DNA of 64,000 nt, taken from positions 128,654 through 192,653 of the forward strand of contig CAWCIU010000004.1 of the NCBI GenBank assembly GCA_963795735.1, written 5' to 3'. The notes beneath the pieces are model-generated. The model was given only the letters and a program-made list of their open reading frames with translations, was not told where the DNA came from and did not search any database. Within the stretch, counting starts at the first letter, position 1. Every line of letters begins with the position of its first letter. This stretch comes from an uncultured Acidobacteriota bacterium. GTDB taxonomy: Bacteria > Acidobacteriota > Thermoanaerobaculia > Multivoradales > UBA5704. Made by a program: the position numbers and the translations under genes. Below are positions 1-64,000 of the stretch, one piece after another.

Positions 1-177
1 ATGGTGATGGGGCCGACCGACCCCGAGCGCCACGGTCCCTACGGCGCTCCGGAGAGCGCCCTCTTCAAGCGCCTCGCCTGCAGCTTCTGCTACCAGCGCC
101 TCGCGGAGACCAAGGCCTGCCTGCTCGAGGTCCCGCCACGGCTGGTGGCGGCGCGGGCGGCGGAGCTGTTGCGTTGA
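1..177 (+). CDS. 3' end of an unidentified CDS (partial, runs off the window start)
   Basis: Frame 1 is open from the window edge to TGA at 175-177. Codon usage is GC3-rich like the neighbours. No recognisable domain in the 58 aa visible. Confidence 0.25.
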   Translation: MVMGPTDPERHGPYGAPESALFKRLACSFCYQRLAETKACLLEVPPRLVAARAAELLR

Positions 178-281
178 CCCCCTTTCCCGTGGGCTGCTAG
201 ACTCTCGCCGTTCTACAGCTTTCAAGCAGCTCGCTTCAACGAGAAGGACAGGCCCGGGGTCCGGGCCGAGAGGTGATTCGT

Positions 282-2045
<1,764 letters not shown>

Positions 2046-2052
2046 CTCGGCT

Positions 2053-3057
2053 TCAAACCCGCACCGGTCCGGCGGTTCCTGCGACAAGGGACGCGCCGGC
2101 CGGTGCCTCGCCCGCTTCTCGGTTGGCTCGGTCGACGGCCGCCAGCGCCGAGGCACCCAGCCGCACGAAGGCGATCCACAGCAGGTCGGCCACCAGCAGG
2201 TGGATCACCTGGAGCCAGACCGGCGCCAGCAGCAGCACGTTCACCGTCCCCATCAGGATCTGGGCGAAGACCAGTCCCGCCGTCCAGCCGCCGAACCGCC
2301 GGGTCTCCCCGCCGAGCCGCCGCTTCATCAGCGTCAACGCCAGGTAGAGCGCGAAGAGACCCGCGGCGATGGCGATCCCCGGGTGGAAGAGGCGCAGGCG
2401 GATCAGCAGGTGCGCGGTGGGCGAGAGGTCCTGCCGGAGGGCCTGGGCGAGCGACCGGGACGGAAAGAGGGTGTCCCCCAGGGCGGCGGTCGCGCCGCTC
2501 ACTCCGGAGAGAAGCAGGCCGAAGAGCCCCAGGGCGAAGCCGCCGCCCAGCAGGCCCTGCCCGCGGAGCCGGAACCGCGCGCCGCCGCTGGCGAAGTGGG
2601 CGGTGAGGGTGAGCGCGGCCAGCAGGAGGAAGGTGTTGACCAGGTGGGTGGCCATGAACATCGCCCGGGCCATGGACGGGTTGTCCGCCACCAACCGGAA
2701 GAGCACCAGGGCGGCGCCCACCGCGGCTTCCCCCACCATGAAGAGCATGGCCACCACGGCCGCCTTGCGCGCCGCATGCCCCCGGGGGCAAGCCCGGAAA
2801 GCCCAGACCACGAGACCGGCGACCAGCAGCAGCGCGACGCCGCTGGTCAGCCGATGGGAAAATTCGATGATCGTCGCCAGCCGCGGCGACTGGGGCAGGA
2901 CCTCGCCGTTGCACAGCGGCCAATGGCTGCCGCACCCCGCCCCGGAGCCGGTAGCCCGCACGATCGACCCCCAGAGGACGACCGCGACGTTGAAGGCGAG
3001 GGTGAGCCAGGCATAGCGGGCGAAGAAAGGGGCGAAGGAACGGGCGGAACGGTCCAT
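2053..3057 (-). CDS. ctaA: Heme A synthase (COX15/CtaA family)
   Basis: Polytopic 334-aa protein with an N-terminal GSGAGCGSHWPLCNG motif and conserved His in the TM helices, as in CtaA/COX15. Confidence 0.8.
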   Translation of the reverse strand: MDRSARSFAPFFARYAWLTLAFNVAVVLWGSIVRATGSGAGCGSHWPLCNGEVLPQSPRLATIIEFSHRLTSGVALLLVAGLVVWAFRACPRGHAARKAAVVAMLFMVGEAAVGAALVLFRLVADNPSMARAMFMATHLVNTFLLLAALTLTAHFASGGARFRLRGQGLLGGGFALGLFGLLLSGVSGATAALGDTLFPSRSLAQALRQDLSPTAHLLIRLRLFHPGIAIAAGLFALYLALTLMKRRLGGETRRFGGWTAGLVFAQILMGTVNVLLLAPVWLQVIHLLVADLLWIAFVRLGASALAAVDRANREAGEAPAGASLVAGTAGPVRV

Positions 3058-3064
3058 GGGGGGA

Positions 3065-3742
3065 TCATACCCCTCGCCGGCGCAAGGCCAGATTCCGCCT
3101 TCCCTCCTTCTCCTTGCGCTTCTTGCTCGCCGCCCAGGAGCAGATGGGGCAGGCGTCGAGGTCGTGGTAGAGGGCAGGGCAGTGCTGGCGGCCGAAGTAG
3201 ATGATCTGGAGGTGGCGCTTGCCCCAGGTCTCCTCGGGGAAGAGGCGTTTGAGGTCGCGCTCGGTCTGCTCCACGTTCCTGCCGCTGGTGAGACCCCAGC
3301 GGGTGGCCAGACGGTGGATGTGGGTGTCCACGGGGAAAGCCGGCGTCTCGAACGCCTGGGTCAGCACCACCGAGGCCGTCTTGTGGCCCACCCCCGGGAG
3401 CGCCTCCAGCTCCTCCAGGGTCCGCGGCACCTCTCCGCCGTGCCTCTCCACCAGGAGCTCGGAGAGGCGCTGCAGGTTCTTCGCCTTGGTGTTGGCGAGG
3501 CCGATGCGACGGATCAGACCGTGGATCTCCTCGACCGGCAGCGCCGCCATCCGCTCCGGCGTCGCGGCGCGGGCGAACAGGGCGGGGGTCACCTCGTTGA
3601 CCAGCTTGTCCGTCGTCTGGGCGGAGAGCACGACCGCCACCAGCAGGGTGAACGGGTCCCGGTGATCGAGGGGGATGTCGACCGAGGGATGAAGCTCGTC
3701 GAGGATGCCGGCGATGCGCCGCGCCTTCTCCTGTCGCGTCAT
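3065..3742 (-). CDS. nth: Endonuclease III (DNA-(apurinic or apyrimidinic site) lyase)
   Basis: Contains LSAQTTD, the HhH-GPD motif LPGVGHKTASVV and a C-terminal Cys cluster. Length (225 aa) is typical of Nth. Confidence 0.9.
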   Translation of the reverse strand: MTRQEKARRIAGILDELHPSVDIPLDHRDPFTLLVAVVLSAQTTDKLVNEVTPALFARAATPERMAALPVEEIHGLIRRIGLANTKAKNLQRLSELLVERHGGEVPRTLEELEALPGVGHKTASVVLTQAFETPAFPVDTHIHRLATRWGLTSGRNVEQTERDLKRLFPEETWGKRHLQIIYFGRQHCPALYHDLDACPICSWAASKKRKEKEGRRNLALRRRGV

Positions 3743-3805
3743 GCGAGGCGGAGTTTTATCACACGGCGTCTCCCGGTTGCGGGAAACGGATACGGGAAGA
3801 GAGAG

Positions 3806-4030
3806 CTAGATCCGGGGGCCGCTCGCCGGCGGTCCGCCCGGACGTCCGGCACCCGGACCACCCGGCCGGCCCTGCGTCTTCTTGACCGCGCTCAGGATGC
3901 CGATGCCCACGAGACAGATCACGCCGGCGGCGATCCACCCGGAGGGCACGTGCGCCAGATGAGCCCCCAGCGCCAGCCCGATGACCAGGATGATGAAGCC
4001 GACCAGATAGATGCCGAACGAGGATGACAT
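3806..4030 (-). CDS. Small two-TM membrane protein, unknown function
   Basis: 74-aa ORF with two hydrophobic helices and a Gly/Pro-rich tail. It fills an otherwise empty gap. No family recognised. Confidence 0.4.
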   Translation of the reverse strand: MSSSFGIYLVGFIILVIGLALGAHLAHVPSGWIAAGVICLVGIGILSAVKKTQGRPGGPGAGRPGGPPASGPRI

Positions 4031-4134
4031 TCCTGCTCTCCCCCTGTTTTCCAGGATGTGAGGCCGCCGGGCTCCGGCCGCCGCTCGTCTGGATCAATTC
4101 AAAACGCGAGCCAACTTCCCGGCATCCGGAACGG

Positions 4135-4698
4135 TCAGGCCCGGCTGTTCCACAGTACGTCCGCCATTCCCCGCTTCAGGTTCTCGTAACGGGCCATGAC
4201 GAAGAGGGCGTCCGAGAGGCGGTTCAGGTACTTCACGACGAAGGGGCCGACCGGCTCCTCGCGGGCCAGGGCGACCGCCAGGCGCTCCGCCCGCCGGCAG
4301 ACGGTGCGGGCCACGTGGAGCTGCGCGGCGCCTGGGGAGCCCCCCGGCAGGATGAAGTTGTCGAGCGGCGGCAGCTCGGCCGACAGCTCGTCCATCAGCC
4401 GCTCGAGCGCCTCGACGTGCCTCGCCTCGACCACCGGCACCGGCATCCTCACCTTGTCCGCTTCCAGGATGCAGAGGTCCGAGCCCACGTTGAAGAGCTC
4501 GTTCTGCACCCGCGCCAGCGTCTCGGCCAGCCGGGCGTCGAGCCCGAAGGCGAGGGCGACGCCGATCTCGGAGCTCAGCTCGTCCACCGTCCCATAGGTC
4601 TCGATGCGGACCGAGTCCTTCGGCACCCGCTGCCCGCCGCCGAGGCCGGTGGTTCCATCATCTCCGGTCCGGGTGTAGACCCGGGTGATTCGCGGCAT
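4135..4698 (-). CDS. ATP:cob(I)alamin adenosyltransferase, PduO type
   Basis: [19 protein letters not shown] is the hallmark N-terminus of PduO-type adenosyltransferases. The start was moved to the ATG at 4698 rather than the ORF-track start at 4779. Confidence 0.85.
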
Positions 4699-4777
4699 GA
4701 ACGTGCTCCCTTCCCGCGGGAGGATAACAAGTTTCCGGGATTGCGGCCGGGCACGGCCCGCCGTAGACTGCTCGATC

Positions 4778-5167
4778 ATGTCCCGCCAGCTCGCACCTCT
4801 GCGCGAGGTCCTTCAGCGCGCCGTTGCCGCGGCCCGGCTGAGGCGGCCGGCGATCGAGCAGGCTCTGGCCCTGCCGCCCGGGGGATGGGAACAAGTCGCC
4901 TCCGGCCGGCGGGTGCTCCGGGTACGCCACCTGCTGGCGCTCGCCCGTCTGCTCAGCGTACCGCCCGAGGACCTCCTGGAGGCCGGGCTGCCGGACGCCG
5001 GCTCGCCGGCGGGCCTGCGGCTCACCGACTGGATCGATCCCGCCCGGCCCCGTTTCGCGAGCGCCTCCCCGGCGGAGGACCTGCAGACCCTGATCCGGGA
5101 CACGGTCCGCCGCGAGCTGAACGGGCGGGAGCAACCCTCCGAGCCCGATCCTGTCCCCAAATCCTGA
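4778..5167 (+). CDS. XRE-like HTH DNA-binding protein (paralogue 1)
   Basis: 129 aa from the ATG at 4778. Has an HTH-like N-terminus, an RLTDWIDP motif and a Pro-rich linker. Paralogous and equal in length to the 5356-5745 product. Confidence 0.6.
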
Positions 5168-5350
5168 GGCCGGTCCCATTTCCTGGAAGACCGTCCCAGA
5201 ATCTTCGCAAATGTCCCCGTCTCTTCAGCCATGTCCCCGTCTTTCCAGGATTGTCCCATTTCTACTTATCCTGTCCCATTTTTCCTGGGACTGTCCCGGG
5301 TTGTTCAGGATCGTCCCCAAATTTGATCCGTGGTCCCATCGGGTTCTAAT
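5151..5350. repeat. Ten tandem 20-bp repeats with an invariant GTCCC core
   Basis: GTCCC occurs at 5153, 5173, 5193, 5213, 5233, 5253, 5273, 5293, 5313 and 5333, an exact 20-bp period. Loose consensus is nTGTCCCatttnTTCcaGGa. Confidence 0.9.
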
Positions 5351-5355
5351 ACCTC

Positions 5356-5745
5356 ATGTTCGAAGATGACCTCCGTTCCTTACGCCAGGTCCTTGCCCGG
5401 GCCATCGACACCTCGGGGCTGAAACGCCGCGACGTCGAGCGGGCGCTGAAGCTGCGCAACGGGAGCCTGGGGAAGCTTCTGGACGGCAGCCTGGATCTCC
5501 GGGTCGAGCACCTTACGGCCCTGGCGCGCCTCCTGCGCATCCCGCCCGGCGACCTCCTGAAGGCCGGCTGCCCGCAGACCCGCGCCGCGGCCACCCACCG
5601 CCTGACCGACTGGATCGGCCCCCCCGACAACGCCCCCACCTCCACGCCCCCGCCGGCCACCACCCCACCCCCGACGCCCGAGGAGCTGGCGGAGATGGTC
5701 CGCGCGGCGATGCGCCAGGAGCTGGCGGCGCGGAAGGGGACGTAA
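5356..5745 (+). CDS. XRE-like HTH DNA-binding protein (paralogue 2)
   Basis: 129 aa. Shares the HTH region, RLTDWIGP, a Pro-rich linker and a C-terminal helix (LAEMVRAAMRQEL) with the 4778-5167 product. Confidence 0.65.
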   Translation: MFEDDLRSLRQVLARAIDTSGLKRRDVERALKLRNGSLGKLLDGSLDLRVEHLTALARLLRIPPGDLLKAGCPQTRAAATHRLTDWIGPPDNAPTSTPPPATTPPPTPEELAEMVRAAMRQELAARKGT

Positions 5746-5775
5746 GGGAAACACGGAACTGGATAAACTCCCCGG

Positions 5776-8235
5776 GTGATCCTCCTCCCCGGCCTCTATC
5801 TCGCTCTCCTCTGCTTTCTCCTCGACCGCGCCCTGCGGCGCTGGTGGGAGCCGGTACCGGGGCGCGTCTGGGCGGCCTTCGGGCTGGTGCTGGTGGTCCT
5901 CTTCGGGCCGGCGCTGTTCCTGGGAAGGGTGCTCCTGCCCACCGACATCCTCCCGGGGGTGGCGCAGCCTCAGGACGTGGGGGAAGATCCCCGCGGCAAC
6001 GTCCTGCAGCTCGACCTGGTGACCCAGATCGTCCCCTTGCAGGCCGAGGTGCGGCGGGCGGTGCGGGCCGGGGAGTGGCCGCTGTGGAACGACCTCGCCG
6101 GGGCGGGGATGCCGCTGCTGGCCGATCCGCAGTCGCAGACCTTCGAGCCGCTGGTCCTCGCCGCCCTGCCGCTCCCCCTGCCGGCGGCGGTCGGGGTGAC
6201 GGCGGCCCTGCGGGTGACGATCGCCCTCGTCTTCTTCTTCCTGCTCCTGCGGCGGCAGGGGCTCTCGGTGGAGTCGTCCCTCTTCGGCAGCCTGGCCTTC
6301 GGGCTCGGGGGGTTCCTGCTGCTCTGGCTCAACTGGCCGATCGGCAACTCGCCGGCCCTCCTGCCGCTCGTCCTCTACGCCCTGGTGGTGACCGCCGAGC
6401 GGGGCGCGCGGCGGGACTTCCTGCTGCTCGTCGGGGCGCTCTTCTCCCTGCTGGTGGGAGGGCACCCCGAGACGGCGCTCTACGTGGCGATCGTGGGCGG
6501 TCTCTTCGCGCTCTCCCGGCTCCTCCGCCGTCCGTTCCGGGAAAGAGCCGGGGAGCGGGCGAGGCTGGCGGCCCGGTGGGCGCTCGCCGGAGCGATCGCC
6601 TGCGGCCTGGCCGCGCCCGCTCTGCTCCCGGCGGCCCGGCTGATCCCCCAATCCCTCCGCCACCACCGGGTGGAGGTGCGCAACGAGCGGATCGCGGCGG
6701 ACCCCTCCGACTTCATCCCCTGGGAGATCCGCCGCGAGCGCAAGGAGCAGGCGCTGGGGATCGAGAAGCGCGTGGTGGCGGTCTTCGCGCCGAACGCCTG
6801 GGGCAACAGCCGCTACGGCTACTACTGGGGGGATTCCAACACCAACGAAGATTCCTCGGCCTTCGTGGGCGGCGGCGCGATGCTCGCCGCCCTGCTCGCC
6901 TTCCTGCCGGCCGCGCGGCGGTTCCGCGAGGAGCGGCTGTTCCTGGCGCTGGCGCCGCTGAGCCTGCTGATCGCGGCGCACATCCCCGCCGTGACCCGCG
7001 TCGTCGTCCAGCTCCCCCTGCTCAACCAGTCGATCACCGCCAACCGGCGGCTGCTCCTGGTCCTCGCCTTCTCGCTGGCCTATCTGGGAGCCTGCGCGGT
7101 GGAGCGCTGGCGCGACGGCGAAGGACCGGGCCGGGTGGCCGTCCTCGCCGGCGCGGCGATCCTCCTCGGCCTCGTCGCCTGGGGATACCTGCTCTCGGCC
7201 GACGTGGAGGCGCTGCGGGCCCTGCGCTGGTTCTGGATGGGAGCGCAGCTCGCGATGGTGGCGGGCGCGGCGGGGCTGCTGCTCTTGCGGAAACGGGCCT
7301 GGTCGGTCTGGGCTCTCTGCGGCCTCGCCGCCCTCGAGCTGATCGTCATCCATCTCCCGGCGAATCCGTCGCTGCCGCGCAGCACCTATTATCCGACGAC
7401 CCCCGCGATTCGCTTCCTCCAGGAGAACGCGGGAGGATTCCGCATCGCCGGCCTGGCCAACCGGCTGCTGCCCAACGCCTCGGCGGTCTACGGTCTGGCG
7501 GACATCCGGATCTCCAACCCCATGAAGCCCTATCTCTACGTGCAGGCGGTAGGGCCGGTCAGCGGCTCGACCCGCGCCACGGAGCACGTCCTGAGGAAGG
7601 CCGAGCACCCCCTCTATCAGCTCCTCGGGGTGCGCTGGGTGGTGGCGCCGGCGCGGATGCGATCGATCCCCGGCCTGCGGCCGGCCTTCCACGATCCCAC
7701 GGCGCGGATCTTCGAGCGTACCGAGGTGCTCCCCCGGCTCTTCCTCCCCGACGCGGTCGAGAGCGCCGGCGAGACGCCCTGGCCCCAGTGGCTGGCCGCG
7801 AACCCCGACTTCGCCGCCCTGGCGCTGGTCGCGCCGGCGCCGGGCCGGCCGGCGGCATGGGCCGCTGCCCGGCCGAACGAGTCGGTCCTCCATCTCCTCG
7901 CCCTCCAGCCCGCCCGCCTCGCCGCCCGCGGTCACCTGACCGAAGAGCGCCTCCTCGCCTCCAGCGTCTATCAGGACGGCGGCTGGAGTCTCCTCCTCGA
8001 CGGCAATCTCCACCCCACCCTGGTGGCGGACGGCCCCTTCGTCGCGGCCTGGTTGCCGGCCGGCGACCACCGGCTGGAGATGCTCTACAGGGCGCCGGGA
8101 TTGATTCCGGGACTGGTCCTGGCGGCTCTGGCGCTGGCGGGAATGGCGGCGTGGTGCCTGACGCCTGTCCTGCCGGGTTCCCGTCGCGATGAACCGGAGG
8201 GTCCTGCCTTGCAATCGCAAGAATCGCGGTGTTAG
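5776..8235 (+). CDS. Large polytopic membrane protein, YfhO-like (putative glycosyl-transfer/membrane biogenesis)
   Basis: 819 aa with many N-terminal TM helices and a large extracytoplasmic C-terminal region ending in a TM anchor. The architecture resembles the YfhO family. GTG start. Confidence 0.55.
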   Translation: MILLPGLYLALLCFLLDRALRRWWEPVPGRVWAAFGLVLVVLFGPALFLGRVLLPTDILPGVAQPQDVGEDPRGNVLQLDLVTQIVPLQAEVRRAVRAGEWPLWNDLAGAGMPLLADPQSQTFEPLVLAALPLPLPAAVGVTAALRVTIALVFFFLLLRRQGLSVESSLFGSLAFGLGGFLLLWLNWPIGNSPALLPLVLYALVVTAERGARRDFLLLVGALFSLLVGGHPETALYVAIVGGLFALSRLLRRPFRERAGERARLAARWALAGAIACGLAAPALLPAARLIPQSLRHHRVEVRNERIAADPSDFIPWEIRRERKEQALGIEKRVVAVFAPNAWGNSRYGYYWGDSNTNEDSSAFVGGGAMLAALLAFLPAARRFREERLFLALAPLSLLIAAHIPAVTRVVVQLPLLNQSITANRRLLLVLAFSLAYLGACAVERWRDGEGPGRVAVLAGAAILLGLVAWGYLLSADVEALRALRWFWMGAQLAMVAGAAGLLLLRKRAWSVWALCGLAALELIVIHLPANPSLPRSTYYPTTPAIRFLQENAGGFRIAGLANRLLPNASAVYGLADIRISNPMKPYLYVQAVGPVSGSTRATEHVLRKAEHPLYQLLGVRWVVAPARMRSIPGLRPAFHDPTARIFERTEVLPRLFLPDAVESAGETPWPQWLAANPDFAALALVAPAPGRPAAWAAARPNESVLHLLALQPARLAARGHLTEERLLASSVYQDGGWSLLLDGNLHPTLVADGPFVAAWLPAGDHRLEMLYRAPGLIPGLVLAALALAGMAAWCLTPVLPGSRRDEPEGPALQSQESRC

Positions 8236-8244
8236 TTTCCTTTT

Positions 8245-8850
8245 GTGATGCAGTGGCCATTTCGTAAATCTTGCCGACAAAGAGAGCGCATTGGCCTCTT
8301 CTCGGCCCTTCTTCTTTTTTTAGGATTGTGGAGTTGCTCGAGCCACTCCACCACCGATAGCCTGCCGCGCCGGATATCAAGCAATCCTCCGGAGTCATTT
8401 CGAGGCTTCTGGCAAGACGACGAACACGCCGATTATCTGGTTGACATTGAGGACCAGCGTGTCGTCGTCTCTTTCAATGGCCAAGTCCGCAAGGTCGCGG
8501 CCATTCTCGATCCCCTGGACTCGCATCTACGCCTCTGCCAGGATGGCCAGGAAGCCACGCGAGAGCTCTTCCTGAACTTGGACAAGCTTACGATCCTGGA
8601 CCCACGCACAAGCGAAAGGCATCACCTGCACCGATTGGCGAGCAAGCCGCGAGAGCTGACGATTTCGCCCCTCAAGCTCCCCGAGGCTTTGCCGGTCACC
8701 GCCGAGAGAGCCCAGAATATCGAGGGGAAGCTGGCAAACGTGTGCGAGCCGACCAGGAGGCCCAGAAGTCACGTTTCGAACAGATGTGGGGAATCGGGGG
8801 AGCGCGGTCACCCAGGGGACAGGCATTACCGGACGATCTCGATACCCTGA
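8245..8850 (+). CDS. Hypothetical lipoprotein (may be the N-terminal part of a frameshifted gene)
   Basis: Signal/lipobox-like LFLGLWSCSS. Sits in a lower-GC patch. The last ~35 codons look like out-of-frame read-through into the next ORF. Confidence 0.35.
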   Translation: MMQWPFRKSCRQRERIGLFSALLLFLGLWSCSSHSTTDSLPRRISSNPPESFRGFWQDDEHADYLVDIEDQRVVVSFNGQVRKVAAILDPLDSHLRLCQDGQEATRELFLNLDKLTILDPRTSERHHLHRLASKPRELTISPLKLPEALPVTAERAQNIEGKLANVCEPTRRPRSHVSNRCGESGERGHPGDRHYRTISIP

Positions 8851-9290
8851 ACATGATCGCCGTCAAAGCGGAAAACACCAAATTCTTGAAAGACCTCGTG
8901 GCCGAGATCGGCTGGATCGATTCGCGGCGCTTTGGCTCCATCGCCGCGGATTACGCCTTTCTCCTGGCGCAGCACAGCCAGGACATCCCCCTTATGCTGG
9001 CAGCTCTGCCGAAGATCAAAGAGGAGATCGAAACTCGCCGGTTGGAAGGGGATACTTACGCGCTCTTGTACGATCGTATTCAGCTCCTTCTAGGTGAGAA
9101 GCAACTCTACGGTACGCGGATGGGAAAAGATCCGGCGGGTCAACCGATCGTGCTGCCGACTCGAGCTCCCGGAAACCGTCGATGAGCGCAGGAAAAACCT
9201 CCGGATGGGGCCGTTGTCCGAGTATGTGAAGATCTTTGGTGCGAATGAGGTTCGATTCAGCCTGGCCTGTCAACAACCTAGACGGCTTGA
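8742..9290 (+). pseudogene. DUF6624-like gene with apparent frameshift(s)
   Basis: The frame-3 ORF carries DQEAQ...GWIDSRRFG...LLAQHS...YALLYDRIQLLLGEKQLYGT, a DUF6624-like pattern recalled from memory. The expected C-terminal ELPETVDERRKNL.MGPLSEY continues in a different frame after ~9160. Confidence 0.4.
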
Positions 9291-10018
9291 ATCTGCCGCA
9301 ATGCCACGACTGGACAAGGCCCAAGGCACTTCTTTGCGTCCAGACCGCAAGACGCAATCACTGTTGCCCAATGCGAGAAAACCTCGTTTAGTGAATTAGT
9401 CGAAGGTCCGAACTCAATCGCGAGATAGCCCTGAACCGGGGTACTTAAAATCACTCCAGCATAGGCTAGAGCTGCCGTGACGGCATCCCATTCGTCTTGC
9501 GAAGATCGGATGGGCGGGGTAGTTCTATATGCACCCGTTACGAAAGCCTCAAACAGGCAAAGTTGTCCGGAATCTGGAGGCTTTCGATCCGTCAAAAATT
9601 GGGGCCGGAGTCCCATCCGGTCAAGTTGGGAAATCAGAATCTTGCCAAGCGTCAAAGCTTTCATCGTTGCGGCGGCGCCAGACTGCAAATACCATGCGTA
9701 GCCAACTTCATGTTCAAAACGAAGCGTGAAGAGCCTGCCACTGTCAGGGAGTGCCGAGGGGGCGGGAGTCCACATCGGAGCCTCGAATCCCAAAGCAACC
9801 CCGGTGCCTGCTCTGAGATCGTCGGCGATACTGGAAGCCAATATGTTCAGATCTGTTCCTGAGCTCCGGCTCATATTAAGCGCTAAGGGATCTATTGCCC
9901 CAGACTCCAGGGAAGGAGCGAGCCGAGCCCAAGCGAACTTTTTCCTTCCGATGGGCTGGCCGTTTATACCTAGCGTGATAACAGCGATATCCACACCATA
10001 GACGACTGTTTTGGTCAT
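9278..10018 (-). CDS. Hypothetical protein (possibly RNase H-like/DUF429-like fold)
   Basis: 246 aa from the ATG at 10018; the ORF-track extension to 10498 overlaps the neighbouring gene. Lower GC than the surroundings. Only weak DUF429-like features (VYGVD..., DEWDAVTAALAY). Confidence 0.45.
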   Translation of the reverse strand: MTKTVVYGVDIAVITLGINGQPIGRKKFAWARLAPSLESGAIDPLALNMSRSSGTDLNILASSIADDLRAGTGVALGFEAPMWTPAPSALPDSGRLFTLRFEHEVGYAWYLQSGAAATMKALTLGKILISQLDRMGLRPQFLTDRKPPDSGQLCLFEAFVTGAYRTTPPIRSSQDEWDAVTAALAYAGVILSTPVQGYLAIEFGPSTNSLNEVFSHWATVIASCGLDAKKCLGPCPVVALRQIQAV

Positions 10019-10020
10019 GG

Positions 10021-10698
10021 CTATCCTTTCTCGTACCAGACACTGACCTCCTCCAGCCCCTTCCGCCTGATGTCCGGTACCTCGGCGTCCGGCGCCGGAT
10101 AGCCGATGGGGAAGAGGATGAAGGGCTTCTCGTTGACCGGGCGGTCGAGGAGGCGGGAGAGGAAGGCCATGGGGCTCGGCGTGTGGGTGAGGGTGGCGAA
10201 ACCCATGTGGTGCAGGGCGGCGATGAACAGGCCGCAGGCGATCCCCACGCTCTCCTTCGGGTAGTAGTTCTTGCGCTTGCCGCCGTCGGGTCCGATGCCG
10301 TACAGCTCCTCGAAGACGACGACGAGCCAGGGGGCGGTCTCCAGGAACGGCTTCTCCCACGAGGTGCCGAGCGGGGCGAGGGCCTCCAGCCATTCCGCGG
10401 GCATGCGGCCGCCGATGTAGCTCTCGTACTCCTCGTCCTCGGCGGCGGCGCGGATCTCGCGCTTCAGCCCCGGGTCCCCCACCACGATGAACTTCCACGG
10501 CTGGCGGTGGGCGCCCGACGGCGCGGTGGACGCCGTGCGGATGGCGATCTCGATCAGCTCGCGCGGGACCGGATCGGGCGAGAAGGAGCGGACGCTGCGG
10601 CGGCGGTCCATCTCGGCGTGGAAGTCCCGCGCCCGGCGGAGCGTCTCACTTTCCGGGAGCCGCTCGGGACGGTAGGGGATGAACGGAGGCCCGCTCAC
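10021..10698 (-). CDS. Iodotyrosine deiodinase-like flavin nitroreductase
   Basis: Colinear with animal/bacterial IYD: RRSVR.F, TAPSGAH..PW.F.VV.DP, E..Y...RM, W.K.FL.TAP, YY...SVGIACG, GYP...VPD.RRK. GTG start overlaps the upstream stop (GTGA). Confidence 0.8.
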   Translation of the reverse strand: MSGPPFIPYRPERLPESETLRRARDFHAEMDRRRSVRSFSPDPVPRELIEIAIRTASTAPSGAHRQPWKFIVVGDPGLKREIRAAAEDEEYESYIGGRMPAEWLEALAPLGTSWEKPFLETAPWLVVVFEELYGIGPDGGKRKNYYPKESVGIACGLFIAALHHMGFATLTHTPSPMAFLSRLLDRPVNEKPFILFPIGYPAPDAEVPDIRRKGLEEVSVWYEKG

Positions 10699-12143
10699 GC
10701 CCCCTCCTCCCGCCGGAGCTCCTCAGCGGTACGGCCGATCAACTCCCAGAGCGCCTCGACATGCTGCCGCTCGGTGCGCAGGTTGCCGATCGCGACGCGC
10801 AGGGTGTGGCGCCCCTTGAGCACCGTATGGGAGAGGAAGACCGGGCCGGCGGCGTTGACGCGGTCGAGGAGCCGCTCGTTGAAGCGGTCCTGACTCTCGG
10901 GAGGGCCGGCGAGGCGGGCGCGGAAGCAGACGACGCTGAAGGGGACCGGGGCGGCCAGCTCGAAGCGGGGATCGGCCTCGACGCGGCCGGCGAGCTCGCG
11001 GGCAAAGGCGCAGTGCTCCCGGATGCGCTCCCGCAAGCCCTCGACGCCGAAGGCGCGGATCACCATCCAGAGCTTGAGGGCGCGGAAGCGGCGGCCGAGC
11101 TGGAAGCCGTAGTCCATCAGGTTCGTCACCTCGGCGTCCTCGCTCGTCCGCAGGTACTCCGGCACCAGCGAGAAGGCGGCGCGCAGCAGCGCCGGATCGC
11201 GCACGAAGAGCACCGAGCAGTCGACCGGGGTGAACAGCCACTTGTGAGGGTTGACCACCAGGGAGTCCGCCCGCCCGAGCCCCGGCATGACGGCCCGGTA
11301 CTCCGGGCAGATCGCGGCCGAGCCGGCGTAGGCGGCATCCACGTGCAGCCAGATCCCCTCCCGGGCGCAGAGGTCGGCGATCTCCGGCAGGGGATCGACG
11401 CTGGTCGTCGAGGTGCTGCCCTGGGTGGCCACGACGGCCATCGGCAGCTTGCCCGCGGCGCGGTCGCTGGCGATCGCCGCCGCCAGCGCCGGGACGGAGA
11501 TCCGGAAGGCCTCGTTGCTGGCGATCCGGCGGACGTTCTCCTGGCCGATCCCGAGGACGATCGCCGCCTTGTCGATCGAGGAGTGGGCCTGATCGCTGGC
11601 GTAGACGGTGAGCGCCGGCGCGTCCGGGCGGCCGGAGAGACCGCGGACCCGGACGTCGAGCCCGGGGAGCCGGTGCCGGGCGGCGGCGAGCGCCACCAGG
11701 CTGCTCGACGAGGCGGTGTCGTTGATGTGGCCGCGGAGCTCCGGGGGCAGCTCCATCATCTGGCCGAGCCACTCGCAGACCCGCTCCTCGAGCTCGGTGG
11801 CGGCCGGCGAGGTGCGCCAGAGCATGGCGTTGACGTTGAGGGCCGCGGCCAGGGTCTCGCCCAGGATGCCGGGAGCGGAGCCGGTGATGCCGAAGTAGGC
11901 GAAGAATCCCGGGTGGTTCCAGTGGGTGACGTTGGGCTCGATCACCCGCAGGTAGTCGTCGAGGAGAGCGTCGAGGGGCTCCGGCTCCACCGGCGGCGAG
12001 GCGGGGAGCGCGCGCTTCACCTCGCCGGGCTTGACGCCCGGGAGCACGGGGCGGTTCCCCACTCCTTCCAGGTAGTCGGCCACCAGGTCGGCCGCGCGGT
12101 GCATCGCGGCCCGGAATTCGTCGGCGGGGAGGTCTTTGGACAT
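10695..12143 (-). CDS. Pyridoxal-dependent aromatic-L-amino-acid/tyrosine decarboxylase (group II)
   Basis: 482 aa from the ATG at 12143. Contains HWNHPGFFAYF, the DAAYAGSA motif and NPHKW (PLP lysine), typical of DDC/TyrDC-type decarboxylases. Confidence 0.85.
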   Translation of the reverse strand: MSKDLPADEFRAAMHRAADLVADYLEGVGNRPVLPGVKPGEVKRALPASPPVEPEPLDALLDDYLRVIEPNVTHWNHPGFFAYFGITGSAPGILGETLAAALNVNAMLWRTSPAATELEERVCEWLGQMMELPPELRGHINDTASSSSLVALAAARHRLPGLDVRVRGLSGRPDAPALTVYASDQAHSSIDKAAIVLGIGQENVRRIASNEAFRISVPALAAAIASDRAAGKLPMAVVATQGSTSTTSVDPLPEIADLCAREGIWLHVDAAYAGSAAICPEYRAVMPGLGRADSLVVNPHKWLFTPVDCSVLFVRDPALLRAAFSLVPEYLRTSEDAEVTNLMDYGFQLGRRFRALKLWMVIRAFGVEGLRERIREHCAFARELAGRVEADPRFELAAPVPFSVVCFRARLAGPPESQDRFNERLLDRVNAAGPVFLSHTVLKGRHTLRVAIGNLRTERQHVEALWELIGRTAEELRREEGA

Positions 12144-12226
12144 GGGGCAAACGATATACCCCGAGAACGCAAAAAGGGCGGCCCGGAGGCCGCCCTTCCC
12201 GCCAGGTCGTCGAGACCCCGTCGCGC

Positions 12227-13285
12227 TTACTTCGAAGCGGTCTTGCTGCCCGCGCGGCGCAGCTCGTCGTCGATCACCGTGGTGATCTGGTCGATCGGCA
12301 CCGCGCCGTTGATGAACCGGCCGTTGATGAACATCGCCGGAGTGCCGCTGACGCCGACCTCCTGGCCGGCCTTCTGGTCGGCCTGGATGGTCGCGGCCTT
12401 CTCGCCGGAGTCGAGGCACTTGTTGAACTTGTCGGCGTTCAGGCCCAGCTCGGCCGCCTTGGTCTTGAGCTGATCGACGGCGAGGGCGCCCTGGTTGGCG
12501 AACATGGCGTCGTGCAACTGCCAGAACTTGCCCTGGTCGTTGGCGCAGAGCGAGGCCTCGGCCGCCTTCTGGGCGTTCGGGTGCATCGGCAGCGGGTACT
12601 GGCGGAAGACGAGGCGCACCTTGTCACCGTACTTCTTCTCGACCTCCTGGATCGACGGGATCAGGCGGGAGCAGTAGGGGCACTGGAAGTCGGAGAACTC
12701 GACGATCGTTACCGGAGCGTTCGCGGGGCCCTTGGCCGGGCCGGTGGCGGCCACCTGGATGCGGACCGGCTCGATCTTGTAGTCGACCTTGTACTTGGCC
12801 TGGAGGGTCTTGAAGTACTCGGAGCGGGACTTCTGCTGTCCCTGCTGCTCGAGGTAGGTCTTGATCTTGTCCGCCACCTGCTCCTTCGGAGCGGGGATCT
12901 GGGCCTTGTTCTGCTCGTAGAAGGCGTTGACCTCGGCGTCGGTCACCACGGCCGGCTTGATCTCGGCGAGGAGCTGCTCCTTGGTGATGTGGCGCGACGC
13001 GGCCTCGGCGTCGAGCAGGCGGTCCTGGACGAGCTGGTTCAGGCTGTTCTCGATGAGCTGGTGGACGTTCTGCTGGTACTCGCGGTCCATGGCCTTGAAC
13101 TGGTCGGCGTTGGCCTCGCGGATCTCGGCCTCGGTGATCGGCTTGCCGTTGACGACGGCGAGCACCTGGTTCGAGCTGCCGGAGCCGGCGGCGCCCGCCT
13201 TCTGCTGCGCGCAGGCCGGCAGGGCGGCCAGCGTGAAGGACAGCAGCAGAGCGCCCGGGATCAAAGGTTTAAAACATGCGTTCAT
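12227..13285 (-). CDS. Secreted DsbA-family thiol:disulfide oxidoreductase with SurA-like N-domain
   Basis: Signal peptide, thioredoxin-fold CPYC active site (FSDFQCPYCSRL) and DsbA-like C-terminal half. ATG at 13285 is preceded by AAGGAG. Confidence 0.8.
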   Translation of the reverse strand: MNACFKPLIPGALLLSFTLAALPACAQQKAGAAGSGSSNQVLAVVNGKPITEAEIREANADQFKAMDREYQQNVHQLIENSLNQLVQDRLLDAEAASRHITKEQLLAEIKPAVVTDAEVNAFYEQNKAQIPAPKEQVADKIKTYLEQQGQQKSRSEYFKTLQAKYKVDYKIEPVRIQVAATGPAKGPANAPVTIVEFSDFQCPYCSRLIPSIQEVEKKYGDKVRLVFRQYPLPMHPNAQKAAEASLCANDQGKFWQLHDAMFANQGALAVDQLKTKAAELGLNADKFNKCLDSGEKAATIQADQKAGQEVGVSGTPAMFINGRFINGAVPIDQITTVIDDELRRAGSKTASK

Positions 13286-13456
13286 CGGTCTGACTCCTTT
13301 AGATGGACGGTGGATCACAGGCTGCAAACACGAAAAGATGGGAATAGATTCCGATCGACTCCGGTCGCCCTTGAAAAATCGGATGGGTATTTTAGCACAG
13401 GGCCCTCACAGGCCCTCCCGGGCCGTCGCCGGCCCACCCTTCAAGGAGACAGGTGC

Positions 13457-14302
13457 TCAAACGGCCAGATGGCGAGCCACCAGCCCTTCGAGGATGCGCT
13501 CGGCGGGGATCCCGCGCAGGCGCATCGCCGGCCCTTCGAGGAGCGCTTCGGCGAGCGCCAGCCGGGCGCGCCGGCCGGCCGGCCCCTCCTCCAGCTCGAG
13601 GGAGCGGAGCACCGCCGCCGCGGCGATCCCCCAGGGGCGGCCCGACCGCGGGTCCTCCCAGCCGCCGGCGCCGGCGAGAGCCGCTGCCGCCGAGAGCAGG
13701 TAGACGGGAGAGCCGCTGGCGGTCCAGGCCGCGGCCGCGGCGGAGAAGGCGCGGGCCAGGGGCTCCACCGCCGCGGGGTCGACCCGCTCGGCGGGTCCCA
13801 GGAAGACGGCGAGCGAGCGGCTGCGCAGGGTGGGGAGCAGGTCGAGCCGGGAGGGGGCGAGCAGGAAGAAGTTGCGCGGCGAGGAGACGTAGGGCTCCTC
13901 GAGGTTCTTGAGCAGGGCGTTGGCGGCCTCGCCGGTGAGGCTCTCGGCGCTGCCGATGACGAACACCTGCCCGCGCGCCTCGAAGGGGGAGACCTGGGCC
14001 GTCCGCAGCAGCTCGCGGGTGGCGTCCACCGAGGTGGAGGCCTTGAGATCGCGCTCCAGCACCTGGAAGTCGGGGTGGAACTGCGTCCCCTCCCCGCCGG
14101 CGCCGGCCGTGTCGGGCCAGACGATCCGCCGGCAGTGGCGGCAGACTCCGCAGGGCCGGGCCGCCGCCGGGGCCTCGCAGAGCAGGACCCGGGCGAGCTC
14201 CAGGGCGGCGCTCCGGCGGCCGGCGGCGTCCCCGCCGTCGAGGATCACCGCCGGGTAGAGGGTTCCCTTGCGGGCGGAGTCGAGAGCGGCGGGCAGGTTC
14301 AT
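13457..14302 (-). CDS. holB: DNA polymerase III delta' subunit
   Basis: Contains the zinc-module motif C..C..C..C (LLCEAPAAARPCGVCRHCRRI), ALLKNLEEP and LPTLRSRS. The ATGA start overlaps the tmk stop, giving the classic tmk-holB pair. Confidence 0.75.
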   Translation of the reverse strand: MNLPAALDSARKGTLYPAVILDGGDAAGRRSAALELARVLLCEAPAAARPCGVCRHCRRIVWPDTAGAGGEGTQFHPDFQVLERDLKASTSVDATRELLRTAQVSPFEARGQVFVIGSAESLTGEAANALLKNLEEPYVSSPRNFFLLAPSRLDLLPTLRSRSLAVFLGPAERVDPAAVEPLARAFSAAAAAWTASGSPVYLLSAAAALAGAGGWEDPRSGRPWGIAAAAVLRSLELEEGPAGRRARLALAEALLEGPAMRLRGIPAERILEGLVARHLAV

Positions 14303-14985
14303 GACCCCTCCCCTCCCGGCGGCTCCGCCGACTCTGCCGGCGAAAACAGCTCGCCGAGCACCCGGCGCAGCAACTCCTCGGTCGCCTTGACCGGCCCCGC
14401 GGAGTCGATCACCCGGAAGCGGCCGTCTCCCTCCGCCGCCGCCCCCTCGGCCGTGGCCAGGAATCCCCGCCGCACCCGCTCGTAGAAGGCGAGGTCCTCG
14501 GCGTCGAGGCGGTCGGCCTCGCCGCGCCCCTGGCGGGAGAGGGAATGGCCGCGGGACCGGGCCGCCTCGGCCGGCAGGTCGAAGAGCAGCGTCCGGTCGG
14601 GCCGCCGCCCTCCGGTCGCGAGCCGGTCCACCTGGTCGATCACCGCGAGCGGCACCCCCCGCCCGTACCCCTGATAGGCGCGGGTGGAGTCGGTGAAGCG
14701 GTCGCAGAGCACGTGCCGGCCCTCGCGCAGCGCCGGCTCGATCACCTCGAGCAGGTGCTGACGCCGGCTGGCGAAGACGACCAGCAGCTCGACCACGCCG
14801 TCCATCGCGCCCCACCGCCGGTCGAGGAAGACGGCGCGCAGGGCATCGCCCAGCGGCGTCCCGCCCGGCTCGTGAGTGACCAGGTGCGGAATCCCGCGCT
14901 GCGCCAGCCACTCGGAGGCGCGCCGCAGGTGGGTCGACTTGCCGCTGCCGTCGAGCCCTTCGAAGGTGATGAACAGGGGCGGCAT
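14299..14985 (-). CDS. tmk: Thymidylate kinase
   Basis: FITFEGLDGSGKST P-loop, EPGGT and a DRF...S..AYQG lid region. Confidence 0.9.
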   Translation of the reverse strand: MPPLFITFEGLDGSGKSTHLRRASEWLAQRGIPHLVTHEPGGTPLGDALRAVFLDRRWGAMDGVVELLVVFASRRQHLLEVIEPALREGRHVLCDRFTDSTRAYQGYGRGVPLAVIDQVDRLATGGRRPDRTLLFDLPAEAARSRGHSLSRQGRGEADRLDAEDLAFYERVRRGFLATAEGAAAEGDGRFRVIDSAGPVKATEELLRRVLGELFSPAESAEPPGGEGS

Positions 14986-15169
14986 GAAGGAGGAACGTTA
15001 CCACCCGTGCGGGCTGGAGAAAACCGGGCTACGATAGAGGGGTGAGGTCCCTCCGTCCGGAGGGGGAAATCAGGGAGAGCACGGGCCGGAGATTTGCATC
15101 GCTTTCCGGCGGGTTTTTAAGGCTGTCGTGAACTTTAACCTTCAGACTTCAGTTGTGGAGGAGCATCCA

Positions 15170-15496
15170 ATGGCCGAGAAGAAGTCGAGTGCGGCGGGCG
15201 CATCCAAGAAATCGAGCGGTTCCAAAGGCGGCTCCAAGGGTGGAGCGGGCAACAGCGCCTTCATGGCTCCGCTGACCCCGGACGCGGCGCTGGCGGCGGT
15301 GGTCGGCAAGGAACCCCTGCCGCGCACCGAGGTCACCAAGAAGATCTGGGAGTACATCCGCGAGAACAACCTGCAGGATCCCAACGACAAGCGGACGATC
15401 AAGGCGGACGCCAAGCTGAAGGCGATCTTCGACGGCAAGGACTCGGTCACGATGTTCGAGCTGACCAAGCTAGTCAACGCCCACCTGAAGAAGTGA
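15170..15496 (+). CDS. SWIB/MDM2 domain protein with Lys/Ser/Gly-rich N-terminal tail
   Basis: Residues LTPDAALAAVVGKEPLPRTEVTKKIWEYIRENNLQDP...MFELTKLV match the SWIB domain. ATG at 15170 follows GGAGGAG. Confidence 0.85.
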   Translation: MAEKKSSAAGASKKSSGSKGGSKGGAGNSAFMAPLTPDAALAAVVGKEPLPRTEVTKKIWEYIRENNLQDPNDKRTIKADAKLKAIFDGKDSVTMFELTKLVNAHLKK

Positions 15497-15519
15497 TGAA
15501 GGGTTGAACGGAGGCGCCG

Positions 15520-15551
15520 GGTAGGGGCGCGCAGGCCGCTGCGCTCCTACC
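15520..15551 (+). terminator. GC-rich hairpin downstream of the SWIB gene (possible terminator, no U-tract)
   Basis: GGTAGGGGCGCGCAG-gccg-CTGCGCTCCTACC forms an imperfect inverted repeat about 25 nt after the stop codon. Confidence 0.25.
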
Positions 15552-15588
15552 TCCGCCCTCCGCCCACGAGCCCGCCGCTCACCGACTC

Positions 15589-16632
15589 ATGCAACCGGCC
15601 GCCGGCACGCCTTTCCACTGGGGGCTCTTCTTCGCCCTGATCCTCGGCATGCTGGCGCTCGACCTCGGGATCTTCAGCCGCCGGGAGCGCCGGATCGGGC
15701 TGCCCGAGGCGGCTTTCTGGAGCGTCGTCTGGACGGCCGTCGCCCTGGCCTTCAACCTCTGGATCTACCAGCGCTTCGGCCGCCAGGTCGGCATCGAGTT
15801 CCTCACCGCCTACATCATCGAGCGGTCGCTCAGCTTCGACAACCTCTTCGTCTTCGTCGTCATCTTCAACTACTTCGCGGTGGCGGCGGAGCACCAGCAC
15901 CGGGTGCTGTTCTGGGGCATCCTCGGCGCCCTGATCTCCCGCGGCCTGTTCATCGGCATGGGCACGGCGCTGATCTCCCGCTTCGCGGGGCTGATCCTCG
16001 TGTTCGGCGCCTTCCTGGTCTATACCGGCATCAAGATCTTCCGCGGCGAGGAGACGGAGGTCCACCCCGAGAAGAACCCCGTCGTGCGGGCTTTCCAGCG
16101 CTTCGTGCCGCTCAGCGGCCAGTATCATGGCAAGCGCTTCTTCGTGCGCGAAGGCGGCCGCCGGTGGGCGACCCCCCTCCTGCTGGTGCTGGTGGTCGTC
16201 GAGGCCACGGACGTGGTCTTCGCCGTCGACTCGATCCCGGCGGTGTTCGGCGTCACGCTCAACGGCTTCATCGCCTTCACCTCCAACATCTTCGCCATCT
16301 TCGGCCTGCGGGCGCTCTACTTCCTGCTCGCCGGACTGATGGGCACGTTCCGCTTCCTCAGCTACGGGCTCGGTCTGGTGCTGGTGTTCGTGGGCGGCAA
16401 GATGCTGGCATCCCCCTGGATCGAGATCCGCCCGGGGATCTCCCTCGCCGTCGTGCTGGGCATCCTGGCGGTGGCCGTCGGCGCCTCGCTCCTGCGCCCG
16501 GCGCTCCCCCAGGAAGAGGAGGAGATCCTCCGCGACCCTTCAGAAAACGCCGAGACCGATTTCCAGCAATCGCCGGCGGCCCGGGAGTTGGAGATCGAGG
16601 AGGAAGCGGATAGGATTCGCTCGGAAAACTAA
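15589..16632 (+). CDS. TerC/Alx family integral membrane protein
   Basis: Contains EFLTAYIIERSLSFDNLFVF and the second DSIPAVF motif characteristic of TerC family proteins. Confidence 0.85.
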   Translation: MQPAAGTPFHWGLFFALILGMLALDLGIFSRRERRIGLPEAAFWSVVWTAVALAFNLWIYQRFGRQVGIEFLTAYIIERSLSFDNLFVFVVIFNYFAVAAEHQHRVLFWGILGALISRGLFIGMGTALISRFAGLILVFGAFLVYTGIKIFRGEETEVHPEKNPVVRAFQRFVPLSGQYHGKRFFVREGGRRWATPLLLVLVVVEATDVVFAVDSIPAVFGVTLNGFIAFTSNIFAIFGLRALYFLLAGLMGTFRFLSYGLGLVLVFVGGKMLASPWIEIRPGISLAVVLGILAVAVGASLLRPALPQEEEEILRDPSENAETDFQQSPAARELEIEEEADRIRSEN

Positions 16633-16652
16633 GCCGCTTGGAGGCCCTGCCC

Positions 16653-17822
16653 ATGGTGAAGGTCTTCATCCCTCGCGAGCGCCGCCCGGGGGAGACCCGT
16701 GTTGCCGCCACCCCGGAAACCGTGCGCCGGATGGCGAAGCTCGGTCTCGAGATCGCCGTCGAACGCGGAGCGGGGGAGTCGTCCCTCTTCCACGACGCCG
16801 AGTACGAGGCGGCCGGCGCCCATCTGACCGACGACCTCGCCGCGGCCTGGGAGAACGCCGACGTGGTGCTCAAGGTGACGCCCCCCGGAGCCTTCCCGGA
16901 GCTGCCCGGGCACGAAGCCGAAGGGCTGAAGCCCGGCGCGGTGCTGATCGGGTTCCTGGCCCCGCATCACAATCCCGACGCGGTGCGCACCCTGGCCGCG
17001 GGCAACGTCACCTCGCTCTCCCTCGAGCTGGTCCCCCGGGTCACCCGCGCGCAATCGATGGACGCCCTCTCCTCCCAGGCGTCGATCGCCGGCTACAAGG
17101 CCGTGCTGCTCGCCGCCTGGCGGCTCCCCAAGTATCTGCCGCTCCTGATGACGGCGGCCGGCACCATCAAGCCGGCCCGGGTGGTGATCATGGGCGCCGG
17201 CGTCGCCGGTTTGCAGGCGATCGCCACGGCCAAGCGGCTGGGGGCGGTCGTCGAGGTGTCGGACATCCGGCCCGCGGTCAAGGAGCAGGTCGAGTCGCTC
17301 GGCGGCAAGTTCATCGAGCTGCCACTCGCCGAGAGCGGCGAGGGACAGGGAGGATATGCCCGCGAGATGGGCGAGGACTTCCTCCGCCGCCAGCGCGAGA
17401 TCGTCCAGCGCCACCTCTCCCAGGCCGACGCCGTGATCACCACCGCCCTGGTGCCGGGCCGGCCCGCGCCCCGCCTGGTCACCGCCGAGATGGTGCGCGC
17501 GATGCGCGCGGGCTCGGTGATCGTCGACCTCGCCATCGAGCAGGGTGGGAACTGCGAGCTCTCGCAGGCGGACCGCGAGGTGATCGAGAACGGCGTCCTG
17601 ATCCTCGCCCCCTCGAACCTGCCGGCCGCGATGCCCCACGACGCCAGCCTCCTCTACGCCCGCAACGCCTTCTCCCTGCTGCAGCTCCTCCTCGACAAGG
17701 AGGGGAACCTGGCGGTCAACCTCGACGACGAGGTCATTGCCGGGGCGCTCCTGACCCACGCCGGCAAGGTGCTGCACGCGCCCACGGCGGAGCGTCTCGC
17801 GGCCGCCGAGGCGCCCGCCTAG
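16653..17822 (+). CDS. pntAA: NAD(P) transhydrogenase alpha subunit, soluble dI part (PntAA-like)
   Basis: Has an AlaDH/PNT N-domain, the Rossmann motif VVIMGAGVAGLQA and no TM tail. ATG at 16653 follows GGAGG. Confidence 0.75.
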   Translation: MVKVFIPRERRPGETRVAATPETVRRMAKLGLEIAVERGAGESSLFHDAEYEAAGAHLTDDLAAAWENADVVLKVTPPGAFPELPGHEAEGLKPGAVLIGFLAPHHNPDAVRTLAAGNVTSLSLELVPRVTRAQSMDALSSQASIAGYKAVLLAAWRLPKYLPLLMTAAGTIKPARVVIMGAGVAGLQAIATAKRLGAVVEVSDIRPAVKEQVESLGGKFIELPLAESGEGQGGYAREMGEDFLRRQREIVQRHLSQADAVITTALVPGRPAPRLVTAEMVRAMRAGSVIVDLAIEQGGNCELSQADREVIENGVLILAPSNLPAAMPHDASLLYARNAFSLLQLLLDKEGNLAVNLDDEVIAGALLTHAGKVLHAPTAERLAAAEAPA

Positions 17823-17890
17823 AGTTCCGGCGAGCGTCCCGGTTCCACCGGCTTCCCACACTCGGGAAACAAGGGAACCTCTCTCAAGGA

Positions 17891-18604
17891 TTGATGTTGC
17901 CGTGCCGGCCGCGGGGCCGGGCGAGACGAATGACCGACGACAATCGCGGCGGTGCGCTCCATATCGTGGAGCCGGCGAAGCCGGCCTCTGCCCTCCTGGC
18001 CGGGGAGGACGCCGGCGGCGCGCGCGCGCTGCTCGCCGGCCTGAGCCGGGTCTGGTCGGAGCTCGACCGCGAGCGCGCCGCGGCTCCCCGGCTGGTGGGC
18101 GAGCTGCTCGCGCTACCCCTCGAGCTCCGCGAAAAGCGGCTGCGCCGGGACCCCCGGTTCCATACCTGGGGGGTATGCGAGCTCCTGCTGGCGAAGAGCC
18201 TGGAGGCCGAGGAGCCCGCCGCCGGCTCCCTCGCCGCCCTGGCGCTCGCCGGTACGGAGCGGCTCGATCCCGCGCGCCACCCGCCGCCGGTGGTCGGCGA
18301 CCTGAAGGCGCGGGCCTGGGCGGCGTTCGGCGAGGCCCGGCGGCGGCAGGGGGATCTGAGCGGCGCCGAAGAGGCGCTCCGCGCCGCCGCCGCCTGTCTC
18401 GCCCATGGCACGGGCGACCTGCTCGTCGAGGCGCGCCTGCTGGAGTTCGAGGCGGCGGTGCGCCGGACGCAGGGGCGCGGCGGCGAGGCGGCCGCCCTGC
18501 TGAAGCAGGCGGCGGCGCGCTACCGGCAGGTCGGCGAGACCCAGCTCCTGGAGCGGGTGCTCGCCGAGCAAGAGTCGATCCGTCGGGAGGGCGTCCGGCC
18601 CTGA
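17891..18604 (+). CDS. Hypothetical Ala/Leu-rich helical (TPR-like) protein
   Basis: 237-aa ORF with coding-like GC3 and no recognised domain. The start is uncertain (alternative ATG at 17930). Confidence 0.4.
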   Translation: MMLPCRPRGRARRMTDDNRGGALHIVEPAKPASALLAGEDAGGARALLAGLSRVWSELDRERAAAPRLVGELLALPLELREKRLRRDPRFHTWGVCELLLAKSLEAEEPAAGSLAALALAGTERLDPARHPPPVVGDLKARAWAAFGEARRRQGDLSGAEEALRAAAACLAHGTGDLLVEARLLEFEAAVRRTQGRGGEAAALLKQAAARYRQVGETQLLERVLAEQESIRREGVRP

Positions 18605-18751
18605 TTCCCGCCGCATCCCTTGCGTTGCGGGTTGTCTTTTGGAAGGGGGATGTCATGAAAGAATGGCTCCGGATCGTCGGCGCGGCGTCCGTGCGGCGGC
18701 GTGAGCTGCGGCGGCCGTCCCTGGAGAGGGAGGCCGGATGAAGGAGACCGG

Positions 18752-20473
18752 ATGAAGATGAACAGATCCCCCATCATCCTGCCGACCTTGCTGACGTTCG
18801 CACTCTTCCTGCCGCCCCCCGCCCGGGCCGCCTCCGCGCCGGCGCCTGCCGGCACCGGCGGCGCGGTGGCGGCGGCCGACCCGCTGGCCGTGCAGGCGGG
18901 GCTCGAGAGCCTGCGCGCCGGAGGAAACGCCGTGGACGCCGCGGTGACCACCGCCCTGGTGCTCGCGGTGGTCTATCCGGAGGCGGGCAACCTCGGGGGG
19001 GGTGGGTTCGCGGTGCTGCGGATGGGCGGCGACTTCGCCACGCTCGACTTCCGCGAGACGGCGCCGGCGAAGGCGCGGCGCGACATGTACCTCGACGCCC
19101 AGGGCCAGCCGGTCGAGAACGCCTCGCTGGTGGGGCCGCTCTCCGCCGGCGTGCCCGGCTCGCCCGCCGGCCTCTACGAGCTGCAGCGGCGCTATGGCCG
19201 GCTCCCCTGGGCGCGGGTGGTGGCCCCGGCCCGGCGGCTCGCCGCCGAAGGCTTCCGTGTCGACCGCCACCTCCACGACCTCCTCGGCCTGGAGGAGACC
19301 CGCAAGCTCCTGCAGGGCTTCCCCGAGAGCGCCCGGGTGTGGCTACCGGGCGGCCGGCCGCCGGCGATCGGCAGCCTGCTGCGGCTGCCCGATCTCGCGG
19401 CGACGCTCGACCGCTACGCCGCGCGGGGGCCGCAGGCGATCACCGCCGGCCCGGTCGCCGGCGCGATCGAGCGGGCGTCGGCCGCGCACGGCGGCGTGCT
19501 CACCGCCGCCGACCTCGCCGCCTACCGTCCGGAATGGCGCCCGCCGCTCACCTTCGAAGCCTTCGGCTGGAAGCTCGTCTCGATGCCCCTCCCCTCCTCG
19601 GGAGGGGTCATCCTCGACCAGACGCTCGGCATGCTCGAGCGGCTCGGCTGGGGCAAGCTTCCCCGCTTTGGCGCCGACCGCGACCACCTGCTGGCCGAGG
19701 TCTTGCGGCGCGCCTTCGCCGACCGCTTCCGGCTGGGGGATCCGGCGACCACCGGGGCGACCCCGGCGCAGCTCCTCGCCCCCGCCTGGATCGCCCGGCG
19801 GACGGAGCAGATCGACCCCCGGCGCGCGACGCCGTCCACCGAGGTCAAACCCTGGCCGGGCACCGAAGCGGCTCCGGCCGGCGGCAGCGAGACCACCCAC
19901 CTCTCGGTGGTCGATCGCGACGGCAACCTGGTGGCCCTCACCACCACGCTCAACAACCTCTTCGGCTCCGGGCTGTGGGTGCCGGGAGCGGGGTTCTTCC
20001 TCAACGACGAGATGGACGATTTCACCACCGCTCCGGGCAAACCCAACCTCTTCGGCCTCGTCCAGGGGGAAGCCAACGCCGTGGCCCCGGGCAAGCGGAT
20101 GCTCTCCTCGATGGTCCCGGTCATCGCCTGGAAAGAGAAGGAGGCGTATGCCCTGGGCGGGCGCGGCGGCTCTCGAATCCCTACCAACACCCTCCAGGTG
20201 CTGCTGAACCTATTGGTGGACGGCGACCCCCTGCAGGCCGCGCTCGACCGCCCGCGCCTGCATCACCAGTGGCTTCCCGACCGCGTGGAGGCCGAGCCCG
20301 ACGCCCTCTCGCCCGAGACGCGCGCCGAGCTCGAGCGGCGCGGCCACACGGTCCAGGTCAGCACCAGCACCGCCAAGATCCACGCCGTCCATCTCCTCCC
20401 GGACGGCCGCGTCGAGGCCGCCTCCGACCCGCGAGGCACTGGGATCGGAGGGGTGGTCGACCCGGAACGCTGA
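18752..20473 (+). CDS. ggt: Gamma-glutamyltranspeptidase
   Basis: Signal peptide, GGNAVDAAV, GNLGGGGF and the autoprocessing site SETTHLSVVD. ATG at 18752 follows AAGGAGA. Confidence 0.9.
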   Translation: MKMNRSPIILPTLLTFALFLPPPARAASAPAPAGTGGAVAAADPLAVQAGLESLRAGGNAVDAAVTTALVLAVVYPEAGNLGGGGFAVLRMGGDFATLDFRETAPAKARRDMYLDAQGQPVENASLVGPLSAGVPGSPAGLYELQRRYGRLPWARVVAPARRLAAEGFRVDRHLHDLLGLEETRKLLQGFPESARVWLPGGRPPAIGSLLRLPDLAATLDRYAARGPQAITAGPVAGAIERASAAHGGVLTAADLAAYRPEWRPPLTFEAFGWKLVSMPLPSSGGVILDQTLGMLERLGWGKLPRFGADRDHLLAEVLRRAFADRFRLGDPATTGATPAQLLAPAWIARRTEQIDPRRATPSTEVKPWPGTEAAPAGGSETTHLSVVDRDGNLVALTTTLNNLFGSGLWVPGAGFFLNDEMDDFTTAPGKPNLFGLVQGEANAVAPGKRMLSSMVPVIAWKEKEAYALGGRGGSRIPTNTLQVLLNLLVDGDPLQAALDRPRLHHQWLPDRVEAEPDALSPETRAELERRGHTVQVSTSTAKIHAVHLLPDGRVEAASDPRGTGIGGVVDPER

Positions 20474-20570
20474 CGGCGGCGTAGATTTTTTCGGACAGCC
20501 CGCCCGAGGCTCTCCCAGGGAGCCGGCGCGGCACGCGCTTTGCGGTAGAGCCTGGAGGAGGCTACGCGCC

Positions 20571-21686
20571 ATGCCGCCGAAACCGAATCTCTGGCCCGCC
20601 GCGAGGGCGCTTCTCGCGTTGGCGGCTCTCGCCGCTGCCGCCGCCGCTCAACCGCCGCAGAGGCCGCAAACGTCACCAACGTCGCAGACGTTCACCGGCC
20701 AGCTCGTCGTCCGCGAGCGGGAGATCGTGGTCGACCTCCCCGACAACGTCTCCGGCAAGCCCCTCCGACCAGGGGACTTCCAGGTGCTGGTGGACGGACA
20801 GCCCCGCGAGGTCACGCGAGCGGCGCCGGTCTCCCGGGAGGGCCCCGCGCCCTGGACCTTCCTCATCTACGTCGACCGCGTCCTGGCGAGCTCCGGCACC
20901 GCCTTCTACTCGGAGCTAGCCCTTGCCGAGCACGCCGGGGACCTGGCCCGCCTGGGTATGGTCGAGGTGGCCGTCGCCCGCTCCGACCCCGGCACCCGGC
21001 TCTCCCCCACCCGGGAGGCGCGGAAGATCGGGCAGACGCTCGCCGGGCTGGCCGGCGCCGACCGGCTCGAACGGGACCGCGGCCGCGGCGCGGAGCCCCA
21101 ACCGCCTTCCGACGTCCAGGTCCGCCGGCAGCTCGAAAAGCTGCTCGCCTTCGTCGCCTCCCGCCGTCCCTCGGGGCCGCGCGTCCTTTTTCTGGTGGCC
21201 GACGGCGCCGACCTGGCGACGGAGGCCCGCAGCGCCGCCTTTCACCGTGCCGCGGACCTCCTCGCGGCTCGCGGATGGATCGCCGTCCCGATGGCGGTGC
21301 GCCCGGACAACCCGGGGGCTCCGGTCGCTCCCCGGGCGGAAATCGACCTCTTTCGCGAAGGAGCGGGCCCGTCGGGCCACACGATCAGCCCGCCGCCGGT
21401 CTTCCATGCCCACGGGCAGAAGCGGTCGGCGCTCGCCTACCCCCGCGTGATCGACCTCTTCACCGATCCCAAGATGGCTACCCTCCATGTCCTCAGCTCG
21501 ACCACGGCGGGCGCGATGATCGGCTATGGCGTCCAGCTTCCCGCGCTTCTCGCGGAGCTGCCGCGCCGCTGGATGATCTCGATCGCCGAGCCGGATTCGC
21601 CGCCCGTGGAAGGCCGCCTGCACACCCTCGCGGTGAGACTCCCCGGACGGAAGACGGAAGCGCGGGCGCCCGCCTGGCTGCCCTAG
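20571..21686 (+). CDS. Secreted VWFA-related (acidobacterial-type) domain protein
   Basis: Signal peptide followed by ...VVDLPDNVSGKPLRPGDFQVLVDGQPREV..., a pattern typical of the VWFA-related acidobacterial domain family (recalled, not searched). Confidence 0.45.
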   Translation: MPPKPNLWPAARALLALAALAAAAAAQPPQRPQTSPTSQTFTGQLVVREREIVVDLPDNVSGKPLRPGDFQVLVDGQPREVTRAAPVSREGPAPWTFLIYVDRVLASSGTAFYSELALAEHAGDLARLGMVEVAVARSDPGTRLSPTREARKIGQTLAGLAGADRLERDRGRGAEPQPPSDVQVRRQLEKLLAFVASRRPSGPRVLFLVADGADLATEARSAAFHRAADLLAARGWIAVPMAVRPDNPGAPVAPRAEIDLFREGAGPSGHTISPPPVFHAHGQKRSALAYPRVIDLFTDPKMATLHVLSSTTAGAMIGYGVQLPALLAELPRRWMISIAEPDSPPVEGRLHTLAVRLPGRKTEARAPAWLP

Positions 21687-24600
21687 CCGGCGGCCCGCAG
21701 CTCTTCGGCCGCCTGGTCGAGGACCACGCGCAGGGTCTCTCCCAGGGTCTGCGGAGAGAACGGCTTCTGCAGGCAGACCGGTGACCCCGGTCCGCCGTCG
21801 GAGAGCTGCTCGTCGTTGTAGCCCGACATGAAGACGATCCGGGTCAGGGGACGCTCGGCGCGCAGCCGCTGGGCGAGCTCCGTCCCCTTCATCTCCGGCA
21901 TCGTGACGTCGGTCAGCAGCAGGTGGACGGCGCCGCGGTGGAGGCGCGAGATGACCAGCGCCTCCTCGCCGGACCCCGCCTGGAGCACCCGGTACCCCCG
22001 GCTGACCAGGATCTGGTGGAGCACCGTCCGCACCTCGTCCTCGTCCTCCACCAGCAGGACCGTCTCCGAGCCGCGGTCCGAGATGCCGGCCGGCACGCCG
22101 GCCCGCACCCCCTCGATCTCGCGGGTGACCGGCAGGTAGATCGAAAAGCAGGCCCCCTGCTCCGGCGCGCTGTTGACGAAGATCTGGCCGCCGCTCTGGC
22201 GGACGATGCCGTAGGCGGTCGAGAGGCCCAGCCCCGTTCCCTCGCCCTTGGTGCTGAAGAAAGGCTCGAAGACGCGCGCCTGGGTGACGGCGTCCATGCC
22301 GGCGCCGGTGTCGGTCACGGTCAGCAGGACGTAGGACCCCGGCGGCACGTCGTCATGGGGCGCGGGGTGGTCGAACGTGACCTCCAGCGGCACGGTGCGC
22401 AGGATCAGGCGCCCCCCGGCGGGCATGGCATGGCGGGCGTTCACGGCGAGGTTGACGATGACCTGCTCGAGCTGCCCGGGATCGATCTTGACCTTGCCGA
22501 GCTCCGGGTGGAGGTTGGCGCCCAGGTGGATGTCCTCGCCGAGGAGCCGCTGGAGCATCTTCTCGAGCCCCGTGACCACCCCGTTCAGATTCATCACCCG
22601 GGTCTCCATCGGCTGCCGGCGGGCGAAGGCGAGGAGCTGCTTGGTGAGGGCGGCCGCCCGCTGGCCCGCCTCCTTGATCCCGGTTAGGTTGCGGGAGAGG
22701 AACGGGTCCTCCTGGTAGTGCTCGAGCAGCAGGTCGCTATAGCCGAAGATGGCGAGCAGGCAGTTGTTGAAGTCGTGGGCGACGCCGGCCGAGAGGCGGC
22801 CGATGGCCTCCATCTTCTGCGAGTGCAGGAGCTGGCGCTGGAGCGTCTTGTTCTCGGCCTCGTCGCGCTTGCGCTGGGCGATGTCGCGGATGGCGACCAC
22901 CGAGACCTCCTCGCCCTGGAAGAGATAGCGTTTGCCGGCGATCTCGATGTCGACCGTCGCGCCGTCCCGCTGGAAGCCGACGCTCTCCCGCGGCACCCCC
23001 TCGAGATCGACCTCGTCGGCGACCAGGTCGGAGAGCCGGCGGCCGAGGAGCTCGTCGGGCGGGCAGCCGAAGATCGTGAGGAGCGCCTGATTGACCTCCA
23101 GCACCACGCCGTTGCGGACGATGGCGATCCCCTCGAGGGTGGCCTCGAACAGGGTGCGGAAGCGCTCCTCGCTGCGCCGGATCTCCTCCTCGGCCGCCTT
23201 GCGCTGGGCGATCTCCTGCTGCGCCTTTTCGTAGAGGCGGACGTTCTCCGCCATCGGGGCGATCTGGTTGGCGACCGTCGACAGCAGGCGGATGTCGCTG
23301 GTCGGGAAGAAATCGTCCGGATCGCGCCGGCCGATCAGCCAGACGCCGACCGTCTGGGCCTGGAGGACCAGCGGGATCACCAGCCGCACCCAGGAGAGGG
23401 CGGGGTCGCCGGGGCCCTGCCCCAGGTAGCGGCCGCTCTGGGCGAGCAGCACCTGGAGGGTCTCCCGCGTCGGCTCCGCCGCGCCGGCCGGCACGGCCTG
23501 CTCGTAGAGGGTCTCCTTGCGCCCCTCCTCCAGCAGGTAGAGCGCCGACTGGCGGATCAGCAGGGTGGGCAGGATCTCCTCGGCGACGACGCGCCCCAGG
23601 GCCTCGCGGTCGAAGGCGGTGGGGATGCGCTCCGAGACGATGCCGATCACCTCCTCCGGCGAGTGCTTGATGCCGAAGACGTAGCGGTCCACCAGCGCCT
23701 GGAACCGGTCGCGCAGGAGCGGCACGGCCGCCATGTACACCAGCGAAACCGCCAGCAGGGTGGCCAGGAAGTCGACGCTGATGGTCTTCCAGTGGCTGCA
23801 GATGGCGAAGAAGACGATCGTGTACGACGAGAACAGGAGCGCCGAGAAGGTGTAGGTGCCCAGGAAGCGGTTGGCCCGCAGCTCCAGCGCGCCGAGATGG
23901 TGCTTGTAGATGGCGTAGATGTAGCTCATCGGCAGGATCGGGATCGACGCCGCCGAGATGCCCAGCATGAAGGGATAGAACGGCCGGAAGTCCTTCCCCT
24001 CCAGGGCCATGTGCCGGAACCAGACGAGCAGCACGCCGTGGAACACCACGAACGGCACCAGCCCCAGGGTGACGCCATACAGCATGATGCGCACGGCGAC
24101 CTTGGTCGCCGGATCGACCGGCAGAAAGAGACGGACGAGGAGCAGACCCACGGAGAGCAGGACGGCCGCCGCGGTGTACCAGACGAACAGATAGCCGAGC
24201 TTCTGGAGCAGCAGCAGGGAATCAAGGAACGTCAGGACCAGGGCCGCGGCGTAGAAGAAGGCCTGCACCCCCCGTTGCAGCCGTCTCCCCAGCAGATCGC
24301 TGGGCAGGATCGTATGGAGGTGGACCGCCAGTGGCAGGAAGAACCAGATCGCGACGTGGAAGACGTAGGACGCGTAGCTCGTCCGCGCCGCGAACCCCGA
24401 CGCGATCCACAGCGCGGTCACATAGCTGAAGAGGATCAGCACCAGCCAGCGCTCGTCGCGGGGGCGCAGGAAGATGATGACGATCGTTCCCATCAGCCAG
24501 AAGATGATCGGCGCGAATATGGAGTAGAGCAGCTGCGAGATCTCCACGCGCTCCGCCCGGACGCGGATGACGCGATCGAGCAACTGCCCCCTCCGGATCA

Positions 24601-24907
24601 GCCGCACCGGCGCGACGCCCCGGGCGTCGAACAGATCGGGGACCGACAGCCGGCGGTCGCGCATGAATTGCTGGTAATCGACCCCCGCGATCGAGAGGAC
24701 CTCGTCGCCGACCTCGAGACAGGTCTGGGGCGGCCCCTCGCAGGGAGGGGCGGAGACGACCTTCCAGTCGGAAGCGCTCAGGGTGAAGCCGAGATCGGGG
24801 AAGGAAGAGACGTAGGAGTAGAACAGACAGGGCAGCAGGACGAGCAGGGAGACGAGGACCAGGAAGAGGTCCAGGGTCTTCCAGGAGGAGGAATTCCGGG
24901 CATCCAT
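21683..24907 (-). CDS. Hybrid sensor histidine kinase with polytopic (about 10-11 TM) sensor, PDZ-like loop, GAF, PAS, HisKA, HATPase and REC
   Basis: TM1 followed by LEVGDEVLSIAGVD (PDZ-like), then many TM helices. Also a PAS region (ERFRTLFEATLEGI), H-box GVAHDFNN, a G-box and a C-terminal receiver (LLLTDVTMPEM). Start chosen at the ATG at 24907. Confidence 0.85.
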   Translation of the reverse strand: MDARNSSSWKTLDLFLVLVSLLVLLPCLFYSYVSSFPDLGFTLSASDWKVVSAPPCEGPPQTCLEVGDEVLSIAGVDYQQFMRDRRLSVPDLFDARGVAPVRLIRRGQLLDRVIRVRAERVEISQLLYSIFAPIIFWLMGTIVIIFLRPRDERWLVLILFSYVTALWIASGFAARTSYASYVFHVAIWFFLPLAVHLHTILPSDLLGRRLQRGVQAFFYAAALVLTFLDSLLLLQKLGYLFVWYTAAAVLLSVGLLLVRLFLPVDPATKVAVRIMLYGVTLGLVPFVVFHGVLLVWFRHMALEGKDFRPFYPFMLGISAASIPILPMSYIYAIYKHHLGALELRANRFLGTYTFSALLFSSYTIVFFAICSHWKTISVDFLATLLAVSLVYMAAVPLLRDRFQALVDRYVFGIKHSPEEVIGIVSERIPTAFDREALGRVVAEEILPTLLIRQSALYLLEEGRKETLYEQAVPAGAAEPTRETLQVLLAQSGRYLGQGPGDPALSWVRLVIPLVLQAQTVGVWLIGRRDPDDFFPTSDIRLLSTVANQIAPMAENVRLYEKAQQEIAQRKAAEEEIRRSEERFRTLFEATLEGIAIVRNGVVLEVNQALLTIFGCPPDELLGRRLSDLVADEVDLEGVPRESVGFQRDGATVDIEIAGKRYLFQGEEVSVVAIRDIAQRKRDEAENKTLQRQLLHSQKMEAIGRLSAGVAHDFNNCLLAIFGYSDLLLEHYQEDPFLSRNLTGIKEAGQRAAALTKQLLAFARRQPMETRVMNLNGVVTGLEKMLQRLLGEDIHLGANLHPELGKVKIDPGQLEQVIVNLAVNARHAMPAGGRLILRTVPLEVTFDHPAPHDDVPPGSYVLLTVTDTGAGMDAVTQARVFEPFFSTKGEGTGLGLSTAYGIVRQSGGQIFVNSAPEQGACFSIYLPVTREIEGVRAGVPAGISDRGSETVLLVEDEDEVRTVLHQILVSRGYRVLQAGSGEEALVISRLHRGAVHLLLTDVTMPEMKGTELAQRLRAERPLTRIVFMSGYNDEQLSDGGPGSPVCLQKPFSPQTLGETLRVVLDQAAEELRAAG

Positions 24908-25150
24908 GATCGTCGATCGTCGAAGGACAAAACGCGTCGAAGGGCGGAACGCCAGCGGCGCGCTCCATCGCGCCCCTTGCCGCGCCATCTCCTTGAAACC
25001 GCGATTCGCTGCGCCTTTATAGCAGGCTTGGCCGGCTGCGGTCCAGCCGGAAGACGGCGTAACGGCCGCCAGCCCCCGGGAAAAAGCCCGGGGGCCGCGC
25101 GGACACTGACAGGGAGACCGTGAGGACCGGGCCCGACCGCCGACGGGCGG

Positions 25151-25342
25151 TCAAGCGTTCGCGATCCTGAGGTTCGAGCCGCCGGCATCGTCGGCCGGCG
25201 GCCACTCCATCCAGCCGGACGGCGAGGCGTCCTGCACCGCCTTCAGGTCGAGCCCTCCCAGCCGGTGCAGAATCTCGAACAGGAAAGTCTTTTCGTTCTT
25301 GGCCGCGAAACGGGACACGAATTCAGTCATTGACATGATCAT
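25151..25342 (-). CDS. Short ORF A: candidate ComX-like precursor peptide (W-x-x-WPP motif)
   Basis: 59-63 aa; three in-frame ATGs at 25342/25336/25330 lie just after GGAGGG. Paralogous to ORF B (shared F.S...E..LF..L..L ... W..WPP..D.GS). Same strand as the flanking enzyme and kinase. Confidence 0.55.
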   Translation of the reverse strand: MIMSMTEFVSRFAAKNEKTFLFEILHRLGGLDLKAVQDASPSGWMEWPPADDAGGSNLRIANA

Positions 25343-25668
25343 CCCTCCTACGGGGAAAGTTCAAACCTTTCAAGGCTTGAGGGTTCGATTCGAGAAGAAC
25401 GGGACGGGAGGAGGCCTTGGGGGGGCCGCGCGCGGAGGTCCGCCCGGCGGGGATGGCCCCTGCCGCGGGCGGCACGGAATCGTGGATGTCGCGGGGCGAA
25501 GAGATCGGGACCGCAGGAAGATTCTCGCTCGGCCAGGGCGGCCGGAGGACCTTGACTGCGCTGCTCAACGTACCGAAGCAGAACGTGAGCATTTCAACTC
25601 CCTCGAGCGTCTTCCGGTATCCCCGGGCGGACGCTGCAAGTATACGCCGCGATGAAAAACCGGACCTC

Positions 25669-26622
25669 TCAGCGCAATACCAGCGCCATGGGATCCTCGA
25701 CGCCGACCTTCTCCAGCAACCGGTACAACGGCTGCGTATGGATCTCGAGCAGACGCTCGATCGGTTCCGGATTGCGGAGCGGAACGCGGGCGAACAATTC
25801 CCGCAGCTCTCGCGAAAATTCGATCAATTTCAACGTGCAATAACTGACCGCGCCGCTGCGGAACAGGATCTTCTGCGCCTCGGCGAGCGCCTCCGGGTCC
25901 TCGGTCCGCGCCGACAGGTGGAGAAAGTCCTCCCGGTCGGCGTGCTCGGCGGTCATCGCGTACAGCAGCGGCAGGCTGTTGGAGCGCCGCTGCCAGTCCG
26001 CGCGCGCCGGCGTCTCGAGCGCGTCCGTGAGATCGTCGCTGACCTGGATGAAGAGGCCCAGGATCCGCCCCAGACGCGCCAGGTGATCCGCCGTTCCAGG
26101 CGAGGCGCCGCCGAGCAGAGCGCCCATGCGCAGCGCCTCGCCGAACAGCGGCGGCGTCTTGGTCTCCACTACCCGCCAGTATTCCTGCTCGCTCGCCAGC
26201 TCCCGCGCGTCGAGGTTCTGCCCATAGCAGGTCGCGAGCGACATCTTGGCGAAGCTCGCCTGCAGCGCCGCGCGGATCTCCGCGGAGGCATCGGCCTGCT
26301 CGAGCAGCAGATGACCCGCGGCCTGGAAGGCCAGCCCCAGGTTCGCCGCCGGTCCGATTCCCAGCACCCGGTAATCGCCCCGGGGATCGTCGTCCAGCAT
26401 GTCGTCGACCAGATGGATGCTGATCACCGAGCAGAATACGGCCGCCGCCGCCGGCAGGGCCGCCGCTTCGCCGCCGCCGACCGCCAGGCAGGCGGAAATC
26501 GGATGCTCCCAGACCGAGAGCGACTCCTTGTGGACCATCCGTTCGACCAATCCGAGCATCTGTGGCCAGGAGGCGACAATCTCGAGATTGCGGACCCGGG
26601 ATTTCAATTCATCGAATTGCAT
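25669..26622 (-). CDS. Polyprenyl synthetase-fold protein (ComQ-like candidate peptide prenyltransferase)
   Basis: 317 aa from the ATG at 26622 (RBS GAGGAG). Both Asp-rich motifs are present: HLVDDMLDDD and QVSDDLTD. All-helical isoprenyl diphosphate synthase pattern. Confidence 0.75.
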   Translation of the reverse strand: MQFDELKSRVRNLEIVASWPQMLGLVERMVHKESLSVWEHPISACLAVGGGEAAALPAAAAVFCSVISIHLVDDMLDDDPRGDYRVLGIGPAANLGLAFQAAGHLLLEQADASAEIRAALQASFAKMSLATCYGQNLDARELASEQEYWRVVETKTPPLFGEALRMGALLGGASPGTADHLARLGRILGLFIQVSDDLTDALETPARADWQRRSNSLPLLYAMTAEHADREDFLHLSARTEDPEALAEAQKILFRSGAVSYCTLKLIEFSRELRELFARVPLRNPEPIERLLEIHTQPLYRLLEKVGVEDPMALVLR

Positions 26623-26748
26623 CGCAAACAACTCCTCTTTGCGAAACCTTTCAGATCGGACCCGGGGTTCGGCCCCGGGTCCGGACACTGCTTCAGGATC
26701 GGCACGAAATGATCAAGCAGATTTCATGCCTGCAAAAGCACCCTCTCT

Positions 26749-26937
26749 TCAGGCGTGCACGGCGACGAGCGAGCCGTCGCCACCCGGCGGCCAGGAGCCC
26801 CAGTCCACGTCGATCGTCACATCGCCGCTCGACATGAACTGGACATCCTCGACCAGGCTCAAGGTGCGCAGCGCCTGAAAGAGGTGACCCTCTTCGCTGC
26901 CGGACGTGAGCTTCGAATGAAAATCATGAATGTGCAT
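26749..26937 (-). CDS. Short ORF B: candidate ComX-like precursor peptide (W-x-x-WPP motif)
   Basis: 62 aa with RBS GGGAGAG 8 nt upstream of the ATG. Paralogue of ORF A, with C-terminal DVDWGSWPPGGDGS. Confidence 0.55.
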   Translation of the reverse strand: MHIHDFHSKLTSGSEEGHLFQALRTLSLVEDVQFMSSGDVTIDVDWGSWPPGGDGSLVAVHA

Positions 26938-27191
26938 TGGCGTAGCTCTCCCTCTGGAGGGACGCAGATCCCTCCGTCAAACGGTTAGTTGGTTTAAACA
27001 GAAAACAACAAGAGAAGGACGGTGTCGGAACCGTCAGGTGAGGCAGGCTGTCATGTAAAACCCCCCATCGAAATTAAAGAAAACAACATAACGGAAACGC
27101 AGGAGCGTGCACGTCCGTGCTCTCTAGTGTGACCAGACGAAGAGAGCGGGACAGCGACCTGCCGGTTTCCGGATCGAACTTGAAATTTCCG

Positions 27192-28362
27192 CTAGTGTAG
27201 TGGGTCCGATGTTCGGCAACTTCTGTTATCCTTTCCTGGTAGGGAATACCTCCAGGAGGGAACATGAAGGTAGCTGTCTCGATAGTCCTTTCGCCTGAGG
27301 AGAGGGCTGAGCTTGAGAAGCTTGCACGTGGCCGTAGGGTATCCGTGCGCGTGGCAGAGAGGGCGAGAATCGTCCTGCTGGCTGCTGAAGGCAAGCAGAA
27401 CCGAGAGATTGCTGAGATTTCTGGTGCAGCGCGACGGACAGTTGGTGTTTGGCGCCGTCGTTTTGCCGAGAAGCGGACCGTCGGCATCTTGAAGGATGCC
27501 CCTCGGGCCGGGAGGCTGCCTTCGATTGGCGAGGATGTAATTCGGGAGATCGTGCGCAAGACGACGCAAGAGACGCCAGTGGCGGGAACGCACTGGAGCA
27601 CCCGTAGTCTGGCCAAGATGATGGGGCTGAGCCCGAGCACGATCGGTCGTGTCTGGAGACGTCATGGCCTGAAGCCTCACCTGACTCGAACCTTCAAATT
27701 GAGTCGGGATGCGAGGTTCGTGGAGAAGTTGGAGGATGTCGTCGGTCTTTACCTGAACCCTCCAGAGCATGCGCTGGTTTTCTCTGTCGATGAAAAAAGC
27801 CAAATTCAGGCGCTCGACCGCACCCAGCCAGGCCTTCCCCTTGTGCCGGGCCGCCATGGCACGATGACCCACGACTACAAGCGCCACGGAACGACGACAC
27901 TGTTCACTGCGCTCAATACGCTGAACGGGAAGGTGATCGGGACCTGCATGCCGCGGCATCGCCATCAGGAGTGGATTAAGTTCCTGAGCCTCATTGACCG
28001 AGAGACCCCGAAGAGCCCGGAGATTCATCTGATCGCGGACAACTATGCGACTCACAAGCATCCGAAGGTTCAAGCTTGGCTGGCTCGCCATCCGCGGTTC
28101 AGGATTCATTTCACCCCAACCAGCGCCTCATGGCTCAACATGGTCGAAAGGTTCTTCCGTGACCTGACAGAAAACCGGTTGCGTCGGGGCATCTTTCGCA
28201 GCGTCGCAGATCTGGTTACGGCGATCCATGAGTATCTGGCTCGTCACAACGAAGATCCCAAACCCTTTATCTGGACGAAGACCGCAAGCGACATCCTTGA
28301 AAAGGTCACACGCGCTCGGCAGGCTCTGGTTAAGGACACATCTGTTTGACCCACTACACTAG
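27192..28362 (+). mobile_element. IS630-family insertion sequence
   Basis: Perfect terminal inverted repeats CTAGTGTAGTGGGTC (27192-27206) and GACCCACTACACTAG (28348-28362). Consistent with a TA target duplication (27193-94 / 28360-61). One transposase gene inside. Confidence 0.9.
27264..28349 (+). CDS. IS630 family transposase
   Basis: 361 aa with an N-terminal HTH ([18 protein letters not shown]) and a DDE domain: ...[13 protein letters not shown]..., [20 protein letters not shown]. Confidence 0.9.
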
Positions 28363-29636
28363 CGAGCGGAGCGGACGGCGCCGAGCGGCTCCAGGACGGC
28401 GCCGCTGTTGGCCGAGGAGCCGCCCTTGAGGATCTGGGCGAGCTCCAGGCCGGGCAGGGGTCGCTGGAAGAAATATCCCTGCGCATAGTCGATGCCGAGC
28501 AGGCGGAGCACCTCCGCGTCCTCGGCGGTCTCGACGGCTTCCATGACGGTGGCGGTGCCGGCGCGCGCCGCCATCTCGGCCGTGCTCTGCACGATGATCT
28601 GTTTGAACGGATCGTGGGCGAGGCCGCGGCAGAAGGTGCCGGATATCTTCAGAAAATCCGGGTGCAGATCCTGGAACAGATTGAGGTTCGACGAGCCCTC
28701 GCCGAAATCGTCGAGAGCGATGCGGAACCCTCGCTCGCGCAGCCGCTGCAGCGTCGCCGCGAAGGCGCTCGGATTGACGATCGTCTGCTGCTCGGTGAGC
28801 TCGAGGACGATGTCCTTCTCGGAAAAACCCGCCGAGTGCACCGCGTCGCAGAGCCGCGCCGCGAACTCGGGGTTGGTCAGCGACCGGGGCTGCACGTTGA
28901 GGAACGTGGCGATCGAGTTGCCGAGATGGACCACCTCGGTCAGGGCGGCGCGGATGCAGATCATGTCCGCTTCGAAGAGCAGCTCCTTCTGCGCCGCGTA
29001 GGCGAGGAAAACCGCGGGGCTTCCCAGGACCGAGCCGGCCGGTCCACGGGCGAGGCTTTCGACGCCGAACACCTCGAACCGGGTGGCGTCCTGGAGCCGG
29101 ACGACCGGCTGCAGCACGGCGCGGATCGGGTTGGCCGCCATGAACTCCTCGAGCAGCTCGACGTGCTGCACCTCCCCTTCTCCTTCGAAGACAAGGCCGG
29201 AGGAGAGCCGCGCGCGGCGGTCCAGCAGGTACCCCCGCAGCCGCGTGAGCCCCTCGGACTTCTCCAGCACCGCGGTGACGCCGAGCACGGAGCACAGATC
29301 GCGCACCGCCTGATCGACGTACCCGCTCAGCACGTAGACCGCCGTGTCGGGAAAGTTGGCGGTGACGAAACGGACGAGGCGCATGCCGTCCAGCCCGCCG
29401 AGCTGCGAGACGGAGAGATCGGTGATCACCACGTCGAAGCGGAAGCACCGGAGCAGCGCTTCGGCGGCTTCGATCTCCATGCAGGTGGTCAGCTCGACGC
29501 CGGGCAGCCGCAGACAGGCGGCCAGCGTGTCGACCACGATCGACTCATCATCGAGAATCAGCACCCGAAGCACGGCGTCAGTATCTTCCCGTCCGGGCGG
29601 GGAACCGCGGCCACGCGGCCCCGCAGACATCGGCAT
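28359..29636 (-). CDS. Response regulator receiver + EAL domain protein (c-di-GMP phosphodiesterase-like)
   Basis: REC (VLILDDE...VVITDLSV), then an EAL fold with the variant signature ESL, ELTEQ, ALDDFGEGSSNL, LKIS (usual KID changed) and GYFFQRP. The TAG stop lies at the IS630 junction. Confidence 0.85.
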   Translation of the reverse strand: MPMSAGPRGRGSPPGREDTDAVLRVLILDDESIVVDTLAACLRLPGVELTTCMEIEAAEALLRCFRFDVVITDLSVSQLGGLDGMRLVRFVTANFPDTAVYVLSGYVDQAVRDLCSVLGVTAVLEKSEGLTRLRGYLLDRRARLSSGLVFEGEGEVQHVELLEEFMAANPIRAVLQPVVRLQDATRFEVFGVESLARGPAGSVLGSPAVFLAYAAQKELLFEADMICIRAALTEVVHLGNSIATFLNVQPRSLTNPEFAARLCDAVHSAGFSEKDIVLELTEQQTIVNPSAFAATLQRLRERGFRIALDDFGEGSSNLNLFQDLHPDFLKISGTFCRGLAHDPFKQIIVQSTAEMAARAGTATVMEAVETAEDAEVLRLLGIDYAQGYFFQRPLPGLELAQILKGGSSANSGAVLEPLGAVRSAR

Positions 29637-29685
29637 TCAACATCGGAATGGATCTGGTGGAGGGTAGCCTGCGCATACCGCGAAG

Positions 29686-31257
29686 TCAACCGTGGTTTCG
29701 AACGAAGGGCGGCTCCGGCTCGTTCCGGAGCTGCCACAGGACGCCGCCACCCTCTTCGGTCGCCGGCTGAGCGACCGGCTGGTAGAACCTTCCCAGACGG
29801 CCGTTCAGAGGGCGGTTCGGCGACATCTGCCAGGTGTAGACGTACTCCGCCCGGCGCTGCCAGGCGCCGAAGCGCAGGTGACCCGGATGGGCCTCGATGT
29901 CCTCGATCGGCGGCCACGGCGCCGAGTCGCGGAAGCGGACCGGGAAGTGGCTCGACGCCGCCTCGTAGTTGTCCCAGTCGACCAGTCCGCGCTCGAGGGC
30001 CCGGTAGCTCATGGCGTGGCCGAGCACGTCCAGCTTGGCGCCGTAGGTCTCGTGCGGGAAGAGCAGCGGCAGCACCCGGGTGTTGGGGCGGACCGGGTCG
30101 AGGCCGGCGAGATAACTCTCCATGCCACCGCTCAGCAGCCGGTACCGCTGGGCCACGTACCCGAGGTTGAGCAGGGCGACGACGGCCAGCGCCCCCACGG
30201 CGATCCGGCGCGTCCGCTCGCCGAAGCCGGGAGAGAGCCAGGGGATCAGGACCAGGTAGGGATAGAGGCAGAGCCGGTTCTTCAGCATCGTCCCACCCGA
30301 CATCCCCTCCGGGCTCAGGAAGTACAGGAGGGTGAACACGACGGCCAAGAGCAGAAACGGCTGCGCGTCCCGCCAGGGGCGGAGAAGCTCCCGGCGGTCC
30401 CGCCAGAGGGTGAGGGCGAGAAGGAGGAGGAAGACCCATGCCAGCCCCCGGGCGAGCTGTTCCTGCCGTCCGCCCAAGGGATCGAGCGCTCCCAGATGGA
30501 TGAAGTAGTGCAGCAGGCGCCGGAACGGCCAGTCGGAGGCGAGGGTGTCCCCCCCTTCCTTCGAGAAGTACCAGAGGGGCAGCAGGATCTGGGGCGCCAG
30601 GACCGGGATGTGCCACAGATGCCGCCGCCAGTTGTCGCGCCGCAACGTCGCCAGCCACAGGAAGGCGATGGCGAGCAGAGCCAGCGCGAAGGAGAGGATG
30701 TGCGACAGGTAGCATAGCCAGAGGAGCAGGTTGACGCCCACCGCGTAGCGGAGGCTCGCCGGCCGCTCCCGATGCCGCCACCAGAAGCCGAGCACCCAGG
30801 GGAACAGCGCCAGGCTCATCGAGAAGTTGTAGAACCCGAACTGGAACATGAAGTTGAAGACGAACGGGAAGGCCAGGAAGGCGAGCCAGCGGCCGCCGGA
30901 CCGCACCGATCCCGCGAGGTACCAGAACCCCGCGAGAAGCGTCAGCGCGTAGACGCTCACCAGCATCTTCTCCGCCACCAGCGGCGGCACGACGAACATC
31001 AGCAACGCCATGATCCCGTGGCCGATCCAGTTCGGGTAGGGCGCGGCGTTGATCTCGTAGTACCGGTGGAACAGTGGGTAGCCCTGGCCGTTCCCGTACT
31101 GCCGGAGGATCCAGGCGTTGTAGGTGTGGCACGGTCCGTCCACGGTAGGGAGATAGTGGACGATCCAGAACGGGAGAACGTAGAGCAGGGCCAGGAAGAA
31201 GAAGAGAGCGCGGGTCCAGCGCTCTTCCCGGTCGAGCTCCGTCATGGATCGTGTCAT
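29686..31257 (-). CDS. Large polytopic membrane protein, unknown function (glycosyltransferase-C-like topology)
   Basis: 523 aa with more than 10 TM helices followed by a soluble C-terminal domain. No motif recognised with confidence. Confidence 0.5.
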   Translation of the reverse strand: MTRSMTELDREERWTRALFFFLALLYVLPFWIVHYLPTVDGPCHTYNAWILRQYGNGQGYPLFHRYYEINAAPYPNWIGHGIMALLMFVVPPLVAEKMLVSVYALTLLAGFWYLAGSVRSGGRWLAFLAFPFVFNFMFQFGFYNFSMSLALFPWVLGFWWRHRERPASLRYAVGVNLLLWLCYLSHILSFALALLAIAFLWLATLRRDNWRRHLWHIPVLAPQILLPLWYFSKEGGDTLASDWPFRRLLHYFIHLGALDPLGGRQEQLARGLAWVFLLLLALTLWRDRRELLRPWRDAQPFLLLAVVFTLLYFLSPEGMSGGTMLKNRLCLYPYLVLIPWLSPGFGERTRRIAVGALAVVALLNLGYVAQRYRLLSGGMESYLAGLDPVRPNTRVLPLLFPHETYGAKLDVLGHAMSYRALERGLVDWDNYEAASSHFPVRFRDSAPWPPIEDIEAHPGHLRFGAWQRRAEYVYTWQMSPNRPLNGRLGRFYQPVAQPATEEGGGVLWQLRNEPEPPFVRNHG

Positions 31258-31388
31258 CGCCGTCTCTCCCCAGGCGTCTCCGCCAAAGCGGCGTCAGGAT
31301 ATCTCCAAGATTCGTCTTTCCGGAAACGTCGAGGGCCGTCCTTTTTTCACCGTCGCCGAGATCCTCGGCCGAGGGTGTCGCGGTTCCT

Positions 31389-32171
31389 CTATTTCGGAGA
31401 GAGGTACACCGTCGCGCCGTGCCCCTGGAGCTTGACGCGGCCGGACTCGATCGCCACCAGGGTGAACCCGCCGACGATCTCTCCGGGACCCATCACCCGC
31501 CCGTCCAGCACCGCGACGGGCTGATCCTGGGAAAAGGCGATGCCGTTCAGCTTGACGCTGCCTCCCCCGGGAATGGGGACCTCCCCGACATAGACCCTGC
31601 CGTCCACCAGGCTTCCGGAGTCTCCGGCGGGAGCCGGATTTGACGGCGCGGGAGGAGAGGGCGCGGGACGCGGCTCCACGAAAGCCGGCTCAGGAGCCGC
31701 TGGAGGAGGAGGAGGAGGGGCCGCCTTCGGCTCCGGGCGCGCGGGACGGACGCTGACGATGGGTTCCGCCACGGGAGCGGCGGGGGGCGGAGCGGCCCGC
31801 GCCACAGGAGGCGGTTTCGCGACGACAGGCGTGGGAGGCGGAGCGGCGGGAGGCGCGACCGGCAGGATTGCCGGGGCCGCCGCCGCGGGAGGAGTAGGAA
31901 TGATGGGAGCCGGGGCGGGCGGGGGGGCCGCCGCCACCCGGGTCTCTATAACAGGCTTGTGGAACGGACCCCAGCCGGCGAAGTAGGCAAAAGCGAACAT
32001 CGCCACCGCCAGGATGCAGCCGGCGCCCAGGCCCGCCAGGAGCGAGATCCAGGGGTCGCGGCGCACCGGAGGGTCGACCGCTCCCATGGCGTAGGGCAGC
32101 CCCTGGCGGAGGGAATCCTGCCGGGCGGCCTCCTGGCGGGCCTTCTTCAGGGCGTCGCTGATCAGACTCAT
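31389..32171 (-). CDS. GspB/ExeB-like secretion accessory protein
   Basis: MSLISDALKKA N-terminus, one TM, a long Pro/Ala-rich linker and a C-terminal LNGIAFSQDQPVAVLDGRVMGPGEIVGGFTLVAIESGRVKL (GspB-type C-domain). ATGA overlap with the exeA-like gene. Confidence 0.6.
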   Translation of the reverse strand: MSLISDALKKARQEAARQDSLRQGLPYAMGAVDPPVRRDPWISLLAGLGAGCILAVAMFAFAYFAGWGPFHKPVIETRVAAAPPPAPAPIIPTPPAAAAPAILPVAPPAAPPPTPVVAKPPPVARAAPPPAAPVAEPIVSVRPARPEPKAAPPPPPPAAPEPAFVEPRPAPSPPAPSNPAPAGDSGSLVDGRVYVGEVPIPGGGSVKLNGIAFSQDQPVAVLDGRVMGPGEIVGGFTLVAIESGRVKLQGHGATVYLSPK

Positions 32172-32980
32172 GGGATCTGCCCCTCCAGCTCGCGGATCGC
32201 CCGCCGCACCTGCCACCAGGTCAGCAGGTCCTTGCCCTCCACGAAACCGGCCAGGAGCGCCTTGTCGCACACCGCGTTGACCAGCCGCGGGATGCCGCCC
32301 GAGTAGCGGAAGATCGAGCGGATCGCCCAGGAAGTGAAAGCCGGGCGGCCGTTGGCGCCGACCACCTGGAGACGGTGCTGGATGTAGCGCTCGATCTCCG
32401 GGCGCGAGAGCGGCGTCAGGTGGTAGCGGACGGTGATTCGCTGGCGGAGCTGGCGCAGGCTGCGGTCGTTGAGCTTCTCCCGCAGCTCGGGCTGGCCGAT
32501 GAGCACGATCTGCAGCAGCTTGCGCTGATCCGTTTCCAGGTTGGAGAGCAGCCGGACCTGCTCGAGCAGCTCGGAGGAGAGGTCCTGCGCCTCGTCGATC
32601 AGCAGCACCACGTCGTTGCCCGCGGCGAGCTGGTCGAGGAGGAAGCGGTTGAGCATCGCGAGGCAGGTGGCGCGGTCCGCCTTGCCCGGCTCCAGCCCCA
32701 GCTCGGTGAGGATCGACCGCAGGAGCTGGGTGGGGTTGAGGCAGGGGTTGAGGATCAGCGCGGTGACGTAGCTCGGCCCCAGCTCTTCCAGCAGCGCCCG
32801 GCAGAGCGTCGTCTTGCCGGCACCGACCTCGCCGGTGATCTGGATGAAGCCCTTGCGCTCCCGGATGCCGAACAGGATGTGGTTGTACGCCTCCCGGTGC
32901 CGGTCGCTGAAGAACAGGAAACGGGGATCGGGCGTAATGTTGAACGGCGGCTCGCGGAAGCCGTAGAACTGGTCGTACAT
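32168..32980 (-). CDS. ExeA/GspA/MshM-family AAA ATPase
   Basis: FYGFREPPFNITPDPRFLF, Walker A GEVGAGKTT and LLIDEAQ, the typical ExeA family pattern. Confidence 0.85.
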   Translation of the reverse strand: MYDQFYGFREPPFNITPDPRFLFFSDRHREAYNHILFGIRERKGFIQITGEVGAGKTTLCRALLEELGPSYVTALILNPCLNPTQLLRSILTELGLEPGKADRATCLAMLNRFLLDQLAAGNDVVLLIDEAQDLSSELLEQVRLLSNLETDQRKLLQIVLIGQPELREKLNDRSLRQLRQRITVRYHLTPLSRPEIERYIQHRLQVVGANGRPAFTSWAIRSIFRYSGGIPRLVNAVCDKALLAGFVEGKDLLTWWQVRRAIRELEGQIP

Positions 32981-33013
32981 CGTTACGGAGACTCTCTCAC
33001 CAAGGTTATACGC

Positions 33014-35134
33014 TCACCGCGCCTTCGCCGTCTCCTGCTTCCCCTTCTCCCCCAACAGATACTTGCCGTACCAGGCGAGGTAGCGCTCGTAGCGGTCCTT
33101 CTGGTAGGTCGGCTTCGAGATGCCGTGGTTCTGGCCCGGGTAGATCACCAGCTCGGTCTCGCGGCCGAGCCGCCGCAGCGCCTGGTAGAGCTGCTCGGCG
33201 TTGAGCAGGGGCACGTTGACGTCGTCCGAGCCGCCGAGGATCAGGGTGGGGGTGGTGATCTTCTCGACCTGGAAGAAGGGGGAGATCCGCGTCCACCGCT
33301 CGGGGTGCTGCCAGGGCAGGCCCAGCTCGGCCTCCCACTCCCTCTGATAGTGGTCGGTGCCGTAGTTGGCGAGGTAGTTGACCTCGCTCGCCCCCGACGT
33401 CGCCGCCTTGAAGCGGCCGGTCCGGGTCAGGATGTGGTCGGTCAGGATGCCGCCGTAGCTCCACCCGCCCACCCCCAGGCGGTCGGGGTCGGCCACCCCC
33501 AGGGCGATGGCGCCGTCGACGGCGGCCATCACGTCCTGGTAGTCCTTGTTTCCCCAGTCGGCCCAGATCGCCCGGCTGAAGGCGCTGCCGTAGCCCATCG
33601 ATCCCCGCGGGTTCGCCGCCACCACCGCGTACCCCCCGGCGGCCAGGATCTGCCACTCGGTCTGGAACGAGGTGTCGTACTGCGACGTGGGCCCGCCGTG
33701 GATGCGCAGGATCGCCGGCAGCCTCACCCCGGGCCGCGCGCCCGGCGGCAGGGTGAGGAAGGCGTCGATCTTCGTGCCGTCGGCGCTCGTCGCCTGGAAC
33801 CGCCTCACCTCGCCCAGGCGGATCCCCTGGAGGAAGCCGTCGTTGGTCGTGGTCAGCCGCCGCAGAGAACCCGCGGCTCCCCCGGCCCCCGCCACCGCCG
33901 AAACTTCGTAGGGGCGCTGGGGGGTGCTCTCCAGAACCGCGATCTCGCCCCCCGGGCCCAGGGTGTAGGCCTGGAGCGTGCGCTCGCCGTCCACCACCCG
34001 CTCGACCGGTCCACCCGAGACGGGCACCCGGGCGAGGTGCTGGTTGCCGCCCTCCTCCACCAGGAAGTAGACCGACCCACCGTCCGGCGAGAAGCGCGGG
34101 CGCTCGACGTTGCGGTCGAGCTCACTCGTCAGGGCACGGGGCTCGCCGCCCGCCACCTTCACCACGGCGAGGTGGTTGGTGGCGTACCAGATGTCCTTGG
34201 GCTCTCCCCCGGCCACGTAGGCGATCCACTGGCCGTCCGGGCTGAAGGCGGGGGACCGGTCGGAGCCGGGGGAGGTGGTGAGGGCGCGCGGGGTCTGGCC
34301 GGCCGAACGGCCCGCCTCCCCCGCCCTGGCCTCCACCAGGAAGATGTCGCTGTTGTCGTTGGCGTCCGGATCCTTGGTGCGGTTGCTGACGAAGGCGATC
34401 CAGCGTCCGTCGGGCGACCAGACGGGCTCGTTGTCGTCATAGGGGCCGGAGGTGAGCGGCGCGCTCGCTTTGGTGGCGACGTCGAAGAGGTAGAGGTGCT
34501 GGCGCAGCTCGCGCAGGAAACCCTCGCCGTCGCGCTGGAACTGCAGGCGGCGGATGACGATCGGCTTCGGCGTCTTCGCCGCTCCCCCCTCGGCGCTCCC
34601 CTCGGCCTTATCGGGGTTCGCCCCGTTGTCCGGATCGTCGGGATCGGGATCGCCCACCACCAGGGCCAGGCGCTTGCCGTCCGGCGACCAGGCGAGGTCG
34701 GAGACGTCGGCCTTGTAGTCGGTCAGCTTGACGGCTTCTCCCCCCCGGCGGTCGAGCAGCCAGACCTGGGCCTTCTTTCCTTCCCGCCCCGAAAGGAAGG
34801 CGAGGTAGCGGCCGTCCGGGCTGAAGCGCGGGTGGGACTCCGACTTCGGGCTCGCGGTCAGCCGCACGGTCTCCCCGCCGGCGAAGGGGAGCATGTAGAG
34901 GTCGGAGTCGGAGGTGTCCGCCTTGGGGTCGAGCGACCGGACGGTGTAGGCGACCCAGCGGCCGTCCGGGCTGAGCTGGGGATCGCCGACCGACTTGAGG
35001 GAGAAGATGTCGTCCACCCGCAGGGGCCGGGGCGATCCCGCGGGTGATCCCGCGAGTGATCCCGCGGCCTTCACCTGGGCGGTCAGCAGGGCGGCCAGCG
35101 CGATGCCGGCCAGGAGGGTCGTGGATCGGTTCAT
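33014..35134 (-). CDS. S9 family serine peptidase (TolB-like beta-propeller + prolyl oligopeptidase/acylaminoacyl-peptidase domain)
   Basis: Signal peptide, repeated SPDG propeller blades, and a catalytic domain with GGWSYGG (nucleophile Ser) and a C-terminal D...H. Confidence 0.85.
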
Positions 35135-35224
35135 GGAGAGATCCTAGCAGGACCCTTGCCCTGGAGGGATTCGGATAAACTGCCGGACGTCCCATCGCTC
35201 CGTCGCTCGACGGAAGGAGCCTGC

Positions 35225-37921
35225 ATGCAGCGAACGCTCGCGCTCATCGTCATGACCGCCTTCATGACCGCCTTCGTCACCCTTCCCCTGCTGGCCGAGG
35301 AGCCGGTGGACCTCTCGATGATGAACCGCATCCGCGAGGAGGGGCTCCACCGCTCGCAGGTCATGGAGACGCTGTTCCAGCTGACCGACGTCATCGGCCC
35401 CCGGCTCACCGGCTCGCCGCAGCTCAAGGCCGCCAACGAGTGGACCCGCGACCAGTTCACCCGCTGGGGGCTGGCGAACGCCCATCTGGAGGGCTACCCC
35501 TTCGGCCGCGGCTGGTCGTTCAGCGGCTGCCAGGTGCGCATGGTCGCCCCCCGCACGGCCGTCCTCCTCGCCCTGCCCAAGGCCTGGGCGCCGGGGACGA
35601 ACGGCCCCCTGCGCGGCCCGGTGGAGCGGATCAAGGCGGAGACCCCCCAGGATCTCGACGCCTACCGCGGCAAGGTGGCCGGCAAGATCCTCCTGCTCAG
35701 CGACACCCGGGAGTTCAAGCCGCCGGCGGAGCCGGGCGGTCCCAAGACGCCGCCGGACCTGGGGGCGTTCTCCGCCGATCTGCCCGAGCGCTACTCGCGC
35801 GAGGACCTGGAGAAGCTCTCGACCTTCGAGATCCGGGGAGAGCGGGATCCCGCCCGCCGGGCCGCGGGGATCCAGCGCTACAAGCTGCGGATGGCGATCC
35901 AGGAGTTCGTGGCGAAGGAGAAGGTGCTGGCCACGATCGAGGCGAGCCCGCGCAACGAGGGCATCCTGGGCGTCGCCGGCGGCGGCACCTGGGAGCCGGG
36001 AAAGGCCGCCAGCGTGCCCGGGCTGGTGATGGCCGCCGAGCACTACAACGAGATCCTGCGCCTGCTCGATCACGACCAGCCCGTGGAGCTCGAGATCGAC
36101 GTCGCCGCCCGCTTCCACGAGGACGATTCCCAGGCCTACAACACCGTCGCCGAGATCCCCGGCACCGACAGGCGGGACGAGATCGTCATGGCGGGCGCCC
36201 ATCTCGACTCCTGGCACACCGGCACCGGGGCGACCGACAACGCCGCCGGCAGCGCCGTGGTGATGGAGGCGGCGCGCATCCTCAAGAGCCTCGGCGTCAA
36301 GCCCCGGCGAACGATCCGCTTCGCCCTCTGGAGCGGCGAGGAGGAGGGGCTGCTGGGCTCCCACGCCTACGTCAAGAAGCACTTCGCGGCCCACCCCGAG
36401 AAACCGGGCGAGAAGGAAAAAGAGAAGGACCTCCCCGAGTTCCTCCGCGAGGAGACCTGGCCGCTCCAGATCAGGCCCGAGCACGCCAGGCTCTCGGCCT
36501 ACTTCAACCTCGACAACGGCGGCGGCCGCGTCCGCGGCATCTACGCGCAGGAGAACGCCGCGGTGAAGCCGATCTTCGCCGCCTGGCTCGCCCCCTTCGC
36601 CGACCTCGGGGCCGACACCGTGACCCTGCGCGACACCGGCAGCACCGACCACGTGGAGTTCGACGGGGTGGGCCTGCCCGGCTTCCAGTTCATCCAGGAC
36701 CAGTTGGACTACTTCACCCACACCCATCACACGGATCTCGACACCTACGACCACGTCCCGTCCCGGGACATGATGCAGGCCTCGGTCCTGATGGCGGCCT
36801 TCCTCTACGACGCCGCGATGCGCCCGGAGGCTCCTCCCCCGCAAGCCGCTGCCGCAGGCGCCGCCGAAGCGACCCGCCACCCAGCAGGAAAAGAAGGAGA
36901 CGGCACCATGAATGAACACCTGATGAAAGAACGCAGACTGGGAAAGAACGGCCCCGCCGTATCGGCGATGGGCCTCGGCTGCATGGGGATGTCCGACTTC
37001 TACGCCGGACGCGACGACGCCGAGTCGCTCGCCACCCTGGAGCGCGCCCTCGAGCTGGGCGTCACGTTCTACGACACCGCCGACATGTACGGCCCCTACA
37101 CCAACGAGGAGCTGGTCGGCCGCTTCCTCCAGGGTGATCGCGGGCGACGCGAGCAGGTGGTGCTCGCCACCAAGTTCGGCATCGTTCGCTCGCCCACCGA
37201 CCCGCAGGTGCGGGGGGTCAACGGCCGCCCGGACTACGTCCGCTCGGCCTGCGAGGCGAGCCTGAAGCGGCTCAAGGTGGAGACGATCGACCTCTACTAC
37301 CTCCACCGCGTGGACCCCGCGACGCCGATCGAGGAGACGGTGGGCGCCATGGCCGGGCTGGTGAAGGAGGGGAAGGTGCGCTTCCTCGGCCTCTCGGAGG
37401 TCAGCCCGGAGACCCTGCGCCGGGCGCACGGCGTCCATCCCATCACCGCGGTGCAGAGCGAGTACTCGCTGTGGAGCCGCGAGCCCGAGGACGGCGTGCT
37501 GGAAGCCTGCCGGAGTCTGGGGGTCGGCTTCGTGCCCTACAGCCCGCTGGGGCGCGGCTTCCTCACCGGCCAGATCCAGCGCTTCGAGGACCTGGAACCG
37601 GACGACTACCGCCGCCACTCCCCCCGATTCCAGAGGGAGAACTTCCAGCAGAACCTCGACCTGGTGGCCCGGATCCGGGAGATGGCGGACGCCAAGGGGT
37701 GCACGCCGGCGCAGCTCGCCCTCGCCTGGGTGCTGGCCCAGGGGGAGGACCTGGTGCCCATCCCCGGCACCAAGCGGCGCAAGTACCTGGAGGAGAACGT
37801 GGGCGCCCTGGACGTCGATCTGACGGTGGACGACCTCAAGCGGATCGACGAGATCGCCCCTCCCGGAGTCGCCGCCGGCACGCGCTACCCGGAGGCGATG
37901 CTGGAGACGGTGAACCGGTAG
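35225..37921 (+). CDS. Single open frame joining a secreted M28 aminopeptidase module to an aldo/keto reductase module
   Basis: ATG at 35225 (AAGGAG) plus a signal peptide. M28 motifs include AGAHLDSW and NAAGSAV. There is no stop codon before the AKR module, which begins at [16 protein letters not shown] read the codons 36782-36920 directly and found none. Confidence 0.55.
36908..37921 (+). CDS. Aldo/keto reductase (possible independent start inside the fused frame)
   Basis: The ATG at 36908 is preceded by GAAGGAGA. Contains GLGCMGMS...FYDTADMYG...LATKFG and an AKR11/13-like C-terminus. Confidence 0.5.
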
Positions 37922-37942
37922 GCCCGGTCCCGATCTCTTCCC

Positions 37943-39478
37943 CTACCCCGGGTCGCCCTCCTCCTCGTCGCCGTTGGCGCATTTGGGCTCCACCCAGACG
38001 CGGCCGTCGCGGGCGGCGAGGAAGTGGGCGGCCTCGGGTCCCCAGGTGCCGGCGGGATAGACGGGGAGGTCGGAGTGCCCCTGCTCGTCCCAGTACTCCA
38101 GGATGGGCATGACGATCTTCCACGCCTCCTCCACCTGATCGCGGCGCATGAACTGTGAGGCGTCGCCGTTCATCACGTCGAGCAGCAGCGTCTCGTAGGC
38201 CTCGGGCTCCGGCATCTTGAACGCCGACTTGTAGCTGAAGTGGGTTTCGACCGCCGCCAGGCGCATGTTGGAGCCCGGCCGCTTGGCCTGGAAGCGCAGC
38301 GAGATCCCCTCCTGCGGCTGGATGCACAGCACCAGCCGGTTCGGCTCCATCTCGCCGATCGCCGACGATGGGAAGGACTGGTGCGGCACCGGCCGGAACT
38401 GGATGCAGACCTCCGAGGCGTGGACCGGCATCCGCTTGCCGGTCCGCAGATAGAAGGGGACGTCCTGCCAGCGCCAGTTGTCGACGAACATCTTGAGGGC
38501 CACGAAGGTCTCGGTCGTCGAGTGGACGTCCACCCCGCTCTCGGCGCGGTAGCCCGGCACCTTCTTCTCGCCGCCGATCAGCCCCGGCCCGTACTGGCCG
38601 CGCTCGACGAAGTTGTGCACGTCCTCCGGCTTCAGGCGGCGGACGGCCCGCAGCACGTCCACCTTCTTGTTGCGCAGCTCGTCGGCGTCGAAGCTGACCG
38701 GCGGCTCCATGGCGACCAGGCAGAGCACCTGGGTCAGGTGGTTCTGCACCATGTCGCGCAGGGCTCCGGAGTGGTCGTAGTAGCCGCCCCGGGTGCCCAC
38801 CCCCTCCTCCTCGGCGACGGTGATCTGGACCGAGTCGATATAGCGGCGGTTCCACAGCGGCTCGTAGACCGAGTTGGCGAAGCGGAAGGCGAGGATGTTC
38901 TGCACCGGCTCCTTGCCCAGGTAATGGTCGATGCGGAAGATCTGCGACTCGTCGAACAGGCCGGCGAGGAAGGCGTTGAGCTCGCGGGCGCTGTCGAGGT
39001 CGTGGCCGAAGGGCTTCTCGAAGACCATGCGGGACCGCTGGGGATCGGCGAGGCACCCCGCGTCGTGGAGCTGCTTGGCGATGAGCTGCATCGCGGTGGG
39101 CGGGGTCGCGAAGTAGAAGACCCGCGTCGCCGGCTTGCCCGCCAGGGTGTCGAAGGCGGCCAGCGATTCGGCCAGCTTCTTGAACGCCGCCGCGTCGGCG
39201 AAGTCGGCCCGCTGGTACTCGAGGTGGCCGACGAACGCCTGCCAGGGCTGCTCCTCCGCCTTCCCCTGGCGGCTGAACTGGTCCACCCCCTCGCGCAGGT
39301 GCTGGGCGTAGACCGCCGGCTCCATCTCCTTGATGTCGAGGGCGAAGACCTTGAACGGCTCGACCAGCGACTTGTCGAGCCACAGGTTGTAGAGGGCCGG
39401 GATCAGCTTGCGCCAGGCCAGGTCGCCGCCGCCGCCGAAGATCACGAAAGCTGTCGGATTGGTCGTCCGTGTCCCCAC
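37943..39478 (-). CDS. zwf: Glucose-6-phosphate 1-dehydrogenase
   Basis: [15 protein letters not shown] and the active-site motif RIDHYLGKE. 511 aa. Confidence 0.92.
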
Positions 39479-39496
39479 GCTCGCTCTCCTTCTCCG

Positions 39497-40105
39497 CTAA
39501 AGGGTCAGTCCCAGGGCCTCGAACGCGGACCGCGTCCGGGCGTAGTCGCGATGCCAGACCTCCCGCATCCCCAGCCGGCAGGCCACCTCGGTGAACATCT
39601 GCCGGTCGTCGACGTAGACCACCTCGCCGGGGTCGGCCTGGGCCACGTCGAGGGCGAGGCGGAAGATGTCCTCGTCCGGCTTGCGGAAGTGGACGTAGCT
39701 GGAGACCACGAAGATGTCCACGAACTCCTTCAAGTTGAAGCGGCGGATGCGGTCCGTCGTCAGCTCCCGCCCCTCGTTGCTCACCACCACCACCTTGAGG
39801 CCGTGCTTCGCCTTGAGCTGCTTGTAGAGCTCGATCATCTCCGGGAAGCCCCGGGCCTGCGACAGCATGAAGTCCACCACCTGGTCCTCGGTGAAGCTCC
39901 GCGGCTCCCAGAAGACCACCCGCTGCAGGTAGACGGAGAGGCTGATCTTGCCCGCCTCGTAGGTGTCGTAGGTCAGGTGGTGGCGCTCGTCCATCTGGTC
40001 GGCGTCGATCTGGAACTGCGAGGCGACCAGCTTGCGCAGCCCGCGGTCCCAGCCGTTGGTCAGCAGCACGCCGCCGAGGTCGGTGAACAGGTGGGTGATC
40101 GTCAT
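39497..40105 (-). CDS. HAD-superfamily hydrolase
   Basis: 202 aa from the ATG at 40105. DLGGVL motif I, SN motif II and a K...DD motif (YVDD). Confidence 0.75.
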   Translation of the reverse strand: MTITHLFTDLGGVLLTNGWDRGLRKLVASQFQIDADQMDERHHLTYDTYEAGKISLSVYLQRVVFWEPRSFTEDQVVDFMLSQARGFPEMIELYKQLKAKHGLKVVVVSNEGRELTTDRIRRFNLKEFVDIFVVSSYVHFRKPDEDIFRLALDVAQADPGEVVYVDDRQMFTEVACRLGMREVWHRDYARTRSAFEALGLTL

Positions 40106-40764
40106 GTCCGGCTCTCCTCCATCGACTGGATCGTCGCCACTGGAAACCCGGCCAGCAGATCGCCCAGCACCCTCGCCGCCGTCTCGGGAGTTACCACGCC
40201 GGCCGGCAGGTAGGCCACGATCCAGGCGCCGCGGGTCCCCGCCGTTACCTTGACCCGCTGGCTGTCGGTGATCGGGGTGCCGAAGGGTCCCTCGGCGTCG
40301 GCGAGCAGCGGCTTGCCTTCGAGGTTGAACGGGCCGCGCAGCGACTCGTAGCTCTCGCCCGCCCGCCCCGCCCGCAGCACCACCGGCGGGGTGAAGCTCC
40401 CCTCGGCCACGATGCAGCAGGGCACGGCGAGCGCCACCGACAGGGCGTTGTTGAGATCGACCAGCGGGTGGATCGCCGGCAGCTCGTCCCCTTTGAGCAG
40501 GCGCCGGAGCAGCGCCTCCGAGGAGGGGCGGTAGCGGGTGGGATCGCAACCCGCGGCGCGGAACAGGGCGCGCAGGGCGGCGACCGTCGGATGCGCGGAG
40601 AGGCTCTCCGCGTCATGCTCCGAGCGAGCCCGCTCGCCGGCCCGCCGCCGCAACGCCTCCAGCGCCGCTTCCTGCCCGGGCGCCGTCTCCAGGCGGCCCC
40701 AGAAGAGGTCCCAGCCGTCGAGCTCTTGGGTGACAGGAAAGGGGGAGAAAGGCCGGGCGTCCAT
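40102..40764 (-). CDS. B3/B4 tRNA-binding domain protein
   Basis: ...RYRPSSEALLRRLLKGDELPAIHPLVDLNNALS... matches the B3/4 (PheT-like) domain family. ATGA overlap with the HAD gene. Confidence 0.65.
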   Translation of the reverse strand: MDARPFSPFPVTQELDGWDLFWGRLETAPGQEAALEALRRRAGERARSEHDAESLSAHPTVAALRALFRAAGCDPTRYRPSSEALLRRLLKGDELPAIHPLVDLNNALSVALAVPCCIVAEGSFTPPVVLRAGRAGESYESLRGPFNLEGKPLLADAEGPFGTPITDSQRVKVTAGTRGAWIVAYLPAGVVTPETAARVLGDLLAGFPVATIQSMEESRT

Positions 40765-40817
40765 GGCGGGGCATATTGACACAGAGCGCCGTGACCTGCG
40801 ACCTCATCGCCTGGCCA

Positions 40818-40837
40818 CCCGGGATTGAAATCCCGGG
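40818..40837 (-). terminator. Short perfect hairpin downstream of the 40850 gene
   Basis: CCCGGGAT-tgaa-ATCCCGGG lies about 12 nt after the stop. No U-tract. Confidence 0.25.
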
Positions 40838-40849
40838 GTGACGGTTTCC

Positions 40850-41104
40850 TCAGTGCGCCTTCTGGCGGGCCTCGAAGCGGCGGATGAGCTCCATGGTCGA
40901 GGCGCTCTCGGCGCCGGGACGGCGGACCCGCCGCCAGGGCTGATCCTGCAGCCGCCGGCGGCCCAGCATCTCCGAGACCTTGCGCAGGTCGGCGTCCGCC
41001 TTCAGGGGATGGAGGTGCTCGAGGATCACGTCGACGGCCATCCGCCGCGAGGTGCCGTGTCCCAGGTTCCGCGGAACCGGATTGTCCATCGAACGATGCC
41101 GCAT
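40850..41104 (-). CDS. Small hypothetical protein (DUF3140-like?)
   Basis: 84 aa from the ATG at 41104. GHGTSRRMAVDVI...ADLRKVSEML.RR..Q.P weakly recalls the DUF3140 pattern. Confidence 0.35.
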   Translation of the reverse strand: MRHRSMDNPVPRNLGHGTSRRMAVDVILEHLHPLKADADLRKVSEMLGRRRLQDQPWRRVRRPGAESASTMELIRRFEARQKAH

Positions 41105-41511
41105 GACGGCCCCCTTTCTCTCTTCGTCTACGGATAGACGGTCCCGACCATCCAGGCCCCTCACCCCGTTAGACCCCGCCGGCTGGAAATAGGTTCCTGA
41201 TGGACTCCAGAGAGATTACGGCGGCGCCCGGTCCGGCGGATGAGAGTGGATGAGATGAAGCAGGTCGAAGAATGCCCGGCCTCCGGAACCGTTGTACGAC
41301 ACGGCCCTCGCGCCCTCCCGGCCCGCCCTCCCCGCTCCCTTTCCACCCTCCCCGCTCCCCGCTTCCGGCGCCGGGCAACCTCCGACAAGGTGGACATTAT
41401 ATGGACAAAGTTGGTTTTGTCAAGAAATATCTCTGTATATTCTTTCTGCAATATGGACAACAGATGACGGGCACGTCGCTTGCTCAATTTATCGGCGGGA
41501 GGAGGACCGCC

Positions 41512-42081
41512 ATGCAGAATCCACAAGCCAATCCCTGGAAGGGAGCCGTCGCCGGACTGGTGGCCGGGCTCGCCGCCACCTACGTGATGACCCGCTTCCA
41601 GGAGCTCTCCGGCAAGCTGGAGAAGAGGCTGAAGGGGGAGGATGAAGACGACTCGCGCCATCCACAGCACTCCGCCAAGCGGGGCACGGAGGAGAGCACC
41701 GAGGGCGAGGGAAAGGGCGACGACGCGACGGTGAAGGCCGCCGCCGCCCTCTCCCGCGGGCTCTTCCACCACGAGCTGAGCCGGGAGGAGAAGAAGAAGG
41801 CCGGCCCGGCCCTGCACTACGGTTTCGGCGCCCTGACCGGGGTGGCCTACGGGGTGCTGGCGGAGCTCGTCCCCGCGGTCACCCTGGGGGCGGGGGCGCC
41901 GTTCGGGACGGCGGTCTGGCTGGCCGCGGACGAGGTCTCGGTCCCCGCCTTCGGGCTCTCCGGCCCGCCCTGGGAGAGCCCGCCGTCAGTCCATGCCCGG
42001 GCGCTGGGGGCGCACCTGGTCTACGGCTGCGCGACCGAAGGGGTGCGCCGGCTGCTGCGGCGCGTCCTCGACCAGGCCTGA
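41512..42081 (+). CDS. DUF1440-like membrane protein
   Basis: ATG at 41512 follows GGGAGGAGGA. The TM-helix pattern with HYGFGALTG and a C-terminal HLVYG is typical of DUF1440. Confidence 0.55.
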   Translation: MQNPQANPWKGAVAGLVAGLAATYVMTRFQELSGKLEKRLKGEDEDDSRHPQHSAKRGTEESTEGEGKGDDATVKAAAALSRGLFHHELSREEKKKAGPALHYGFGALTGVAYGVLAELVPAVTLGAGAPFGTAVWLAADEVSVPAFGLSGPPWESPPSVHARALGAHLVYGCATEGVRRLLRRVLDQA

Positions 42082-42091
42082 AGCGCCTGGT

Positions 42092-44038
42092 TCAAGGCCC
42101 CTTGAGCACCACCCGCTCGCGGAAGCTCATCGGGTCGAAGCTGAGCAACCCGTCCGCCCGCGCCAGCATCGACCCCGGCGAGGAATTCCGCTTTCTCCAG
42201 GGGGAGACGAGCTTGCGGAAGCCGAGCGACCGGGAGCCGCCGGAGGCCAGATCGAGGAGCCGGACCTCCCAGGGGGACCGCGGGGACCACAGGGCGACCC
42301 GCAGGAGATTGGCCTCCGGCTGATCCGCCATCACCACGGCGCGCACTCCCGGGAAGGGAAACCGGCGCAGCTCGGCGCGGCCGTCGGGAGTGAGGATCCT
42401 CAGCTCCCGCCCCCCCGCCACCGGGCTCATCACGGCGATCCGGCCGTCGGCGAGGAACGAGCCAATCGACTTGCGGTCGCCCAGCGGCGCCAGCACCTCT
42501 CCCGTCCTCGCGTCGGAGAGGCGCAGCCCTTCATGCCCCCCCAGGAGAACGCGGTCTCCCGCCGGAGAGAGGCTCAGGCCGTTGAAGCCCAGGCCGCCCC
42601 GCAGGTGACCGGTGACCTCGAACCGCGGGGCGCGGGAGGCGAGGTCGAACTCGAGGATCTCGGGGTCCGCCCGCCTCTCCGCGGTCGAAAAGCCCCGAAC
42701 GTCGTAGAGCAAGGCCTCGTAGAGCCGGAGATGGCCGGCATCGGCGAAGACCAGATGGGGACGTTCGATCGGGGTGGGGAGCTCGGCCGCGGCGAGCAGG
42801 CGGCCGGTGTCGACGTCCGATACGGTCACCCGGCTCTGCGCGTAGTACCCGTAGTCGGCGAGCCGCCGTCCGTCCGCCGACAGGGCGAGGCTCCTGGGGA
42901 TCCCCGGGTAGGAGATCAGCGTCCGCACCGGCCTGGCGCCGGGCCGGTCGAGGTCCAGCCGGAACACCGCGAAGGGGGAATTGAACGGGACTCCGTCGTA
43001 GGCCAGCCAGACCGCCCGCCGGCCGTCGGCCGAGAAGCGGACCTGCGGTCCGAGCTCGATGGAACCCGTCCCGAGGGCGGCCGGGACGGAGCGGCCGGAG
43101 CGCAGGTCGTAGAGAAAGCCCTGCTGATAGCCGGAGATCCGCGACGAGGAGCCGACGAGCGCCACCCAGGTCCCCTGCGGAGCGCCGAGGACCTCGTCGA
43201 CGTTCCGCAGGTCGCCCGGCCCGCCGCCGATCCACCAGAAGGAGAGGCCGGCGAGGAGAACGGCGGCGGCGATCAGCGGCCCCCAGAGGGACAGCGAGAG
43301 GACCCGGTGGCCGCGGCGCAGATCCGTCCTCCCGCGGACGACCTGGAGAGCGCCCGCCAGGGCGAGGGCCAGCAGGATCACCAGGAAGCCTCCGGCGGCG
43401 ATCTCCTGGCGGGGATCGGTGACGAGGCCCCCCCTCCAGGGCGTGAGCGCTCCCACCCCGGCCAGGGTCAGGCGGCGCGAGGCGCTCCAGCAGAGCCCCG
43501 CGACCGTGCCGAGGGCCACCAGGTCGAGCAGCAGCCAGGCCGAGCGCGAGCGCACGATGACGCTCGCCGCGTGGGCGGCGAGGATCAGGCCGAGCAGGCC
43601 GACGCTCCAGAGCACGGCGGAGGCGGCCCAGCCGAGCCCCATCGCCTGGACGCCGAAGGGGTTGGAGTCGATCCCCAGCAGCGCCGCGGGAGCCAGGACC
43701 AGAATCCCGCAGCCGAGGACCACCACCAGGGCGGCGGCGATCTTGCCGGCCCAGATGGCGGCGCCGGAGAGCGGGCGGGCGAAGTAGAAGCCCAGCCGGC
43801 GCTCCGCCAGGTCGCCGGCGATGATCGAGCCGCCGAGGAAGAGCGCCAGCAGCGCGGTGAGCAGCAGGGTGAGCCCGATCGCCAGGCCGCTGCGCAGGTC
43901 CTCGGCCGAGAACCCTCCCGGCAGGAGCCCCGGCATCAGCGGCAGCGCCAGCGGCACCAGGCCGAGGATGAAGGCGACCAGGGCGAGCAGCCGGCGGTCG
44001 AAGACCTCGCGCTCGAGAACGGCGACGAATCCCCTCAT
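42092..44038 (-). CDS. ABC-2-type permease fused to a large C-terminal beta-propeller-like domain
   Basis: The N-terminal ~230 aa hold six TM helices. They are followed by ~400 aa with repeated ...DGRR.../...DGR... blade-like segments. ATGA overlap with the ATPase gene. Confidence 0.6.
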   Translation of the reverse strand: MRGFVAVLEREVFDRRLLALVAFILGLVPLALPLMPGLLPGGFSAEDLRSGLAIGLTLLLTALLALFLGGSIIAGDLAERRLGFYFARPLSGAAIWAGKIAAALVVVLGCGILVLAPAALLGIDSNPFGVQAMGLGWAASAVLWSVGLLGLILAAHAASVIVRSRSAWLLLDLVALGTVAGLCWSASRRLTLAGVGALTPWRGGLVTDPRQEIAAGGFLVILLALALAGALQVVRGRTDLRRGHRVLSLSLWGPLIAAAVLLAGLSFWWIGGGPGDLRNVDEVLGAPQGTWVALVGSSSRISGYQQGFLYDLRSGRSVPAALGTGSIELGPQVRFSADGRRAVWLAYDGVPFNSPFAVFRLDLDRPGARPVRTLISYPGIPRSLALSADGRRLADYGYYAQSRVTVSDVDTGRLLAAAELPTPIERPHLVFADAGHLRLYEALLYDVRGFSTAERRADPEILEFDLASRAPRFEVTGHLRGGLGFNGLSLSPAGDRVLLGGHEGLRLSDARTGEVLAPLGDRKSIGSFLADGRIAVMSPVAGGRELRILTPDGRAELRRFPFPGVRAVVMADQPEANLLRVALWSPRSPWEVRLLDLASGGSRSLGFRKLVSPWRKRNSSPGSMLARADGLLSFDPMSFRERVVLKGP

Positions 44039-44913
44039 GGCACCACCTCCCCGGCCCCGGTGAGGGCGATGAAGATCTCTTCGAGCGTCAGCGCGGTGAC
44101 CTCGGGATCGTCCGCCGCCGGCAGGCGCTCCTCGTCGTAGTTCGAGATCACCGCCTCCACCTCCCAGCCGCGCGAGGCCACGGCGACCGGCGCCAGGGCC
44201 TCCAGCCGCGCCACCGCCGACTCCCTGGAACGCGGGAAGCTGAGCCGGCGGAACCGGTGCTTGAGCGTCTCCATCTCCTCGTCGAGCACCAGCCGGCCCG
44301 CCCGCAGGATGCCCACCCGGTCGGCGATCCGCTCCACCCCGGCGAGGTCGTGGGTGGTGATGAACACCGTCGTCCCACGGTCGGCCAACTCGCCGATCAG
44401 CTCCTCGAAGAGGGCCTTGCGGGCCACCGCGTCGAGGCCCAGGGTGGGGTCGTCGAGCACCAGCAGGCGCGGCGAGCTGGCGAGGGCGAGCGCCATCGAG
44501 ACCTGCCCCTTCTGCCCCTTGGAGAGCTTGGCGAAGGCGGTGTCCGGGGGGACGCCGAAGCGCTCCAGCCGCGCCTCGACCCCGGCGGCGTCCCAGCGCG
44601 GATAGAGCCGGGAGCAGAAGCGGGAGAGCTGCCGGGCGGTCATCCCCGGCGGCGCGTTGGGCTCCTCGGGCACCACCCCGACCTCGACCAGGGCGCGCGC
44701 CCGCTCCCCCCAGGCGTCGTGGCCGAGCAGTTGAGCCCGGCCCGCGGTGGCCTTCTGCTCCCCCAGCAGGCAGCGGACCAGCGACGACTTGCCGGCGCCG
44801 TTCCTGCCGAGCAGGGCGTAGACCGACCCCTCGGGCACCTCCAGGGTGACCTGGTCGAGGGCGAGCCGCCGGCCGTAGCGGACGGTGAGGTCCTGCAGGG
44901 CGATCGGATTCAT
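44035..44913 (-). CDS. ABC transporter ATP-binding protein
   Basis: Walker A GRNGAGKSS, signature LSKGQKGQ and Walker B LLVLDDP. Confidence 0.9.
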   Translation of the reverse strand: MNPIALQDLTVRYGRRLALDQVTLEVPEGSVYALLGRNGAGKSSLVRCLLGEQKATAGRAQLLGHDAWGERARALVEVGVVPEEPNAPPGMTARQLSRFCSRLYPRWDAAGVEARLERFGVPPDTAFAKLSKGQKGQVSMALALASSPRLLVLDDPTLGLDAVARKALFEELIGELADRGTTVFITTHDLAGVERIADRVGILRAGRLVLDEEMETLKHRFRRLSFPRSRESAVARLEALAPVAVASRGWEVEAVISNYDEERLPAADDPEVTALTLEEIFIALTGAGEVVP

Positions 44914-45335
44914 TCCGGGTCTCCTTCCGTGTCTTCCGGGCTGCCGTTTCCACCGGTAAGGCTCCGCCAGGCGGTCTCGACCGTGGCGAGCGCCTCCTCG
45001 CGGCCGGCCCCCAGGGTCACCGCCAGGCTGGAGTAGCGCACCGCCTCCTCGCGCAGCCGGTCGTCGCGGCGGGCGTCCCCCGCCGGCGGGGGCGTCGCGG
45101 AGACGAACGTCCCCTCGCCGCGGCGCACCGTGAGCACGCCCGCGTCGGTCAGCCGCTGGTAGGCCTTGGAGACCGTGGCCGGATTGACCTGGAGGTCGCG
45201 GGCGAGGTCCCGCACCGAGGGCACCACCGCCCCGGACGGCAGCGCGCCGCGGGCGACCAGGTGCTGCACCGCCTCCTCGATCTGCCGCCAGATCGGGCGG
45301 GCGTCGCGGGGATCGATACGGAGGAGGGGGGCCAT
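44910..45335 (-). CDS. GntR-family (YtrA-like) transcriptional regulator
   Basis: PIWRQIEEAV...LPSVRDLARDLQVNPATVSKAYQRL winged HTH. Short C-terminal part as in the YtrA subfamily. ATGA overlap with the ABC ATPase gene. Confidence 0.85.
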   Translation of the reverse strand: MAPLLRIDPRDARPIWRQIEEAVQHLVARGALPSGAVVPSVRDLARDLQVNPATVSKAYQRLTDAGVLTVRRGEGTFVSATPPPAGDARRDDRLREEAVRYSSLAVTLGAGREEALATVETAWRSLTGGNGSPEDTEGDPE

Positions 45336-45376
45336 GACGATAGTGTACCACAACACCGGCACACTTTGATGATGGC

Positions 45377-45877
45377 CTACTCCTGCCAGGAGTGCGAGGT
45401 CTCCTCCGGGGCGGGCACCAGGCGGGGGTTGGCCATCAGGAGACGGGCGCAGGTGTTCCAGCGCAGGAAGGCGTCGTCGTTGCCGGCGGGACGGATCCCG
45501 GCGGCCTTCTCGAAGTGGGCCATCGCCTCCTTGAACCAGTCGTGGGCGATGTGGCCGGCGTGCGAGCCGCCGCGCTTGAGCTGCGCCTTGGCCCGGCGCT
45601 CGCAGACGATGCCGGCGTGGTAGGTGCGGCTGTACTCGTCGCGGATCCGGGCGAGCGCCTGCCGCGCCTGCTCCAGGCAGGGGCTCGGGCGCTCCTCGAA
45701 CTGATCGCTCAGGGCCAGCAGCAGCATGACGGTGGCCTCCTGGTTCTCGGGATCGGCCTCCAGGATGTCCCGGCAGATGCTCTCGGCCTCCAGCGGCTCG
45801 TTGAGGAGGCGGTACCGGTAGGCCTTCTCCAGCGCCGCGGGGATGGCTTCGCGGGACAGGGGCTTGAGCTCGTACAT
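45377..45877 (-). CDS. Hypothetical helical (TPR-like) protein
   Basis: 166 aa from the ATG at 45877. No confident family assignment. Confidence 0.45.
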   Translation of the reverse strand: MYELKPLSREAIPAALEKAYRYRLLNEPLEAESICRDILEADPENQEATVMLLLALSDQFEERPSPCLEQARQALARIRDEYSRTYHAGIVCERRAKAQLKRGGSHAGHIAHDWFKEAMAHFEKAAGIRPAGNDDAFLRWNTCARLLMANPRLVPAPEETSHSWQE

Positions 45878-45900
45878 CGCCTGGCCTCCTTCGATCCGGT

Positions 45901-46662
45901 CTATTTGCGGAAGACGCGCAAGAGCCGCTTCAGCGGGTCGTAGAACTCGTCCACCACCCGTTCTTTCAACGGGATGATGGCGTTGTCGGTGATGGTGATC
46001 CCCTCGGGGCAGACCTTGGTGCAGCACTTGGTGATGTTGCAGTAGCCGATCCCCTGGGAGTCCTTGAGGTCGCCGAGCCGGTCCTCGACGTCGAGCGGGT
46101 GCATCTCCAGCGCGGCGGTGTAGACCAGCAGCCGGGGGCCGATGAACCGGTCGTGCAGGTGGTGCTCGCGCAGCACGTGGCAGACGTCCTGGCAGAGGAA
46201 GCACTCGATGCACTTGCGGAACTCCTGCACCCGGTCGACGTCCTCCTGGGCGATCCGCCAGGTGCCGTCCGCGGCGTCGGGCGGGCGCGGCTTGAACTTC
46301 CGGATCTTCTGCTTGGCGCCGAAGTTGAAGGAGACGTCGGTCACCAGGTCGCGGAGGATCGGAAAGGCCTTCATCGGCTCGATGGTGACCGGCTCGGCCA
46401 GCGGCAGGTCGTTGAGGCGGGTCATGCACATCAGCCGCGGCTTGCCGTTGACCTCGGCCGAGCAGGAGCCGCACTTGCCCGCCTTGCAGTTCCAGCGCAC
46501 GGCGAGATCCGGGGCCGACTCGGCCTGGATCTGGTGCACCGCGTCGAGCACCACCATCCCCTCCGAGACCCCGGTCGCGTAGTCGGTGAAGGCGCCGCCA
46601 CCCTGATCCCCGCGCCAGATCCTGAAGGTCGCCTGCGATGCCTGAGACGCCTGAGCCGTCAT
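45901..46662 (-). CDS. sdhB: Succinate dehydrogenase/fumarate reductase iron-sulfur subunit
   Basis: 2Fe-2S motif CKAGKCGSC, plus CIECFLCQDVC and CTKVCP cluster motifs. Confidence 0.9.
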   Translation of the reverse strand: MTAQASQASQATFRIWRGDQGGGAFTDYATGVSEGMVVLDAVHQIQAESAPDLAVRWNCKAGKCGSCSAEVNGKPRLMCMTRLNDLPLAEPVTIEPMKAFPILRDLVTDVSFNFGAKQKIRKFKPRPPDAADGTWRIAQEDVDRVQEFRKCIECFLCQDVCHVLREHHLHDRFIGPRLLVYTAALEMHPLDVEDRLGDLKDSQGIGYCNITKCCTKVCPEGITITDNAIIPLKERVVDEFYDPLKRLLRVFRK

Positions 46663-46677
46663 TTCATCTCCTCGCCA

Positions 46678-48501
46678 TCATTTCATCTCTTCGATAATCG
46701 CCTGGAGCTCCGGGCTGGTCGGCGGCAGCGGCTGGCGGGAGATCCCCATCTCCCCGTCCGGCCCCTTGCGGACCACGATGTTGAAGGCGCCGAACGCCGC
46801 GTCCTTCGCCGGGTAGTCGTCGCGGAACTGGGCGCCCCGGCTCTCCCGGCGCTCCAGGGCCGCCCGGGTGACCGCCTCGGAGACGGTGAGCAGGTTGGGG
46901 AGGTCGAGCGCGGTGTGCCAGCCCGGGTTGTACTCGCGGTTGCCGGTGACGCCGACCCTGGCCGCCCGCTCGCGTAGGCGGCCGATCCCCTCCAGGGCGC
47001 GCTCCATCTCCGCCTCGGTGCGGACGATGCCCACCAGGTCCTGCATCATCCCCTGCAGCTCCTGCTGGATCTGGTACGGCCCCTCGCCGCCCGGCCCGCC
47101 GCCGCGCTCGAAGGGGGCGAGCAGCCGCTTGGCCGCCGCCTCGACCGCCGCCTCGTCGATCCGGCCCGTCTTTCCCCCCTCGCGGGCGAAGCGCGCCGCG
47201 TACTCACCCGCCCGCTTGCCGAACACCAGCAGGTCCGACAACGAGTTGCCGCCCAGGCGGTTGGCGCCATGCAGCCCGGCGCCGCACTCGCCGGCGGCGA
47301 ACAGGCCGGGCACGGTGGACATCTGGCTCTCGGGGTCCACCCGCACGCCGCCCATCATGTAGTGCGTGGTCGGCCCGATCTCCATCGGCTCCCTGGTGAT
47401 GTCGATGTCCGCCAGCTGCTTGAACTGGTGGTACATGCTGGGAAGCTTCTTCTTGATGTGCTCCGGGGCGTTGGCGATCTTCTCCTTGATCCAGGAGATG
47501 TCGAGATACACGCCGCCGTGGGGGGTGCCCCGCCCCGCCTTGATCTCGCGCACGATGCAGCGAGCCACGTGATCGCGGGTGAGCAGCTCCGGCGGGCGGC
47601 GGGCGTTCTTGTCCCCCTGGCAGTAGCGCCACCCCTCCTCCTCGTTGTCGGCGGTCTGCTCCTTGTAGAGCGGCGGGATGTCGTCGAACATGAAGCGCCG
47701 CCCTTCGCGGTTGCGCAGCACGCCGCCCTCGCCGCGCACCCCCTCGGTCACCAGGAGCCCGCGGACGCTGGGCGGCCAGACCATCCCGGTGGGATGGAAC
47801 TGGACGAACTCCATGTCCATCAGGTCGGCGCCCGCGTCGTAGGCCAGGGAGTGGCCGTCGCCGGTGTACTCCCAACTGTTGCTGGTGATCGAGAAGGAGC
47901 GGCCGATGCCGCCGGTGGCGAGGATCACCGCCCCGGCCTCCCAGACCCGGCACCGCCCGCGCTCGCGGTCGTAGCCGAACGCGCCGGCGATCCGGTCGCC
48001 GTCCTTGAGCAGGGTGTTGACCGTGCACTCCATCTGGAAGTCGATGCCCAGGTGGATGCCGTGGTCCTGCAGGGTGCGGATCATCTCGAGACCGGTGCGG
48101 TCGCCGACGTGGGCGAGGCGCGGGTAGCGGTGGCCGCCGAAGTTGCGCTGCAGGATGCGGCCATCCGGCGTGCGGTCGAACAGAGCGCCCCAGGCCTCCA
48201 GCTCGCGCACCCGCTCGGGAGCCTCCCGGGCGTGGATCTCGGCCATCCGCGGATGGTTCAGATACTGGCCGCCCCGCATGGTGTCGGAGAAGTGGACCCG
48301 CCAGTTGTCCCGGTCGTCCACGTTGGCCATCGAGGCGGCGACCCCGCCCTCGGCCATCACCGTGTGGGCCTTGCCCAGCAGCGACTTCGAGAGCACCCCC
48401 ACCTTCGCCCCGGCCGCCGCCGCCTCGATGGCGGCGCGCAGGCCGGCGCCGCCGGCGCCGATCACCAGCACGTCGTATTGAAAGCGCGGGAAGTCGGCCA
48501 C
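46678..48501 (-). CDS. sdhA: Succinate dehydrogenase/fumarate reductase flavoprotein subunit
   Basis: VLVIGAGGAGLRAA FAD fold, HTVMAEGG (flavinylated His region), HPTG and HGANRLGGNSL. Confidence 0.95.
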   Translation of the reverse strand: MADFPRFQYDVLVIGAGGAGLRAAIEAAAAGAKVGVLSKSLLGKAHTVMAEGGVAASMANVDDRDNWRVHFSDTMRGGQYLNHPRMAEIHAREAPERVRELEAWGALFDRTPDGRILQRNFGGHRYPRLAHVGDRTGLEMIRTLQDHGIHLGIDFQMECTVNTLLKDGDRIAGAFGYDRERGRCRVWEAGAVILATGGIGRSFSITSNSWEYTGDGHSLAYDAGADLMDMEFVQFHPTGMVWPPSVRGLLVTEGVRGEGGVLRNREGRRFMFDDIPPLYKEQTADNEEEGWRYCQGDKNARRPPELLTRDHVARCIVREIKAGRGTPHGGVYLDISWIKEKIANAPEHIKKKLPSMYHQFKQLADIDITREPMEIGPTTHYMMGGVRVDPESQMSTVPGLFAAGECGAGLHGANRLGGNSLSDLLVFGKRAGEYAARFAREGGKTGRIDEAAVEAAAKRLLAPFERGGGPGGEGPYQIQQELQGMMQDLVGIVRTEAEMERALEGIGRLRERAARVGVTGNREYNPGWHTALDLPNLLTVSEAVTRAALERRESRGAQFRDDYPAKDAAFGAFNIVVRKGPDGEMGISRQPLPPTSPELQAIIEEMK

Positions 48502-49299
48502 CTAGAAGATCCTCCAGTCGGTCCAGATCCCCATCGAGCAGAGGCGGACGTAGAGGTCGGAGAACCCCACCGTGCACAGGCTCATCCAGGCCCACATCAT
48601 GTGACGGCGGTTGAAGCAGCCGACGCAGTTGTAGGCGGCGCGGCGCGCCGGCGATCCCGAGAGCCGGTCGAGGACCCCGCCCACCAGGTGGCGGAGGGAG
48701 TGGCAGCCGAAGGTGTAGCCGCTCAGGCAGACCACGTTCGCCGCCAGCACCAGGGTGCCGACGCCGAGGCCGAACGACGCCCGGCCGGTCGCCGGATCGG
48801 CGAACCAGAAGGCCTTCCAGACGTCGTGGGCGAGGAAGACCAGGAGGAGCAGGGCGAGATAGAGGAAGTAGCGGTGGACGTTCTGCAGGATCAGCGGGAA
48901 GGAGCGCTCCCCGAGGTACTTCTTGCGCGGCTCGCCCACCGCGCAGGACGGGGGGTCGGCCCAGAAGGCCTTGTAGTAGGCGCCGCGGTAGTAGTAGCAG
49001 GTGAGGCGGAAGCCGCCGGGGGCCCAGAGGATGAAGAAGGCCGCCGACCAGGGGATCAGCCCCGGCCACCACCCCGGCTTGCCGCCGAACCAGCTCGTCG
49101 CGGGATCGCCGAAGACCTCGGGGGAGTAGAACGGCGAGAGGTAGTTGCCGAAGTGGTAGTGGGCGCCCTGGAACGCCGCCCAGGTCGAGTAGACGATGAA
49201 CGTCGACAGCGCCAGGAAGACCACCAGCGGCTGCGCCCACCAGGCGTCCCGCCGCATCGTCTCCCCGAAGGAGCGCCGATTGAGAACCTCTAAGGACAT
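48502..49299 (-). CDS. sdhC: Succinate dehydrogenase/fumarate reductase cytochrome b membrane subunit
   Basis: Five-TM protein placed immediately upstream of sdhA (adjacent coordinates). Conserved His residues sit in the helices. Confidence 0.7.
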   Translation of the reverse strand: MSLEVLNRRSFGETMRRDAWWAQPLVVFLALSTFIVYSTWAAFQGAHYHFGNYLSPFYSPEVFGDPATSWFGGKPGWWPGLIPWSAAFFILWAPGGFRLTCYYYRGAYYKAFWADPPSCAVGEPRKKYLGERSFPLILQNVHRYFLYLALLLLVFLAHDVWKAFWFADPATGRASFGLGVGTLVLAANVVCLSGYTFGCHSLRHLVGGVLDRLSGSPARRAAYNCVGCFNRRHMMWAWMSLCTVGFSDLYVRLCSMGIWTDWRIF

Positions 49300-49404
49300 G
49301 CCGCCGCTCCTCCCTCTTGTCGTGGCCGTATTGAAGCCGAAGCGGGGGGTTCTGTCAAACCGGACGGCCCGGCCCGCGGCGGCCCCGGAGCCGGCGGTCC
49401 GGGG

Positions 49405-49854
49405 TCACTCCTGGACGATCCGCTTGAGCCGCTGCATCAGCAGGCGCGAGTCGTAGACGTTGTCGGTGGCGACGAACAGGGTGTCGTCCTCCGCCACCAC
49501 CCCGCGCACCTCGGGCCAGGCGGCGTTCTTGAGCGCCACCGCCACCGCCTTGGCCATCCCGGGGGTGGTATCGAAGACCAGCAGGTACGGCCCGGCGGTG
49601 CGCACCCGGCGGATGAACTCCTCCATCTTCCCCATCCCGCTCTCGTCCCCCTGCGGGCTGGGCGGGTGGTAGACCCCCTCCCGGCGCACGATGCCGAGAG
49701 CCTGCAGATCGCGGCTGACGCTCGACTGGGTCACCTTGAACCCCTGCTTGCGCAGCGCCCGCCCGATCTCGATCTGCCGGGTCATCGGCCGTTCCGCCAG
49801 GAGCTGGAGAATGGCCCGGCGGCGGCTGTCCTGGTACGCGCGGTCGATCGGCAT
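49405..49854 (-). CDS. argR: Arginine repressor
   Basis: RRRAILQLL...TQSSVSRDLQALG winged helix plus a C-terminal oligomerisation domain (GVVAEDDTLFV). ATG at 49854 follows AGGAGG. Confidence 0.85.
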   Translation of the reverse strand: MPIDRAYQDSRRRAILQLLAERPMTRQIEIGRALRKQGFKVTQSSVSRDLQALGIVRREGVYHPPSPQGDESGMGKMEEFIRRVRTAGPYLLVFDTTPGMAKAVAVALKNAAWPEVRGVVAEDDTLFVATDNVYDSRLLMQRLKRIVQE

Positions 49855-49898
49855 CCGTATCCTCCTGATATGCGTTAGTCTGACGAACGAAAAATTTC

Positions 49899-49918
49899 TT
49901 GTCAACGGGTCTTGACAA
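49899..49918. promoter_or_regulatory. Perfect palindrome TTGTCAA-N6-TTGACAA in the argR / 50107 divergent intergenic region
   Basis: Read directly from the sequence. Each half contains a TTGACA -35-like hexamer facing outward. Confidence 0.25.
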
Positions 49919-50106
49919 ATAATCTGGGATTTCTGCATTCTATGCGCACCGTAGTTGAAGTCGTGGGACCTGGACGGCGGGCATCGCGGGAACGGGAACC
50001 AGCGGGCCGGCCAGGGCGCAAGAGACCGGCATCACCCTGCCGGCGCCACTTTCGGCGCCGGTCAGGTTCAAGGGGCTGAAAGGGCCCCGGAAAGAGGAGA
50101 AAGACC

Positions 50107-50550
50107 ATGATCGCGAAGGAGAACACGAAGTCGGGAAAGTTGGGCAAGCTGCAGCGGCTGTCCGCGGCGTTGAACGCCAACGGCGCCGACCTGCCGCAGT
50201 TCGAGGGGAGCCGGGCGCAGCTCGCGGCCCTGCTGGCCCAGGCGCAGGAGATGGCCAAGCAGCAGGCGGCCGCCACGGCGGTCAAGCAGGAGGCGAGCCA
50301 GCAGCTCAAGACCCTGCTGACCGAGGGGGAGCGGCTGGGGACGGTGCTGCAACTGGCCGTCAAGCAGCACTACGGCATCCGGGCGGAGAAGCTCGCCGAG
50401 TTCGGCATGCAGCCCTTCCGCGGCCGTCCCCGCAAGGCGGCCCCGGCCCCTGGGCCGACACCCCACCCGCCGACCACCACCCCGCCGCCTCCCACCACCG
50501 GCGGCACCGGCGGCCCGGTCCCCCACGCCGCAACCCCTGAAACCGCTTAG
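50107..50550 (+). CDS. Hypothetical protein with coiled-coil N-part and Pro/Thr-rich tail
   Basis: 147-aa ORF with RBS GAGGAGAAAG upstream, followed by a terminator-like hairpin. Confidence 0.5.
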   Translation: MIAKENTKSGKLGKLQRLSAALNANGADLPQFEGSRAQLAALLAQAQEMAKQQAAATAVKQEASQQLKTLLTEGERLGTVLQLAVKQHYGIRAEKLAEFGMQPFRGRPRKAAPAPGPTPHPPTTTPPPPTTGGTGGPVPHAATPETA

Positions 50551-50560
50551 CCTTCCCCTC

Positions 50561-50591
50561 CAGGGCATGCTCCGGCACGCCCTGCTTTTTT
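50561..50591 (+). terminator. Rho-independent terminator candidate
   Basis: CAGGGC-N12-GCCCTG followed by CTTTTTT, 10 nt after the stop at 50550. Confidence 0.5.
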
Positions 50592-50614
50592 CCTCCTCCT
50601 CTTCCCTACTCCAC

Positions 50615-51075
50615 CATCTCGCGCGACGGAAACTCGCGTCGCGACGAGATCAGCTCCCATCGGCGGAGATCCGCGGACTTTGCGACAAAGTCGGCTGACA
50701 TTGCGACAAAACCTCCATATCTCCCGCGATGGGAGCTGATCTGTCGCAACATAAGCTCCCATCGGCAGAGATAGGCAGACATCGCGGGAATGTCGCCTTA
50801 TCTCTGACGATGTCTCCTTATCTTCCGCGATGGAAGCTTATTTTGCGCGAGATGAGCTCACGTCGGCGCAGATCCGCGGAGTTTGCCGGGATGTCGGCTT
50901 ATCTCTGACGACTTCCCGCTATCCGCGGCGATGGGAGCTTATTTTGCGACAGATAAGCCGCCATCGGCGGAGATCCGCTGACATTGTGACAATGTCGGCT
51001 GACATTGCGACAAAGCTCTGGATCTGCCGCGATGGGAGCTTATGTCGCGACGAGGCAAGCGGCGATATCGTCCGG
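50615..51075. repeat. Degenerate tandem array of about 100-bp units (4 full units plus partial units at both ends), each internally palindromic
   Basis: Unit starts near 50641, 50745, 50845, 50946 and 51046. Each unit has arms AAGCTCCCATCGGCGGAGAT / ATCTCCCGCGATGGGAGCTT plus an inner hairpin GAC(A/T)TTG-NGA-CAA(A/T)GTC. Confidence 0.85.
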
Positions 51076-51097
51076 TTCCAGATAGGGATCAATCCTC

Positions 51098-51415
51098 TCA
51101 GGCCTTTTTGCGCGCCTCGGCGTCCGCCAGCCAGCCGCGGCGGAGCTCATCCGCCGGGACACTCGAGAGATAGGGCTTGAGATCGAGCACCGGCGTGCCG
51201 TCGAGCATGTCGATCCCGCGGACCTGGAGAACCCGGCCTTCGCGCCGCAGGAGCTCGACGACCGTCAGCGCCAGCGGATTCGGCCGGCGCGGCGAGCGGG
51301 TGGCGAAGACACCGTGCGGCCGGTCATCCGCCGGCGTCGCGATCCGAACGAAGTACCGTCCGACCAGTTTAGGCGCATTCGAAACCAAAGTGGGAGGCTG
51401 ATGGACCCCGGCCAC
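51098..51415 (-). pseudogene. trmO: 5'-truncated tRNA methyltransferase TrmO/TsaA (YaeB) fragment
   Basis: GVFATRSPRRPNPLALTVVEL...LDGTPVLDLKPY is the C-terminal half of the TsaA-like domain. The N-terminal ~60-80 residues are absent, and another gene ends only 18 bp upstream. Confidence 0.5.
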
Positions 51416-51433
51416 CAGCCTCCCAACATCAAC

Positions 51434-51595
51434 TCAGCAGCACCTGGTCTCGCAGGTGTTGCAGTTGCTCGCCTCCACACTGGGACAATTTACCAAGGTT
51501 AAGCCGCCCGCGACAGGCCGGAGCTCCGGATGCTCCAGGGCGAGCAGGGTTTCGCGGTTGATAGTCAGCTTGAAATCCTTGCGGTTCTTTTTCAT
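51434..51595 (-). CDS. 53-aa GG-leader, Cys/Ser/Thr-rich peptide (candidate RiPP/bacteriocin precursor)
   Basis: MKKNRKDFKLTINRETLLALEHPELRPVAGG | LTLVNCPSVEASNCNTCETRCC. AAGGAGA sits 7 nt upstream of the ATG at 51595. The rest of the 272-aa track ORF looks spurious. Confidence 0.5.
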   Translation of the reverse strand: MKKNRKDFKLTINRETLLALEHPELRPVAGGLTLVNCPSVEASNCNTCETRCC

Positions 51596-51847
51596 CGGGC
51601 GTTCTCCTTGGAGATGAACCTGTTTGGGACCAGCCTTTCCCGGAGAGGCCGGGATTGACTCCCGAAGCTTATTCCAGAGCTTGATGTAGAACAAGGCCCG
51701 GTGCCCGAAGAGCCGAACGAGGTGCCGCCAGGAGAAAAGGCCGGCACCTCGCACGGCAGTGCTTCCCGGCGGTCGCTGGCCGGGGGGTCCTGTCTTTTTT
51801 TGGCCGACGATCTTGACGCGACAAGTACTTTGCGGTACAAAGGGAAA

Positions 51848-52231
51848 ATGAACAAGCTCAAGCGCACCATCGCCACCGCGGAATTGCTCCTCGTCCTCCC
51901 GGCCGCGCTGTTCATGACCGCGCTCTTCGTGCGGAACCTCCAGCCGGCGCCCCATGAGCCGGCGCAGACCGCCCGGCGCTTGGTCGACTGGTTCAGCGCT
52001 CACCCGCCCCTGGGTCTCCAGCTCTTCCTGATCGCGCTGCCCTTCGCCGCGTTCGTCCTCGGCGGCGCAACGTTGCTGCACGGCTGGCGCAGCGACGCGG
52101 AGCTCCGGCGGACCACGCGGGAGACGCTCGTCGCCCTCCGCGCCCAGCTGGCGACCCTGCTCATCGCCGGGGCCACCCTGATCGCCGGAGGCAGCCTGGC
52201 CGTGGTTGCCCTGCACATGGCCGCGGACTGA
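51848..52231 (+). CDS. Hypothetical 4-TM membrane protein
   Basis: 127 aa from the ATG at 51848. TTGACG-17 nt-TACAAA lies just upstream, so the mRNA may be nearly leaderless. Confidence 0.4.
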   Translation: MNKLKRTIATAELLLVLPAALFMTALFVRNLQPAPHEPAQTARRLVDWFSAHPPLGLQLFLIALPFAAFVLGGATLLHGWRSDAELRRTTRETLVALRAQLATLLIAGATLIAGGSLAVVALHMAAD

Positions 52232-52370
52232 CGGGGAACCTCTCGCCGCCACCGCCGCAGCATTCGTCCAGGACTACTTGCGTTAGACTTCCCTTGAGCC
52301 GGTTCGCCTTGGTCATGCCTGACCGCCTCGAGCTGCCCTCGGGAAGAAAGGTCACGAGATGGAAGCCGCC

Positions 52371-52607
52371 ATGACAGCGATCGAGACAACCGGAACGGTG
52401 GACGCGGATCATCGGCTGATGCTCGACGAAGCCCTGCCGGTTTCCGGCCCGATGCGAGTGCGCGTCATCGTGCTGTACCCCGTGGCCGACGGGATGGACG
52501 AAGACGAATGGCTGCAAGCCGCGGCTCGAAATCCCGTGTTCCGCGACCTCGAAGCTCCGGAGGAGGATGTCTATTCGCTAGACGATGGAGATCCTTTCCT
52601 TGACCCG
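52371..52607 (+). pseudogene. Antitoxin-like gene whose 3' end and partner toxin are replaced by an IS66 remnant
   Basis: MTAIETTGTVDADHRLMLDEALPVSGPMRVRVIVL...DEDEWLQAAARNPVFRDLEAPEEDVYSLDDGDPF resembles a common type II antitoxin layout. The frame then runs into IS-derived sequence. Confidence 0.35.
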
Positions 52608-52886
52608 GATCATTCCAGCACCCGCAGAAGCGAGAACCAACTCCGCCGCCTCCAATCCTTCCACCCGATAGCCACGCGGAGTGATCAACGCCACACCCTT
52701 GCCGGCGTCCTCGGCACCTGCGTATATATCCCGGCTCGGCCTCGACCGGGCGAAAGCGTGTCTACCTATCTAAGGACGTGGCACCTCTTCCCGCCCGCCG
52801 GGGAGCCCGAACCCCGGCCACTGGCTGAGACCACCTAAGTCCATGTCAGCGCGGAATTTAGAGGCGGTGTAGGTAGGAGGACTTGA
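52606..52886 (-). mobile_element. Degenerate partial IS66-family copy (orfA 3' part plus diverged terminal IR), inverted relative to the intact copy
   Basis: 52606-52758 is the near-identical reverse complement of 53711-53866, with only a few mismatches by eye. GGTGTAGGTAGGAGGACTT at 52866-52884 resembles the IR GGGGTAGGGCGAGGTCTTAC. Confidence 0.7.
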
Positions 52887-53070
52887 ACTTCCGAGCAAGA
52901 GTTAGGGACCTCCTGGCCAACGGCTTCAAGGAGGGCCTCTCCAACGTCCTATCTGAGCACCTGGCACCTCGCTCCGGGCACCTCGCTCCGGGGTCCCCAG
53001 CCAGCAGCAGCACCTCGTCCGCCCCGAGCCCACACCTTGTTTCTCGTTCCCGTTCCGCGTCGTACGCCCT

Positions 53071-53430
53071 TCAAGACTCTTGCCGTGAAAATAGGATGTT
53101 GAAAAAAGCCAGGATGATACCCAACCCAGCAATAGCGTCCAAGACGGTAAGGCCTTGGCTGATCCAGTGAATGGGTGAGATCTCGCTAGATCCAGCAGGG
53201 CTCATTGTCGCGATAGTTCTGTAGAAGATTAGCCTTTTTAAGCTCCCGCTACTGCCGGGAGACATAGAATAGAGATTGTTGAAGTGAAGGCCATAGCTGT
53301 CGGAGATCCATATCATGACGAGCTTTAGAATGCTCAGGAATATTGCCATCTCGCCTGCATGTACTAGGGAAATAACAAATAGTCTTGCCCTCCTCAGGAC
53401 ACGATCCTCGTTCTTCGGGATCCCTGAAAG
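53071..53430 (-). pseudogene. 3' part of an IS66-interrupted K-channel-like membrane protein gene
   Basis: After removing the IS and one TSD copy, this part continues in frame from the 55782-56143 part. It encodes TM, a pore-helix-like LIFYRTIATMSPAGSSEISP and a further TM. Confidence 0.7.
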
Positions 53431-53506
53431 GTAAGACCTCGCCCTACCCCGTCTTGTAGCCGTTGCCCCGAAAACGTCATTCTGGTCCTCTCAAAGGGAG
53501 GAGCCC

Positions 53507-53857
53507 ATGGATGCACGCGTGAAGAGATTTCGCGAGGCGGTGACACGCCAGGGAGGCAGTGGAGTTGGCAAGCGGTATCCGTCGGAGCTGCGAGCGCTGG
53601 CAGTGGCGGTGGCAGAGGATCGCAGAGAAGAGCCGCTGGCTCGGGTGGCGGCGGATCTTGGCATCTCGACGGTGAGCTTGCAGCGCTGGCTTGAGCCGGG
53701 TGAGCCCGTTCGCTTTCGCCCGGTCGAGGTCGAGCCGGGATATGCGCAGGTGCCGGGGCCGCCGGCAAGGGGTGTGGCGTTGATCACTCCGCGAGGCTAT
53801 CGGGTGGAAGGGTTGGAGGCGGCGGAGTTGGTCTCGCTTTTGCGGGTGCTGGAATGA
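53507..53857 (+). CDS. tnpA: IS66 accessory protein TnpA (orfA, HTH)
   Basis: 116 aa in first position in the IS66. Its ATGA overlaps orfB. Confidence 0.8.
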   Translation: MDARVKRFREAVTRQGGSGVGKRYPSELRALAVAVAEDRREEPLARVAADLGISTVSLQRWLEPGEPVRFRPVEVEPGYAQVPGPPARGVALITPRGYRVEGLEAAELVSLLRVLE

Positions 53858-54225
53858 TCGGAAGCACCCGCCAGGTGACGGTCTATGCGTTTTCCCAGCC
53901 GGCCGATCTTCGCCGCGGCTACGACGGCTTGAGCGCGCTGGTGCGGGAGGCGATGGGGCGCGACGAGCTGTCGGGCGACCTGTACCTGTTCGTCAGTCGG
54001 ACTCGTCGCCGGGCGAAGGTTCTTCTTTGGGATGGCACCGGTCTGTGCGTCTATGCCAAACGGCTGGAGTGCGGGAGGTTTGCCTGCCTGTGGGGCCAGA
54101 AGGACGCCTCGCAGGTACGCCTGACGGTCAACGAGCTGCAGTTGTTCCTGGAGGGCAGCAAGCTGGTAGGCCGAGTGACCCTGAGCCCGCCGGCCGTTGT
54201 TGCGTCAACCAGTGTTTTTTGCTAG
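53854..54225 (+). CDS. tnpB: IS66 accessory protein TnpB (orfB)
   Basis: ...DLRRGYDGLSALV...LYLFVSRTRRRAKVLLWDGTGLCVYAKRLE..., the canonical IS66 Orf2 pattern. Confidence 0.9.
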   Translation: MIGSTRQVTVYAFSQPADLRRGYDGLSALVREAMGRDELSGDLYLFVSRTRRRAKVLLWDGTGLCVYAKRLECGRFACLWGQKDASQVRLTVNELQLFLEGSKLVGRVTLSPPAVVASTSVFC

Positions 54226-54234
54226 AAAAGGCAT

Positions 54235-55725
54235 GTGATCGCGATCCAGAAAGAGAGCCGCCTGGAGGTCCTCCGCGAAGTGGCTCTTCTGCTCGAGCAG
54301 GAAAACCGTCGTCTCCACGAAAGAATCCAGCACTTGACGCTGACCCTGGCCCGCCTTCAGGGCCAGGATGGGACTTCGGCCCTGCAGGGCGAGCTCGAGG
54401 CGCTCAAGGAGCTTTTGTCGCGTCGGGAGAAGGCCCTGTTTGGCGACTCCTCGGAGAAGCGGCCCCACCCGGAGCTGTCCACCCCGGAGCCGAAGCGGCG
54501 CCAGGGGCACGGCCCGCGCGAGCAACTGCAATTACCGGTCGCCGAGGTGCTGCACGTGCTGGACGAGTCGAATCGTGACTGCCCGGTCTGTGGTGGGCCT
54601 CTCGAGGAGATGAAGGATCAGCAGGAAATCTCCGACGAGATCACGGTCGTGGAGCGGCGCTTTCTCGTGGCGCGTCACCTGCGCCAGAAGTACCGCTGCC
54701 GGTGCAACGGTGCGGTGGTCACGGCGCCCGGCCCTCGCAAGCTGATCCCGGGAGGACGCTATTCGCCGGCGTTTGCCGTGGAGGTGGCGGCCTCGAAGTA
54801 CCTCGATCACCTGCCGCTGGAGCGTCAGAGCCGGATCATGCAGCGCGAAGGCCTGGAGGTGGGCTCCCAGACGTTATGGGATCAGCTCGACACCTTGGCC
54901 GGGCACCTCGAGCCGACCTATCGGGAGTTGGGGCGGCGAGCCCTGGCGTCTCCCCTGGTCCATGCTGACGAGACCCACTGGCGGCTGATGGCCAAGAGCG
55001 AGCGCAAGAAATATTGGGTTTGGTGTTTGACGAGTCCCGACACGGTCTACTGCCGGATTTTCGACAATCGGGCCAAAGATGCGGCCCAACAGCTTCTGGC
55101 GGGATACCAGGGAACGGTGGTCGCCGATGGCTACGGCGCGTATGGAGCCTTGGCCCGAGCCGGTCCGGGTTTCACCCTGGCGCACTGCTGGGCGCATGTG
55201 CGGCGAAAATTCGTCGAGATCGAGTCGCACTACCCGCAACAAGCTCAGGAGATTCTCGATCTGATTGGAGAGCTCTACACTGTGGAGCGAGATGTCCTCG
55301 CTCGCCACGTTGAAGACTCACCGGCGGCCCGACTGGCGCTGCGCGCTCGGCTGCGCGCAGAACGCTCTCGCGCGCTGATCGAAAAAATCCGGGTCTGGGC
55401 CGAATCTCAGAAGGTCCTACCGCGGAGTGGCCTGGGCCAAGCCATTGGCTACATGCAAGAGCTCTGGGCCGGTTTGACCCGCTTTCTCAACGATCCTCTC
55501 ATCCCGCTCGACAACAACCCTGTCGAGCGCGCCTTGCGCGGCTTGGTGGTCGGCCGAAAGAATCACTATGGCTCTCGCTCAAGCCGTGGCTGCGAAGTCG
55601 CCGCTCTGTTCTACAGCCTGATCGAAACGGCCAAGCTCTGCGGTGTCGAGCCGAAGAGCTACTTGCTGCGCGCCACCTCCAGAGCCCTGGAGCATCCCGG
55701 CGCGGTGACTCTCCCGAAACCCTGA
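54235..55725 (+). CDS. tnpC: IS66 family transposase (TnpC)
   Basis: Leucine-zipper N-terminus, zinc ribbon CPVCGG...CRC, ...YLDHLPLERQ... and a DDE region (ADETHW..., DGYGAY, CWAHVRRKF). Confidence 0.92.
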   Translation: MIAIQKESRLEVLREVALLLEQENRRLHERIQHLTLTLARLQGQDGTSALQGELEALKELLSRREKALFGDSSEKRPHPELSTPEPKRRQGHGPREQLQLPVAEVLHVLDESNRDCPVCGGPLEEMKDQQEISDEITVVERRFLVARHLRQKYRCRCNGAVVTAPGPRKLIPGGRYSPAFAVEVAASKYLDHLPLERQSRIMQREGLEVGSQTLWDQLDTLAGHLEPTYRELGRRALASPLVHADETHWRLMAKSERKKYWVWCLTSPDTVYCRIFDNRAKDAAQQLLAGYQGTVVADGYGAYGALARAGPGFTLAHCWAHVRRKFVEIESHYPQQAQEILDLIGELYTVERDVLARHVEDSPAARLALRARLRAERSRALIEKIRVWAESQKVLPRSGLGQAIGYMQELWAGLTRFLNDPLIPLDNNPVERALRGLVVGRKNHYGSRSSRGCEVAALFYSLIETAKLCGVEPKSYLLRATSRALEHPGAVTLPKP

Positions 55726-55781
55726 CTCCGATCCGACCGGACCGCTGCGCTTGCCCGCATTGGGGTAGGGCGAGGTCTTAC

Positions 55782-56143
55782 CCTGAAAGTCCTGCGCGAA
55801 CCTTTCTCACAACCATTTCAAAAGTTCTCAACAAGACAAAACCCAATAAAAATCCAGTTATAAGATCGCGTGAGCATAAAACTGAGAATCGAGCATTTGA
55901 TACGTTTGGCAGCCACCAATATGAAACTATATATAAGGAAATCGCAATGGTAAAATAAATTTCCATCATGATATCGTAGTTCAAACTGCCTGGGGCAGGA
56001 ACATTCATATGGTGACGAACAATCCTGAGCCGTCCAAAAATTCGAAAGAGTAAGCGTAAGATCATCTTAAATATTGACTCTGGCATTACGGGCGAATAAG
56101 CAGTCTTGCCAAGCATGTTCAAAACGTACATTAAGGGGGTCAT
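55782..56143 (-). pseudogene. 5' part of the IS66-interrupted K-channel-like membrane protein gene
   Basis: The track ORF 55778-56143 terminates at a TAA supplied by the IS66 end. The ATG at 56143 overlaps the upstream stop (ATGA). Confidence 0.7.
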
Positions 56144-57228
56144 AGAGCGCCCTCGCTAGACCACCAAAGGATTTTTTTTACTAGAAAATCAGTGTAGGCG
56201 GCTTTGGCCCACGAGCTAAGCCTCAGTAGAGGCCGATAGAATGCGCTATTATCTAGCACGATTACCTCCTTGCCTGTTAGTAATGCCTCTAAGCCAACCG
56301 TGGAGTTTATTGTGACTACTTTATCTACGCGCTGCAGCACGGAGAATAAATTTTCTCCTTCATTAATGCTAAGCTTTGGAAGCTTAGATACCGTTCGGGC
56401 TATTGCCTTGCGTTGCTCTTGGGCAGAATAAGGGTGCAGCCTGAAGATCCCCGTCATGTCAGGATCATTACGGCTTTCCGAGGAGAACCACTTGAAGAGT
56501 TCTTGATCTGGACTTCGTCCAAATGATTTGAGTTGCAAGTCGCTACGCACTTGCCCTATTAGGAGGTGCGACGCGCGGATACTATGAATTTCTTCAGTAA
56601 GGGTGCTTGGATACTTGGACTCCTTTGCAGATAGCCAGGATTGCAGGAAATGCCAGCCTGCGCCAGCATCAAATTCCTTGGCTACGGCGGGGTTAAAAAG
56701 CTTGGTGGCCTGCCACAGATTGCTATTAGTACGGTAGTATGGTATATCAAAAGAAGCTATGTAGCTATTCGGGAAAAATCCTTTTTCGAAAAATATCACT
56801 CTCATACAATGTCTTTGGGCGAGAATCAATCCAACTTTGTTGACCAGGTTTCGGGCTCCCCATATGAGTATAGATTGGGGGCAGATTTTGTCAATAATTC
56901 CGTTCAGATTGAAATAAGCTGCTTGTGCGGTGCTTCGGATGGCATTTGTAATGTCTCGGGTGTCAGCTGCATCAAGAATCAGTCCTCTCTCGACCTTTAT
57001 CCACTCTCCTAAGGGGAGCGGAACGCATCCTGAATAAAACAAAATATGCTCTCTTATTCCGAGCTGTTTCAGTGCTGTTCTAGCTTTCTCTTGTTGCGGT
57101 GGATGGTTATTCGATTTTATGAGATCGCAAAAATCAACTAGATAGAGGGCGCATTTCAAGTTCTCGCGCAAGAATCTTTCAAATCGATCTCGATCTCTGA
57201 CAAATGAGGGGATAATAACCAAGATCAT
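56140..57228 (-). CDS. Capsule_synth (KpsC/KpsS-like) glycosyltransferase-fold protein
   Basis: The C-terminal VVTINSTVGLEALLTGKEVIVLDNSAFY matches the KpsS/KpsC family signature region (recalled). 362 aa, AT-rich codon usage. Confidence 0.55.
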   Translation of the reverse strand: MILVIIPSFVRDRDRFERFLRENLKCALYLVDFCDLIKSNNHPPQQEKARTALKQLGIREHILFYSGCVPLPLGEWIKVERGLILDAADTRDITNAIRSTAQAAYFNLNGIIDKICPQSILIWGARNLVNKVGLILAQRHCMRVIFFEKGFFPNSYIASFDIPYYRTNSNLWQATKLFNPAVAKEFDAGAGWHFLQSWLSAKESKYPSTLTEEIHSIRASHLLIGQVRSDLQLKSFGRSPDQELFKWFSSESRNDPDMTGIFRLHPYSAQEQRKAIARTVSKLPKLSINEGENLFSVLQRVDKVVTINSTVGLEALLTGKEVIVLDNSAFYRPLLRLSSWAKAAYTDFLVKKILWWSSEGAL

Positions 57229-57235
57229 AACAGTA

Positions 57236-58042
57236 TTATGGGATTAAAATTTCCAAGGATTCTGCGTCAGTCCTTCCGGGTAAGTGCATTCGACCACCTG
57301 AGTCAACTACGACGTAGTCGTTATTAGCCTTGTGGAAGGACAGTAATCTAAAATCAATAGGGTACTGATCGCCTAGTCGTATGGTGAGATCAATTAGCTC
57401 ATGTTCGGGAAGAAACTCCTCACTAGATATGCTTTCGCCGCGACCTAGCTTAGACAGTGGGAGCAGGGCGACAAGAGCCAGATTAGGCTCCATTTTTAGT
57501 ATTTCTCCGACAAGAACATGAATCTGAGTGACATTTGATTTTGAGACCACGATGTTTACAGATTTTCGGAAGTCCTTATTTTTTATCTGCGCGAAAAAAT
57601 CTGCAATTTTAAGCTTTTGGCTCAGTCGGTAGTTTCTGTGTAAGCTTACCTGCCCAAAGGGCTCATCTATGCTAACGTTTAGCTCATCAGTACTGTTTAG
57701 TATTTCGATAATGTCGTCTCCTGCAGGTACGGTTCCATTTGTAGTTATCTTGATAGTCTCGATTTTCTCGGAGTTATGGAGGAGACGGATTAGATCGCTC
57801 AATTCAGGCGCGAGCAGGGGTTCACCGCCAGACACTGTAACTCCTCGAACTCCTAGCCACTCAATAGCTTTGATTATGCTGCCTAAATTAGGCTTGGCGT
57901 GCGGAATCTCAGGTCCGCTTCGGCTCAAGCAGTAGCGGCACCTTAAGTTGCAGAAGCGTGTGATGTGGATACATGCTCTCTCAGTGTTGGCTCCTTGTAA
58001 TCTGTTCAATGGGTTCTGTAATGTGATATCGCTCTCGATCAC
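57236..58042 (-). CDS. Radical SAM enzyme, viperin/MoaA-like half-barrel
   Basis: CNLRCRYC (CxxxCxxC) about 30 aa from the N-terminus, SGGEPLL, TTNG and a C-terminal NNDYVVVDSGGRM. The start is GTG at 58042 or TTG at 58009; there is no in-frame ATG. Confidence 0.8.
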   Translation of the reverse strand: MIESDITLQNPLNRLQGANTERACIHITRFCNLRCRYCLSRSGPEIPHAKPNLGSIIKAIEWLGVRGVTVSGGEPLLAPELSDLIRLLHNSEKIETIKITTNGTVPAGDDIIEILNSTDELNVSIDEPFGQVSLHRNYRLSQKLKIADFFAQIKNKDFRKSVNIVVSKSNVTQIHVLVGEILKMEPNLALVALLPLSKLGRGESISSEEFLPEHELIDLTIRLGDQYPIDFRLLSFHKANNDYVVVDSGGRMHLPGRTDAESLEILIP

Positions 58043-58682
58043 CGAATCTCTCCTTTATTGTGTTTTTCAACGTATAGCATTTATCCCTCTTCATTAGTCC
58101 AACCCCAAGGGTGTTGTGGATTAATACTTCGAGATTGTTTCCGCTTCGATCTTGGCACTGCAGTCGTGCGGGTACGTAGAGCCCTTCCAGATCGTCTTTT
58201 ACCCGGACTAGTATTGGATTGTCCAGTGCCTTATGGCTGAGCATCTTTTCTAGGTCGGTGGTATAGATAATATTTTCTGTGCGCTGAAAAAACGGGCACA
58301 ATGTTGTAGACACCCCTTGCCAGCGGACGGGCCAAAGCCTTCCGAACTCGCGCACTCTCTTGACGCGACGCAATGCGCTAAGAAACGAAGGGACATCTTC
58401 TGTTTTAATTTTAACGACTATATCAAGATCGTGGAGCGGGGTGGAAAGCTGTGGACTCCCTTCTATCAATAAGGACCCTGTAGAGTAAATCTCACCTAGG
58501 CAGCTAAATGCTTCACTCAGCCCGTCAAGCTCTGATAGTAACAGTTGATCCTCAGGGAGAGAGCGCAAAGGAATTGGCTCGATGACATCGGTTATCGCCG
58601 ACATTGGGATTAAAAAGAGCGGTAGGCTAGGGCACCAAGTAGGGGGGGAGATACCCAAGACGGAACTTAGGAACGAGCGCAT
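57981..58682 (-). CDS. Pol-beta-superfamily nucleotidyltransferase-like protein
   Basis: YSTGSLLIEGSPQLSTPLHDLDIVV fits the G[SG]-x(9-13)-D-x-D minimal NTase motif. An alternative start exists at 58604. The 3' end overlaps the radical SAM gene. Confidence 0.5.
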   Translation of the reverse strand: MRSFLSSVLGISPPTWCPSLPLFLIPMSAITDVIEPIPLRSLPEDQLLLSELDGLSEAFSCLGEIYSTGSLLIEGSPQLSTPLHDLDIVVKIKTEDVPSFLSALRRVKRVREFGRLWPVRWQGVSTTLCPFFQRTENIIYTTDLEKMLSHKALDNPILVRVKDDLEGLYVPARLQCQDRSGNNLEVLIHNTLGVGLMKRDKCYTLKNTIKERFGDRERYHITEPIEQITRSQH

Positions 58683-58753
58683 TTCCGAATCTGATATGGC
58701 AATTCGCCTGCCGCCCTTGTCCTTGTAGCCAAGAGAATAGTATTCAGCGTGGT

Positions 58754-58969
58754 TTAGTGTTTTTTTGCGAATTTACCCTGCCTCAGAGAATTGTCGAAGC
58801 GCTTGCTCCTAACGTAAAAGGGCCGTACTAACAGGTATTTCGGCTGACTTGTTCCAGGGCGTATAAGTGCGTAAGGGACAAAGCAGTATCCTGAGACATG
58901 ATTGTGGCAGAAATGAACGTAGCCGAATTGGATGGCTTGGCCAAGCTTGTTCGCGCTATAAATCTCCAT
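58754..58969 (-). CDS. Small hypothetical protein (about 71 aa)
   Basis: ORF between the deaminase and NTase genes, overlapping the deaminase stop by 14 nt if started at MEIYSANK. No similarity recognised. Confidence 0.3.
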   Translation of the reverse strand: MEIYSANKLGQAIQFGYVHFCHNHVSGYCFVPYALIRPGTSQPKYLLVRPFYVRSKRFDNSLRQGKFAKKH

Positions 58970-59453
58970 TCTTGATTCCCTTAGGGTCGAACTTGCGGCA
59001 TAAAATACCGGCCGCATCAAGGATCAGGAGACCGAAGTTATTTTCGAATTCTTCTAAGTAGTATATATTTTTTACTCCCAATAGGGCCAGTGCTTGTGCG
59101 CATCCAGCGCAGGGTGCCAGAGTAGTGAATACTTCGCAAGACTCAAAGCTCTGGGGCGTCTTGGTAGAACGAAGAACATCTATTATGGCCATTACTTCGG
59201 CATGCAAAGCTCTTGCGCTTTGAAGCCTTTTTTCGAAACTATCTTTCGCGGAATGCTGTTGCTTCGATGCGTCGTAAGGCAACCGAGTGCAGTAACCTCG
59301 CCCCAAAATTTCGTTGTGATATACAATTATCGCTGCGGCACGTTCAGGCTCAAGGGCAAGGGCCGCAAGGTCGCTAAGCTCGGCTATCACCGCACCGAAG
59401 CGACTACCCCGATTATCGGCAAGATTCAGATAGCTGCGCTCGTAATGCTGCAT
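58956..59453 (-). CDS. CDA-fold (cytidine/dCMP-type) zinc deaminase
   Basis: HAEVMAI (H-A-E) and PCAGC (PCxxC) zinc-binding motifs at the correct spacing. 165 aa. Confidence 0.75.
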   Translation of the reverse strand: MQHYERSYLNLADNRGSRFGAVIAELSDLAALALEPERAAAIIVYHNEILGRGYCTRLPYDASKQQHSAKDSFEKRLQSARALHAEVMAIIDVLRSTKTPQSFESCEVFTTLAPCAGCAQALALLGVKNIYYLEEFENNFGLLILDAAGILCRKFDPKGIKNGDL

Positions 59454-59964
59454 GCGTAATCAATACCTCGATGTGCTTTGGTAAGTCAGGACAATCTATA
59501 GCGCAGTCAGTTAAGGAATGCAAGGGGAGAAGCCAGATTTCCTACCCCGGCCTATTGTGGGCTCTCATCGACGATCTTCCTAACTCATGAGGTACCCACA
59601 GTCGGTTCGAGTCCAGAGAATTGGAGAACCTGGATCAGAGATGCTCCTTTAGCCTGTGAGTGGCTCTCCAACCTGTGAGGTGCCTCTTCCAAACAGATAA
59701 GCCCTCCATAGTGGTTGCAGTGGAGAGCAGGTGCTATCTCGCCGCACTCTTATCCCAGACAGCTTTCTCATCGTGGTCAACATCCGCAGAGGTACCCTTG
59801 CCGGCAGGTGCCAGCCGAGCAGTCGGTCATGCGTAGCAACGCTTCGCCGCCAAGTCGACGCGCTGGTCTCGGAAGATCGAGGGAAAGCCGCCACTCGCGG
59901 AGAGTAGCCAAGGCCCAGCATATCATCCCGACCCAGAAAACCAGCTTGCTGGTATAATGGCCCC

Positions 59965-60240
59965 ATGAAGACGACGCTCGATTTGCCCGACGATCTCGTG
60001 CGCGCGGTGAAGATCCGCGCTGTCGAGGAGAACAGAAGGCTCAAGGACATGATGGCCGACCTTCTGCAGCGCGGCCTCTCTCAGAAGCGTGGCGCGGCTT
60101 CGACGGCCCGCAGACGCCTCAACCTGCCACTCATAGAGTGCGCTCACGAGGCCCGTCCTGATGAGGAGATGACCCCCGAGCGCGTGGCCAAGGTGCTGCT
60201 CGAAGAGGAAGCGGGGGTACACCGTGATCCTCTGCGATAG
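59965..60240 (+). CDS. vapB: Type II antitoxin (VapB-like)
   Basis: MKTTLDLPDDLVRAVKIRAVEENRRLKDMMADLL, a typical antitoxin N-terminus. It overlaps the downstream PIN gene by 17 nt. Confidence 0.7.
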   Translation: MKTTLDLPDDLVRAVKIRAVEENRRLKDMMADLLQRGLSQKRGAASTARRRLNLPLIECAHEARPDEEMTPERVAKVLLEEEAGVHRDPLR

Positions 60241-60673
60241 CAACGTCTGGCTTGCCCTGGCTCTGTCCAAACACACCCACCATACCGCCGCGCGCGATTG
60301 GCTGGGTACCATCGAGGAGCCCGCGTCGGTCTTCTTTTGCCGCGCGACGCAGCAGTCTTTTCTCCGCTTGCTCACCAACGCCTCGGTCCTGGCCCCCTAC
60401 GGGAATCCTCCGCTGACGAACCGTGAGGCGTGGTCAGCCTACGAGGCGTTCCTCGCCGATGACCGGATCGCCTGCCGGGCGGACGAGCCGGTGGGAGTGG
60501 AACCCTCCTGGAAAGAGCTCGCGGTGGGGAGGACCGCCTCACCCAAGCTCTGGAGGGACGCCTATCTCGCCGCCTTCGCGCGGGCGGGTCGATATTCGCT
60601 GGTGACGACGGACGCGGCGTTCCGTCAGTTCCGTGGTCTGGATCTCGTGGTTCTGGGGAAAGGCCAAGCCTGA
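60224..60673 (+). CDS. vapC: PIN-domain toxin (VapC family ribonuclease)
   Basis: (V)ILCDSNVWLAL with the first acidic residue, and a C-terminal LVTTDAAF motif. GTG start. Confidence 0.8.
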   Translation: MILCDSNVWLALALSKHTHHTAARDWLGTIEEPASVFFCRATQQSFLRLLTNASVLAPYGNPPLTNREAWSAYEAFLADDRIACRADEPVGVEPSWKELAVGRTASPKLWRDAYLAAFARAGRYSLVTTDAAFRQFRGLDLVVLGKGQA

Positions 60674-60832
60674 GCATGAGGCATCGCGCGCGCGATGCAG
60701 GCTGACGATCCCGGTCAGGGGCTCTTGGTTATACCAAGCGCGATACTGACCCGGAGGAGAAAGGACCCGCCGACCACCGAGCGCGGACCTCCGGGCGAGC
60801 GTTTTCCCCCCGACGCTGCTCCGAGCGCATTC

Positions 60833-63800
60833 TCACTCGATCGTCGCCTCGCCGACGGTGCCGGGCGCGACGCTCACCTTGGCGGTGGCAGAGCCGAGCG
60901 TGATTGTGTAGTCGCCTGCCGGTAGGCCATCGACGTGTAGCGGTAGCGATGGAGTGACCTCCGTGCCGCCGCCGAGGAACCGCAGCATCCAGGAGATGTC
61001 CCAACCCTTGGGTGAAAGCACCCGAGCGGCGCCCTCGCTCTTTTCAGTCCGCAGCAGGAGGCTGCCGGTGCCTCCGAGGTGAAGGGCGAGGCCCTGACGG
61101 GCCGTCTCGAGATCCGTCCAGTCGCCGAGCGCGAAGCCGCCCGCCGCGAACGCTCCGGCCCGCACCCGCGGCGCGAGCGGCGCCTCGATCCCGGCCGCGG
61201 CGCTGCCGTCCGACGCCGTGACGAGGAGCCGCATCCCTTTCCCCTCTTCTTCGAAGAAGACCATCGCTCCCGGGAGCGGCGCTCCCGCACCGGAGAGAAC
61301 CGTCACCGTCACCTGAGGAGGAGCCGCGGCCTGGACTACCAGTCGTAGCGGCTGGGGCACTCCGCCGGCTGCGAGCTCGACGGTGGCGACGGCGCTCGCC
61401 AGCTCGTCCTGCCGCGCCTGGATCGCCAGTGTGCCCGGGGCCAATCCGGTCAGCACGAAACCGCCGTCGCTCCGCGCGATGGCAAAGGCGCCACCGGTCA
61501 GCTCGGTGACGTTGGCTCCCCCGGCCGGATTTCCATCCTTGGTCACCACGACGCCGGCGACATTCAGGCCCGCAAAGAGGAGGACGGTTTCGAAGTGATC
61601 GCCGGGAGGGATGTCTAGCGCCAGCTCCGGGGAAGACAAGCCTTGCTGCGGTTGAAAGGAGACCCTCCAGGGTCCAGGCGTCAGGTCACGGGTCTGGAAC
61701 GTCCCATCTCCCTCGACCACGGCGTCGACCTGCGGCCGGCCGGCGTTGGACGTTTGCTGCTGGCGCAGGCCGGTCGGCGAGACCTGATTGTCGATGCGGG
61801 ACCACCCCTGAGCCTCGCTCGAATGCCAAACCAAAGTCCCGGAGCCTGGAACGGCACCGCCCACCAGGACCCGTCCCGAAACCAGCAGGTTACCCGGAGC
61901 GCACTCGACGTCGAGCTCGCCTCCTCCCGGGACGTTGATGTCCTTTTCGCAGAGAATCTTTGGCCCCACGGCGACCGACACCCGCGCGGCGCCCGGCGGC
62001 ACGTCCGGGACCTCGGCCTCCCCGTTCCAGACCTGCGCGCTCAGAAGGTCAGCATCGAGCCATTGCCGGCGCAGATCGATCCGCGCCACAGCGTCCCCCG
62101 GAGAATCCCGGCCAAGGCCCGCCGGATTGGCGTGCACGCGCACGATCGCGCCGTCCGAAAGCGTGATGCTGCCTACGTCGAGGCCCCCCGTGCCGCCGGC
62201 TCCATCGGGCACCATCACGTCGAGCGTGGCGCGGGCAAAACCCGCCGCCTCGACGCGCAAGGTCGCGGGACCGGCGGCGAGACCGGAGAGGCGAAAGCGG
62301 CCGTCCTCGCCGCTGGTCCCCTCCACCAGATCATGAGAGGCCCAGGCCATGGCGGCCCCTTGCGGCCCCGGCCGGGGTAGCCAAACCCGCGCCCCCGCGA
62401 GCGGCCCGCCCTCTCGATCGACGACGGTTCCTGTTACTTCCGGACCGATCGGCGCCGTCAGATCCCCCAGGTCCCGAACTTCTCCAGCCGTGCCAGCGGC
62501 GAGGGGCAGGCGAAGCTCCCGGGTCGCCGGCGAGCGGAGAATCAGTTGGGCTGTCTGGCCGGTCTGGAAATCCTCCTCGAAGCGGCCGTCCGCCGTGAGA
62601 GCCCCTTCGCTGCTGCAATTGGCCCCCTCGATCACCAGAGTCCCAGCGAAGACGGGACTCCCGGAGCCGTCCAGCAGGCGCCCCCGCACGGTGAAGACCC
62701 GGCGCAGCTCCAGTCGAGCGAGAGCGGGAAGCGGCGTCTGGAGACGCTGCGCACCCGGCTGGTGCCGAGGCGCCGTGCCGCGCACCTCGAGAGGCGCCAG
62801 GGGGACGCCCGCGAGCTCGGCTTGCCCAGCCGAGTCGGCGGTGGTGGAGAGGCCAGGGCCAGCCTCGACGGCCGCTCCCGGGATGGGCTGGCCCACCTCG
62901 TCCACGACCTCGATCCGCAGCCGGGTTCCGGGTTCAAGCGCCCGAACGCCAAGCTCTCGGCGCTCTCCCGCGGTGAGGGTAAGCGGCTCGACCCGTGGGA
63001 CGTAGCCCGAAGCGCGCAAAGTCAAGTTCAAGCGCCCCGGCGGCAGCCCCCGAAGGACGAAGGACCCGTCGGCCCTGGTCCTGTCCGACAAGCGGATGAG
63101 CTGGGGCGAGCGCCCGATCCAGGCCTCGGCCTCCACCGTTGCGTTCGAGATCCCGTGCCGCGCCGAGTCGGTGATCCGGCCTTTGATCTCCGCTCCCGCA
63201 GAGAGAGTCACCTGCCGCGGCAAAGTGCTCGGCCATCCTCGGATCACCAGAGGAGGAGACCCGGCCTGGAAAAGACTGAGGGCGACCTCCTGATCGTCGG
63301 GAAGGCCCGGCGCTACGATCCGTCCCGCCGCATCCGAGAGGAGCGCCCAGGTGCGGCTTCCACCCTGGCGCACGGTCGCCTCGCTGACGGAGACATGGAC
63401 TCTTTCGGCCGGCTTGCCGCCGGGTTCGAGGATCGTCAGCGCGATGCCGCGCGCCTCGAGGGCGCGCAGGACCACCGACCGCCGGCCGGGCGGAACCTCG
63501 GCCCACCAGCTACCCTGTCCCTCCGCAACCCACCGGACGCGCCAGGCGTGAATCCCATCCACCGGCACCGCAAAGCGGCCTCCGGCGGGGACGGGCCAAC
63601 TCGGAAGCTTGTTCTCCGGGATCGCACGCCACATCTCGACCGGTGCCGCGATGAGGCGGGCGGTCGGAGCCCGGTTGCGCGTGGGCGGCACCCCTCGGAT
63701 TTCCAGCCAGAAAGGGCCCTCGCCATTCAAGGCTCGTGTCGGTGGCGCGCCGCCCGCCGCCAAGGCGACGGGAGCGTGTCGCCAGGACCAGAGCCAAATC

Positions 63801-63946
63801 GAGGGCGCCGGAGCCTGGGACGCCTCGGTTGCGAGGCTACTCAGCCCCCATCCCCCCGTCACCTGGCCGTCATGGTGGAGAGCCAGCCATTGCGGCCGGC
63901 CGAGCGCGAGCTGGAACCAGACGGTCAGGAGAAGGGCGACGGACAT
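60833..63946 (-). CDS. Very large secreted protein with multiple carboxypeptidase-regulatory-like (CarboxypepD_reg/Ig-like) repeats
   Basis: 1037 aa with an N-terminal hydrophobic signal. Repeated ...G.V.D..G.P..GA.V......T.ADG.F.L.GL.PG...L... modules. Confidence 0.65.
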   Translation of the reverse strand: MSVALLLTVWFQLALGRPQWLALHHDGQVTGGWGLSSLATEASQAPAPSIWLWSWRHAPVALAAGGAPPTRALNGEGPFWLEIRGVPPTRNRAPTARLIAAPVEMWRAIPENKLPSWPVPAGGRFAVPVDGIHAWRVRWVAEGQGSWWAEVPPGRRSVVLRALEARGIALTILEPGGKPAERVHVSVSEATVRQGGSRTWALLSDAAGRIVAPGLPDDQEVALSLFQAGSPPLVIRGWPSTLPRQVTLSAGAEIKGRITDSARHGISNATVEAEAWIGRSPQLIRLSDRTRADGSFVLRGLPPGRLNLTLRASGYVPRVEPLTLTAGERRELGVRALEPGTRLRIEVVDEVGQPIPGAAVEAGPGLSTTADSAGQAELAGVPLAPLEVRGTAPRHQPGAQRLQTPLPALARLELRRVFTVRGRLLDGSGSPVFAGTLVIEGANCSSEGALTADGRFEEDFQTGQTAQLILRSPATRELRLPLAAGTAGEVRDLGDLTAPIGPEVTGTVVDREGGPLAGARVWLPRPGPQGAAMAWASHDLVEGTSGEDGRFRLSGLAAGPATLRVEAAGFARATLDVMVPDGAGGTGGLDVGSITLSDGAIVRVHANPAGLGRDSPGDAVARIDLRRQWLDADLLSAQVWNGEAEVPDVPPGAARVSVAVGPKILCEKDINVPGGGELDVECAPGNLLVSGRVLVGGAVPGSGTLVWHSSEAQGWSRIDNQVSPTGLRQQQTSNAGRPQVDAVVEGDGTFQTRDLTPGPWRVSFQPQQGLSSPELALDIPPGDHFETVLLFAGLNVAGVVVTKDGNPAGGANVTELTGGAFAIARSDGGFVLTGLAPGTLAIQARQDELASAVATVELAAGGVPQPLRLVVQAAAPPQVTVTVLSGAGAPLPGAMVFFEEEGKGMRLLVTASDGSAAAGIEAPLAPRVRAGAFAAGGFALGDWTDLETARQGLALHLGGTGSLLLRTEKSEGAARVLSPKGWDISWMLRFLGGGTEVTPSLPLHVDGLPAGDYTITLGSATAKVSVAPGTVGEATIE

Positions 63947-64000
63947 TAGCCTTTCCGCCTGGCCCTAGTTCTGGTAGGTGCAGTTCATGTCCCCGGTCCT

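Follow-up and report, generated by a model that had tools for sequence, protein, structure and literature searches.

A conserved candidate tryptophan-prenylated peptide signaling cassette in an uncultured soil acidobacterium

Introduction

On the minus strand of a 64,000-nt stretch of DNA from an uncultured soil acidobacterium (the window, i.e., the whole stretch analyzed), two short open reading frames (pepA and pepB), an enzyme gene and a hybrid kinase gene lie together in the order pepA, enzyme, pepB, kinase. Judging by how source databases name the homologs, the genome belongs to Acidobacteriota, class Thermoanaerobaculia. An earlier note on this DNA described the locus as comQXPA-like. 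In Bacillus ComQXPA, ComQ isoprenylates a Trp of pre-ComX and the polytopic kinase ComP senses the product. The question raised by the locus is whether its genes likewise form a unit in which the enzyme modifies the peptides and the kinase perceives them. We consider it rather probable that they are a conserved RiPP-type peptide-signaling cassette, in which a Trp-prenylated peptide is sensed by the kinase and c-di-GMP hydrolysis is the output. This would resemble a ComX-type peptide signal, but in Gram-negative phyla; to our knowledge such a signal has been proven only in Bacillus relatives so far. The overall reading of the earlier note is supported, having come through all computational tests able to refute it, and no publication on the cassette was found, in agreement with its description there as a new system.

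Organization of the locus

All four open reading frames proposed earlier are present on the minus strand, at the coordinates listed here with the neighboring features.

21683..24907, minus strand: hybrid kinase (GAF, PAS, HisKA, HATPase_c, REC)
21683..23611, minus strand: cytoplasmic part of the kinase, with the Pfam domains
23618..24907, minus strand: sensor module of the kinase (aa 1-430): TM1, extracytoplasmic beta-rich loop, nine helices
24548..24805, minus strand: extracytoplasmic loop of the sensor (aa ~35-120), possibly of PDZ-like fold in the model
25070..25097, minus strand: hairpin after pepB, 11-bp G+C stem
25151..25342, minus strand: pepB, 63 aa as ORF, peptide HMM 60 bits, paralog of pepA
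25669..26622, minus strand: enzyme, 317 aa, PF00348 61.8 bits (E 7.6e-17), putative peptide Trp prenyltransferase
26657..26683, minus strand: hairpin between pepA and the enzyme gene, 11-bp G+C stem
26749..26937, minus strand: pepA, 62 aa (ORF list), peptide HMM 82 bits
27189..28364, plus strand: IS630-family insertion, Pfam DDE_3 plus HTH, transposase 27264-28349
28359..29636, minus strand: REC-EAL response regulator, Pfam EAL 165 bits, Response_reg 45 bits

Precursor peptides

That the two short ORFs are paralogous, as had been claimed, is confirmed by BLASTP (E 2e-4) and by the match of both to the peptide HMM. pepA combines a conserved leader (MHIHDFHSKL...LFQALRTLS) with a variable linker, the core W46-G-S-W49-P-P and a 13-aa Gly/Asp-rich tail whose last residue is Ala; the core of pepB is W44-M-E-W47-P-P, and its tail likewise finishes in Ala. 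The ribosome-binding site assigned to pepA (GGGAGAG) sits 8-14 nt 5' of the ATG. Regarding pepB, both the ORF and GGAGGG exist as described, but GGAGGG abuts the first ATG and the homologs fit M-x-[IM]-x-[DE]-F, so that Met3 (at 25336, giving 61 aa) is probably the start.

Among 111 distinct peptides from related loci, W-x-x-W was found in 106, and the remaining five retain the second Trp only. The chance of W-x-x-W in a random 60-mer is estimated at ~1% (assuming ~1.3% Trp); judged on these sequences, the pattern is not due to chance. Of the W-x-x-WPP motif suggested earlier, W-x-x-W holds as the universal core, whereas WPP represents a local variant. The position preceding the first Trp is most often Gly (70 of 195 peptides), and among the homologs linker and tail are hypervariable around the invariant Trp. 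The leaders matched no Pfam or NCBIfam model; with pN/pS in the leader only ~0.6 at near-saturated synonymous divergence, codon statistics add little. Some precursors carry 2-4 cores; those of Myxococcota carry 3-4 repeated cores, which suits a substrate rather than an enzyme subunit. Three tandem precursor genes occur in Aureisphaera and in a Cytophagales MAG.

The precursor genes behave as separate small genes with a strong hairpin after most of them: comparable hairpins were found 3' of precursor genes in 87% of 205 segments versus 35% of 410 control windows (p ~1e-49). The 109-nt spacer between pepA and the enzyme gene folds with z = -3.6, and its hairpin may be an attenuator or a 3' transcript stabilizer.

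Conservation of the cassette

At 57 of 58 enzyme loci in Acidobacteriota species genomes a peptide (a pepA ortholog) lies 5' of the enzyme gene, while pepB orthologs sit between enzyme and kinase in most Thermoanaerobaculia loci. In other phyla, a leader-type peptide adjoins the enzyme in 10 of the 11 loci with upstream DNA. The earlier note had proposed searching the neighborhoods of homologs for short Trp-containing ORFs and polytopic kinases. Regarding the former, the same leader and Trp motif were found beside almost every enzyme homolog, other phyla included. Regarding the latter, searches from the sensor domain and from the enzyme-peptide pair each lead to the other: the sensor domain is present at all 49 Acidobacteriota enzyme loci with downstream DNA, and a reverse search with the sensor alone recovered enzyme and peptide upstream in 58 of 58 metagenome loci. 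The flanking genes hyp371 and GGT were found at only 30-33 of 74 loci (<45%), and conservation of the cassette far exceeds general synteny. Since a single phylum contributes most of the sensor loci, vertical inheritance could account for some of the linkage.

The peptide-enzyme pair also occurs in Myxococcota, Bacteroidota, Chloroflexota and Entotheonella, at loci spanning 32% to 72% G+C. The sensor is absent from the pairs of Bacteroidota, Myxococcota and Entotheonella, and signaling is therefore not the universal role of the pair. Neither a protease nor an exporter is a conserved member of the cassette.

Enzyme

The isoprenyl-diphosphate-synthase fold assigned earlier to the 317-aa protein agrees with the PF00348 match, which begins only at profile position 57, and with the AlphaFold model (pLDDT 89; IPPS fold, TM 0.7-0.8). 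Both Asp-rich motifs are present, HLVDDMLDDD containing the FARM (D73-D74-x-x-D77) and QVSDDLTD the SARM (D196-D197-x-x-D200). No variation in FARM, SARM, K155 or Q193 was seen across 42 sequences of 29-55% identity. Homologs 315-317 aa long number in the hundreds, which favors ATG 26622 over GTG 26688 as the start.

The columns corresponding to E. coli IspA K45, H77 and R95/R96 are variable or non-basic in the family, that of K237 is Ser/Asn and that of R48 is an invariant Trp. On this alignment the basic IPP-binding residues are lost, which makes a role as chain-elongating synthase unlikely. The enzyme scores far below every NCBIfam equivalog cut-off (best score 85 bits against a cut-off of 450). 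Against the single enzyme sequence, canonical synthases of solved structure reach only 22-44 bits, whereas 174 clusters (50% identity) belong to its family at E <= 1e-30.

Sensor kinase and c-di-GMP output

The hybrid kinase carries GAF, PAS and REC domains, as claimed, together with HisKA and HATPase_c (GAF aa 433-553, PAS 581-634, HisKA 703-765, HATPase_c 809-928, REC 950-1058). Its sensor module matched no Pfam or NCBIfam family but has conserved motifs of its own (FWLMGT, LRPRDERW, HLH and YAIYKHHLGALEFRANR). Hydropathy and the AlphaFold model bear out TM1 and the loop, followed by nine further helices instead of the roughly ten counted earlier. The loop is modeled as beta strands (pLDDT 70-89). 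The PDZ likeness once attributed to it gains little: there is no Pfam PDZ match, and the Foldseek matches to the PDZ domains of DegS (probability 0.97, E 0.41) and RseP, like the phmmer match to that of Scribble (E 0.56), are not significant.

A REC-EAL homolog is present in 71 of 78 sensor-containing loci. The sensor domain also recurs in Anaerolineae (E 3e-47), where it is part of one protein with an HD-GYP domain (HD_5, 115 bits) and three GAF domains. From the REC-EAL protein encoded at the sensor loci and the HD-GYP domain fused to the sensor, we infer c-di-GMP hydrolysis as the output in both, which independently strengthens the c-di-GMP coupling previously raised as a possibility; REC-EAL would thus be the output of the cassette, as a c-di-GMP phosphodiesterase. 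The kinase carries a REC domain of its own and no Hpt was found near it, which makes the proposed route from kinase to REC-EAL less certain. REC-EAL, noted earlier as the nearest regulator upstream, is parted from pepA by the IS630-type insertion, whereas the relatives have it immediately 5' of pepA. The element has terminal inverted repeats of ~17 nt, the REC-EAL stop codon falls within its end, and none of the related loci has it at this position. The insertion is outside the system; from its place upstream of pepA it might affect expression.

Proposed mechanism

Translation of pepA and pepB would yield precursors of ~60 aa, each carrying its W-x-x-W core behind a helical leader. The enzyme would bind and ionize an allylic prenyl diphosphate by means of FARM, SARM, K155 and Mg2+ and, its IPP site being lost, prenylate a core Trp at its indole instead of elongating the prenyl chain, a reaction of the type described for ComQ, PalQ and StheQ. 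The enzyme thus probably attaches a lipid to Trp in the two small peptides; every characterized trans-IDS-like peptide prenyltransferase targets Trp (PMC13290415). The second Trp of W-x-x-W is the likeliest target, because it is the invariant one. The lipidated peptide, presumably exported and possibly trimmed, would be the ligand of the kinase, whose 10-helix sensor module, specific to the family, would detect it either inside the membrane or in the periplasm, and the kinase would in turn control REC-EAL as its partner, and thereby c-di-GMP hydrolysis.

Alternative explanations

The same chemistry could instead yield a RiPP that is secreted as a natural product, be it an antibiotic, a surfactant or a membrane-active lipopeptide, with the kinase only autoregulating production or giving immunity, as NisK does for nisin. 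We regard this as improbable, though deserving consideration, and a signal and a natural product are not mutually exclusive. The sensorless pairs of Bacteroidota, Myxococcota and Entotheonella, the ABC exporter adjoining the pair in Entotheonella, and the multi-core precursors, typical of natural-product RiPPs, all fit such a product, and prenylation raises the membrane activity of peptides (PMC13290415). In Acidobacteriota and Anaerolineae, however, a dedicated sensor is always present and the cassettes have no conserved immunity gene, transporter or protease; the inferred output, c-di-GMP turnover, points to a lifestyle switch rather than to immunity or export.

Two further explanations deny that the peptides are substrates. 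The small proteins might be regulatory or structural partners of a prenyl-diphosphate enzyme that makes or binds a free isoprenoid sensed by the membrane module. Heteromeric trans-prenyl synthases with non-catalytic small subunits do exist (PDB 3aqb and 9kp1 are among the structure matches), the canonical SARM is retained and the helical leader, being conserved, might act as a binding surface; yet the repeated cores within one polypeptide, the up to three tandem precursor copies per locus, the hypervariable linker and tail around an invariant Trp and the hairpins after the precursor genes are hallmarks of substrates, and with the IPP site lost there is no acceptor for elongation, which together make a partner role quite unlikely. 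Least probable of all, and hardly credible, is the reading as an ordinary GGPP or FPP synthase whose ORF and kinase neighbors are merely syntenic. Homologs are named 'geranylgeranyl pyrophosphate synthase' in the source databases, GGPP synthases are the nearest relatives in fold and profile searches, solved structures included, and both Asp-rich motifs are there; against this stand the sub-cut-off NCBIfam scores, the missing IPP-binding residues, the separate clade and a peptide neighbor that persists across phyla where true flanking genes do not.

Comparison with known systems

For the signaling cassette that we favor, Ord1 (a Streptomyces indole prenyltransferase, PDB 9V4G; PMC12510300) and the P domain of ChrPC offer parallels as all-alpha, IPPS-derived enzymes acting on indole or Trp. 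Among the single-sequence PDB matches of the enzyme, Ord1 ranks first (43.5 bits); it shares the Gln one helical turn before the SARM (here Q193), but is no closer to the family than GGPP synthases, and its acceptor is a small molecule, not a peptide (indole in PMC12510300; free tryptophan in PMC13290415). ChrPC, as presented in the citing paper, is a fused prenyltransferase-cyclase (Hubrich et al. 2024, as cited in PMC13290415); such a fusion occurs in none of the 150 best representative relatives of the acidobacterial enzyme.

PalP-PalX-PalQ of Paenibacillus alvei (PMC10853753) similarly clusters a histidine kinase, a precursor and a trans-IDS-like Trp prenyltransferase, and PalQ, likened to and set apart from the present family by its published description rather than by sequence, also keeps the SARM aspartates. 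Gly before the acceptor Trp is favored (PMC13290415), matching the Gly preference found here. In PalX, however, the leader is of the NHLP type and the Trp strictly C-terminal, whereas the leaders here match no model and pepA and pepB run 13-16 residues past the Trp; only relatives from Bacteroidota, Entotheonella and Anaerolineae end 0-3 residues after it. StheQ/StheX of Sphaerobacter thermophilus, a ComQ-like enzyme-peptide pair outside Firmicutes, carries such pairs into Chloroflexi: StheX (69 aa) is ordered in its N-terminal part, with the Trp in a flexible C-terminus, and Trp farnesylation was shown (bioRxiv 10.64898/2026.08.29.745113). By description rather than sequence comparison, StheQ differs in its DExxD FARM and NDxxD pseudo-SARM, and StheX lies downstream of the enzyme, ends in WW-x and has no sensor described.

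With ComQXPA the cassette shares a trans-IPPS-fold enzyme gene adjoining a ~55-70-aa precursor with Trp near the C-terminus and a polytopic histidine kinase; ComQ and the present family both keep the FARM and the allylic-site lysine and lack the K/R residues of the IPP site. In the comparison with ComQ and FPP/GGPP synthases proposed earlier, the enzyme is nearer GGPP synthases by profile: against the family profile, a GGPP synthase reaches 83 bits but ComQ sequences only 30-56 bits, and profile-profile comparison with ComQ gives only 19% identity. Membership in the ComQ family is ruled out at the sequence level by these lower scores and by the canonical DDLTD SARM, where ComQ has a pseudo-SARM, and for the same reasons the comQXPA-like label stands as a functional analogy only. 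The ComQXPA precursor is found only downstream, whereas here one precedes the enzyme gene and a second, paralogous one follows it. Here a tail of 13-15 aa follows the W-x-x-W core, the sensor module belongs to no known family, the predicted output is c-di-GMP hydrolysis in place of a ComA-type LuxR regulator, and the hosts are diderm phyla.

Cassette organization and conservation

The cassette comprises two paralogous precursor-type peptide genes of about 60 codons each (pepA and pepB), a gene for a 317-aa protein that shares its fold with trans-isoprenyl diphosphate synthases (IPPS), referred to here as the enzyme, and a gene for a hybrid histidine kinase with a polytopic N-terminal part (aa 1-430, the sensor module). 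All four ORFs of the locus proposed in an earlier note were found on the minus strand. The regulator nearest to them was correctly given there as the response-regulator gene REC-EAL upstream of pepA, a homologue of which is present in 71 of the 78 sensor loci with enough upstream DNA.

Features of the cassette region (positions in the window)
28359-29636, REC-EAL gene; PF00563 at 165 bits over 236/236 profile positions
27189-28364, IS630-family element between REC-EAL and pepA; transposase at 27264-28349
26749-26937, minus strand, pepA; 62 aa, sequence MHIHDFHSKLTSGSEEGHLFQALRTLSLVEDVQFMSSGDVTIDVDWGSWPPGGDGSLVAVHA
26657-26683 and 25070-25097, hairpins of the two precursor genes
25669-26622, minus strand, the enzyme; 317 aa, PF00348 (polyprenyl_synt) at 61.8 bits, match from profile position 57
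25151-25342, minus strand, pepB; 63 aa as ORF, core WMEWPP, built as pepA
21683-24907, minus strand, hybrid histidine kinase; Pfam GAF, PAS, HisKA, HATPase_c and REC

More than 800 close homologues of the enzyme were found, nearly all of them 315-317 aa long, and a search of 50%-identity cluster representatives returned 174 clusters at E <= 1e-30. The sources name these homologues as Thermoanaerobaculia, a class of Acidobacteriota, in agreement with the Acidobacteria-like host suggested previously. The first four related contexts showed the gene order REC-EAL, ~60-aa ORF, enzyme, ~61-aa ORF, kinase. A scan of one genome per species with a 14-sequence enzyme alignment yielded 73 loci, and a peptide HMM built from the short ORFs was run on all six frames of every locus. 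Of the Acidobacteriota loci with 500 nt or more of upstream DNA, 57/58 held a leader-type peptide, and of those with 2 kb or more downstream, 49/49 held a homologue of the sensor module. In the reverse search, in which 80 metagenome loci were fetched by the sensor-module alignment alone, enzyme and peptide were both present in all 58 loci with at least 1.5 kb upstream. The cassette is conserved more strictly than its surroundings: the flanking genes, used as a synteny control (a secreted 371-aa protein and a gamma-glutamyltranspeptidase), recur in only 30-33 of the 74 evaluable loci, and these downstream neighbours were rejected as members of the system.

Several loci depart from the usual layout. 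In two from Thermoanaerobaculia (L039, 3388-6105; L044, 5926-8569) the enzyme gene is present twice and each copy has a precursor of its own before it, in the order peptide-enzyme-peptide-enzyme-kinase; a tandem duplication in which one of the enzyme genes was later lost may have given rise to the usual arrangement of two peptides and one enzyme. In two long-read MAGs (L056, 5926-11252; L062, 5989-6950) the enzyme is split over several frame fragments, as is the kinase in L056, which could reflect pseudogenisation or assembly indel errors. Two sensor-module homologues of 47-48% identity (P0296 and P0299) bear the NCBI labels Candidatus Methylomirabilis and Solirubrobacterales MAGs; this would mean either a spread of the cassette into further phyla or mis-binning of the contigs, which are 2.5-2.7 kb long. 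A 655-aa protein (P0175) considered as a prenyltransferase fusion proved to be two ORFs, enzyme and sensor, merged into one.

Enzyme family and active site

The AlphaFold model of the enzyme (pLDDT 89) superimposes on many trans-IPPS structures with TM 0.7-0.8. Its fold and two facing aspartate-rich motifs (FARM and SARM, with D73, D74, D77, D196, D197 and D200 conserved) place it in the trans-isoprenyl diphosphate synthase superfamily. Invariant or near-invariant positions in 42 family members (29-55% identity) are D73, D74, D77, K155, Q193, D196, D197, D200 and D209-W210. Fold comparison did not discriminate a transferase from a synthase, as Foldseek ranked canonical IPPS first and the indole prenyltransferase Ord1 43rd.

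The family was aligned with E. coli IspA (sequence 100% identical to PDB 1RQJ) and with ComQ (matching, at 100% identity, database proteins that have relatives of that name). We take K45, R48, H77, R95/R96 and K237 of IspA to be the basic residues that bind IPP and diphosphates, and K181 to be the allylic-site lysine; these roles reportedly go back to the IspA structure paper of Hosfield et al. 2004. In the enzyme family the K45 column is variable, R48 is replaced by an invariant Trp (W38), H77 by non-basic residues (Val in the window enzyme), the RRG that follows the FARM (R95/R96) by P-x-G and K237 by Ser or Asn, so that K181, as K155, is the sole basic residue kept. Because of this pattern the enzyme seems capable of binding and ionising a prenyl diphosphate but not of binding IPP. 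It is therefore unlikely to be a chain-elongating FPP/GGPP synthase, and its scores also fall far short of the NCBIfam equivalog cut-offs (best 85.2 bits against 450; IdsB 53.8 against 475).

ComQ likewise lacks the IPP-site basic residues of IspA, and profile-profile comparison with hhalign relates it to the enzyme family with a probability of 97.8% at 19% identity. The two differ in the SARM, which is a canonical, invariant DDxxD in the enzyme family (D196-D197-L-T-D200) and a pseudo-SARM in ComQ and StheQ. In the ComQ family (IPR033965) N/G-D-x-x-x replaces DDxxD (bioRxiv 10.64898/2026.08.29.745113, PMC10853753), and the aligned ComQ sequences read SGDY or ENDY in this column. Scored on one scale with the family HMM, ComQ (30-56 bits) lies below both the GGPP synthase 5jfq (83) and Ord1 (66), and membership of the enzyme in the ComQ family was rejected on these two grounds. 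The ComQ-like character proposed in the earlier note thus extends to the missing basic residues, whereas in sequence the enzyme is no nearer to ComQ than to the synthases. The canonical SARM is no argument against peptide prenylation, since PalQ, a proven Trp prenyltransferase, retains these aspartates (PMC10853753). The characterised trans-IDS-like peptide prenyltransferases all target Trp, according to a 2026 review (PMC13290415).

Precursor peptides

The two short ORFs had been claimed as paralogues, and BLASTP of pepA against pepB gave E 2e-4. Neither peptide matched a Pfam family (E <= 10) or an NCBIfam family (E <= 0.1), NHLP and Nif11 leader models included. The start of pepB is likelier to be Met3 (25336), because GGAGGG directly abuts the first ATG and homologue N-termini fit M-x-[IM]-x-[DE]-F.

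The peptides have the attributes of RiPP precursors: a conserved leader (consensus MSIHDFYSKF..LFEALRRLS), a short core that is conserved between variable flanks, a location beside a modifying enzyme and multiple copies or cores (in the related loci each locus has 1-3 precursor genes and each peptide 1-4 cores). Over all loci, W-x-x-W occurs in 106 of the 111 distinct peptides, and the second Trp alone is kept in the other five. Of the W-x-x-WPP core described earlier, W-x-x-W is general, and WPP is the variant found among the closest relatives from Thermoanaerobaculia. Codon statistics (NG86; dN/dS ~0.55 across whole peptides, leader pN/pS ~0.6) are uninformative because synonymous sites are near saturation, and the case for conservation rests on the motif across phyla instead of on codon-level selection. 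As the related loci range from 32 to 72% G+C, this conservation acts at the protein level.

Peptides of sensor-containing loci continue beyond the Trp core in a variable Gly/Asp/Pro-rich tail (median 14 residues past the last Trp) that ends in Ala in 116/185 peptides (63%) and in Val in 20. The Ala ending might be a processing or recognition signal.

The peptide-enzyme pair in other phyla

Distant homologues of the enzyme (35-50% identity) were found in Plesiocystis pacifica SIR-1 and other Myxococcota, Kordia, Aureisphaera galaxeae, a Cytophagales MAG, Candidatus Entotheonella TSY1 and Anaerolineae. The same leader pattern and terminal W-x-x-W peptides are present in 10 of the 11 other-phylum loci with upstream DNA available. 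The Kordia precursor ends in ...SEFVGWTPWVA; Entotheonella has two precursor genes, ending in ...YNTWDPW and ...SLAWAEW; Aureisphaera and the Cytophagales MAG have three tandem precursor genes each; and Plesiocystis and two Myxococcota/Deltaproteobacteria MAGs have a single precursor with three or four G/A-W-x-x-W repeats. In these Myxococcota multi-core precursors (L067, 5442-5990; L064, 5404-5922; L060, 5649-5921), which include that of the cultured P. pacifica SIR-1, the cores lie 10-14 residues apart behind a single leader.

No sensor module was found in the Bacteroidota, Myxococcota and Entotheonella loci in which it was looked for, and an ABC exporter adjoins the Entotheonella pair; in these lineages the pair more probably makes a secreted RiPP. 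The expectation that homologues of the enzyme would be accompanied by short Trp-containing ORFs and a polytopic kinase thus held for the W-x-x-W ORFs, and for the sensor in Acidobacteriota but not in these three lineages. Cultured carriers of the pair are P. pacifica SIR-1 and Aureisphaera galaxeae NBRC 110018, and its chemistry is therefore directly testable; the Kordia carriers found are MAG or uncultured assemblies.

Sensor kinase and proposed c-di-GMP output

The first 470 aa of the kinase matched no Pfam or NCBIfam model, and the sensor module searched against Pfam at E <= 10 gave nothing but a chance-level DUF2417. Hydropathy and a moderate-confidence structure model (pLDDT 68) point to TM1, a beta-rich extracytoplasmic loop (aa ~35-120) and nine more helices, a layout in which both the GAF domain and the N-terminus are cytoplasmic. 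The TM1, loop and polytopic character previously described are retained, with nine further helices and not about ten. Conserved polar motifs of the module are LRPRDERW, HLH and YAIYKHHLGALEFRANR.

There is a hint that the loop is PDZ-like. Its only Foldseek matches, non-significant and from the same pLDDT 68 model, were the PDZ domains of DegS (probability 0.97, E 0.41) and RseP, and phmmer aligned it with Scribble PDZ (E 0.56) over a GD-x-[VI]-L-S-I motif; a Pfam PDZ match was absent. The Ala-terminal tail of the precursors (63%) was considered as a ligand of this loop and dropped, as Anaerolineae have the sensor without the tail. In a complete Thermoanaerobaculaceae chromosome (L001/L018, 9683-12900) the kinase receiver is a separate 154-aa ORF overlapping the kinase 3' end, which is either a true gene split or a frameshift.

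The translation of REC-EAL contains the motifs ESL, N, ELTE, DDFG, K and E..E/Q, which we take to be the catalytic motifs of EAL enzymes, and its product is predicted to be a c-di-GMP phosphodiesterase. In Anaerolineae the enzyme is followed by a gene for the same sensor module (E 3e-47), fused to three GAF domains and an HD-GYP-type HD_5 in place of the kinase. One sensor module is thus combined with two unrelated predicted c-di-GMP phosphodiesterase outputs, in Acidobacteriota a REC-EAL encoded nearby and in Chloroflexota an HD-GYP fused to it. No other observation argues as strongly for control of c-di-GMP by the system. The kinase carries its own REC domain, and no Hpt was found near it; a phosphotransfer route from kinase to REC-EAL is presumed.

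DNA and RNA features

A strong local hairpin lies 3' of the precursor genes in 87% of 205 cases, compared with 35% of 410 control windows (Mann-Whitney p ~1e-49). It is a familiar feature of RiPP structural genes that partial termination or stabilisation of the transcript follows them. A 7-8-bp hairpin (26960-26985, GGAGGGA-TCTGCG-TCCCTCC; z-score only -1.9) is located after a TTGAC element, just upstream of the pepA ribosome-binding site. Rfam gave only a chance sRNA match in the cassette (E <= 1) and nothing window-wide at gathering scores, with no riboswitch in either. No promoter was detected in a sigma-70 scan, and the one terminator-like match was no better than chance.

The terminal inverted repeats of the IS630 element (~17 nt; 27189-27206 and 28347-28364) have the sequence CGCTAGTGTAGTGGGTC. 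The TAG stop that closes the REC-EAL ORF falls within the right repeat, and the original 3' end of the gene has thus been replaced by the insertion; upstream of pepA, about 250 nt of the native DNA are left. G+C is 0.45-0.50 at 56001-60000 and 0.57 at 8001-10000 (elsewhere in the window 0.65-0.76), and a foreign or mobile origin is possible for both stretches. A tRNA search of the whole window gave no hit.

Proposed mechanism and significance

The analysis establishes the parts of the cassette, their linkage to one another and the loss of the IPP-site residues; the steps that follow are inferred. In the proposed scheme pepA and pepB would be translated and their leader would dock onto the enzyme, which would move a prenyl group to a core Trp, the second Trp being the invariant one. 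The putative lipopeptide, presumably processed and exported, would reach the sensor in the periplasm or inside the membrane, and the kinase would modulate REC-EAL so that c-di-GMP falls. That the peptide is the substrate of the enzyme is very probable, and Trp prenylation is a fairly likely form of the modification; for the modified product as the ligand of the sensor we regard the chances as evenly balanced.

More tentatively, and with somewhat more doubt than belief, the cassette may represent lipidated-peptide quorum sensing native to diderms (Acidobacteriota and Chloroflexota). A prenyl-Trp peptide made by an unrecognised IPPS-derived peptide prenyltransferase clade would serve as ligand for a new 10-helix receptor with a PDZ-like loop; the receptor would lower c-di-GMP via REC-EAL or a fused HD-GYP and so couple cell density to the sessile/motile switch, and Myxococcota, Bacteroidota and Entotheonella would have co-opted the pair for multi-core prenylated RiPPs. 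If true, the ComX-type principle would extend to soil Acidobacteriota, which are abundant but poorly understood, and to four or more further lineages, with a new precursor family (W-x-x-W), a new peptide prenyltransferase clade and a new membrane receptor module, and a ribosomal lipopeptide signal would be tied directly to c-di-GMP turnover. Hundreds of database entries named 'geranylgeranyl pyrophosphate synthase' would be re-annotated. The enzymes are of interest for biocatalytic peptide lipidation.

Comparison with known systems

ComX-type prenyl-Trp peptide pheromones are regarded as a Firmicutes speciality. A Chloroflexi enzyme-peptide pair (StheQ/StheX) was reported only in 2026 (bioRxiv 10.64898/2026.08.29.745113). 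In comQXPA the output is a ComA-type LuxR/GerE regulator, whereas the conserved partner here is REC-EAL. As the earlier note had stated, there is no ComA-type LuxR/GerE regulator among the eight proteins scanned (20.5-31.3 kb), where the sole GerE match is sub-threshold and lies inside the IS630 transposase. PalX has an NHLP/Nif11-type leader, unlike pepA and pepB, and the fused architecture of ChrPC (reportedly described by Hubrich et al. 2024) occurs in none of the 150 best enzyme representatives. PalQ, StheQ and ChrPC were compared by description only, and the enzyme family might overlap a published sequence-network cluster. The view that the system is undescribed agrees with our literature searches, which turned up no acidobacterial ComQ-like system and no W-x-x-W RiPP linked to an IPPS-like enzyme. 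The general kind is already established by ComQXPA, PalPXQ, StheQX, Ord1 and ChrPC; within the searchable literature, the enzyme clade, the W-x-x-W precursor family, the sensor module, the c-di-GMP output and the spread over diderm phyla appear to be new.

Follow-up and report, generated by a model that had tools for sequence, protein, structure and literature searches.

A two-peptide gene cluster that resembles an undescribed ComX-type signalling system in soil Acidobacteria

The window analysed here is a stretch of 64,000 nucleotides from a contig (CAWCIU010000004.1) of an uncultured bacterium of the Thermoanaerobaculia (Acidobacteriota). Its minus strand carries genes for a REC-EAL response regulator, a small peptide (X1), an enzyme of the trans-IPPS fold (Q), a second small peptide (X2) and a hybrid histidine kinase, together with several potential RNA hairpins, and an insertion sequence lies on the plus strand (Table 1).

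Table 1. Coordinates of the features at the locus, in positions of the window.
Feature	Position	Strand	Description
P-like sensor: hybrid histidine kinase	21683..24988	-	Pfam domains; adjoins X2 downstream
GC-rich 10-bp hairpin between X2 and kinase gene	25071..25096	-	RNAfold z -2.4
X2 (ORF A of the earlier note)	25151..25336	-	61-aa precursor peptide, downstream type
Q	25669..26622	-	317-aa trans-IPPS-fold enzyme, candidate peptide tryptophan prenyltransferase; between X2 and X1
GC-rich 11-bp hairpin between X1 and Q	26657..26683	-	RNAfold z -5.2 over the 100 nt that follow the X1 stop
X1 (ORF B of the earlier note)	26749..26937	-	62-aa precursor peptide, upstream type
Stem-loop GGAGGGA/TCCCTCC	26956..26975	-	Just 5' of the X1 Shine-Dalgarno site
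IS630-family insertion sequence	27195..28359	+	DDE_3 and HTH transposase at 27264..28349
REC-EAL response regulator	28359..29636	-	Pfam Response_reg and EAL, E 2e-48

An earlier note on this DNA had taken the two short ORFs for paralogues. Direct comparison of A and B by BLASTP is weak (25% identity, E 2e-4), and the paralogy is borne out by profile HMMs trained solely on peptides from other genomes, which recover both: the upstream-type HMM finds B at 3e-25 and A at 2e-10, and the downstream-type HMM finds A at 2e-20 and B at 2.5e-18. Among the 938 stop-to-stop ORFs of the window, none besides these two matches the peptide HMMs at E<=10. X1 is composed of the leader MHIHDFHSKLTSGSEEGHLFQALRTLSLVED, the core DWGSWPP and an 11-aa tail past Pro-Pro, and X2 of the leader MSMTEFVSRFAAKNEKTFLFEILHRLGGLD, the core GWMEWPP and a 14-aa tail. 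A Shine-Dalgarno (SD) site, GGGAGAG, is located 8 nt 5' of the X1 start. For X2, the first ATG at 25342 (ORF 25151..25342) is an alternative start; translation likely begins at the ATG at 25336 (MSMTEF..., 61 aa), because AGGAGG lies 7 nt 5' of it, the public gene call (P0210) is of 61 aa and the family N-terminus reads M-x-[IM]-x-[DE]-F. Compared with its close relatives X1 has a dN/dS of 0.24, with changes mainly at the third codon position, and X2 shows 0 non-synonymous and 1-3 synonymous differences from its counterparts in loci L079 and L081, and a dN/dS of 0.46 against L083. A further ORF of 69-89 aa between Q and X2 ('mid'), gene-called in some metagenomes, was rejected as a candidate, with a dN/dS of 0.5-1 and changes spread evenly across codon positions.

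The IS630 element, bounded by 12-bp terminal inverted repeats (GTGTAGTGGGTC) and a TA duplication at its flanks, separates the REC-EAL gene from X1 in this genome only; in the close relatives L079-L083 the element is absent, the junction is contiguous and REC-EAL lies immediately 5' of X1. The element is no part of the signalling system proposed below. The stem-loop in front of X1 differs in stem sequence in other genomes with its pairing kept, and upstream of the upstream-type genes in general (n=77) such structures have a median z of -2.3, with z<-2 in 57%. The hairpin between X1 and Q, which may be an attenuator or a transcript-stabilising element, is not a regular feature elsewhere, with z<-2 in 34% of other loci. 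Rfam, scanned over 20-32 kb, returned only a sub-threshold psaA match that is probably due to chance, a sigma-70 promoter scan found none, and one terminator-like site was located inside the X1 leader.

Homologues of the two peptides are encoded widely. In 70 of 76 related loci the enzyme has homologous small ORFs next to it, about 134 in all, which is what the earlier note had proposed to look for, and a motif scan added homologues in the Myxococcota loci L070 and L071, the latter with the X-Q pair of Nannocystaceae bacterium ST9. A Trp-containing precursor adjoins Q in 72 of the 75 relevant loci; two of the other three are cut by contig ends and in L067 none was detected. The peptide genes are on the strand of the enzyme everywhere except in one rearranged locus (L055), upstream-type orthologues lie a median of 140 nt 5' of Q in other genomes, and an SD core precedes 129 of the 134 genes compared with 19% of random positions. 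The earlier note had named neutral substitution as a sign against its reading, and substitution is not neutral: close relatives give dN/dS values of 0-0.46 and every distant pair gives one below 1, the close relatives being preferred since the distant pairs are near dS saturation. Among 1.84e9 proteins, the family comprises 286 clusters at 50% identity, almost all of 50-75 aa, and it spans three phyla. These data confirm that X1 and X2 are real, conserved precursor peptide genes under purifying selection.

Family members at the loci range from 45 to 104 aa, mostly 56-66, with Trp in the C-terminal part. M1, F6 and two Trp (100% and 99%) are invariant, a leader L and L-R are kept in approximately 90-99% of members, and W-x-x-W is present in 131 of the 134 homologues. 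Only 46% and 37% of members have Pro at the two positions that follow the second Trp, and the W-x-x-W-P-P motif that the earlier note had called invariant is therefore a feature of one clade, W-x-x-W being that of the family. Within the peptides the leader (about 35 aa) is the conserved part, and nothing else at the locus evolves as fast as the core and tail; AlphaFold2 predicts helices at residues 3-12, 18-27 and 31-35 and a disordered core, with modest confidence (pLDDT 64). Some relatives (P0272, P0311, L040-43, L070, L071, L073) are multi-core, with two to four W-x-x-W cassettes. A conserved leader, a variable core, a gene adjacent to a maturase and occasional multi-core forms are the marks of a RiPP precursor, and together with the ComQ-like character of the adjoining enzyme they fit the earlier suggestion of a RiPP-type peptide with a helical leader and a Trp core. 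X1, X2 and 70 family members matched no family in Pfam or NCBIfam; NHLP and Nif11 profiles from both collections matched 0 of 70 at E<=1, and no member matched the ComX family PF05952 even at E<=1, ComX itself being highly variable. The evidence also fits peptides that are akin to ComX yet distinct from it, the earlier note having set them apart from Bacillus ComX by their two Trp and by a motif 12-15 residues from the C-terminus.

Q has more than 550 homologues, mostly of 317 aa, and is publicly annotated as a geranylgeranyl pyrophosphate (GGPP) synthase, with one homologue labelled ComQ by JGI. Its longest ORF reaches 26688, and the ATG at 26622 agrees with all database homologues. The protein matches PF00348 (polyprenyl_synt, E 9e-17), and its AlphaFold2 model (pLDDT 87) has an all-alpha IPPS fold. 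Foldseek places it at TM ~0.7 to IPPS enzymes and 0.67 to the indole prenyltransferase Ord1; it ranks ordinary GGPP synthases above Ord1 and fails to separate Q from them. The FARM (DD[MI]LD), the KT motif, the Gln and the SARM (DDxxD) are kept in 72 of 72 family members, but the canonical IPP/diphosphate-binding set (region I GGKRxR, RRG after the FARM, region VI GK..GK) is missing: IspA residues K45, R46 and R48 are replaced by L, S and W (W in 71 of 72), and R95 and the GKRQG sequence of region VI are deleted in all 72, deletions that Bacillus subtilis ComQ carries as well. On Q, all NCBIfam synthase models stay far short of their cut-offs; the top two, whose cut-offs are 450 and 475, give 54-85 bits. 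Aligned by hhalign with a verified ComQ alignment, the Q family gives a probability of 51% (E 1.5e-4, 245 columns, 21% identity) and the alignment takes in a C-terminal extension of about 60 aa that is absent from IspA; the match to Escherichia coli IspA is stronger (89%), over a shorter stretch.

A conserved Gln just before the SARM is described as a trait of trans-IDS-like peptide Trp prenyltransferases, such as ComQ, PalQ, StheQ and the P domain of ChrPC, all characterised members of which act on Trp (PMC13290415), although this residue is not discriminating because IspA has it too. Q combines this Gln with the fold and FARM, a remodelled IPP site and an adjacent Trp precursor, as trans-IDS-like peptide Trp prenyltransferases do. 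Judged by these motifs, Q is not a normal prenyl diphosphate synthase, as the allylic/Mg2+ machinery is kept and the IPP-binding residues are lost, and the label 'GGPP synthase' is probably wrong for hundreds of proteins that bear it.

Directly 3' of X2 in at least 58 loci is the kinase gene, which in this genome likely starts at the ATG at 24907 (MDARNSS...). Hydropathy suggests a first TM helix, an extracytoplasmic domain of about 90 aa and some nine more TM helices (~10 in total), followed by GAF, PAS, HisKA, HATPase and REC domains assigned by Pfam; the N-terminal 497 aa matched no Pfam family. The REC-EAL protein, a probable c-di-GMP phosphodiesterase by its domains, is the first and most conserved gene product of the module. 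The order REC-EAL, X, Q, X, ~10-TM hybrid histidine kinase, all on one strand, is kept in 58 of 75 loci, and X and Q remain linked even where the rest differs, as X-Q pairs with neither kinase nor EAL gene are found in Myxococcota and Chitinophagaceae. No protease, transporter or immunity gene is present within the cluster. The earlier note had described the peptides without the rest of this conserved module, namely the REC-EAL regulator and the sensor kinase.

Conservation falls across the module from REC-EAL through the catalytic domains of the kinase, Q, the membrane sensor of the kinase and the X leader to the X core. In genomes with 66-82% identity in Q, REC-EAL reaches 86-91%, and within the kinase dN/dS is 0.4-0.94 in the extracytoplasmic domain, 0.08-0.3 in the TM bundle and 0-0.17 in GAF/PAS. 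This gradient parallels the polymorphism of ComQ, ComX and the ComP N-terminus that underlies pherotype variation, the peptide and the sensor part of the receptor diverging fastest in both cases (PMC4008528). It is suggestive only, because membrane and loop regions usually evolve fast.

The precursor of ComX is 52-73 aa long, ComQ (family IPR033965) prenylates its Trp at C3, the pheromone is cyclised and secreted, and ComP and ComA sense it. The locus described here resembles the Bacillus ComQXPA system in that an IPPS-superfamily enzyme adjoins a precursor of about 60 aa with Trp in a C-terminal core, a polytopic membrane histidine kinase lies directly 3' of a precursor, a response regulator is present in the cluster, and the enzyme is without GGKRxR and RRG and shares the deletion in region VI. 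There are also differences. Two paralogous precursors flank Q and carry an invariant W-x-x-W with no PF05952 match, whereas ComX has a single Trp; the genes are arranged as RR, X, Q, X, HK and not as comQ-comX-comP-comA, each set on one strand. Q keeps a DDxxD SARM, whereas ComQ has a pseudo-SARM, NDxxx (GDYYV in strain 168), which holds no metal in ComQ and StheQ (bioRxiv 10.64898/2026.08.29.745113). The kinase is a HisKA hybrid with GAF and PAS and not of the ComP type, and the output is REC-EAL (c-di-GMP) and not the DNA-binding ComA (REC and GerE HTH). The host belongs to a Gram-negative-type phylum, and a 2014 census found no ComQXPA-type loci outside Firmicutes (PMC4008528).

Two further systems bear comparison. 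In PalPXQ of Paenibacillus alvei, the precursor is likewise clustered with a trans-IDS-like Trp prenyltransferase, PalQ, which adjoins a histidine kinase, and a leader-dependent RiPP logic is followed (PMC10853753); PalX differs in its NHLP-type leader, the one here being of a new family, and in its strictly C-terminal Trp, the Trp pair being internal in this clade. Sphaerobacter thermophilus, which is not one of the Firmicutes, has the ComQ-like enzyme StheQ, with an IPPS fold and Mg2+ at the FARM, encoded next to a 69-aa Trp peptide, StheX (bioRxiv 10.64898/2026.08.29.745113). Unlike Q, StheQ has a pseudo-SARM (N215 D216 .. D219), modifies one Trp, the penultimate residue, and has no reported kinase or EAL context. 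Q is likened to PalQ, which forms its own sequence cluster, and to StheQ by description and not by sequence. There is no precedent in ComX, PalX or StheX for two invariant Trp. With the canonical trans-IPPS enzymes (GGPPS, FPPS, IspA), Q shares the fold (TM ~0.7) and the FARM, SARM, KT and GQxxD motifs, but identity is approximately 20%, the basic residues that bind IPP are lacking, the gene is always linked to precursor peptides, and Q has the ~60-aa C-terminal extension common to ComQ.

Given these features, we consider it on balance somewhat probable that the locus is a ComQX-type modified-peptide signalling module, in which Q prenylates core Trp, the adjacent kinase senses the product and c-di-GMP is controlled in response. 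The prenylation, processing, export, sensing and phosphotransfer that we infer would proceed as follows. X1 and X2 are ribosomally made precursors with a two-helix leader of about 35 aa, a short variable linker, an invariant W-x-x-W core and a variable tail. Q would bind the leader and attach a prenyl group (of C15-C20, probably) to one Trp of the core or to both, prenyl transfer to Trp being the known activity of ComQ, PalQ and StheQ. The leader, and perhaps the tail too, would then be cut off, and the lipidated peptide would exit the cell or enter the envelope, where the polytopic hybrid kinase could detect it, either with the TM bundle or with the extracytoplasmic domain, which evolves fast. 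Were the kinase to hand its phosphate to the REC-EAL regulator, peptide concentration would set c-di-GMP and hence sessile or motile behaviour; this step is weakened by the fact that transfer from a hybrid kinase to a separate REC normally needs an Hpt, none of which is encoded nearby. The canonical DDxxD SARM of Q, the ComQ match of only 51% beside the stronger one to IspA, the Foldseek ranking of GGPP synthases above Ord1, the unprecedented pair of invariant Trp and a cluster with neither protease nor transporter also count against this reading.

Other readings of the same genes were weighed. X and Q might serve to produce an antibiotic, a membrane-active lipopeptide or another prenylated RiPP natural product instead of a dedicated signal, with the kinase and REC-EAL only regulating its production or answering envelope stress. 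The X-Q pairs that occur in Myxococcota and Chitinophagaceae without these regulators point this way, as do the multi-core precursors, which are typical of natural-product RiPPs, and the increase in membrane affinity and antimicrobial potency that prenylation confers (PMC13290415). We nevertheless regard this as unlikely, since immunity, transporter and protease genes are missing from the cluster, the five-gene order is retained in most loci, and the kinase sensor domain diverges alongside the peptides, which suits a ligand-receptor pair better than a generic regulator. The same want of an exporter or protease could instead mean that the prenylated peptide stays in the membrane of its producer as a cis-acting lipidated co-sensor or modulator of the kinase, whose ~10 TM helices could hold it inside the membrane; the long tail past the second Trp in this clade (13-16 aa including Pro-Pro) would be compatible with this. 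The chances of such an arrangement seem slim, given that fast core diversification combined with an extracytoplasmic receptor domain is a signature of recognition between cells, as in ComX/ComP, and that ComX is likewise without a known exporter (PMC4008528).

It is very improbable that Q is a genuine prenyl diphosphate synthase (GGPP synthase), with the small proteins as accessory or regulatory subunits as in heteromeric hexaprenyl/heptaprenyl synthases. The public annotation, the intact FARM and SARM and the best PDB fold and sequence matches, to canonical synthases, speak for it, but the region I Lys/Arg, the first RRG Arg and the region VI GK loop are absent throughout the family, the NCBIfam synthase models stay far under their cut-offs, and peptides of 45-75 aa that have hypervariable cores and repeated W-x-x-W cassettes would be unexpected for a structural subunit. 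Finally, the short ORFs could be chance ORFs in conserved non-coding DNA or cis-acting Trp/Pro leader peptides that tune downstream expression by ribosome pausing, as WPP can slow ribosomes and structured RNA elements lie on either side. This is already contradicted by the data and hardly credible: conservation acts at the amino acid level with synonymous changes dominant, unlike in the 'mid' ORF, nearly all genes have an SD site, over half of the members lack Pro-Pro yet keep W-x-x-W and the leader, and the family occurs in three phyla.

To return to the signalling module, its more specific form is that soil Acidobacteria (Thermoanaerobaculia, Holophagales) use secreted Trp-prenylated peptides for quorum sensing or kin recognition, with a fast-evolving periplasmic receptor domain that reads their diversity and an output wired straight to c-di-GMP degradation instead of transcription, and that W-x-x-W may take a double or bridging prenyl modification. 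We put this forward tentatively, as a possibility that is rather less than even.

Prenylated-Trp peptide pheromones have long been held to be restricted to Bacillus and its relatives, and homologous enzymes were characterised only in 2023-2026, in Paenibacillus and one Chloroflexi species. No account of the present system was found in the searchable literature, and it appears to be a ComX-type system of peptide signalling, so far undescribed, in soil Acidobacteria. The principle would thereby reach Acidobacteriota, a phylum that is dominant in soil and poorly understood, in 60 or more species-level genomes, with simpler X-Q pairs also in Myxococcota and Bacteroidota. To our knowledge no cell-cell signalling system is known for Acidobacteriota, and the module offers one that can be tested and that would connect a peptide signal straight to c-di-GMP. 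For peptide-lipidation biocatalysis it also adds a new leader family and, in W-x-x-W, a new candidate acceptor motif. If the proposal is true, a double or bridging prenyl on W-x-x-W would be a modification not yet seen in any peptide, and a Gram-positive-style ComX system with pherotype-like diversification would exist in a Gram-negative-type phylum.

The two short ORFs on either side of the candidate peptide prenyltransferase gene Q, X1 (ORF B, upstream) and X2 (ORF A, downstream), had been described in the earlier note as paralogues, and by pairwise BLASTP they are only weakly alike (25% identity, E 2e-4). Leave-out profile HMMs of the upstream and downstream types, trained exclusively on peptides of other genomes, were run on the 938 stop-to-stop ORFs of the window. 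The upstream-type model retrieved X1 at 3e-25 and X2 at 2e-10, the downstream-type model retrieved X2 at 2e-20 and X1 at 2.5e-18, and no other ORF reached E<=10 with either. Since models built from other genomes single out both ORFs, the paralogy is real. Given the Shine-Dalgarno sequence before the ATG at 25336, the public annotation of exactly this protein at 61 aa (P0210) and the N-terminus M-x-[IM]-x-[DE]-F found across the family, the X2 product is likely the 61-aa peptide beginning MSMTEF.

Scanning one genome per GTDB species gave 76 loci, and searching them with the peptide HMM, a check proposed in the earlier note, recovered one to three homologous small ORFs beside Q in 70. Motif inspection added peptide genes in two further Myxococcota loci; of the three other relevant loci, two (L063, L066) are truncated at the contig end, and in L067 no peptide gene was detected. 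L076, which contains merely a distant synthase (25% identity), falls outside the relevant set. The small ORFs share the strand of Q everywhere except in the rearranged locus L055, and in the predominant layout (52 loci) one peptide gene precedes Q by a median of 140 nt and a second follows it at about 315 nt. W-x-x-W is present in 131 of 134 extracted peptides, and 129 of the 134 genes have a GGAG/GAGG/AGGA core at -18..-4; at random positions the figure is 19%. When 1.84 billion representative proteins were searched with a profile, 286 clusters came up at E<=0.001, with lengths almost always of 50-75 aa; the named matches in a 5.8-billion-protein search were all 'hypothetical protein' without a Pfam domain, and no Pfam or NCBIfam model, including ComX, NHLP and Nif11, matched any family member. 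Additional precursor copies were also seen (Table), and P0237 (273 aa) consists of four near-identical repeats, each a leader fragment followed by DTWGNWPP; this is an artefact of assembly or else a tandem array that was called as one ORF.

Table. Features of the module, its surroundings and selected related loci (window coordinates unless a locus is named)
Feature	Position	Strand	Remarks
590-aa protein	18701-20473	+	presumably, from its sequence, a gamma-glutamyltranspeptidase
psaA RNA match (Rfam)	20409-20485	-	sub-threshold, 23 bits vs gathering score 50, E 0.054; probably chance
371-aa protein	20571-21686	+	
Hybrid histidine kinase	21683..24988	-	1101 aa; GAF, PAS, HisKA, HATPase, REC; directly downstream of X2
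GC-rich hairpin	25071-25096	-	strong, no U-tract; after X2
X2 (ORF A)	25151..25342 from first ATG	-	likely ATG at 25336; AGGAGG 7 nt before
ORF between Q and X2	25323-25592	-	89 aa; called as 69-73-aa gene in L079, L081, L082
Q	25669..26622	-	317 aa; polyprenyl synthetase domain (PF00348); between X1 and X2
GC-rich hairpin	26657-26683	-	strong, no U-tract; after X1
X1 (ORF B)	26749..26937	-	62 aa; GGGAGAG 8 nt before ATG
X1 upstream region	26938-27192	-	~255 nt; notable stretches 27036-27070, 27018-27035, 26956-26975
IS630-family element	27195-28359		12-bp inverted repeats GTGTAGTGGGTC; TA duplications 27193-27194, 28360-28361
IS630-type transposase	27264..28349	+	
REC-EAL response regulator	28359..29636	-	upstream of X1, beyond the transposase
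523-aa polytopic membrane protein	29686-31257	-	weak PTPS_related match
Additional upstream precursor copy	L011 6350-6541		no W-x-x-W; resembles decaying pseudogene
Additional upstream precursor copy	L012 206-391		
Three tandem precursor genes	L074 2122-2641		Chitinophagaceae MAG; 45-53 aa, upstream of Q 37% identical; W-x-x-W 1-9 residues from C-terminal end, e.g. DWGNWGIWGN
Multi-cassette precursors (Myxococcota)	L070 6649-6921; L071 7938-8463; L073 6611-6925		2-4 W-x-x-W after one leader

Because dS is near saturation between distant orthologues of the peptides (dN/dS 0.17-0.8), selection was estimated in close relatives whose Q is 94-98% identical. The dN/dS test, likewise suggested in the earlier note, turned out in favour of the ORFs, with 0.46 for X2 against L083 (8 non-synonymous and 5 synonymous differences) and 0.24 for X1, where mostly third positions change; Q gives 0.13-0.17. 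Against L079 and L081, X2 shows 0 non-synonymous and 1-3 synonymous differences. X2 is thus amino-acid identical in these two loci, where X1 differs by 6-8 residues; in L083 the reverse holds, with X1 identical and 8 residue differences in X2, whose dS exceeds that of Q. This mosaic, in small counts, hints at allele exchange or pherotype switching. The ORF between Q and X2 was rejected as a gene (dN/dS 0.5-1) and is probably non-coding, since its substitutions show no preference among codon positions.

More than 550 homologues of Q were found at E<=1e-5, mostly in metagenome-assembled genomes of Thermoanaerobaculia and other Acidobacteriota, under the labels 'geranylgeranyl pyrophosphate synthase' or 'polyprenyl synthetase'. 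Its AF2 model (pLDDT 87) has an all-alpha trans-IPPS fold, for which Foldseek returned GGPP and polyprenyl synthases (TM ~0.7, about 20% identity), with the indole prenyltransferase Ord1 at rank 25 yet at the highest identity listed, 23%. When 72 family members were aligned with E. coli IspA and B. subtilis ComQ, all 72 kept the Asp-rich motifs FARM (DD[MI]LD) and SARM (DDxxD), the KT pair, the Gln before SARM, and the Gln and Asp of GQxxD (Gly in 68). In the GGKRLRP motif, K45/R46/R48 of IspA are replaced by L/S/W (Trp in 71 of 72), R95 of RRG is deleted, and region VI has lost its GKRQG loop in 72/72. B. subtilis ComQ has the same deletions, so that Q resembles it in having no IPP site, and a C-terminal extension absent from IspA is common to both. 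The ComQ query is 100% identical to P0362, with relatives named 'Isoprenyl transferase (pre-ComX modification)' and 'ComQ'. By hhalign, the Q family matched the ComQ family with 51% probability (E 1.5e-4, 245 columns) and IspA with 89% (E 2.5e-6, 139 columns), while the ComQ family matched IspA with 7% (E 0.0049, 143 columns). On this motif pattern and these scores, Q is placed as intermediate between canonical synthases and ComQ. It differs from ComQ and StheQ in that its SARM is canonical; theirs is a pseudo-SARM (NDxxx) to which no metal binds (bioRxiv 10.64898/2026.08.29.745113). A 2026 review states that trans-IDS-like prenyltransferases have turned the SARM region to the recognition of Trp, and that Trp is the target of every characterised member (PMC13290415).

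Within the peptide family, conservation is 100% at M1, F6 and the first Trp, 99% at the second Trp, and 89-99% at three leader positions (L, L, R). The W-x-x-W-P-P that the earlier note had called invariant does not hold at its prolines, which follow the second Trp in just 46% and 37% of members; as Pro-Pro is missing from most of the family, it is a feature of the window's clade, and more distant members read W-x-[VIY]-W with T, S, E or D as the next residue. AlphaFold2, run on a 100-sequence alignment, put helices at residues 3-12, 18-27 and 31-35 and left the core and tail unstructured, at a modest pLDDT of 64. W-x-x-W cassettes occur two to four times in several relatives, at 12-17-residue spacing (L040-L043 and L048; three in P0272; two GWPEWP in P0311), and several cassettes behind a single leader are typical of RiPP substrates. 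In the three multi-cassette Myxococcota loci, neither a kinase nor an EAL gene adjoins Q; one of them, L071, is Nannocystaceae bacterium ST9, whose record has no MAG label and appears isolate-derived, and it could be an experimental entry point.

Mapping of the window proteins by tblastn placed REC-EAL, Q and the kinase in that order on one strand in 58 of 75 loci, the exceptions being mostly truncated contigs. Because the Myxococcota and Chitinophagaceae loci have X and Q alone, among unrelated neighbours, X-Q is, on gene content, the core unit, apparently coupled to two-component signalling in Acidobacteriota. By hydropathy the kinase begins with one TM helix, an extracytoplasmic domain of ~90 aa and about nine more TM helices, a region that matched no Pfam family. 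The 523-, 590- and 371-aa neighbouring proteins keep synteny with the module in closer relatives only, the membrane protein being the most restricted, and are probably outside the system.

When identity to the window was compared for the same genome pairs, a consistent order emerged in the closer relatives, falling from REC-EAL (86-91%) through the catalytic part of the kinase (81-89%), GAF/PAS (76-88%) and Q (66-82%) to the membrane sensor of the kinase (52-78%), the leader of the peptides (25-83%) and their core and tail (15-55%). In close relatives the extracytoplasmic domain has a dN/dS of 0.4-0.94, and elsewhere the values are 0.08-0.3 (TM bundle), 0-0.17 (GAF/PAS) and 0.05-0.15 (REC-EAL). 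Loops often evolve fast, so this gradient is supportive rather than decisive in favouring a ComQX-like reading. The same pattern is on record for ComQ, ComX and the N-terminal part of ComP (PMC4008528).

In the window the IS630 element, inserted exactly in the TAG stop codon of REC-EAL, parts this gene from the peptide operon. The insertion is recent; the close relatives L079-L083 do not have it, and there REC-EAL is followed after ~255 nt by the X1 orthologue. This upstream region is conserved across distant genomes and contains the block ATGGGGGG(A)-TT(G/T)ACATG..CTGCCTCACCTGACGG, a hairpin resembling a terminator with a T-rich run behind it, a stem-loop adjoining the Shine-Dalgarno sequence that stays paired although its own sequence changes between genomes, and a nearly invariant spacer to the ATG, CTACGCCA; it may be a regulatory 5' leader. 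The GC-rich hairpins, inconsistent elsewhere (z<-2 in 25-34% of other loci), may be attenuators or transcript-stabilising ends.

We contend that a ComQX-like system is the best-supported model for this locus. Q would take a prenyl group from an allylic diphosphate and, with the leader as guide, transfer it to Trp in the W-x-x-W core of X1 and X2; the lipopeptide, once processed and exported, would be sensed by the adjoining polytopic kinase, which by phosphotransfer would control the REC-EAL phosphodiesterase and hence c-di-GMP. Observed are the genes, their conservation, the selection acting on them and the motif pattern of the enzyme; the chemistry, processing, export, sensing and phosphotransfer are inferred. 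The weaknesses of this model are that SARM is intact in Q, that the statistical similarity of Q to ComQ is just moderate, that protease, exporter and Hpt genes are absent from the module cluster, and that two invariant Trp are, to our knowledge, without precedent.

A natural product of the prenylated RiPP kind, with the kinase as a mere regulator, would suit the repeated cassettes and the loci with X and Q alone, and the divergence gradient leans towards the ComQX-like reading; we consider such a product unlikely, if conceivable. That the peptides act in cis as membrane-anchored modulators of the kinase is improbable. Were Q a true synthase with small subunits, its intact FARM and SARM would be expected, and the repeated W-x-x-W cassettes behind one leader speak against a structural-subunit role of the peptides, an explanation that we regard as very doubtful. 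It is hardly credible that the short ORFs are non-functional or attenuators, with the hairpins after each precursor gene on one side and the third-position changes in X1 and the widespread Shine-Dalgarno cores on the other.

By analogy, the ComQX-like system proposed here may work as ComQXPA, PalPXQ and StheQ/StheX do. ComQXPA was confined to Firmicutes in a 2014 census (PMC4008528), PalPXQ is a Paenibacillus system of kinase, NHLP-type precursor and prenyltransferase (PMC10853753), and StheQ/StheX carries ComQ-like enzymes into Chloroflexi (2026 preprint, bioRxiv 10.64898/2026.08.29.745113). The locus departs from ComQXPA in gene order, ComP type, ComA type and pseudo-SARM, and its peptides do not match the ComX family model. 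Full-text literature searches returned no description of this peptide-enzyme family, and its leader family, putative W-x-x-W acceptor motif and host phyla would be new; with these go the duplicated flanking precursors and a putative c-di-GMP output.

Follow-up and report, generated by a model that had tools for sequence, protein, structure and literature searches.

What does the tightly packed, AT-rich run of minus-strand genes in the 64,000-nucleotide stretch of DNA analysed here (the window) encode, is it intact, and what might it do? A preliminary description had counted six genes, one of them channel-like, in an operon on an island flanked by insertion sequences, and had found the setting to fit an anti-phage or modified-nucleotide system. 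The cassette consists of five genes, not six, all on the minus strand: a dCMP-deaminase-like gene A, an OB/NTase-like gene B, a viperin/MoaA-like radical SAM (rSAM) gene C, a KpsC-like gene D and a gene E for a four-TM, pore-loop membrane protein. It is horizontally acquired and very rare, and the copy in the present genome, probably that of a Thermoanaerobaculia-like acidobacterium, is decaying, disabled by a frameshift and an insertion. Its function is possibly anti-phage.

Organization and origin of the cassette

Because an IS66-family element sits inside gene E, the feature spans 53071-59453 plus a leader of ~300 bp, and is wider than first described. Its parts are as follows.

53071-53430, minus strand: gene E 3' part, codons ~122-237 (TM3, pore-loop-like segment, TM4), in frame once the insertion sequence is removed
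53431-55781, plus strand: IS66-family element within gene E (orf1, TnpB_IS66, DDE_Tnp_IS66; PF05717 7.5e-28, PF03050 2.3e-75)
55782-56143, minus strand: gene E 5' part, codons 1-121 of the interrupted membrane protein, ending in a TAA supplied by the insertion sequence
56140-57228, minus strand: gene D, 362 aa, KpsC/KpsS/WbbB-like retaining beta-Kdo transferase-like glycosyltransferase (PF05159 1.5e-16, 61 bits against a cutoff of 20)
57236-58042, minus strand: gene C, 268 aa, short single-cluster radical SAM enzyme, viperin/MoaA-like (PF04055 1.5e-17; CNLRCRYC and GGEP motifs)
57981-58968, minus strand: gene B, ~329 aa if repaired, split into 71-aa and 233-aa ORFs; beta-rich/OB-like N- and C-terminal domains around a putative Pol-beta-type NTase-like core
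58760-58766, minus strand: A7 homopolymer, the frameshift site of gene B; A8 would restore the frame
58956-59453, minus strand: gene A, 165 aa, stand-alone CDA-fold zinc deaminase, dCMP-deaminase-like (PF00383 2e-12; HAE and PCxxC motifs)
59454-59750, minus strand: AT-rich leader 5' of gene A, where the foreign-composition island ends on the right

The junctions first reported were all reproduced: the end of gene A (58956) overlaps the gene B ATG at 58968 by 13 nt, the start of gene C (58042) overlaps the end of gene B (57981) by 62 nt, 7 bp separate the end of gene C (57236) from the start of gene D (57228), and genes D and E have a common ATGA at 56140-56143. The AT-richness of the segment was also confirmed, with a GC content of 0.459 at 55790-59453 versus 0.688 across the first 52 kb; the 3' part of gene E lies at 0.46-0.50 and the leader at 0.50-0.53, versus 0.62-0.69 beyond 59750. 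No convincing promoter, tRNA or Rfam match was detected in the leader. Housekeeping genes (sdh, argR, zwf, trmO) lie to the left of the island and a VapBC-like pair to the right; an island of GC 0.46 in a window of 0.69, with housekeeping genes to its left, is evidence of foreign origin.

The preliminary description had proposed looking for co-occurrence of the genes across genomes. In searches of billions of proteins, the colinear set recurred in only three other metagenome contigs: L001 carries it at 28-44% identity per protein, L002 retains the deaminase tail followed by B, C, D and E, and in L046 a deaminase tail precedes an intact B and the first part of C. A-B-C-D-E is a conserved unit across four unrelated metagenomic contexts. 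Among 5.8e9 protein clusters, two close homologues of gene C and three homologues of gene B were found, an exhaustive search of 1.84e9 proteins yielded only four close relatives of B, and searches of GTDB species representatives, IMG/VR and plasmids gave no match.

Two lesions in the window copy

The insertion sequence does not merely flank the operon but lies within it. The IS66-family element is 2351 bp long. Its 21-nt inverted repeats (53430-53450 and 55762-55782) match perfectly, and an 8-bp target duplication, CCTGAAAG, is present at 53423-53430 and 55782-55789. Removal of 2359 bp restores a 237-aa gene E reading frame that reaches 53071 and can be aligned with its homologues over the whole length, the 5' part matching the L001 and L002 E proteins over residues 1-116 and the 3' part being 37-40% identical to their C-terminal halves. 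The 121-aa "channel-like" ORF was rejected as a complete gene, its stop codon being provided by the end of the element.

The second lesion lies in gene B. Intact homologues of 318-354 aa align over both the 71-aa ORF and the 233-aa "NTase" ORF, previously counted as two genes, indicating that these are one gene, split where an A-run has lost 1 nt. In tblastn searches the L001 and L002 B proteins matched both window ORFs in two frames, and, once repaired, the protein shares 58% identity with the intact protein P0058 along its whole length. Could the split instead be functional, through programmed −1 frameshifting or phase variation on A_AAA_AAA, leaving the system still partly active? In the 0 frame, A7 forms a classical slippery heptamer at which a −1 slip gives exactly the homologous protein, a GAGG/AGGG motif lies 9-14 nt upstream, and the identical A7 recurs in an independent Logan assembly (run ERR11523670; L017, 100% identical). 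We nevertheless give this explanation almost no credence: B occupies a single frame in 3/3 homologues, the closest of which, L046, is in frame through A6 at the A7 site; no stimulatory RNA structure was found 3' of the run (z = 0.21); and gene E is separately destroyed by the insertion sequence. Given two disruptive lesions, the window copy is probably non-functional.

Predicted properties of the five proteins

The deaminase, rSAM and Capsule_synth domain calls of the preliminary description were upheld by the Pfam matches listed above. Gene A matches dCMP deaminases in the PDB (4p9c, 1e-8; 1vq2, 6e-7) and phrog_174 dCMP deaminase (1e-16). It is 43% identical to its L001 orthologue, and orthologous deaminase C-termini also lie 5' of B in L002 and L046.

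Gene B has no direct match in Pfam, PADLOC or NCBIfam, and Foldseek matches to its AF2 model (pLDDT 63) are OB folds. The call of a Pol-beta NTase rests on a GS...DxD motif, which is invariant in the family alignment (as GS...HDxD, together with W..R and CPFF), and on weak matches of distant family members to NTP_transf_2 and to PDB 5uvd; the assignment is a weak one.

The structure and sequence of gene C point in different directions. With its AF2 model (pLDDT 88.5), the best Foldseek match is mouse viperin (6q2p/6q2q, TMq 0.69-0.71), a CTP-bound structure, followed by SkfB and MoaA. A sequence search of the PDB favours MoaA over viperin (63 versus 41 bits), and the NCBIfam viperin model gives 49.8 bits against a cutoff of 180, with MoaA scoring higher; gene C falls below both family cutoffs. 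The protein is nearest to viperin by fold and belongs to neither family. A canonical prokaryotic viperin (pVip), in which C would make the chain terminator ddhCTP from CTP and the other genes would be accessory, is accordingly highly improbable. Although viperin is the best structural match, the PADLOC pVip profile scores 66.8 bits and the C-terminal motif NDYVVVDSGGRM aligns with SYLILDEYMRF of viperin, the profile match is limited to positions 3-158 of 257, and the sequence comparisons above favour MoaA. Moreover, the same alignment to viperin shows gene C stopping ~15 residues past the motif, without viperin's long C-terminal tail, and known pVips stand as single genes or pair with kinases, unlike the present set.

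A profile search of the PDB with gene D recovered KpsC (6mgb/6mgd, 5e-6) and WbbB (5fa0, 5e-5). Its EKGF (Glu), GQVRSD (QXXXD) and RLHPY (HP) segments align with the catalytic motifs of retaining beta-Kdo transferases (PMC10148158), and the full catalytic set is kept. Hydropathy analysis of gene E gives four TM segments. For the pore-like character first ascribed to this protein the matches are weak (KirBac3.1 pore region, E 0.06-0.13; Ion_trans_2, E 1.5), the GYG filter is absent, and a pore can be only weakly assigned.

Proposed function and alternatives

We tentatively favour, at somewhat less than even confidence, a model in which the genes form an undescribed mobile conflict cassette, most likely anti-phage, that combines cytidine-nucleotide/CMP-sugar chemistry with a membrane effector. 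Gene C, whose closest fold is common to viperin and MoaA, both of which act on NTPs, may transform a nucleoside triphosphate or nucleotide-linked substrate by radical chemistry. Gene B, with an NTase-like core flanked by OB-like domains, would bind nucleic acid or a nucleotide and transfer a nucleotidyl group. Gene D would glycosylate the product or an acceptor from a CMP-activated ulosonic acid, e.g. CMP-Kdo, with the Glu as putative base, the Asp of QXXXD as nucleophile and the HP histidine. Gene A would deaminate a cytosine nucleotide, so as to tailor the product or to drain (d)CMP, and the four-helix gene E protein would be the membrane end-point, an effector pore or an exporter. The cytidine theme suggested earlier receives some support from the gene D catalytic set, the dCMP-deaminase likeness of gene A and the viperin fold of gene C.

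The neighbourhoods bear on the defence role. In L001 a type II CBASS begins ~900 bp downstream of gene E and directly follows the cassette; in L002 an HNH-HIT protein lies downstream. We infer defence from this setting, essentially from one CBASS adjacency among four instances, and the anti-phage setting proposed at the outset gains from L001 but is drawn from very few loci. PADLOC returned no system-level match, only generic rSAM and deaminase domains, and no named system in PADLOC, NCBIfam, Pfam or the searchable literature corresponds to the cassette, in keeping with the earlier view that the combination is unnamed.

Distant B homologues often lie beside a short rSAM and a membrane protein (a HAD-phosphatase-2TM fusion) or a glycosyltransferase, and this recurrence suggests a wider module family. 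The HAD-2TM/B/rSAM cassettes have atypical GC, one has a serine recombinase as neighbour, and the 2TM part bears a weak resemblance to PycTM. The rSAMs adjoining distant B homologues are no closer to gene C than generic rSAMs, and many B-family genes stand alone or in tandem amid housekeeping genes, without an rSAM.

A beta-Kdo-transferase-like enzyme with a membrane protein fits a surface glycolipid pathway equally well. Here D would use a CMP-sugar to place Kdo, or a related ulosonic acid, on an acceptor bound to the membrane. E would serve as membrane acceptor, as flippase or as anchor, while B and C would make or tailor acceptor or donor; phage would be affected, if at all, only indirectly, by masking of receptors. 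Enzymes with the full retaining beta-Kdo set are not known outside capsule and O-antigen synthesis, membrane proteins accompany GtrB-like GT2 enzymes that bear TM helices at their C-termini in sister cassettes, and the L015/L016 cassette adjoins the LPS-core genes PfkB, Glyco_transf_9 and CTP_transf_like. However, the L016 cassette resembles a foreign insertion (GC 0.455 versus 0.57-0.66 in its flanks), with a serine recombinase adjoining it and the LPS genes on the other strand, and it is not obvious what a dCMP-deaminase-like enzyme or an OB/NTase-like protein would do in such a pathway. A location in capsule or LPS loci had been named as evidence for polysaccharide synthesis; capsule, LPS or sugar-nucleotide genes, including kps, kds and export genes, were found near 0/4 instances. 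We regard this pathway as unlikely, though worth serious consideration.

Cytosine nucleoside pathways, such as that of blasticidin S, unite a glycosyltransferase, a radical SAM enzyme (BlsE) and a CDA-fold deaminase. The compact, mobile cassette of atypical GC could accordingly make a small cytosine-nucleoside natural product, with the deaminase for tailoring or self-resistance (cf. blasticidin S deaminase) and E as exporter. BlsE (7vob/7voc) does appear among the gene C matches (E 0.009 by sequence, 1.3e-7 by fold), but far below viperin, SkfB and MoaA; a CMP hydrolase, aminotransferase, peptide-forming enzyme and regulator are missing from the cassette, gene E is pore-loop-like rather than like a known exporter family, and gene A is nearest to dCMP deaminases, not to nucleoside or blasticidin deaminases. 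Such a cluster is distinctly improbable.

Comparison with known systems

Individual genes of the favoured conflict cassette resemble parts of described systems. Gene A has its CDA fold and zinc motifs in common with dCMP deaminases and with the anti-phage dCTP deaminase (Tal et al.; NCBIfam NF041025, PADLOC dCTPase), and its deaminase domain matches the anti-phage enzyme at ~1e-11. In contrast to that enzyme, gene A is a 165-aa deaminase domain only, with no kinase-like part at the N-terminus and a score of 43.7 bits where the cutoff is 400, and it always occurs with partner genes in cassette loci. Gene D passes the Pfam threshold for KpsC, KpsS and WbbB (GT107/GT99; PF05159), and its Glu base, QXXXD nucleophile and HP motifs align with those of KpsC. 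It differs in being a single 362-aa module with profile matches of only ~30 bits, in lacking a capsule or O-antigen context, and in sharing an operon with a radical SAM enzyme and a deaminase.

Like pVips and eukaryotic viperin (RSAD2), gene C is a short single-cluster radical SAM enzyme; viperin and gene C superpose at TMq ~0.7 over ~255/268 residues, and have in common a His before the cluster motif (CIHxxxxCxxxCxxC) and a colinear C-terminal beta-hairpin motif. Gene C stays below the family thresholds, lies slightly nearer to MoaA by sequence and lacks the C-terminal extension. It is one of five genes in its operon, the others encoding a deaminase, an NTase-like protein, a glycosyltransferase of the beta-Kdo type and a membrane protein.

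CBASS, Pycsar and Hailong have a similar layout, with a nucleotidyltransferase-like enzyme and a small multi-TM protein in a defence-island setting. However, B has no PADLOC match and belongs to neither the CD-NTase/SMODS nor the PycC enzymes, the cassette has three additional enzymes, and E carries no recognisable nucleotide-sensing domain. The undescribed three-gene HAD-2TM/B/short rSAM cassettes (L005, L008, L015/16, L019-L023) have in common with the window the B-family GS...DxD, W..R, CPFF signature, an adjoining short radical SAM enzyme with a similar C-terminal motif, and a membrane protein, sometimes with a glycosyltransferase. Their B proteins are only ~20% identical to that of the window, a HAD phosphatase-2TM fusion takes the place of E, a GT2 replaces D or the glycosyltransferase is absent, and the deaminase is missing.

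The anti-jumbo-phage system Ophion (rSAM, PHP and PRTase; bioRxiv 10.1101/2025.09.30.679545) has wholly different partner genes, the cassette containing neither PHP nor PRTase. Compared by description, both are multi-gene, rSAM-centred sets of nucleotide-handling enzymes, and in each the rSAM is related to pVip yet distinct from it.

An AT-rich operon of five genes

Because E is interrupted by an IS66 element and B is split by a frameshift, the AT-rich feature is a five-gene operon spanning 53071-59453, together with an AT-rich leader, and two of its five genes are disrupted in the window's genome. The GC content of 55790-59453 is 0.459 versus 0.688 in the first 52 kb of the window, bearing out the foreign composition ascribed to this segment in the preliminary description; another AT-rich patch lies at 53071-53430. 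The cassette genes, designated A to E in order, and the pair of genes adjoining them are as follows.

59965-60673, plus strand: VapBC-like pair, adjoining the upstream side of the island and divergently oriented
58956-59453, minus strand: A, deaminase
57981-58968, minus strand: B, nucleotidyltransferase-like (NTase-like)
57236-58042, minus strand: C, radical SAM protein (rSAM)
56140-57228, minus strand: D, KpsC-like glycosyltransferase
from 53071, minus strand: E, membrane protein

The open reading frames called at first, and the junctions between them, are all present on the minus strand: the "NTase" and rSAM frames overlap by 62 nt, C and D are 7 bp apart, D and E have ATGA in common, and the deaminase frame overlaps a "71-aa ORF" by 13 nt. 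Pfam recovered three of the domains attributed to these frames, namely the deaminase (PF00383, 2e-12), the rSAM (PF04055, 1.5e-17) and Capsule_synth (PF05159, 1.5e-16), while the "NTase," the small ORF and the "channel-like" ORF had no match in Pfam, PADLOC or NCBIfam.

Scans of the island for tRNAs, Rfam families, terminators and promoters gave no useful match. The left flank of the island is housekeeping (succinate dehydrogenase, ArgR, G6PD, TrmO), and the VapBC-like pair on the other side consists of a 91-aa RHH-like protein (FitA-like, E 0.007, weak support) and a 149-aa protein with a PIN domain (2e-10). The G6PD cluster indicates that the host is probably a Thermoanaerobaculia-type acidobacterium. 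Elsewhere in the window, an ORF at 27264-28349 (plus strand), IS630-type transposase-like judging by its N-terminal sequence, lies inside a lower-GC patch at 27-28 kb (GC ~0.58), and a further patch of reduced GC content (0.54-0.60) occupies 8200-10000, where no long gene of high GC3 is obvious.

Two lesions in the window copy

The small ORF and the "NTase," originally described as separate genes, are the halves of B. At related loci the corresponding proteins are 318-354 aa long and align, in two frames, over both the 71-aa and a 233-aa ORF of the window, which makes the small ORF the 5' portion of B and rules out the six-gene reading. The frame switch maps to a run of seven A residues (A7, 58760-58766), and the addition of one A yields a B of 329 aa, whose full-length identity to the intact homologue P0058 is 58%. 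An assembly or sequencing error at this site is unlikely, since the identical A7 is found in an independent Logan assembly of public run ERR11523670 (L017), which matches the window at 100% identity over 3278 bp, taking in the A7 run and reaching 27 bp into the IS, and which may come from the same reads. Programmed frameshifting is unsupported: the RNA 3' of the run shows no excess of folding stability over shuffled sequence (z = 0.21), and the closest homologue, on metagenome contig L046, stays in frame through A6 at the same site. On these three grounds we read the split as a one-base deletion rather than as programmed frameshifting.

The second lesion lies in E. An arrangement in which IS elements only flank the operon, as had been proposed, is ruled out by a 2351-bp element that sits within this gene, bounded by perfect 21-nt inverted repeats (53430-53450 and 55762-55782) and with the 8-bp direct repeat CCTGAAAG on both sides. 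It encodes an IS66 Orf2 protein (PF05717, 7.5e-28) and an IS66 DDE transposase (PF03050, 2.3e-75), and thus displays the TnpB_IS66 and DDE_Tnp_IS66 proteins, terminal inverted repeats and 8-bp target duplication of the IS66 family. The stop codon of the 121-aa "channel-like" ORF comes from the IS terminus. Removal of the IS with one copy of the repeat (2359 bp) puts this ORF in one frame with the AT-rich one at 53071-53349; the restored 237-aa E aligns over its full length, junction included, to proteins of 245 and 236 aa at the same position in metagenome contigs L001 and L002. The window copy is a pseudogenised relic; as it is broken twice, functional work needs either a repaired copy or the cassette of L001.

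Left of the island, a 152-bp fragment of the same IS66-family element (52608-52758, 92.8% identity, inverted) is the remnant of a second copy. A sequence identical to the IS66 transposase (54235-55725 in the window) is recorded on a separate 2.4-Mb contig, so that the element either has several copies or occurs in more than one related genome.

Conservation, rarity and neighbourhoods of the cassette

Co-occurrence of the genes, a check suggested in the preliminary description, is seen in contigs L001 and L002, which carry the same colinear gene set, and in L046, which carries part of it.

Gene sets colinear with the island (protein lengths in aa)
L001: A 163, B 321, rSAM 263, D 363, E 245
L002: A C-terminal tail, B 318, rSAM 266, D 363, E 236
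L046 (fourth instance): A tail, intact B, rSAM start

Identities to the window are 28-58% per protein, and the instances are thus independent, diverged copies. Only two of 5.8 billion protein clusters are close to C (44% and 41% identity), both within the same colinear set, and HMMER, run exhaustively over 1.84 billion representatives, revealed only four close B proteins. Searches with B and D found no relatives in 185,579 GTDB species genomes, for which profiles were used, or in 72,556 plasmids, a search of JGI metagenome contigs with D found nothing, and in IMG/VR the queries B, C and D brought up just two distant rSAMs. The cassette is a conserved yet extremely rare unit.

In L001, a type II CBASS that looks complete (TIR-SAVED effector, SMODS cyclase, ThiF-like E1, JAB; 8338-12552) begins ~900 bp downstream of E. 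An unannotated 968-aa protein is encoded upstream of the cassette in this contig. In L002, the cassette is followed by a gene for a 328-aa HNH and HIT fusion (4128-5114), which PADLOC matches to defense-type models, ThsC-like HIT and PtuB-like HNH.

Predicted activities of A, C and D

A scores 47.3 bits against PF00383 (cutoff 25), and its zinc motifs (HAE and PCxxC) are present as LHAEVMAI and APCAGCAQ. It is nearest to dCMP deaminases, both among solved structures (PDB 4p9c, 1e-8) and by its match to phrog_174 (1e-16). Against the anti-phage dCTP deaminase model NF041025 it reaches 43.7 bits for a cutoff of 400, over profile positions 321-390 of 437, and the match covers the deaminase domain only.

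C is a 268-aa single-cluster rSAM in which CNLRCRYC and SGGEPLL are invariant among three orthologues; these CX3CX2C and GGEP motifs are common to all radical SAM enzymes and so do not discriminate for viperin. A confident AlphaFold2 model of C (pLDDT 88.5) has CTP- and UTP-bound mouse viperin as its top Foldseek matches (6q2p/6q2q, E 2.6e-10, TMq 0.69-0.71), a small lead, with SkfB (4.7e-10), SuiB and MoaA (TMq 0.64) marginally behind. By sequence, MoaA (63 bits) ranks ahead of SkfB (44) and viperin (41), with the core alone aligning. The viperin model NF038283 gives 49.8 bits for a cutoff of 180 (positions 6-169 of 281), the PADLOC prokaryotic viperin (pVip) model 66.8 bits over positions 3-158 of 257, short of the full profile, and the MoaA model TIGR02666 66 bits for a cutoff of 284. 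Invariant cysteines are limited to C24, C31, C35 and C38, and the C-terminal Cys triad of the second [4Fe-4S] cluster of MoaA is absent. The C-terminal motif NDYVVVDSGGRM aligns to what we take to be the corresponding viperin segment, SYLILDEYMRF, and serves as a lead only; C ends ~15 residues beyond it, as against presumably ~50 more in human viperin, so that the long viperin tail, an extension that closes over the NTP, appears to be missing. Judged by its profile scores, C belongs to neither the viperin nor the MoaA family, and the model suggests that it may resemble enzymes of these types in action and use a nucleotide substrate. That the island is a canonical pVip system, for which the partial pVip match and the fold speak and against which the sub-cutoff NF038283 score stands, we regard as highly improbable.

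D matches PF05159 with 61.2 bits (cutoff 20), and its L001 and L002 orthologues with 22 and 32 bits. A profile of the three orthologues retrieves KpsC (6mgb/6mgd, 5e-6) and WbbB (5fa0, 5e-5). The segments GQ(V/A)xxD, (L/P)HPY and EKGFF are invariant among the three and align to the DQTYGD/GQVESD, HPE/HPD and LEDGF segments of KpsC. In the CMP-Kdo-using retaining beta-Kdo transferases, the Asp of QXXXD is the nucleophile, the His of HP protonates the CMP phosphate and a Glu is the general base (PMC10148158). We infer that EKGF of D corresponds to Glu66. Because the Glu, QXXXD and HP motifs all align, D is probably a catalytically competent CMP-ulosonic-acid transferase.

Such an activity would also suit a Kdo-glycolipid or surface-modification pathway, and the preliminary description held that a polysaccharide role would be indicated by gene sets lying consistently inside capsule or LPS loci. 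Around the four instances there are no capsule, LPS, sugar-nucleotide, kps, kds or export genes, so that this pattern is not what is found (four of four), and D likewise stands outside the capsule and O-antigen locus context that characterizes retaining beta-Kdo glycosyltransferases (GT99/GT107). We consider a surface pathway somewhat unlikely.

The less familiar partners, B and E

B of the window has no Pfam match. TGS...HDxD, W..R and CPFF motifs are invariant, and TGS and HDxD are kept across 36 members of the B family, that is, B and its distant homologues; four of the 36 relatives match PF01909 (best E 9e-4). The wider family (~320 aa) shows weak matches to NTP_transf_2, MTPAP and MdcG, and one relative carries the source name "predicted nucleotidyltransferase." Against solved structures, a profile of the close family has no match and that of the wider family retrieves PDB 5uvd alone (0.085). 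In Foldseek searches with a mediocre AlphaFold2 model (pLDDT 63), the beta-rich N- and C-terminal parts match OB folds only (Teb1, HIN, IF-1), at low TM-scores. It is reasonable to describe B as a putative NTase with OB-like wings.

E contains four hydrophobic helices. The layout TM3-loop-TM4 is compatible with a pore-loop (K+ channel-like) topology, and this stretch weakly matches the pore helix and filter region of KirBac3.1 (E 0.06-0.13). Ion_trans_2 (PF07885) is matched at E 1.5 and 9.2 bits, below the cutoff of 22.5, and E is without a GYG filter, with SPAGS, SPMKS or TSVKP in place of TIGYG.

Distant homologues of B often adjoin a short rSAM gene. A fusion of a HAD phosphatase to two transmembrane helices (HAD-2TM), with B and rSAM, occurs in L005/L006, L008 (followed by GT2), L015/L016 and L019-L023, and the L018 locus has a pair of small TM proteins, GT2, rSAM and B. 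An NTase-like protein together with a short rSAM and a membrane protein, at times also a glycosyltransferase, is thus met repeatedly in these loci, and the three-gene HAD-2TM/B/short-rSAM cassette is a recurring, undescribed one. The L016 cassette has a GC content of 45.5% versus 57-66% in its flanks and adjoins a serine recombinase, and the 2TM part of its fusion weakly resembles PycTM. E has no similarity to the membrane proteins of these sister cassettes. A grouping of the rSAMs beside distant B genes with C of the window was rejected, as they are no closer to C than generic rSAMs are. Many B genes stand alone or in tandem triplets, without rSAM and in housekeeping surroundings; in L027, L029, L032-L034, L036, L037, L040 and L043, two or three paralogues lie in tandem with no rSAM, among housekeeping neighbours that are uninformative. 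The B family is a sizeable group of ~320-aa NTase-like proteins that lacks a Pfam model and of which several subfamilies pair with an rSAM and a membrane protein; an active cassette would, if confirmed, give the first handle on it.

Function and relation to known systems

We tentatively favor, at somewhat less than an even chance, a mobile conflict module, most likely anti-phage, in which A, C and D would carry out pyrimidine-nucleotide and CMP-sugar chemistry, B would contribute nucleotidyl transfer or nucleic-acid binding, and E would be the membrane end-point. The substrates, the order of the reactions, the part of E and the defense role in this scheme are what we infer; the five-gene set is conserved, its composition foreign, its two lesions plain, and A, C and D carry their catalytic motifs. 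This functional reading draws on only four instances, known from sequence alone. That the set is instead a small cytosine-nucleoside natural-product cluster seems to us improbable. A bolder form of the anti-phage reading would make the cassette and the wider B/short-rSAM modules a new anti-phage class, in which C, the OB-flanked B and D jointly make a modified cytidine- or Kdo-bearing nucleotide that either is toxic to phage replication or serves as the gating signal of a pore-loop membrane effector. We hold this to be unlikely; if true, the retaining beta-Kdo transferase fold would have a part in defense for the first time.

Viperin-like rSAMs usually serve antiviral chain-terminator synthesis, dCMP-type deaminases nucleotide-pool editing, and retaining beta-Kdo transferases capsule-anchor synthesis. 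The intact cassette, if active, would join these three enzyme families in one pathway outside their known settings. PADLOC-DB v2 gives generic partial matches only (pVip and the dCTPase deaminase domain) and none for B, D, E or their L001 orthologues; no system model in PADLOC, NCBIfam or Pfam fits the gene set, and the literature searched contains no description of the combination, in agreement with the initial failure to recognize a named system. We place the gene set outside all systems described so far. Ophion is likewise built on a viperin-related rSAM, but its partner genes are quite different from those of the cassette (bioRxiv 10.1101/2025.09.30.679545).
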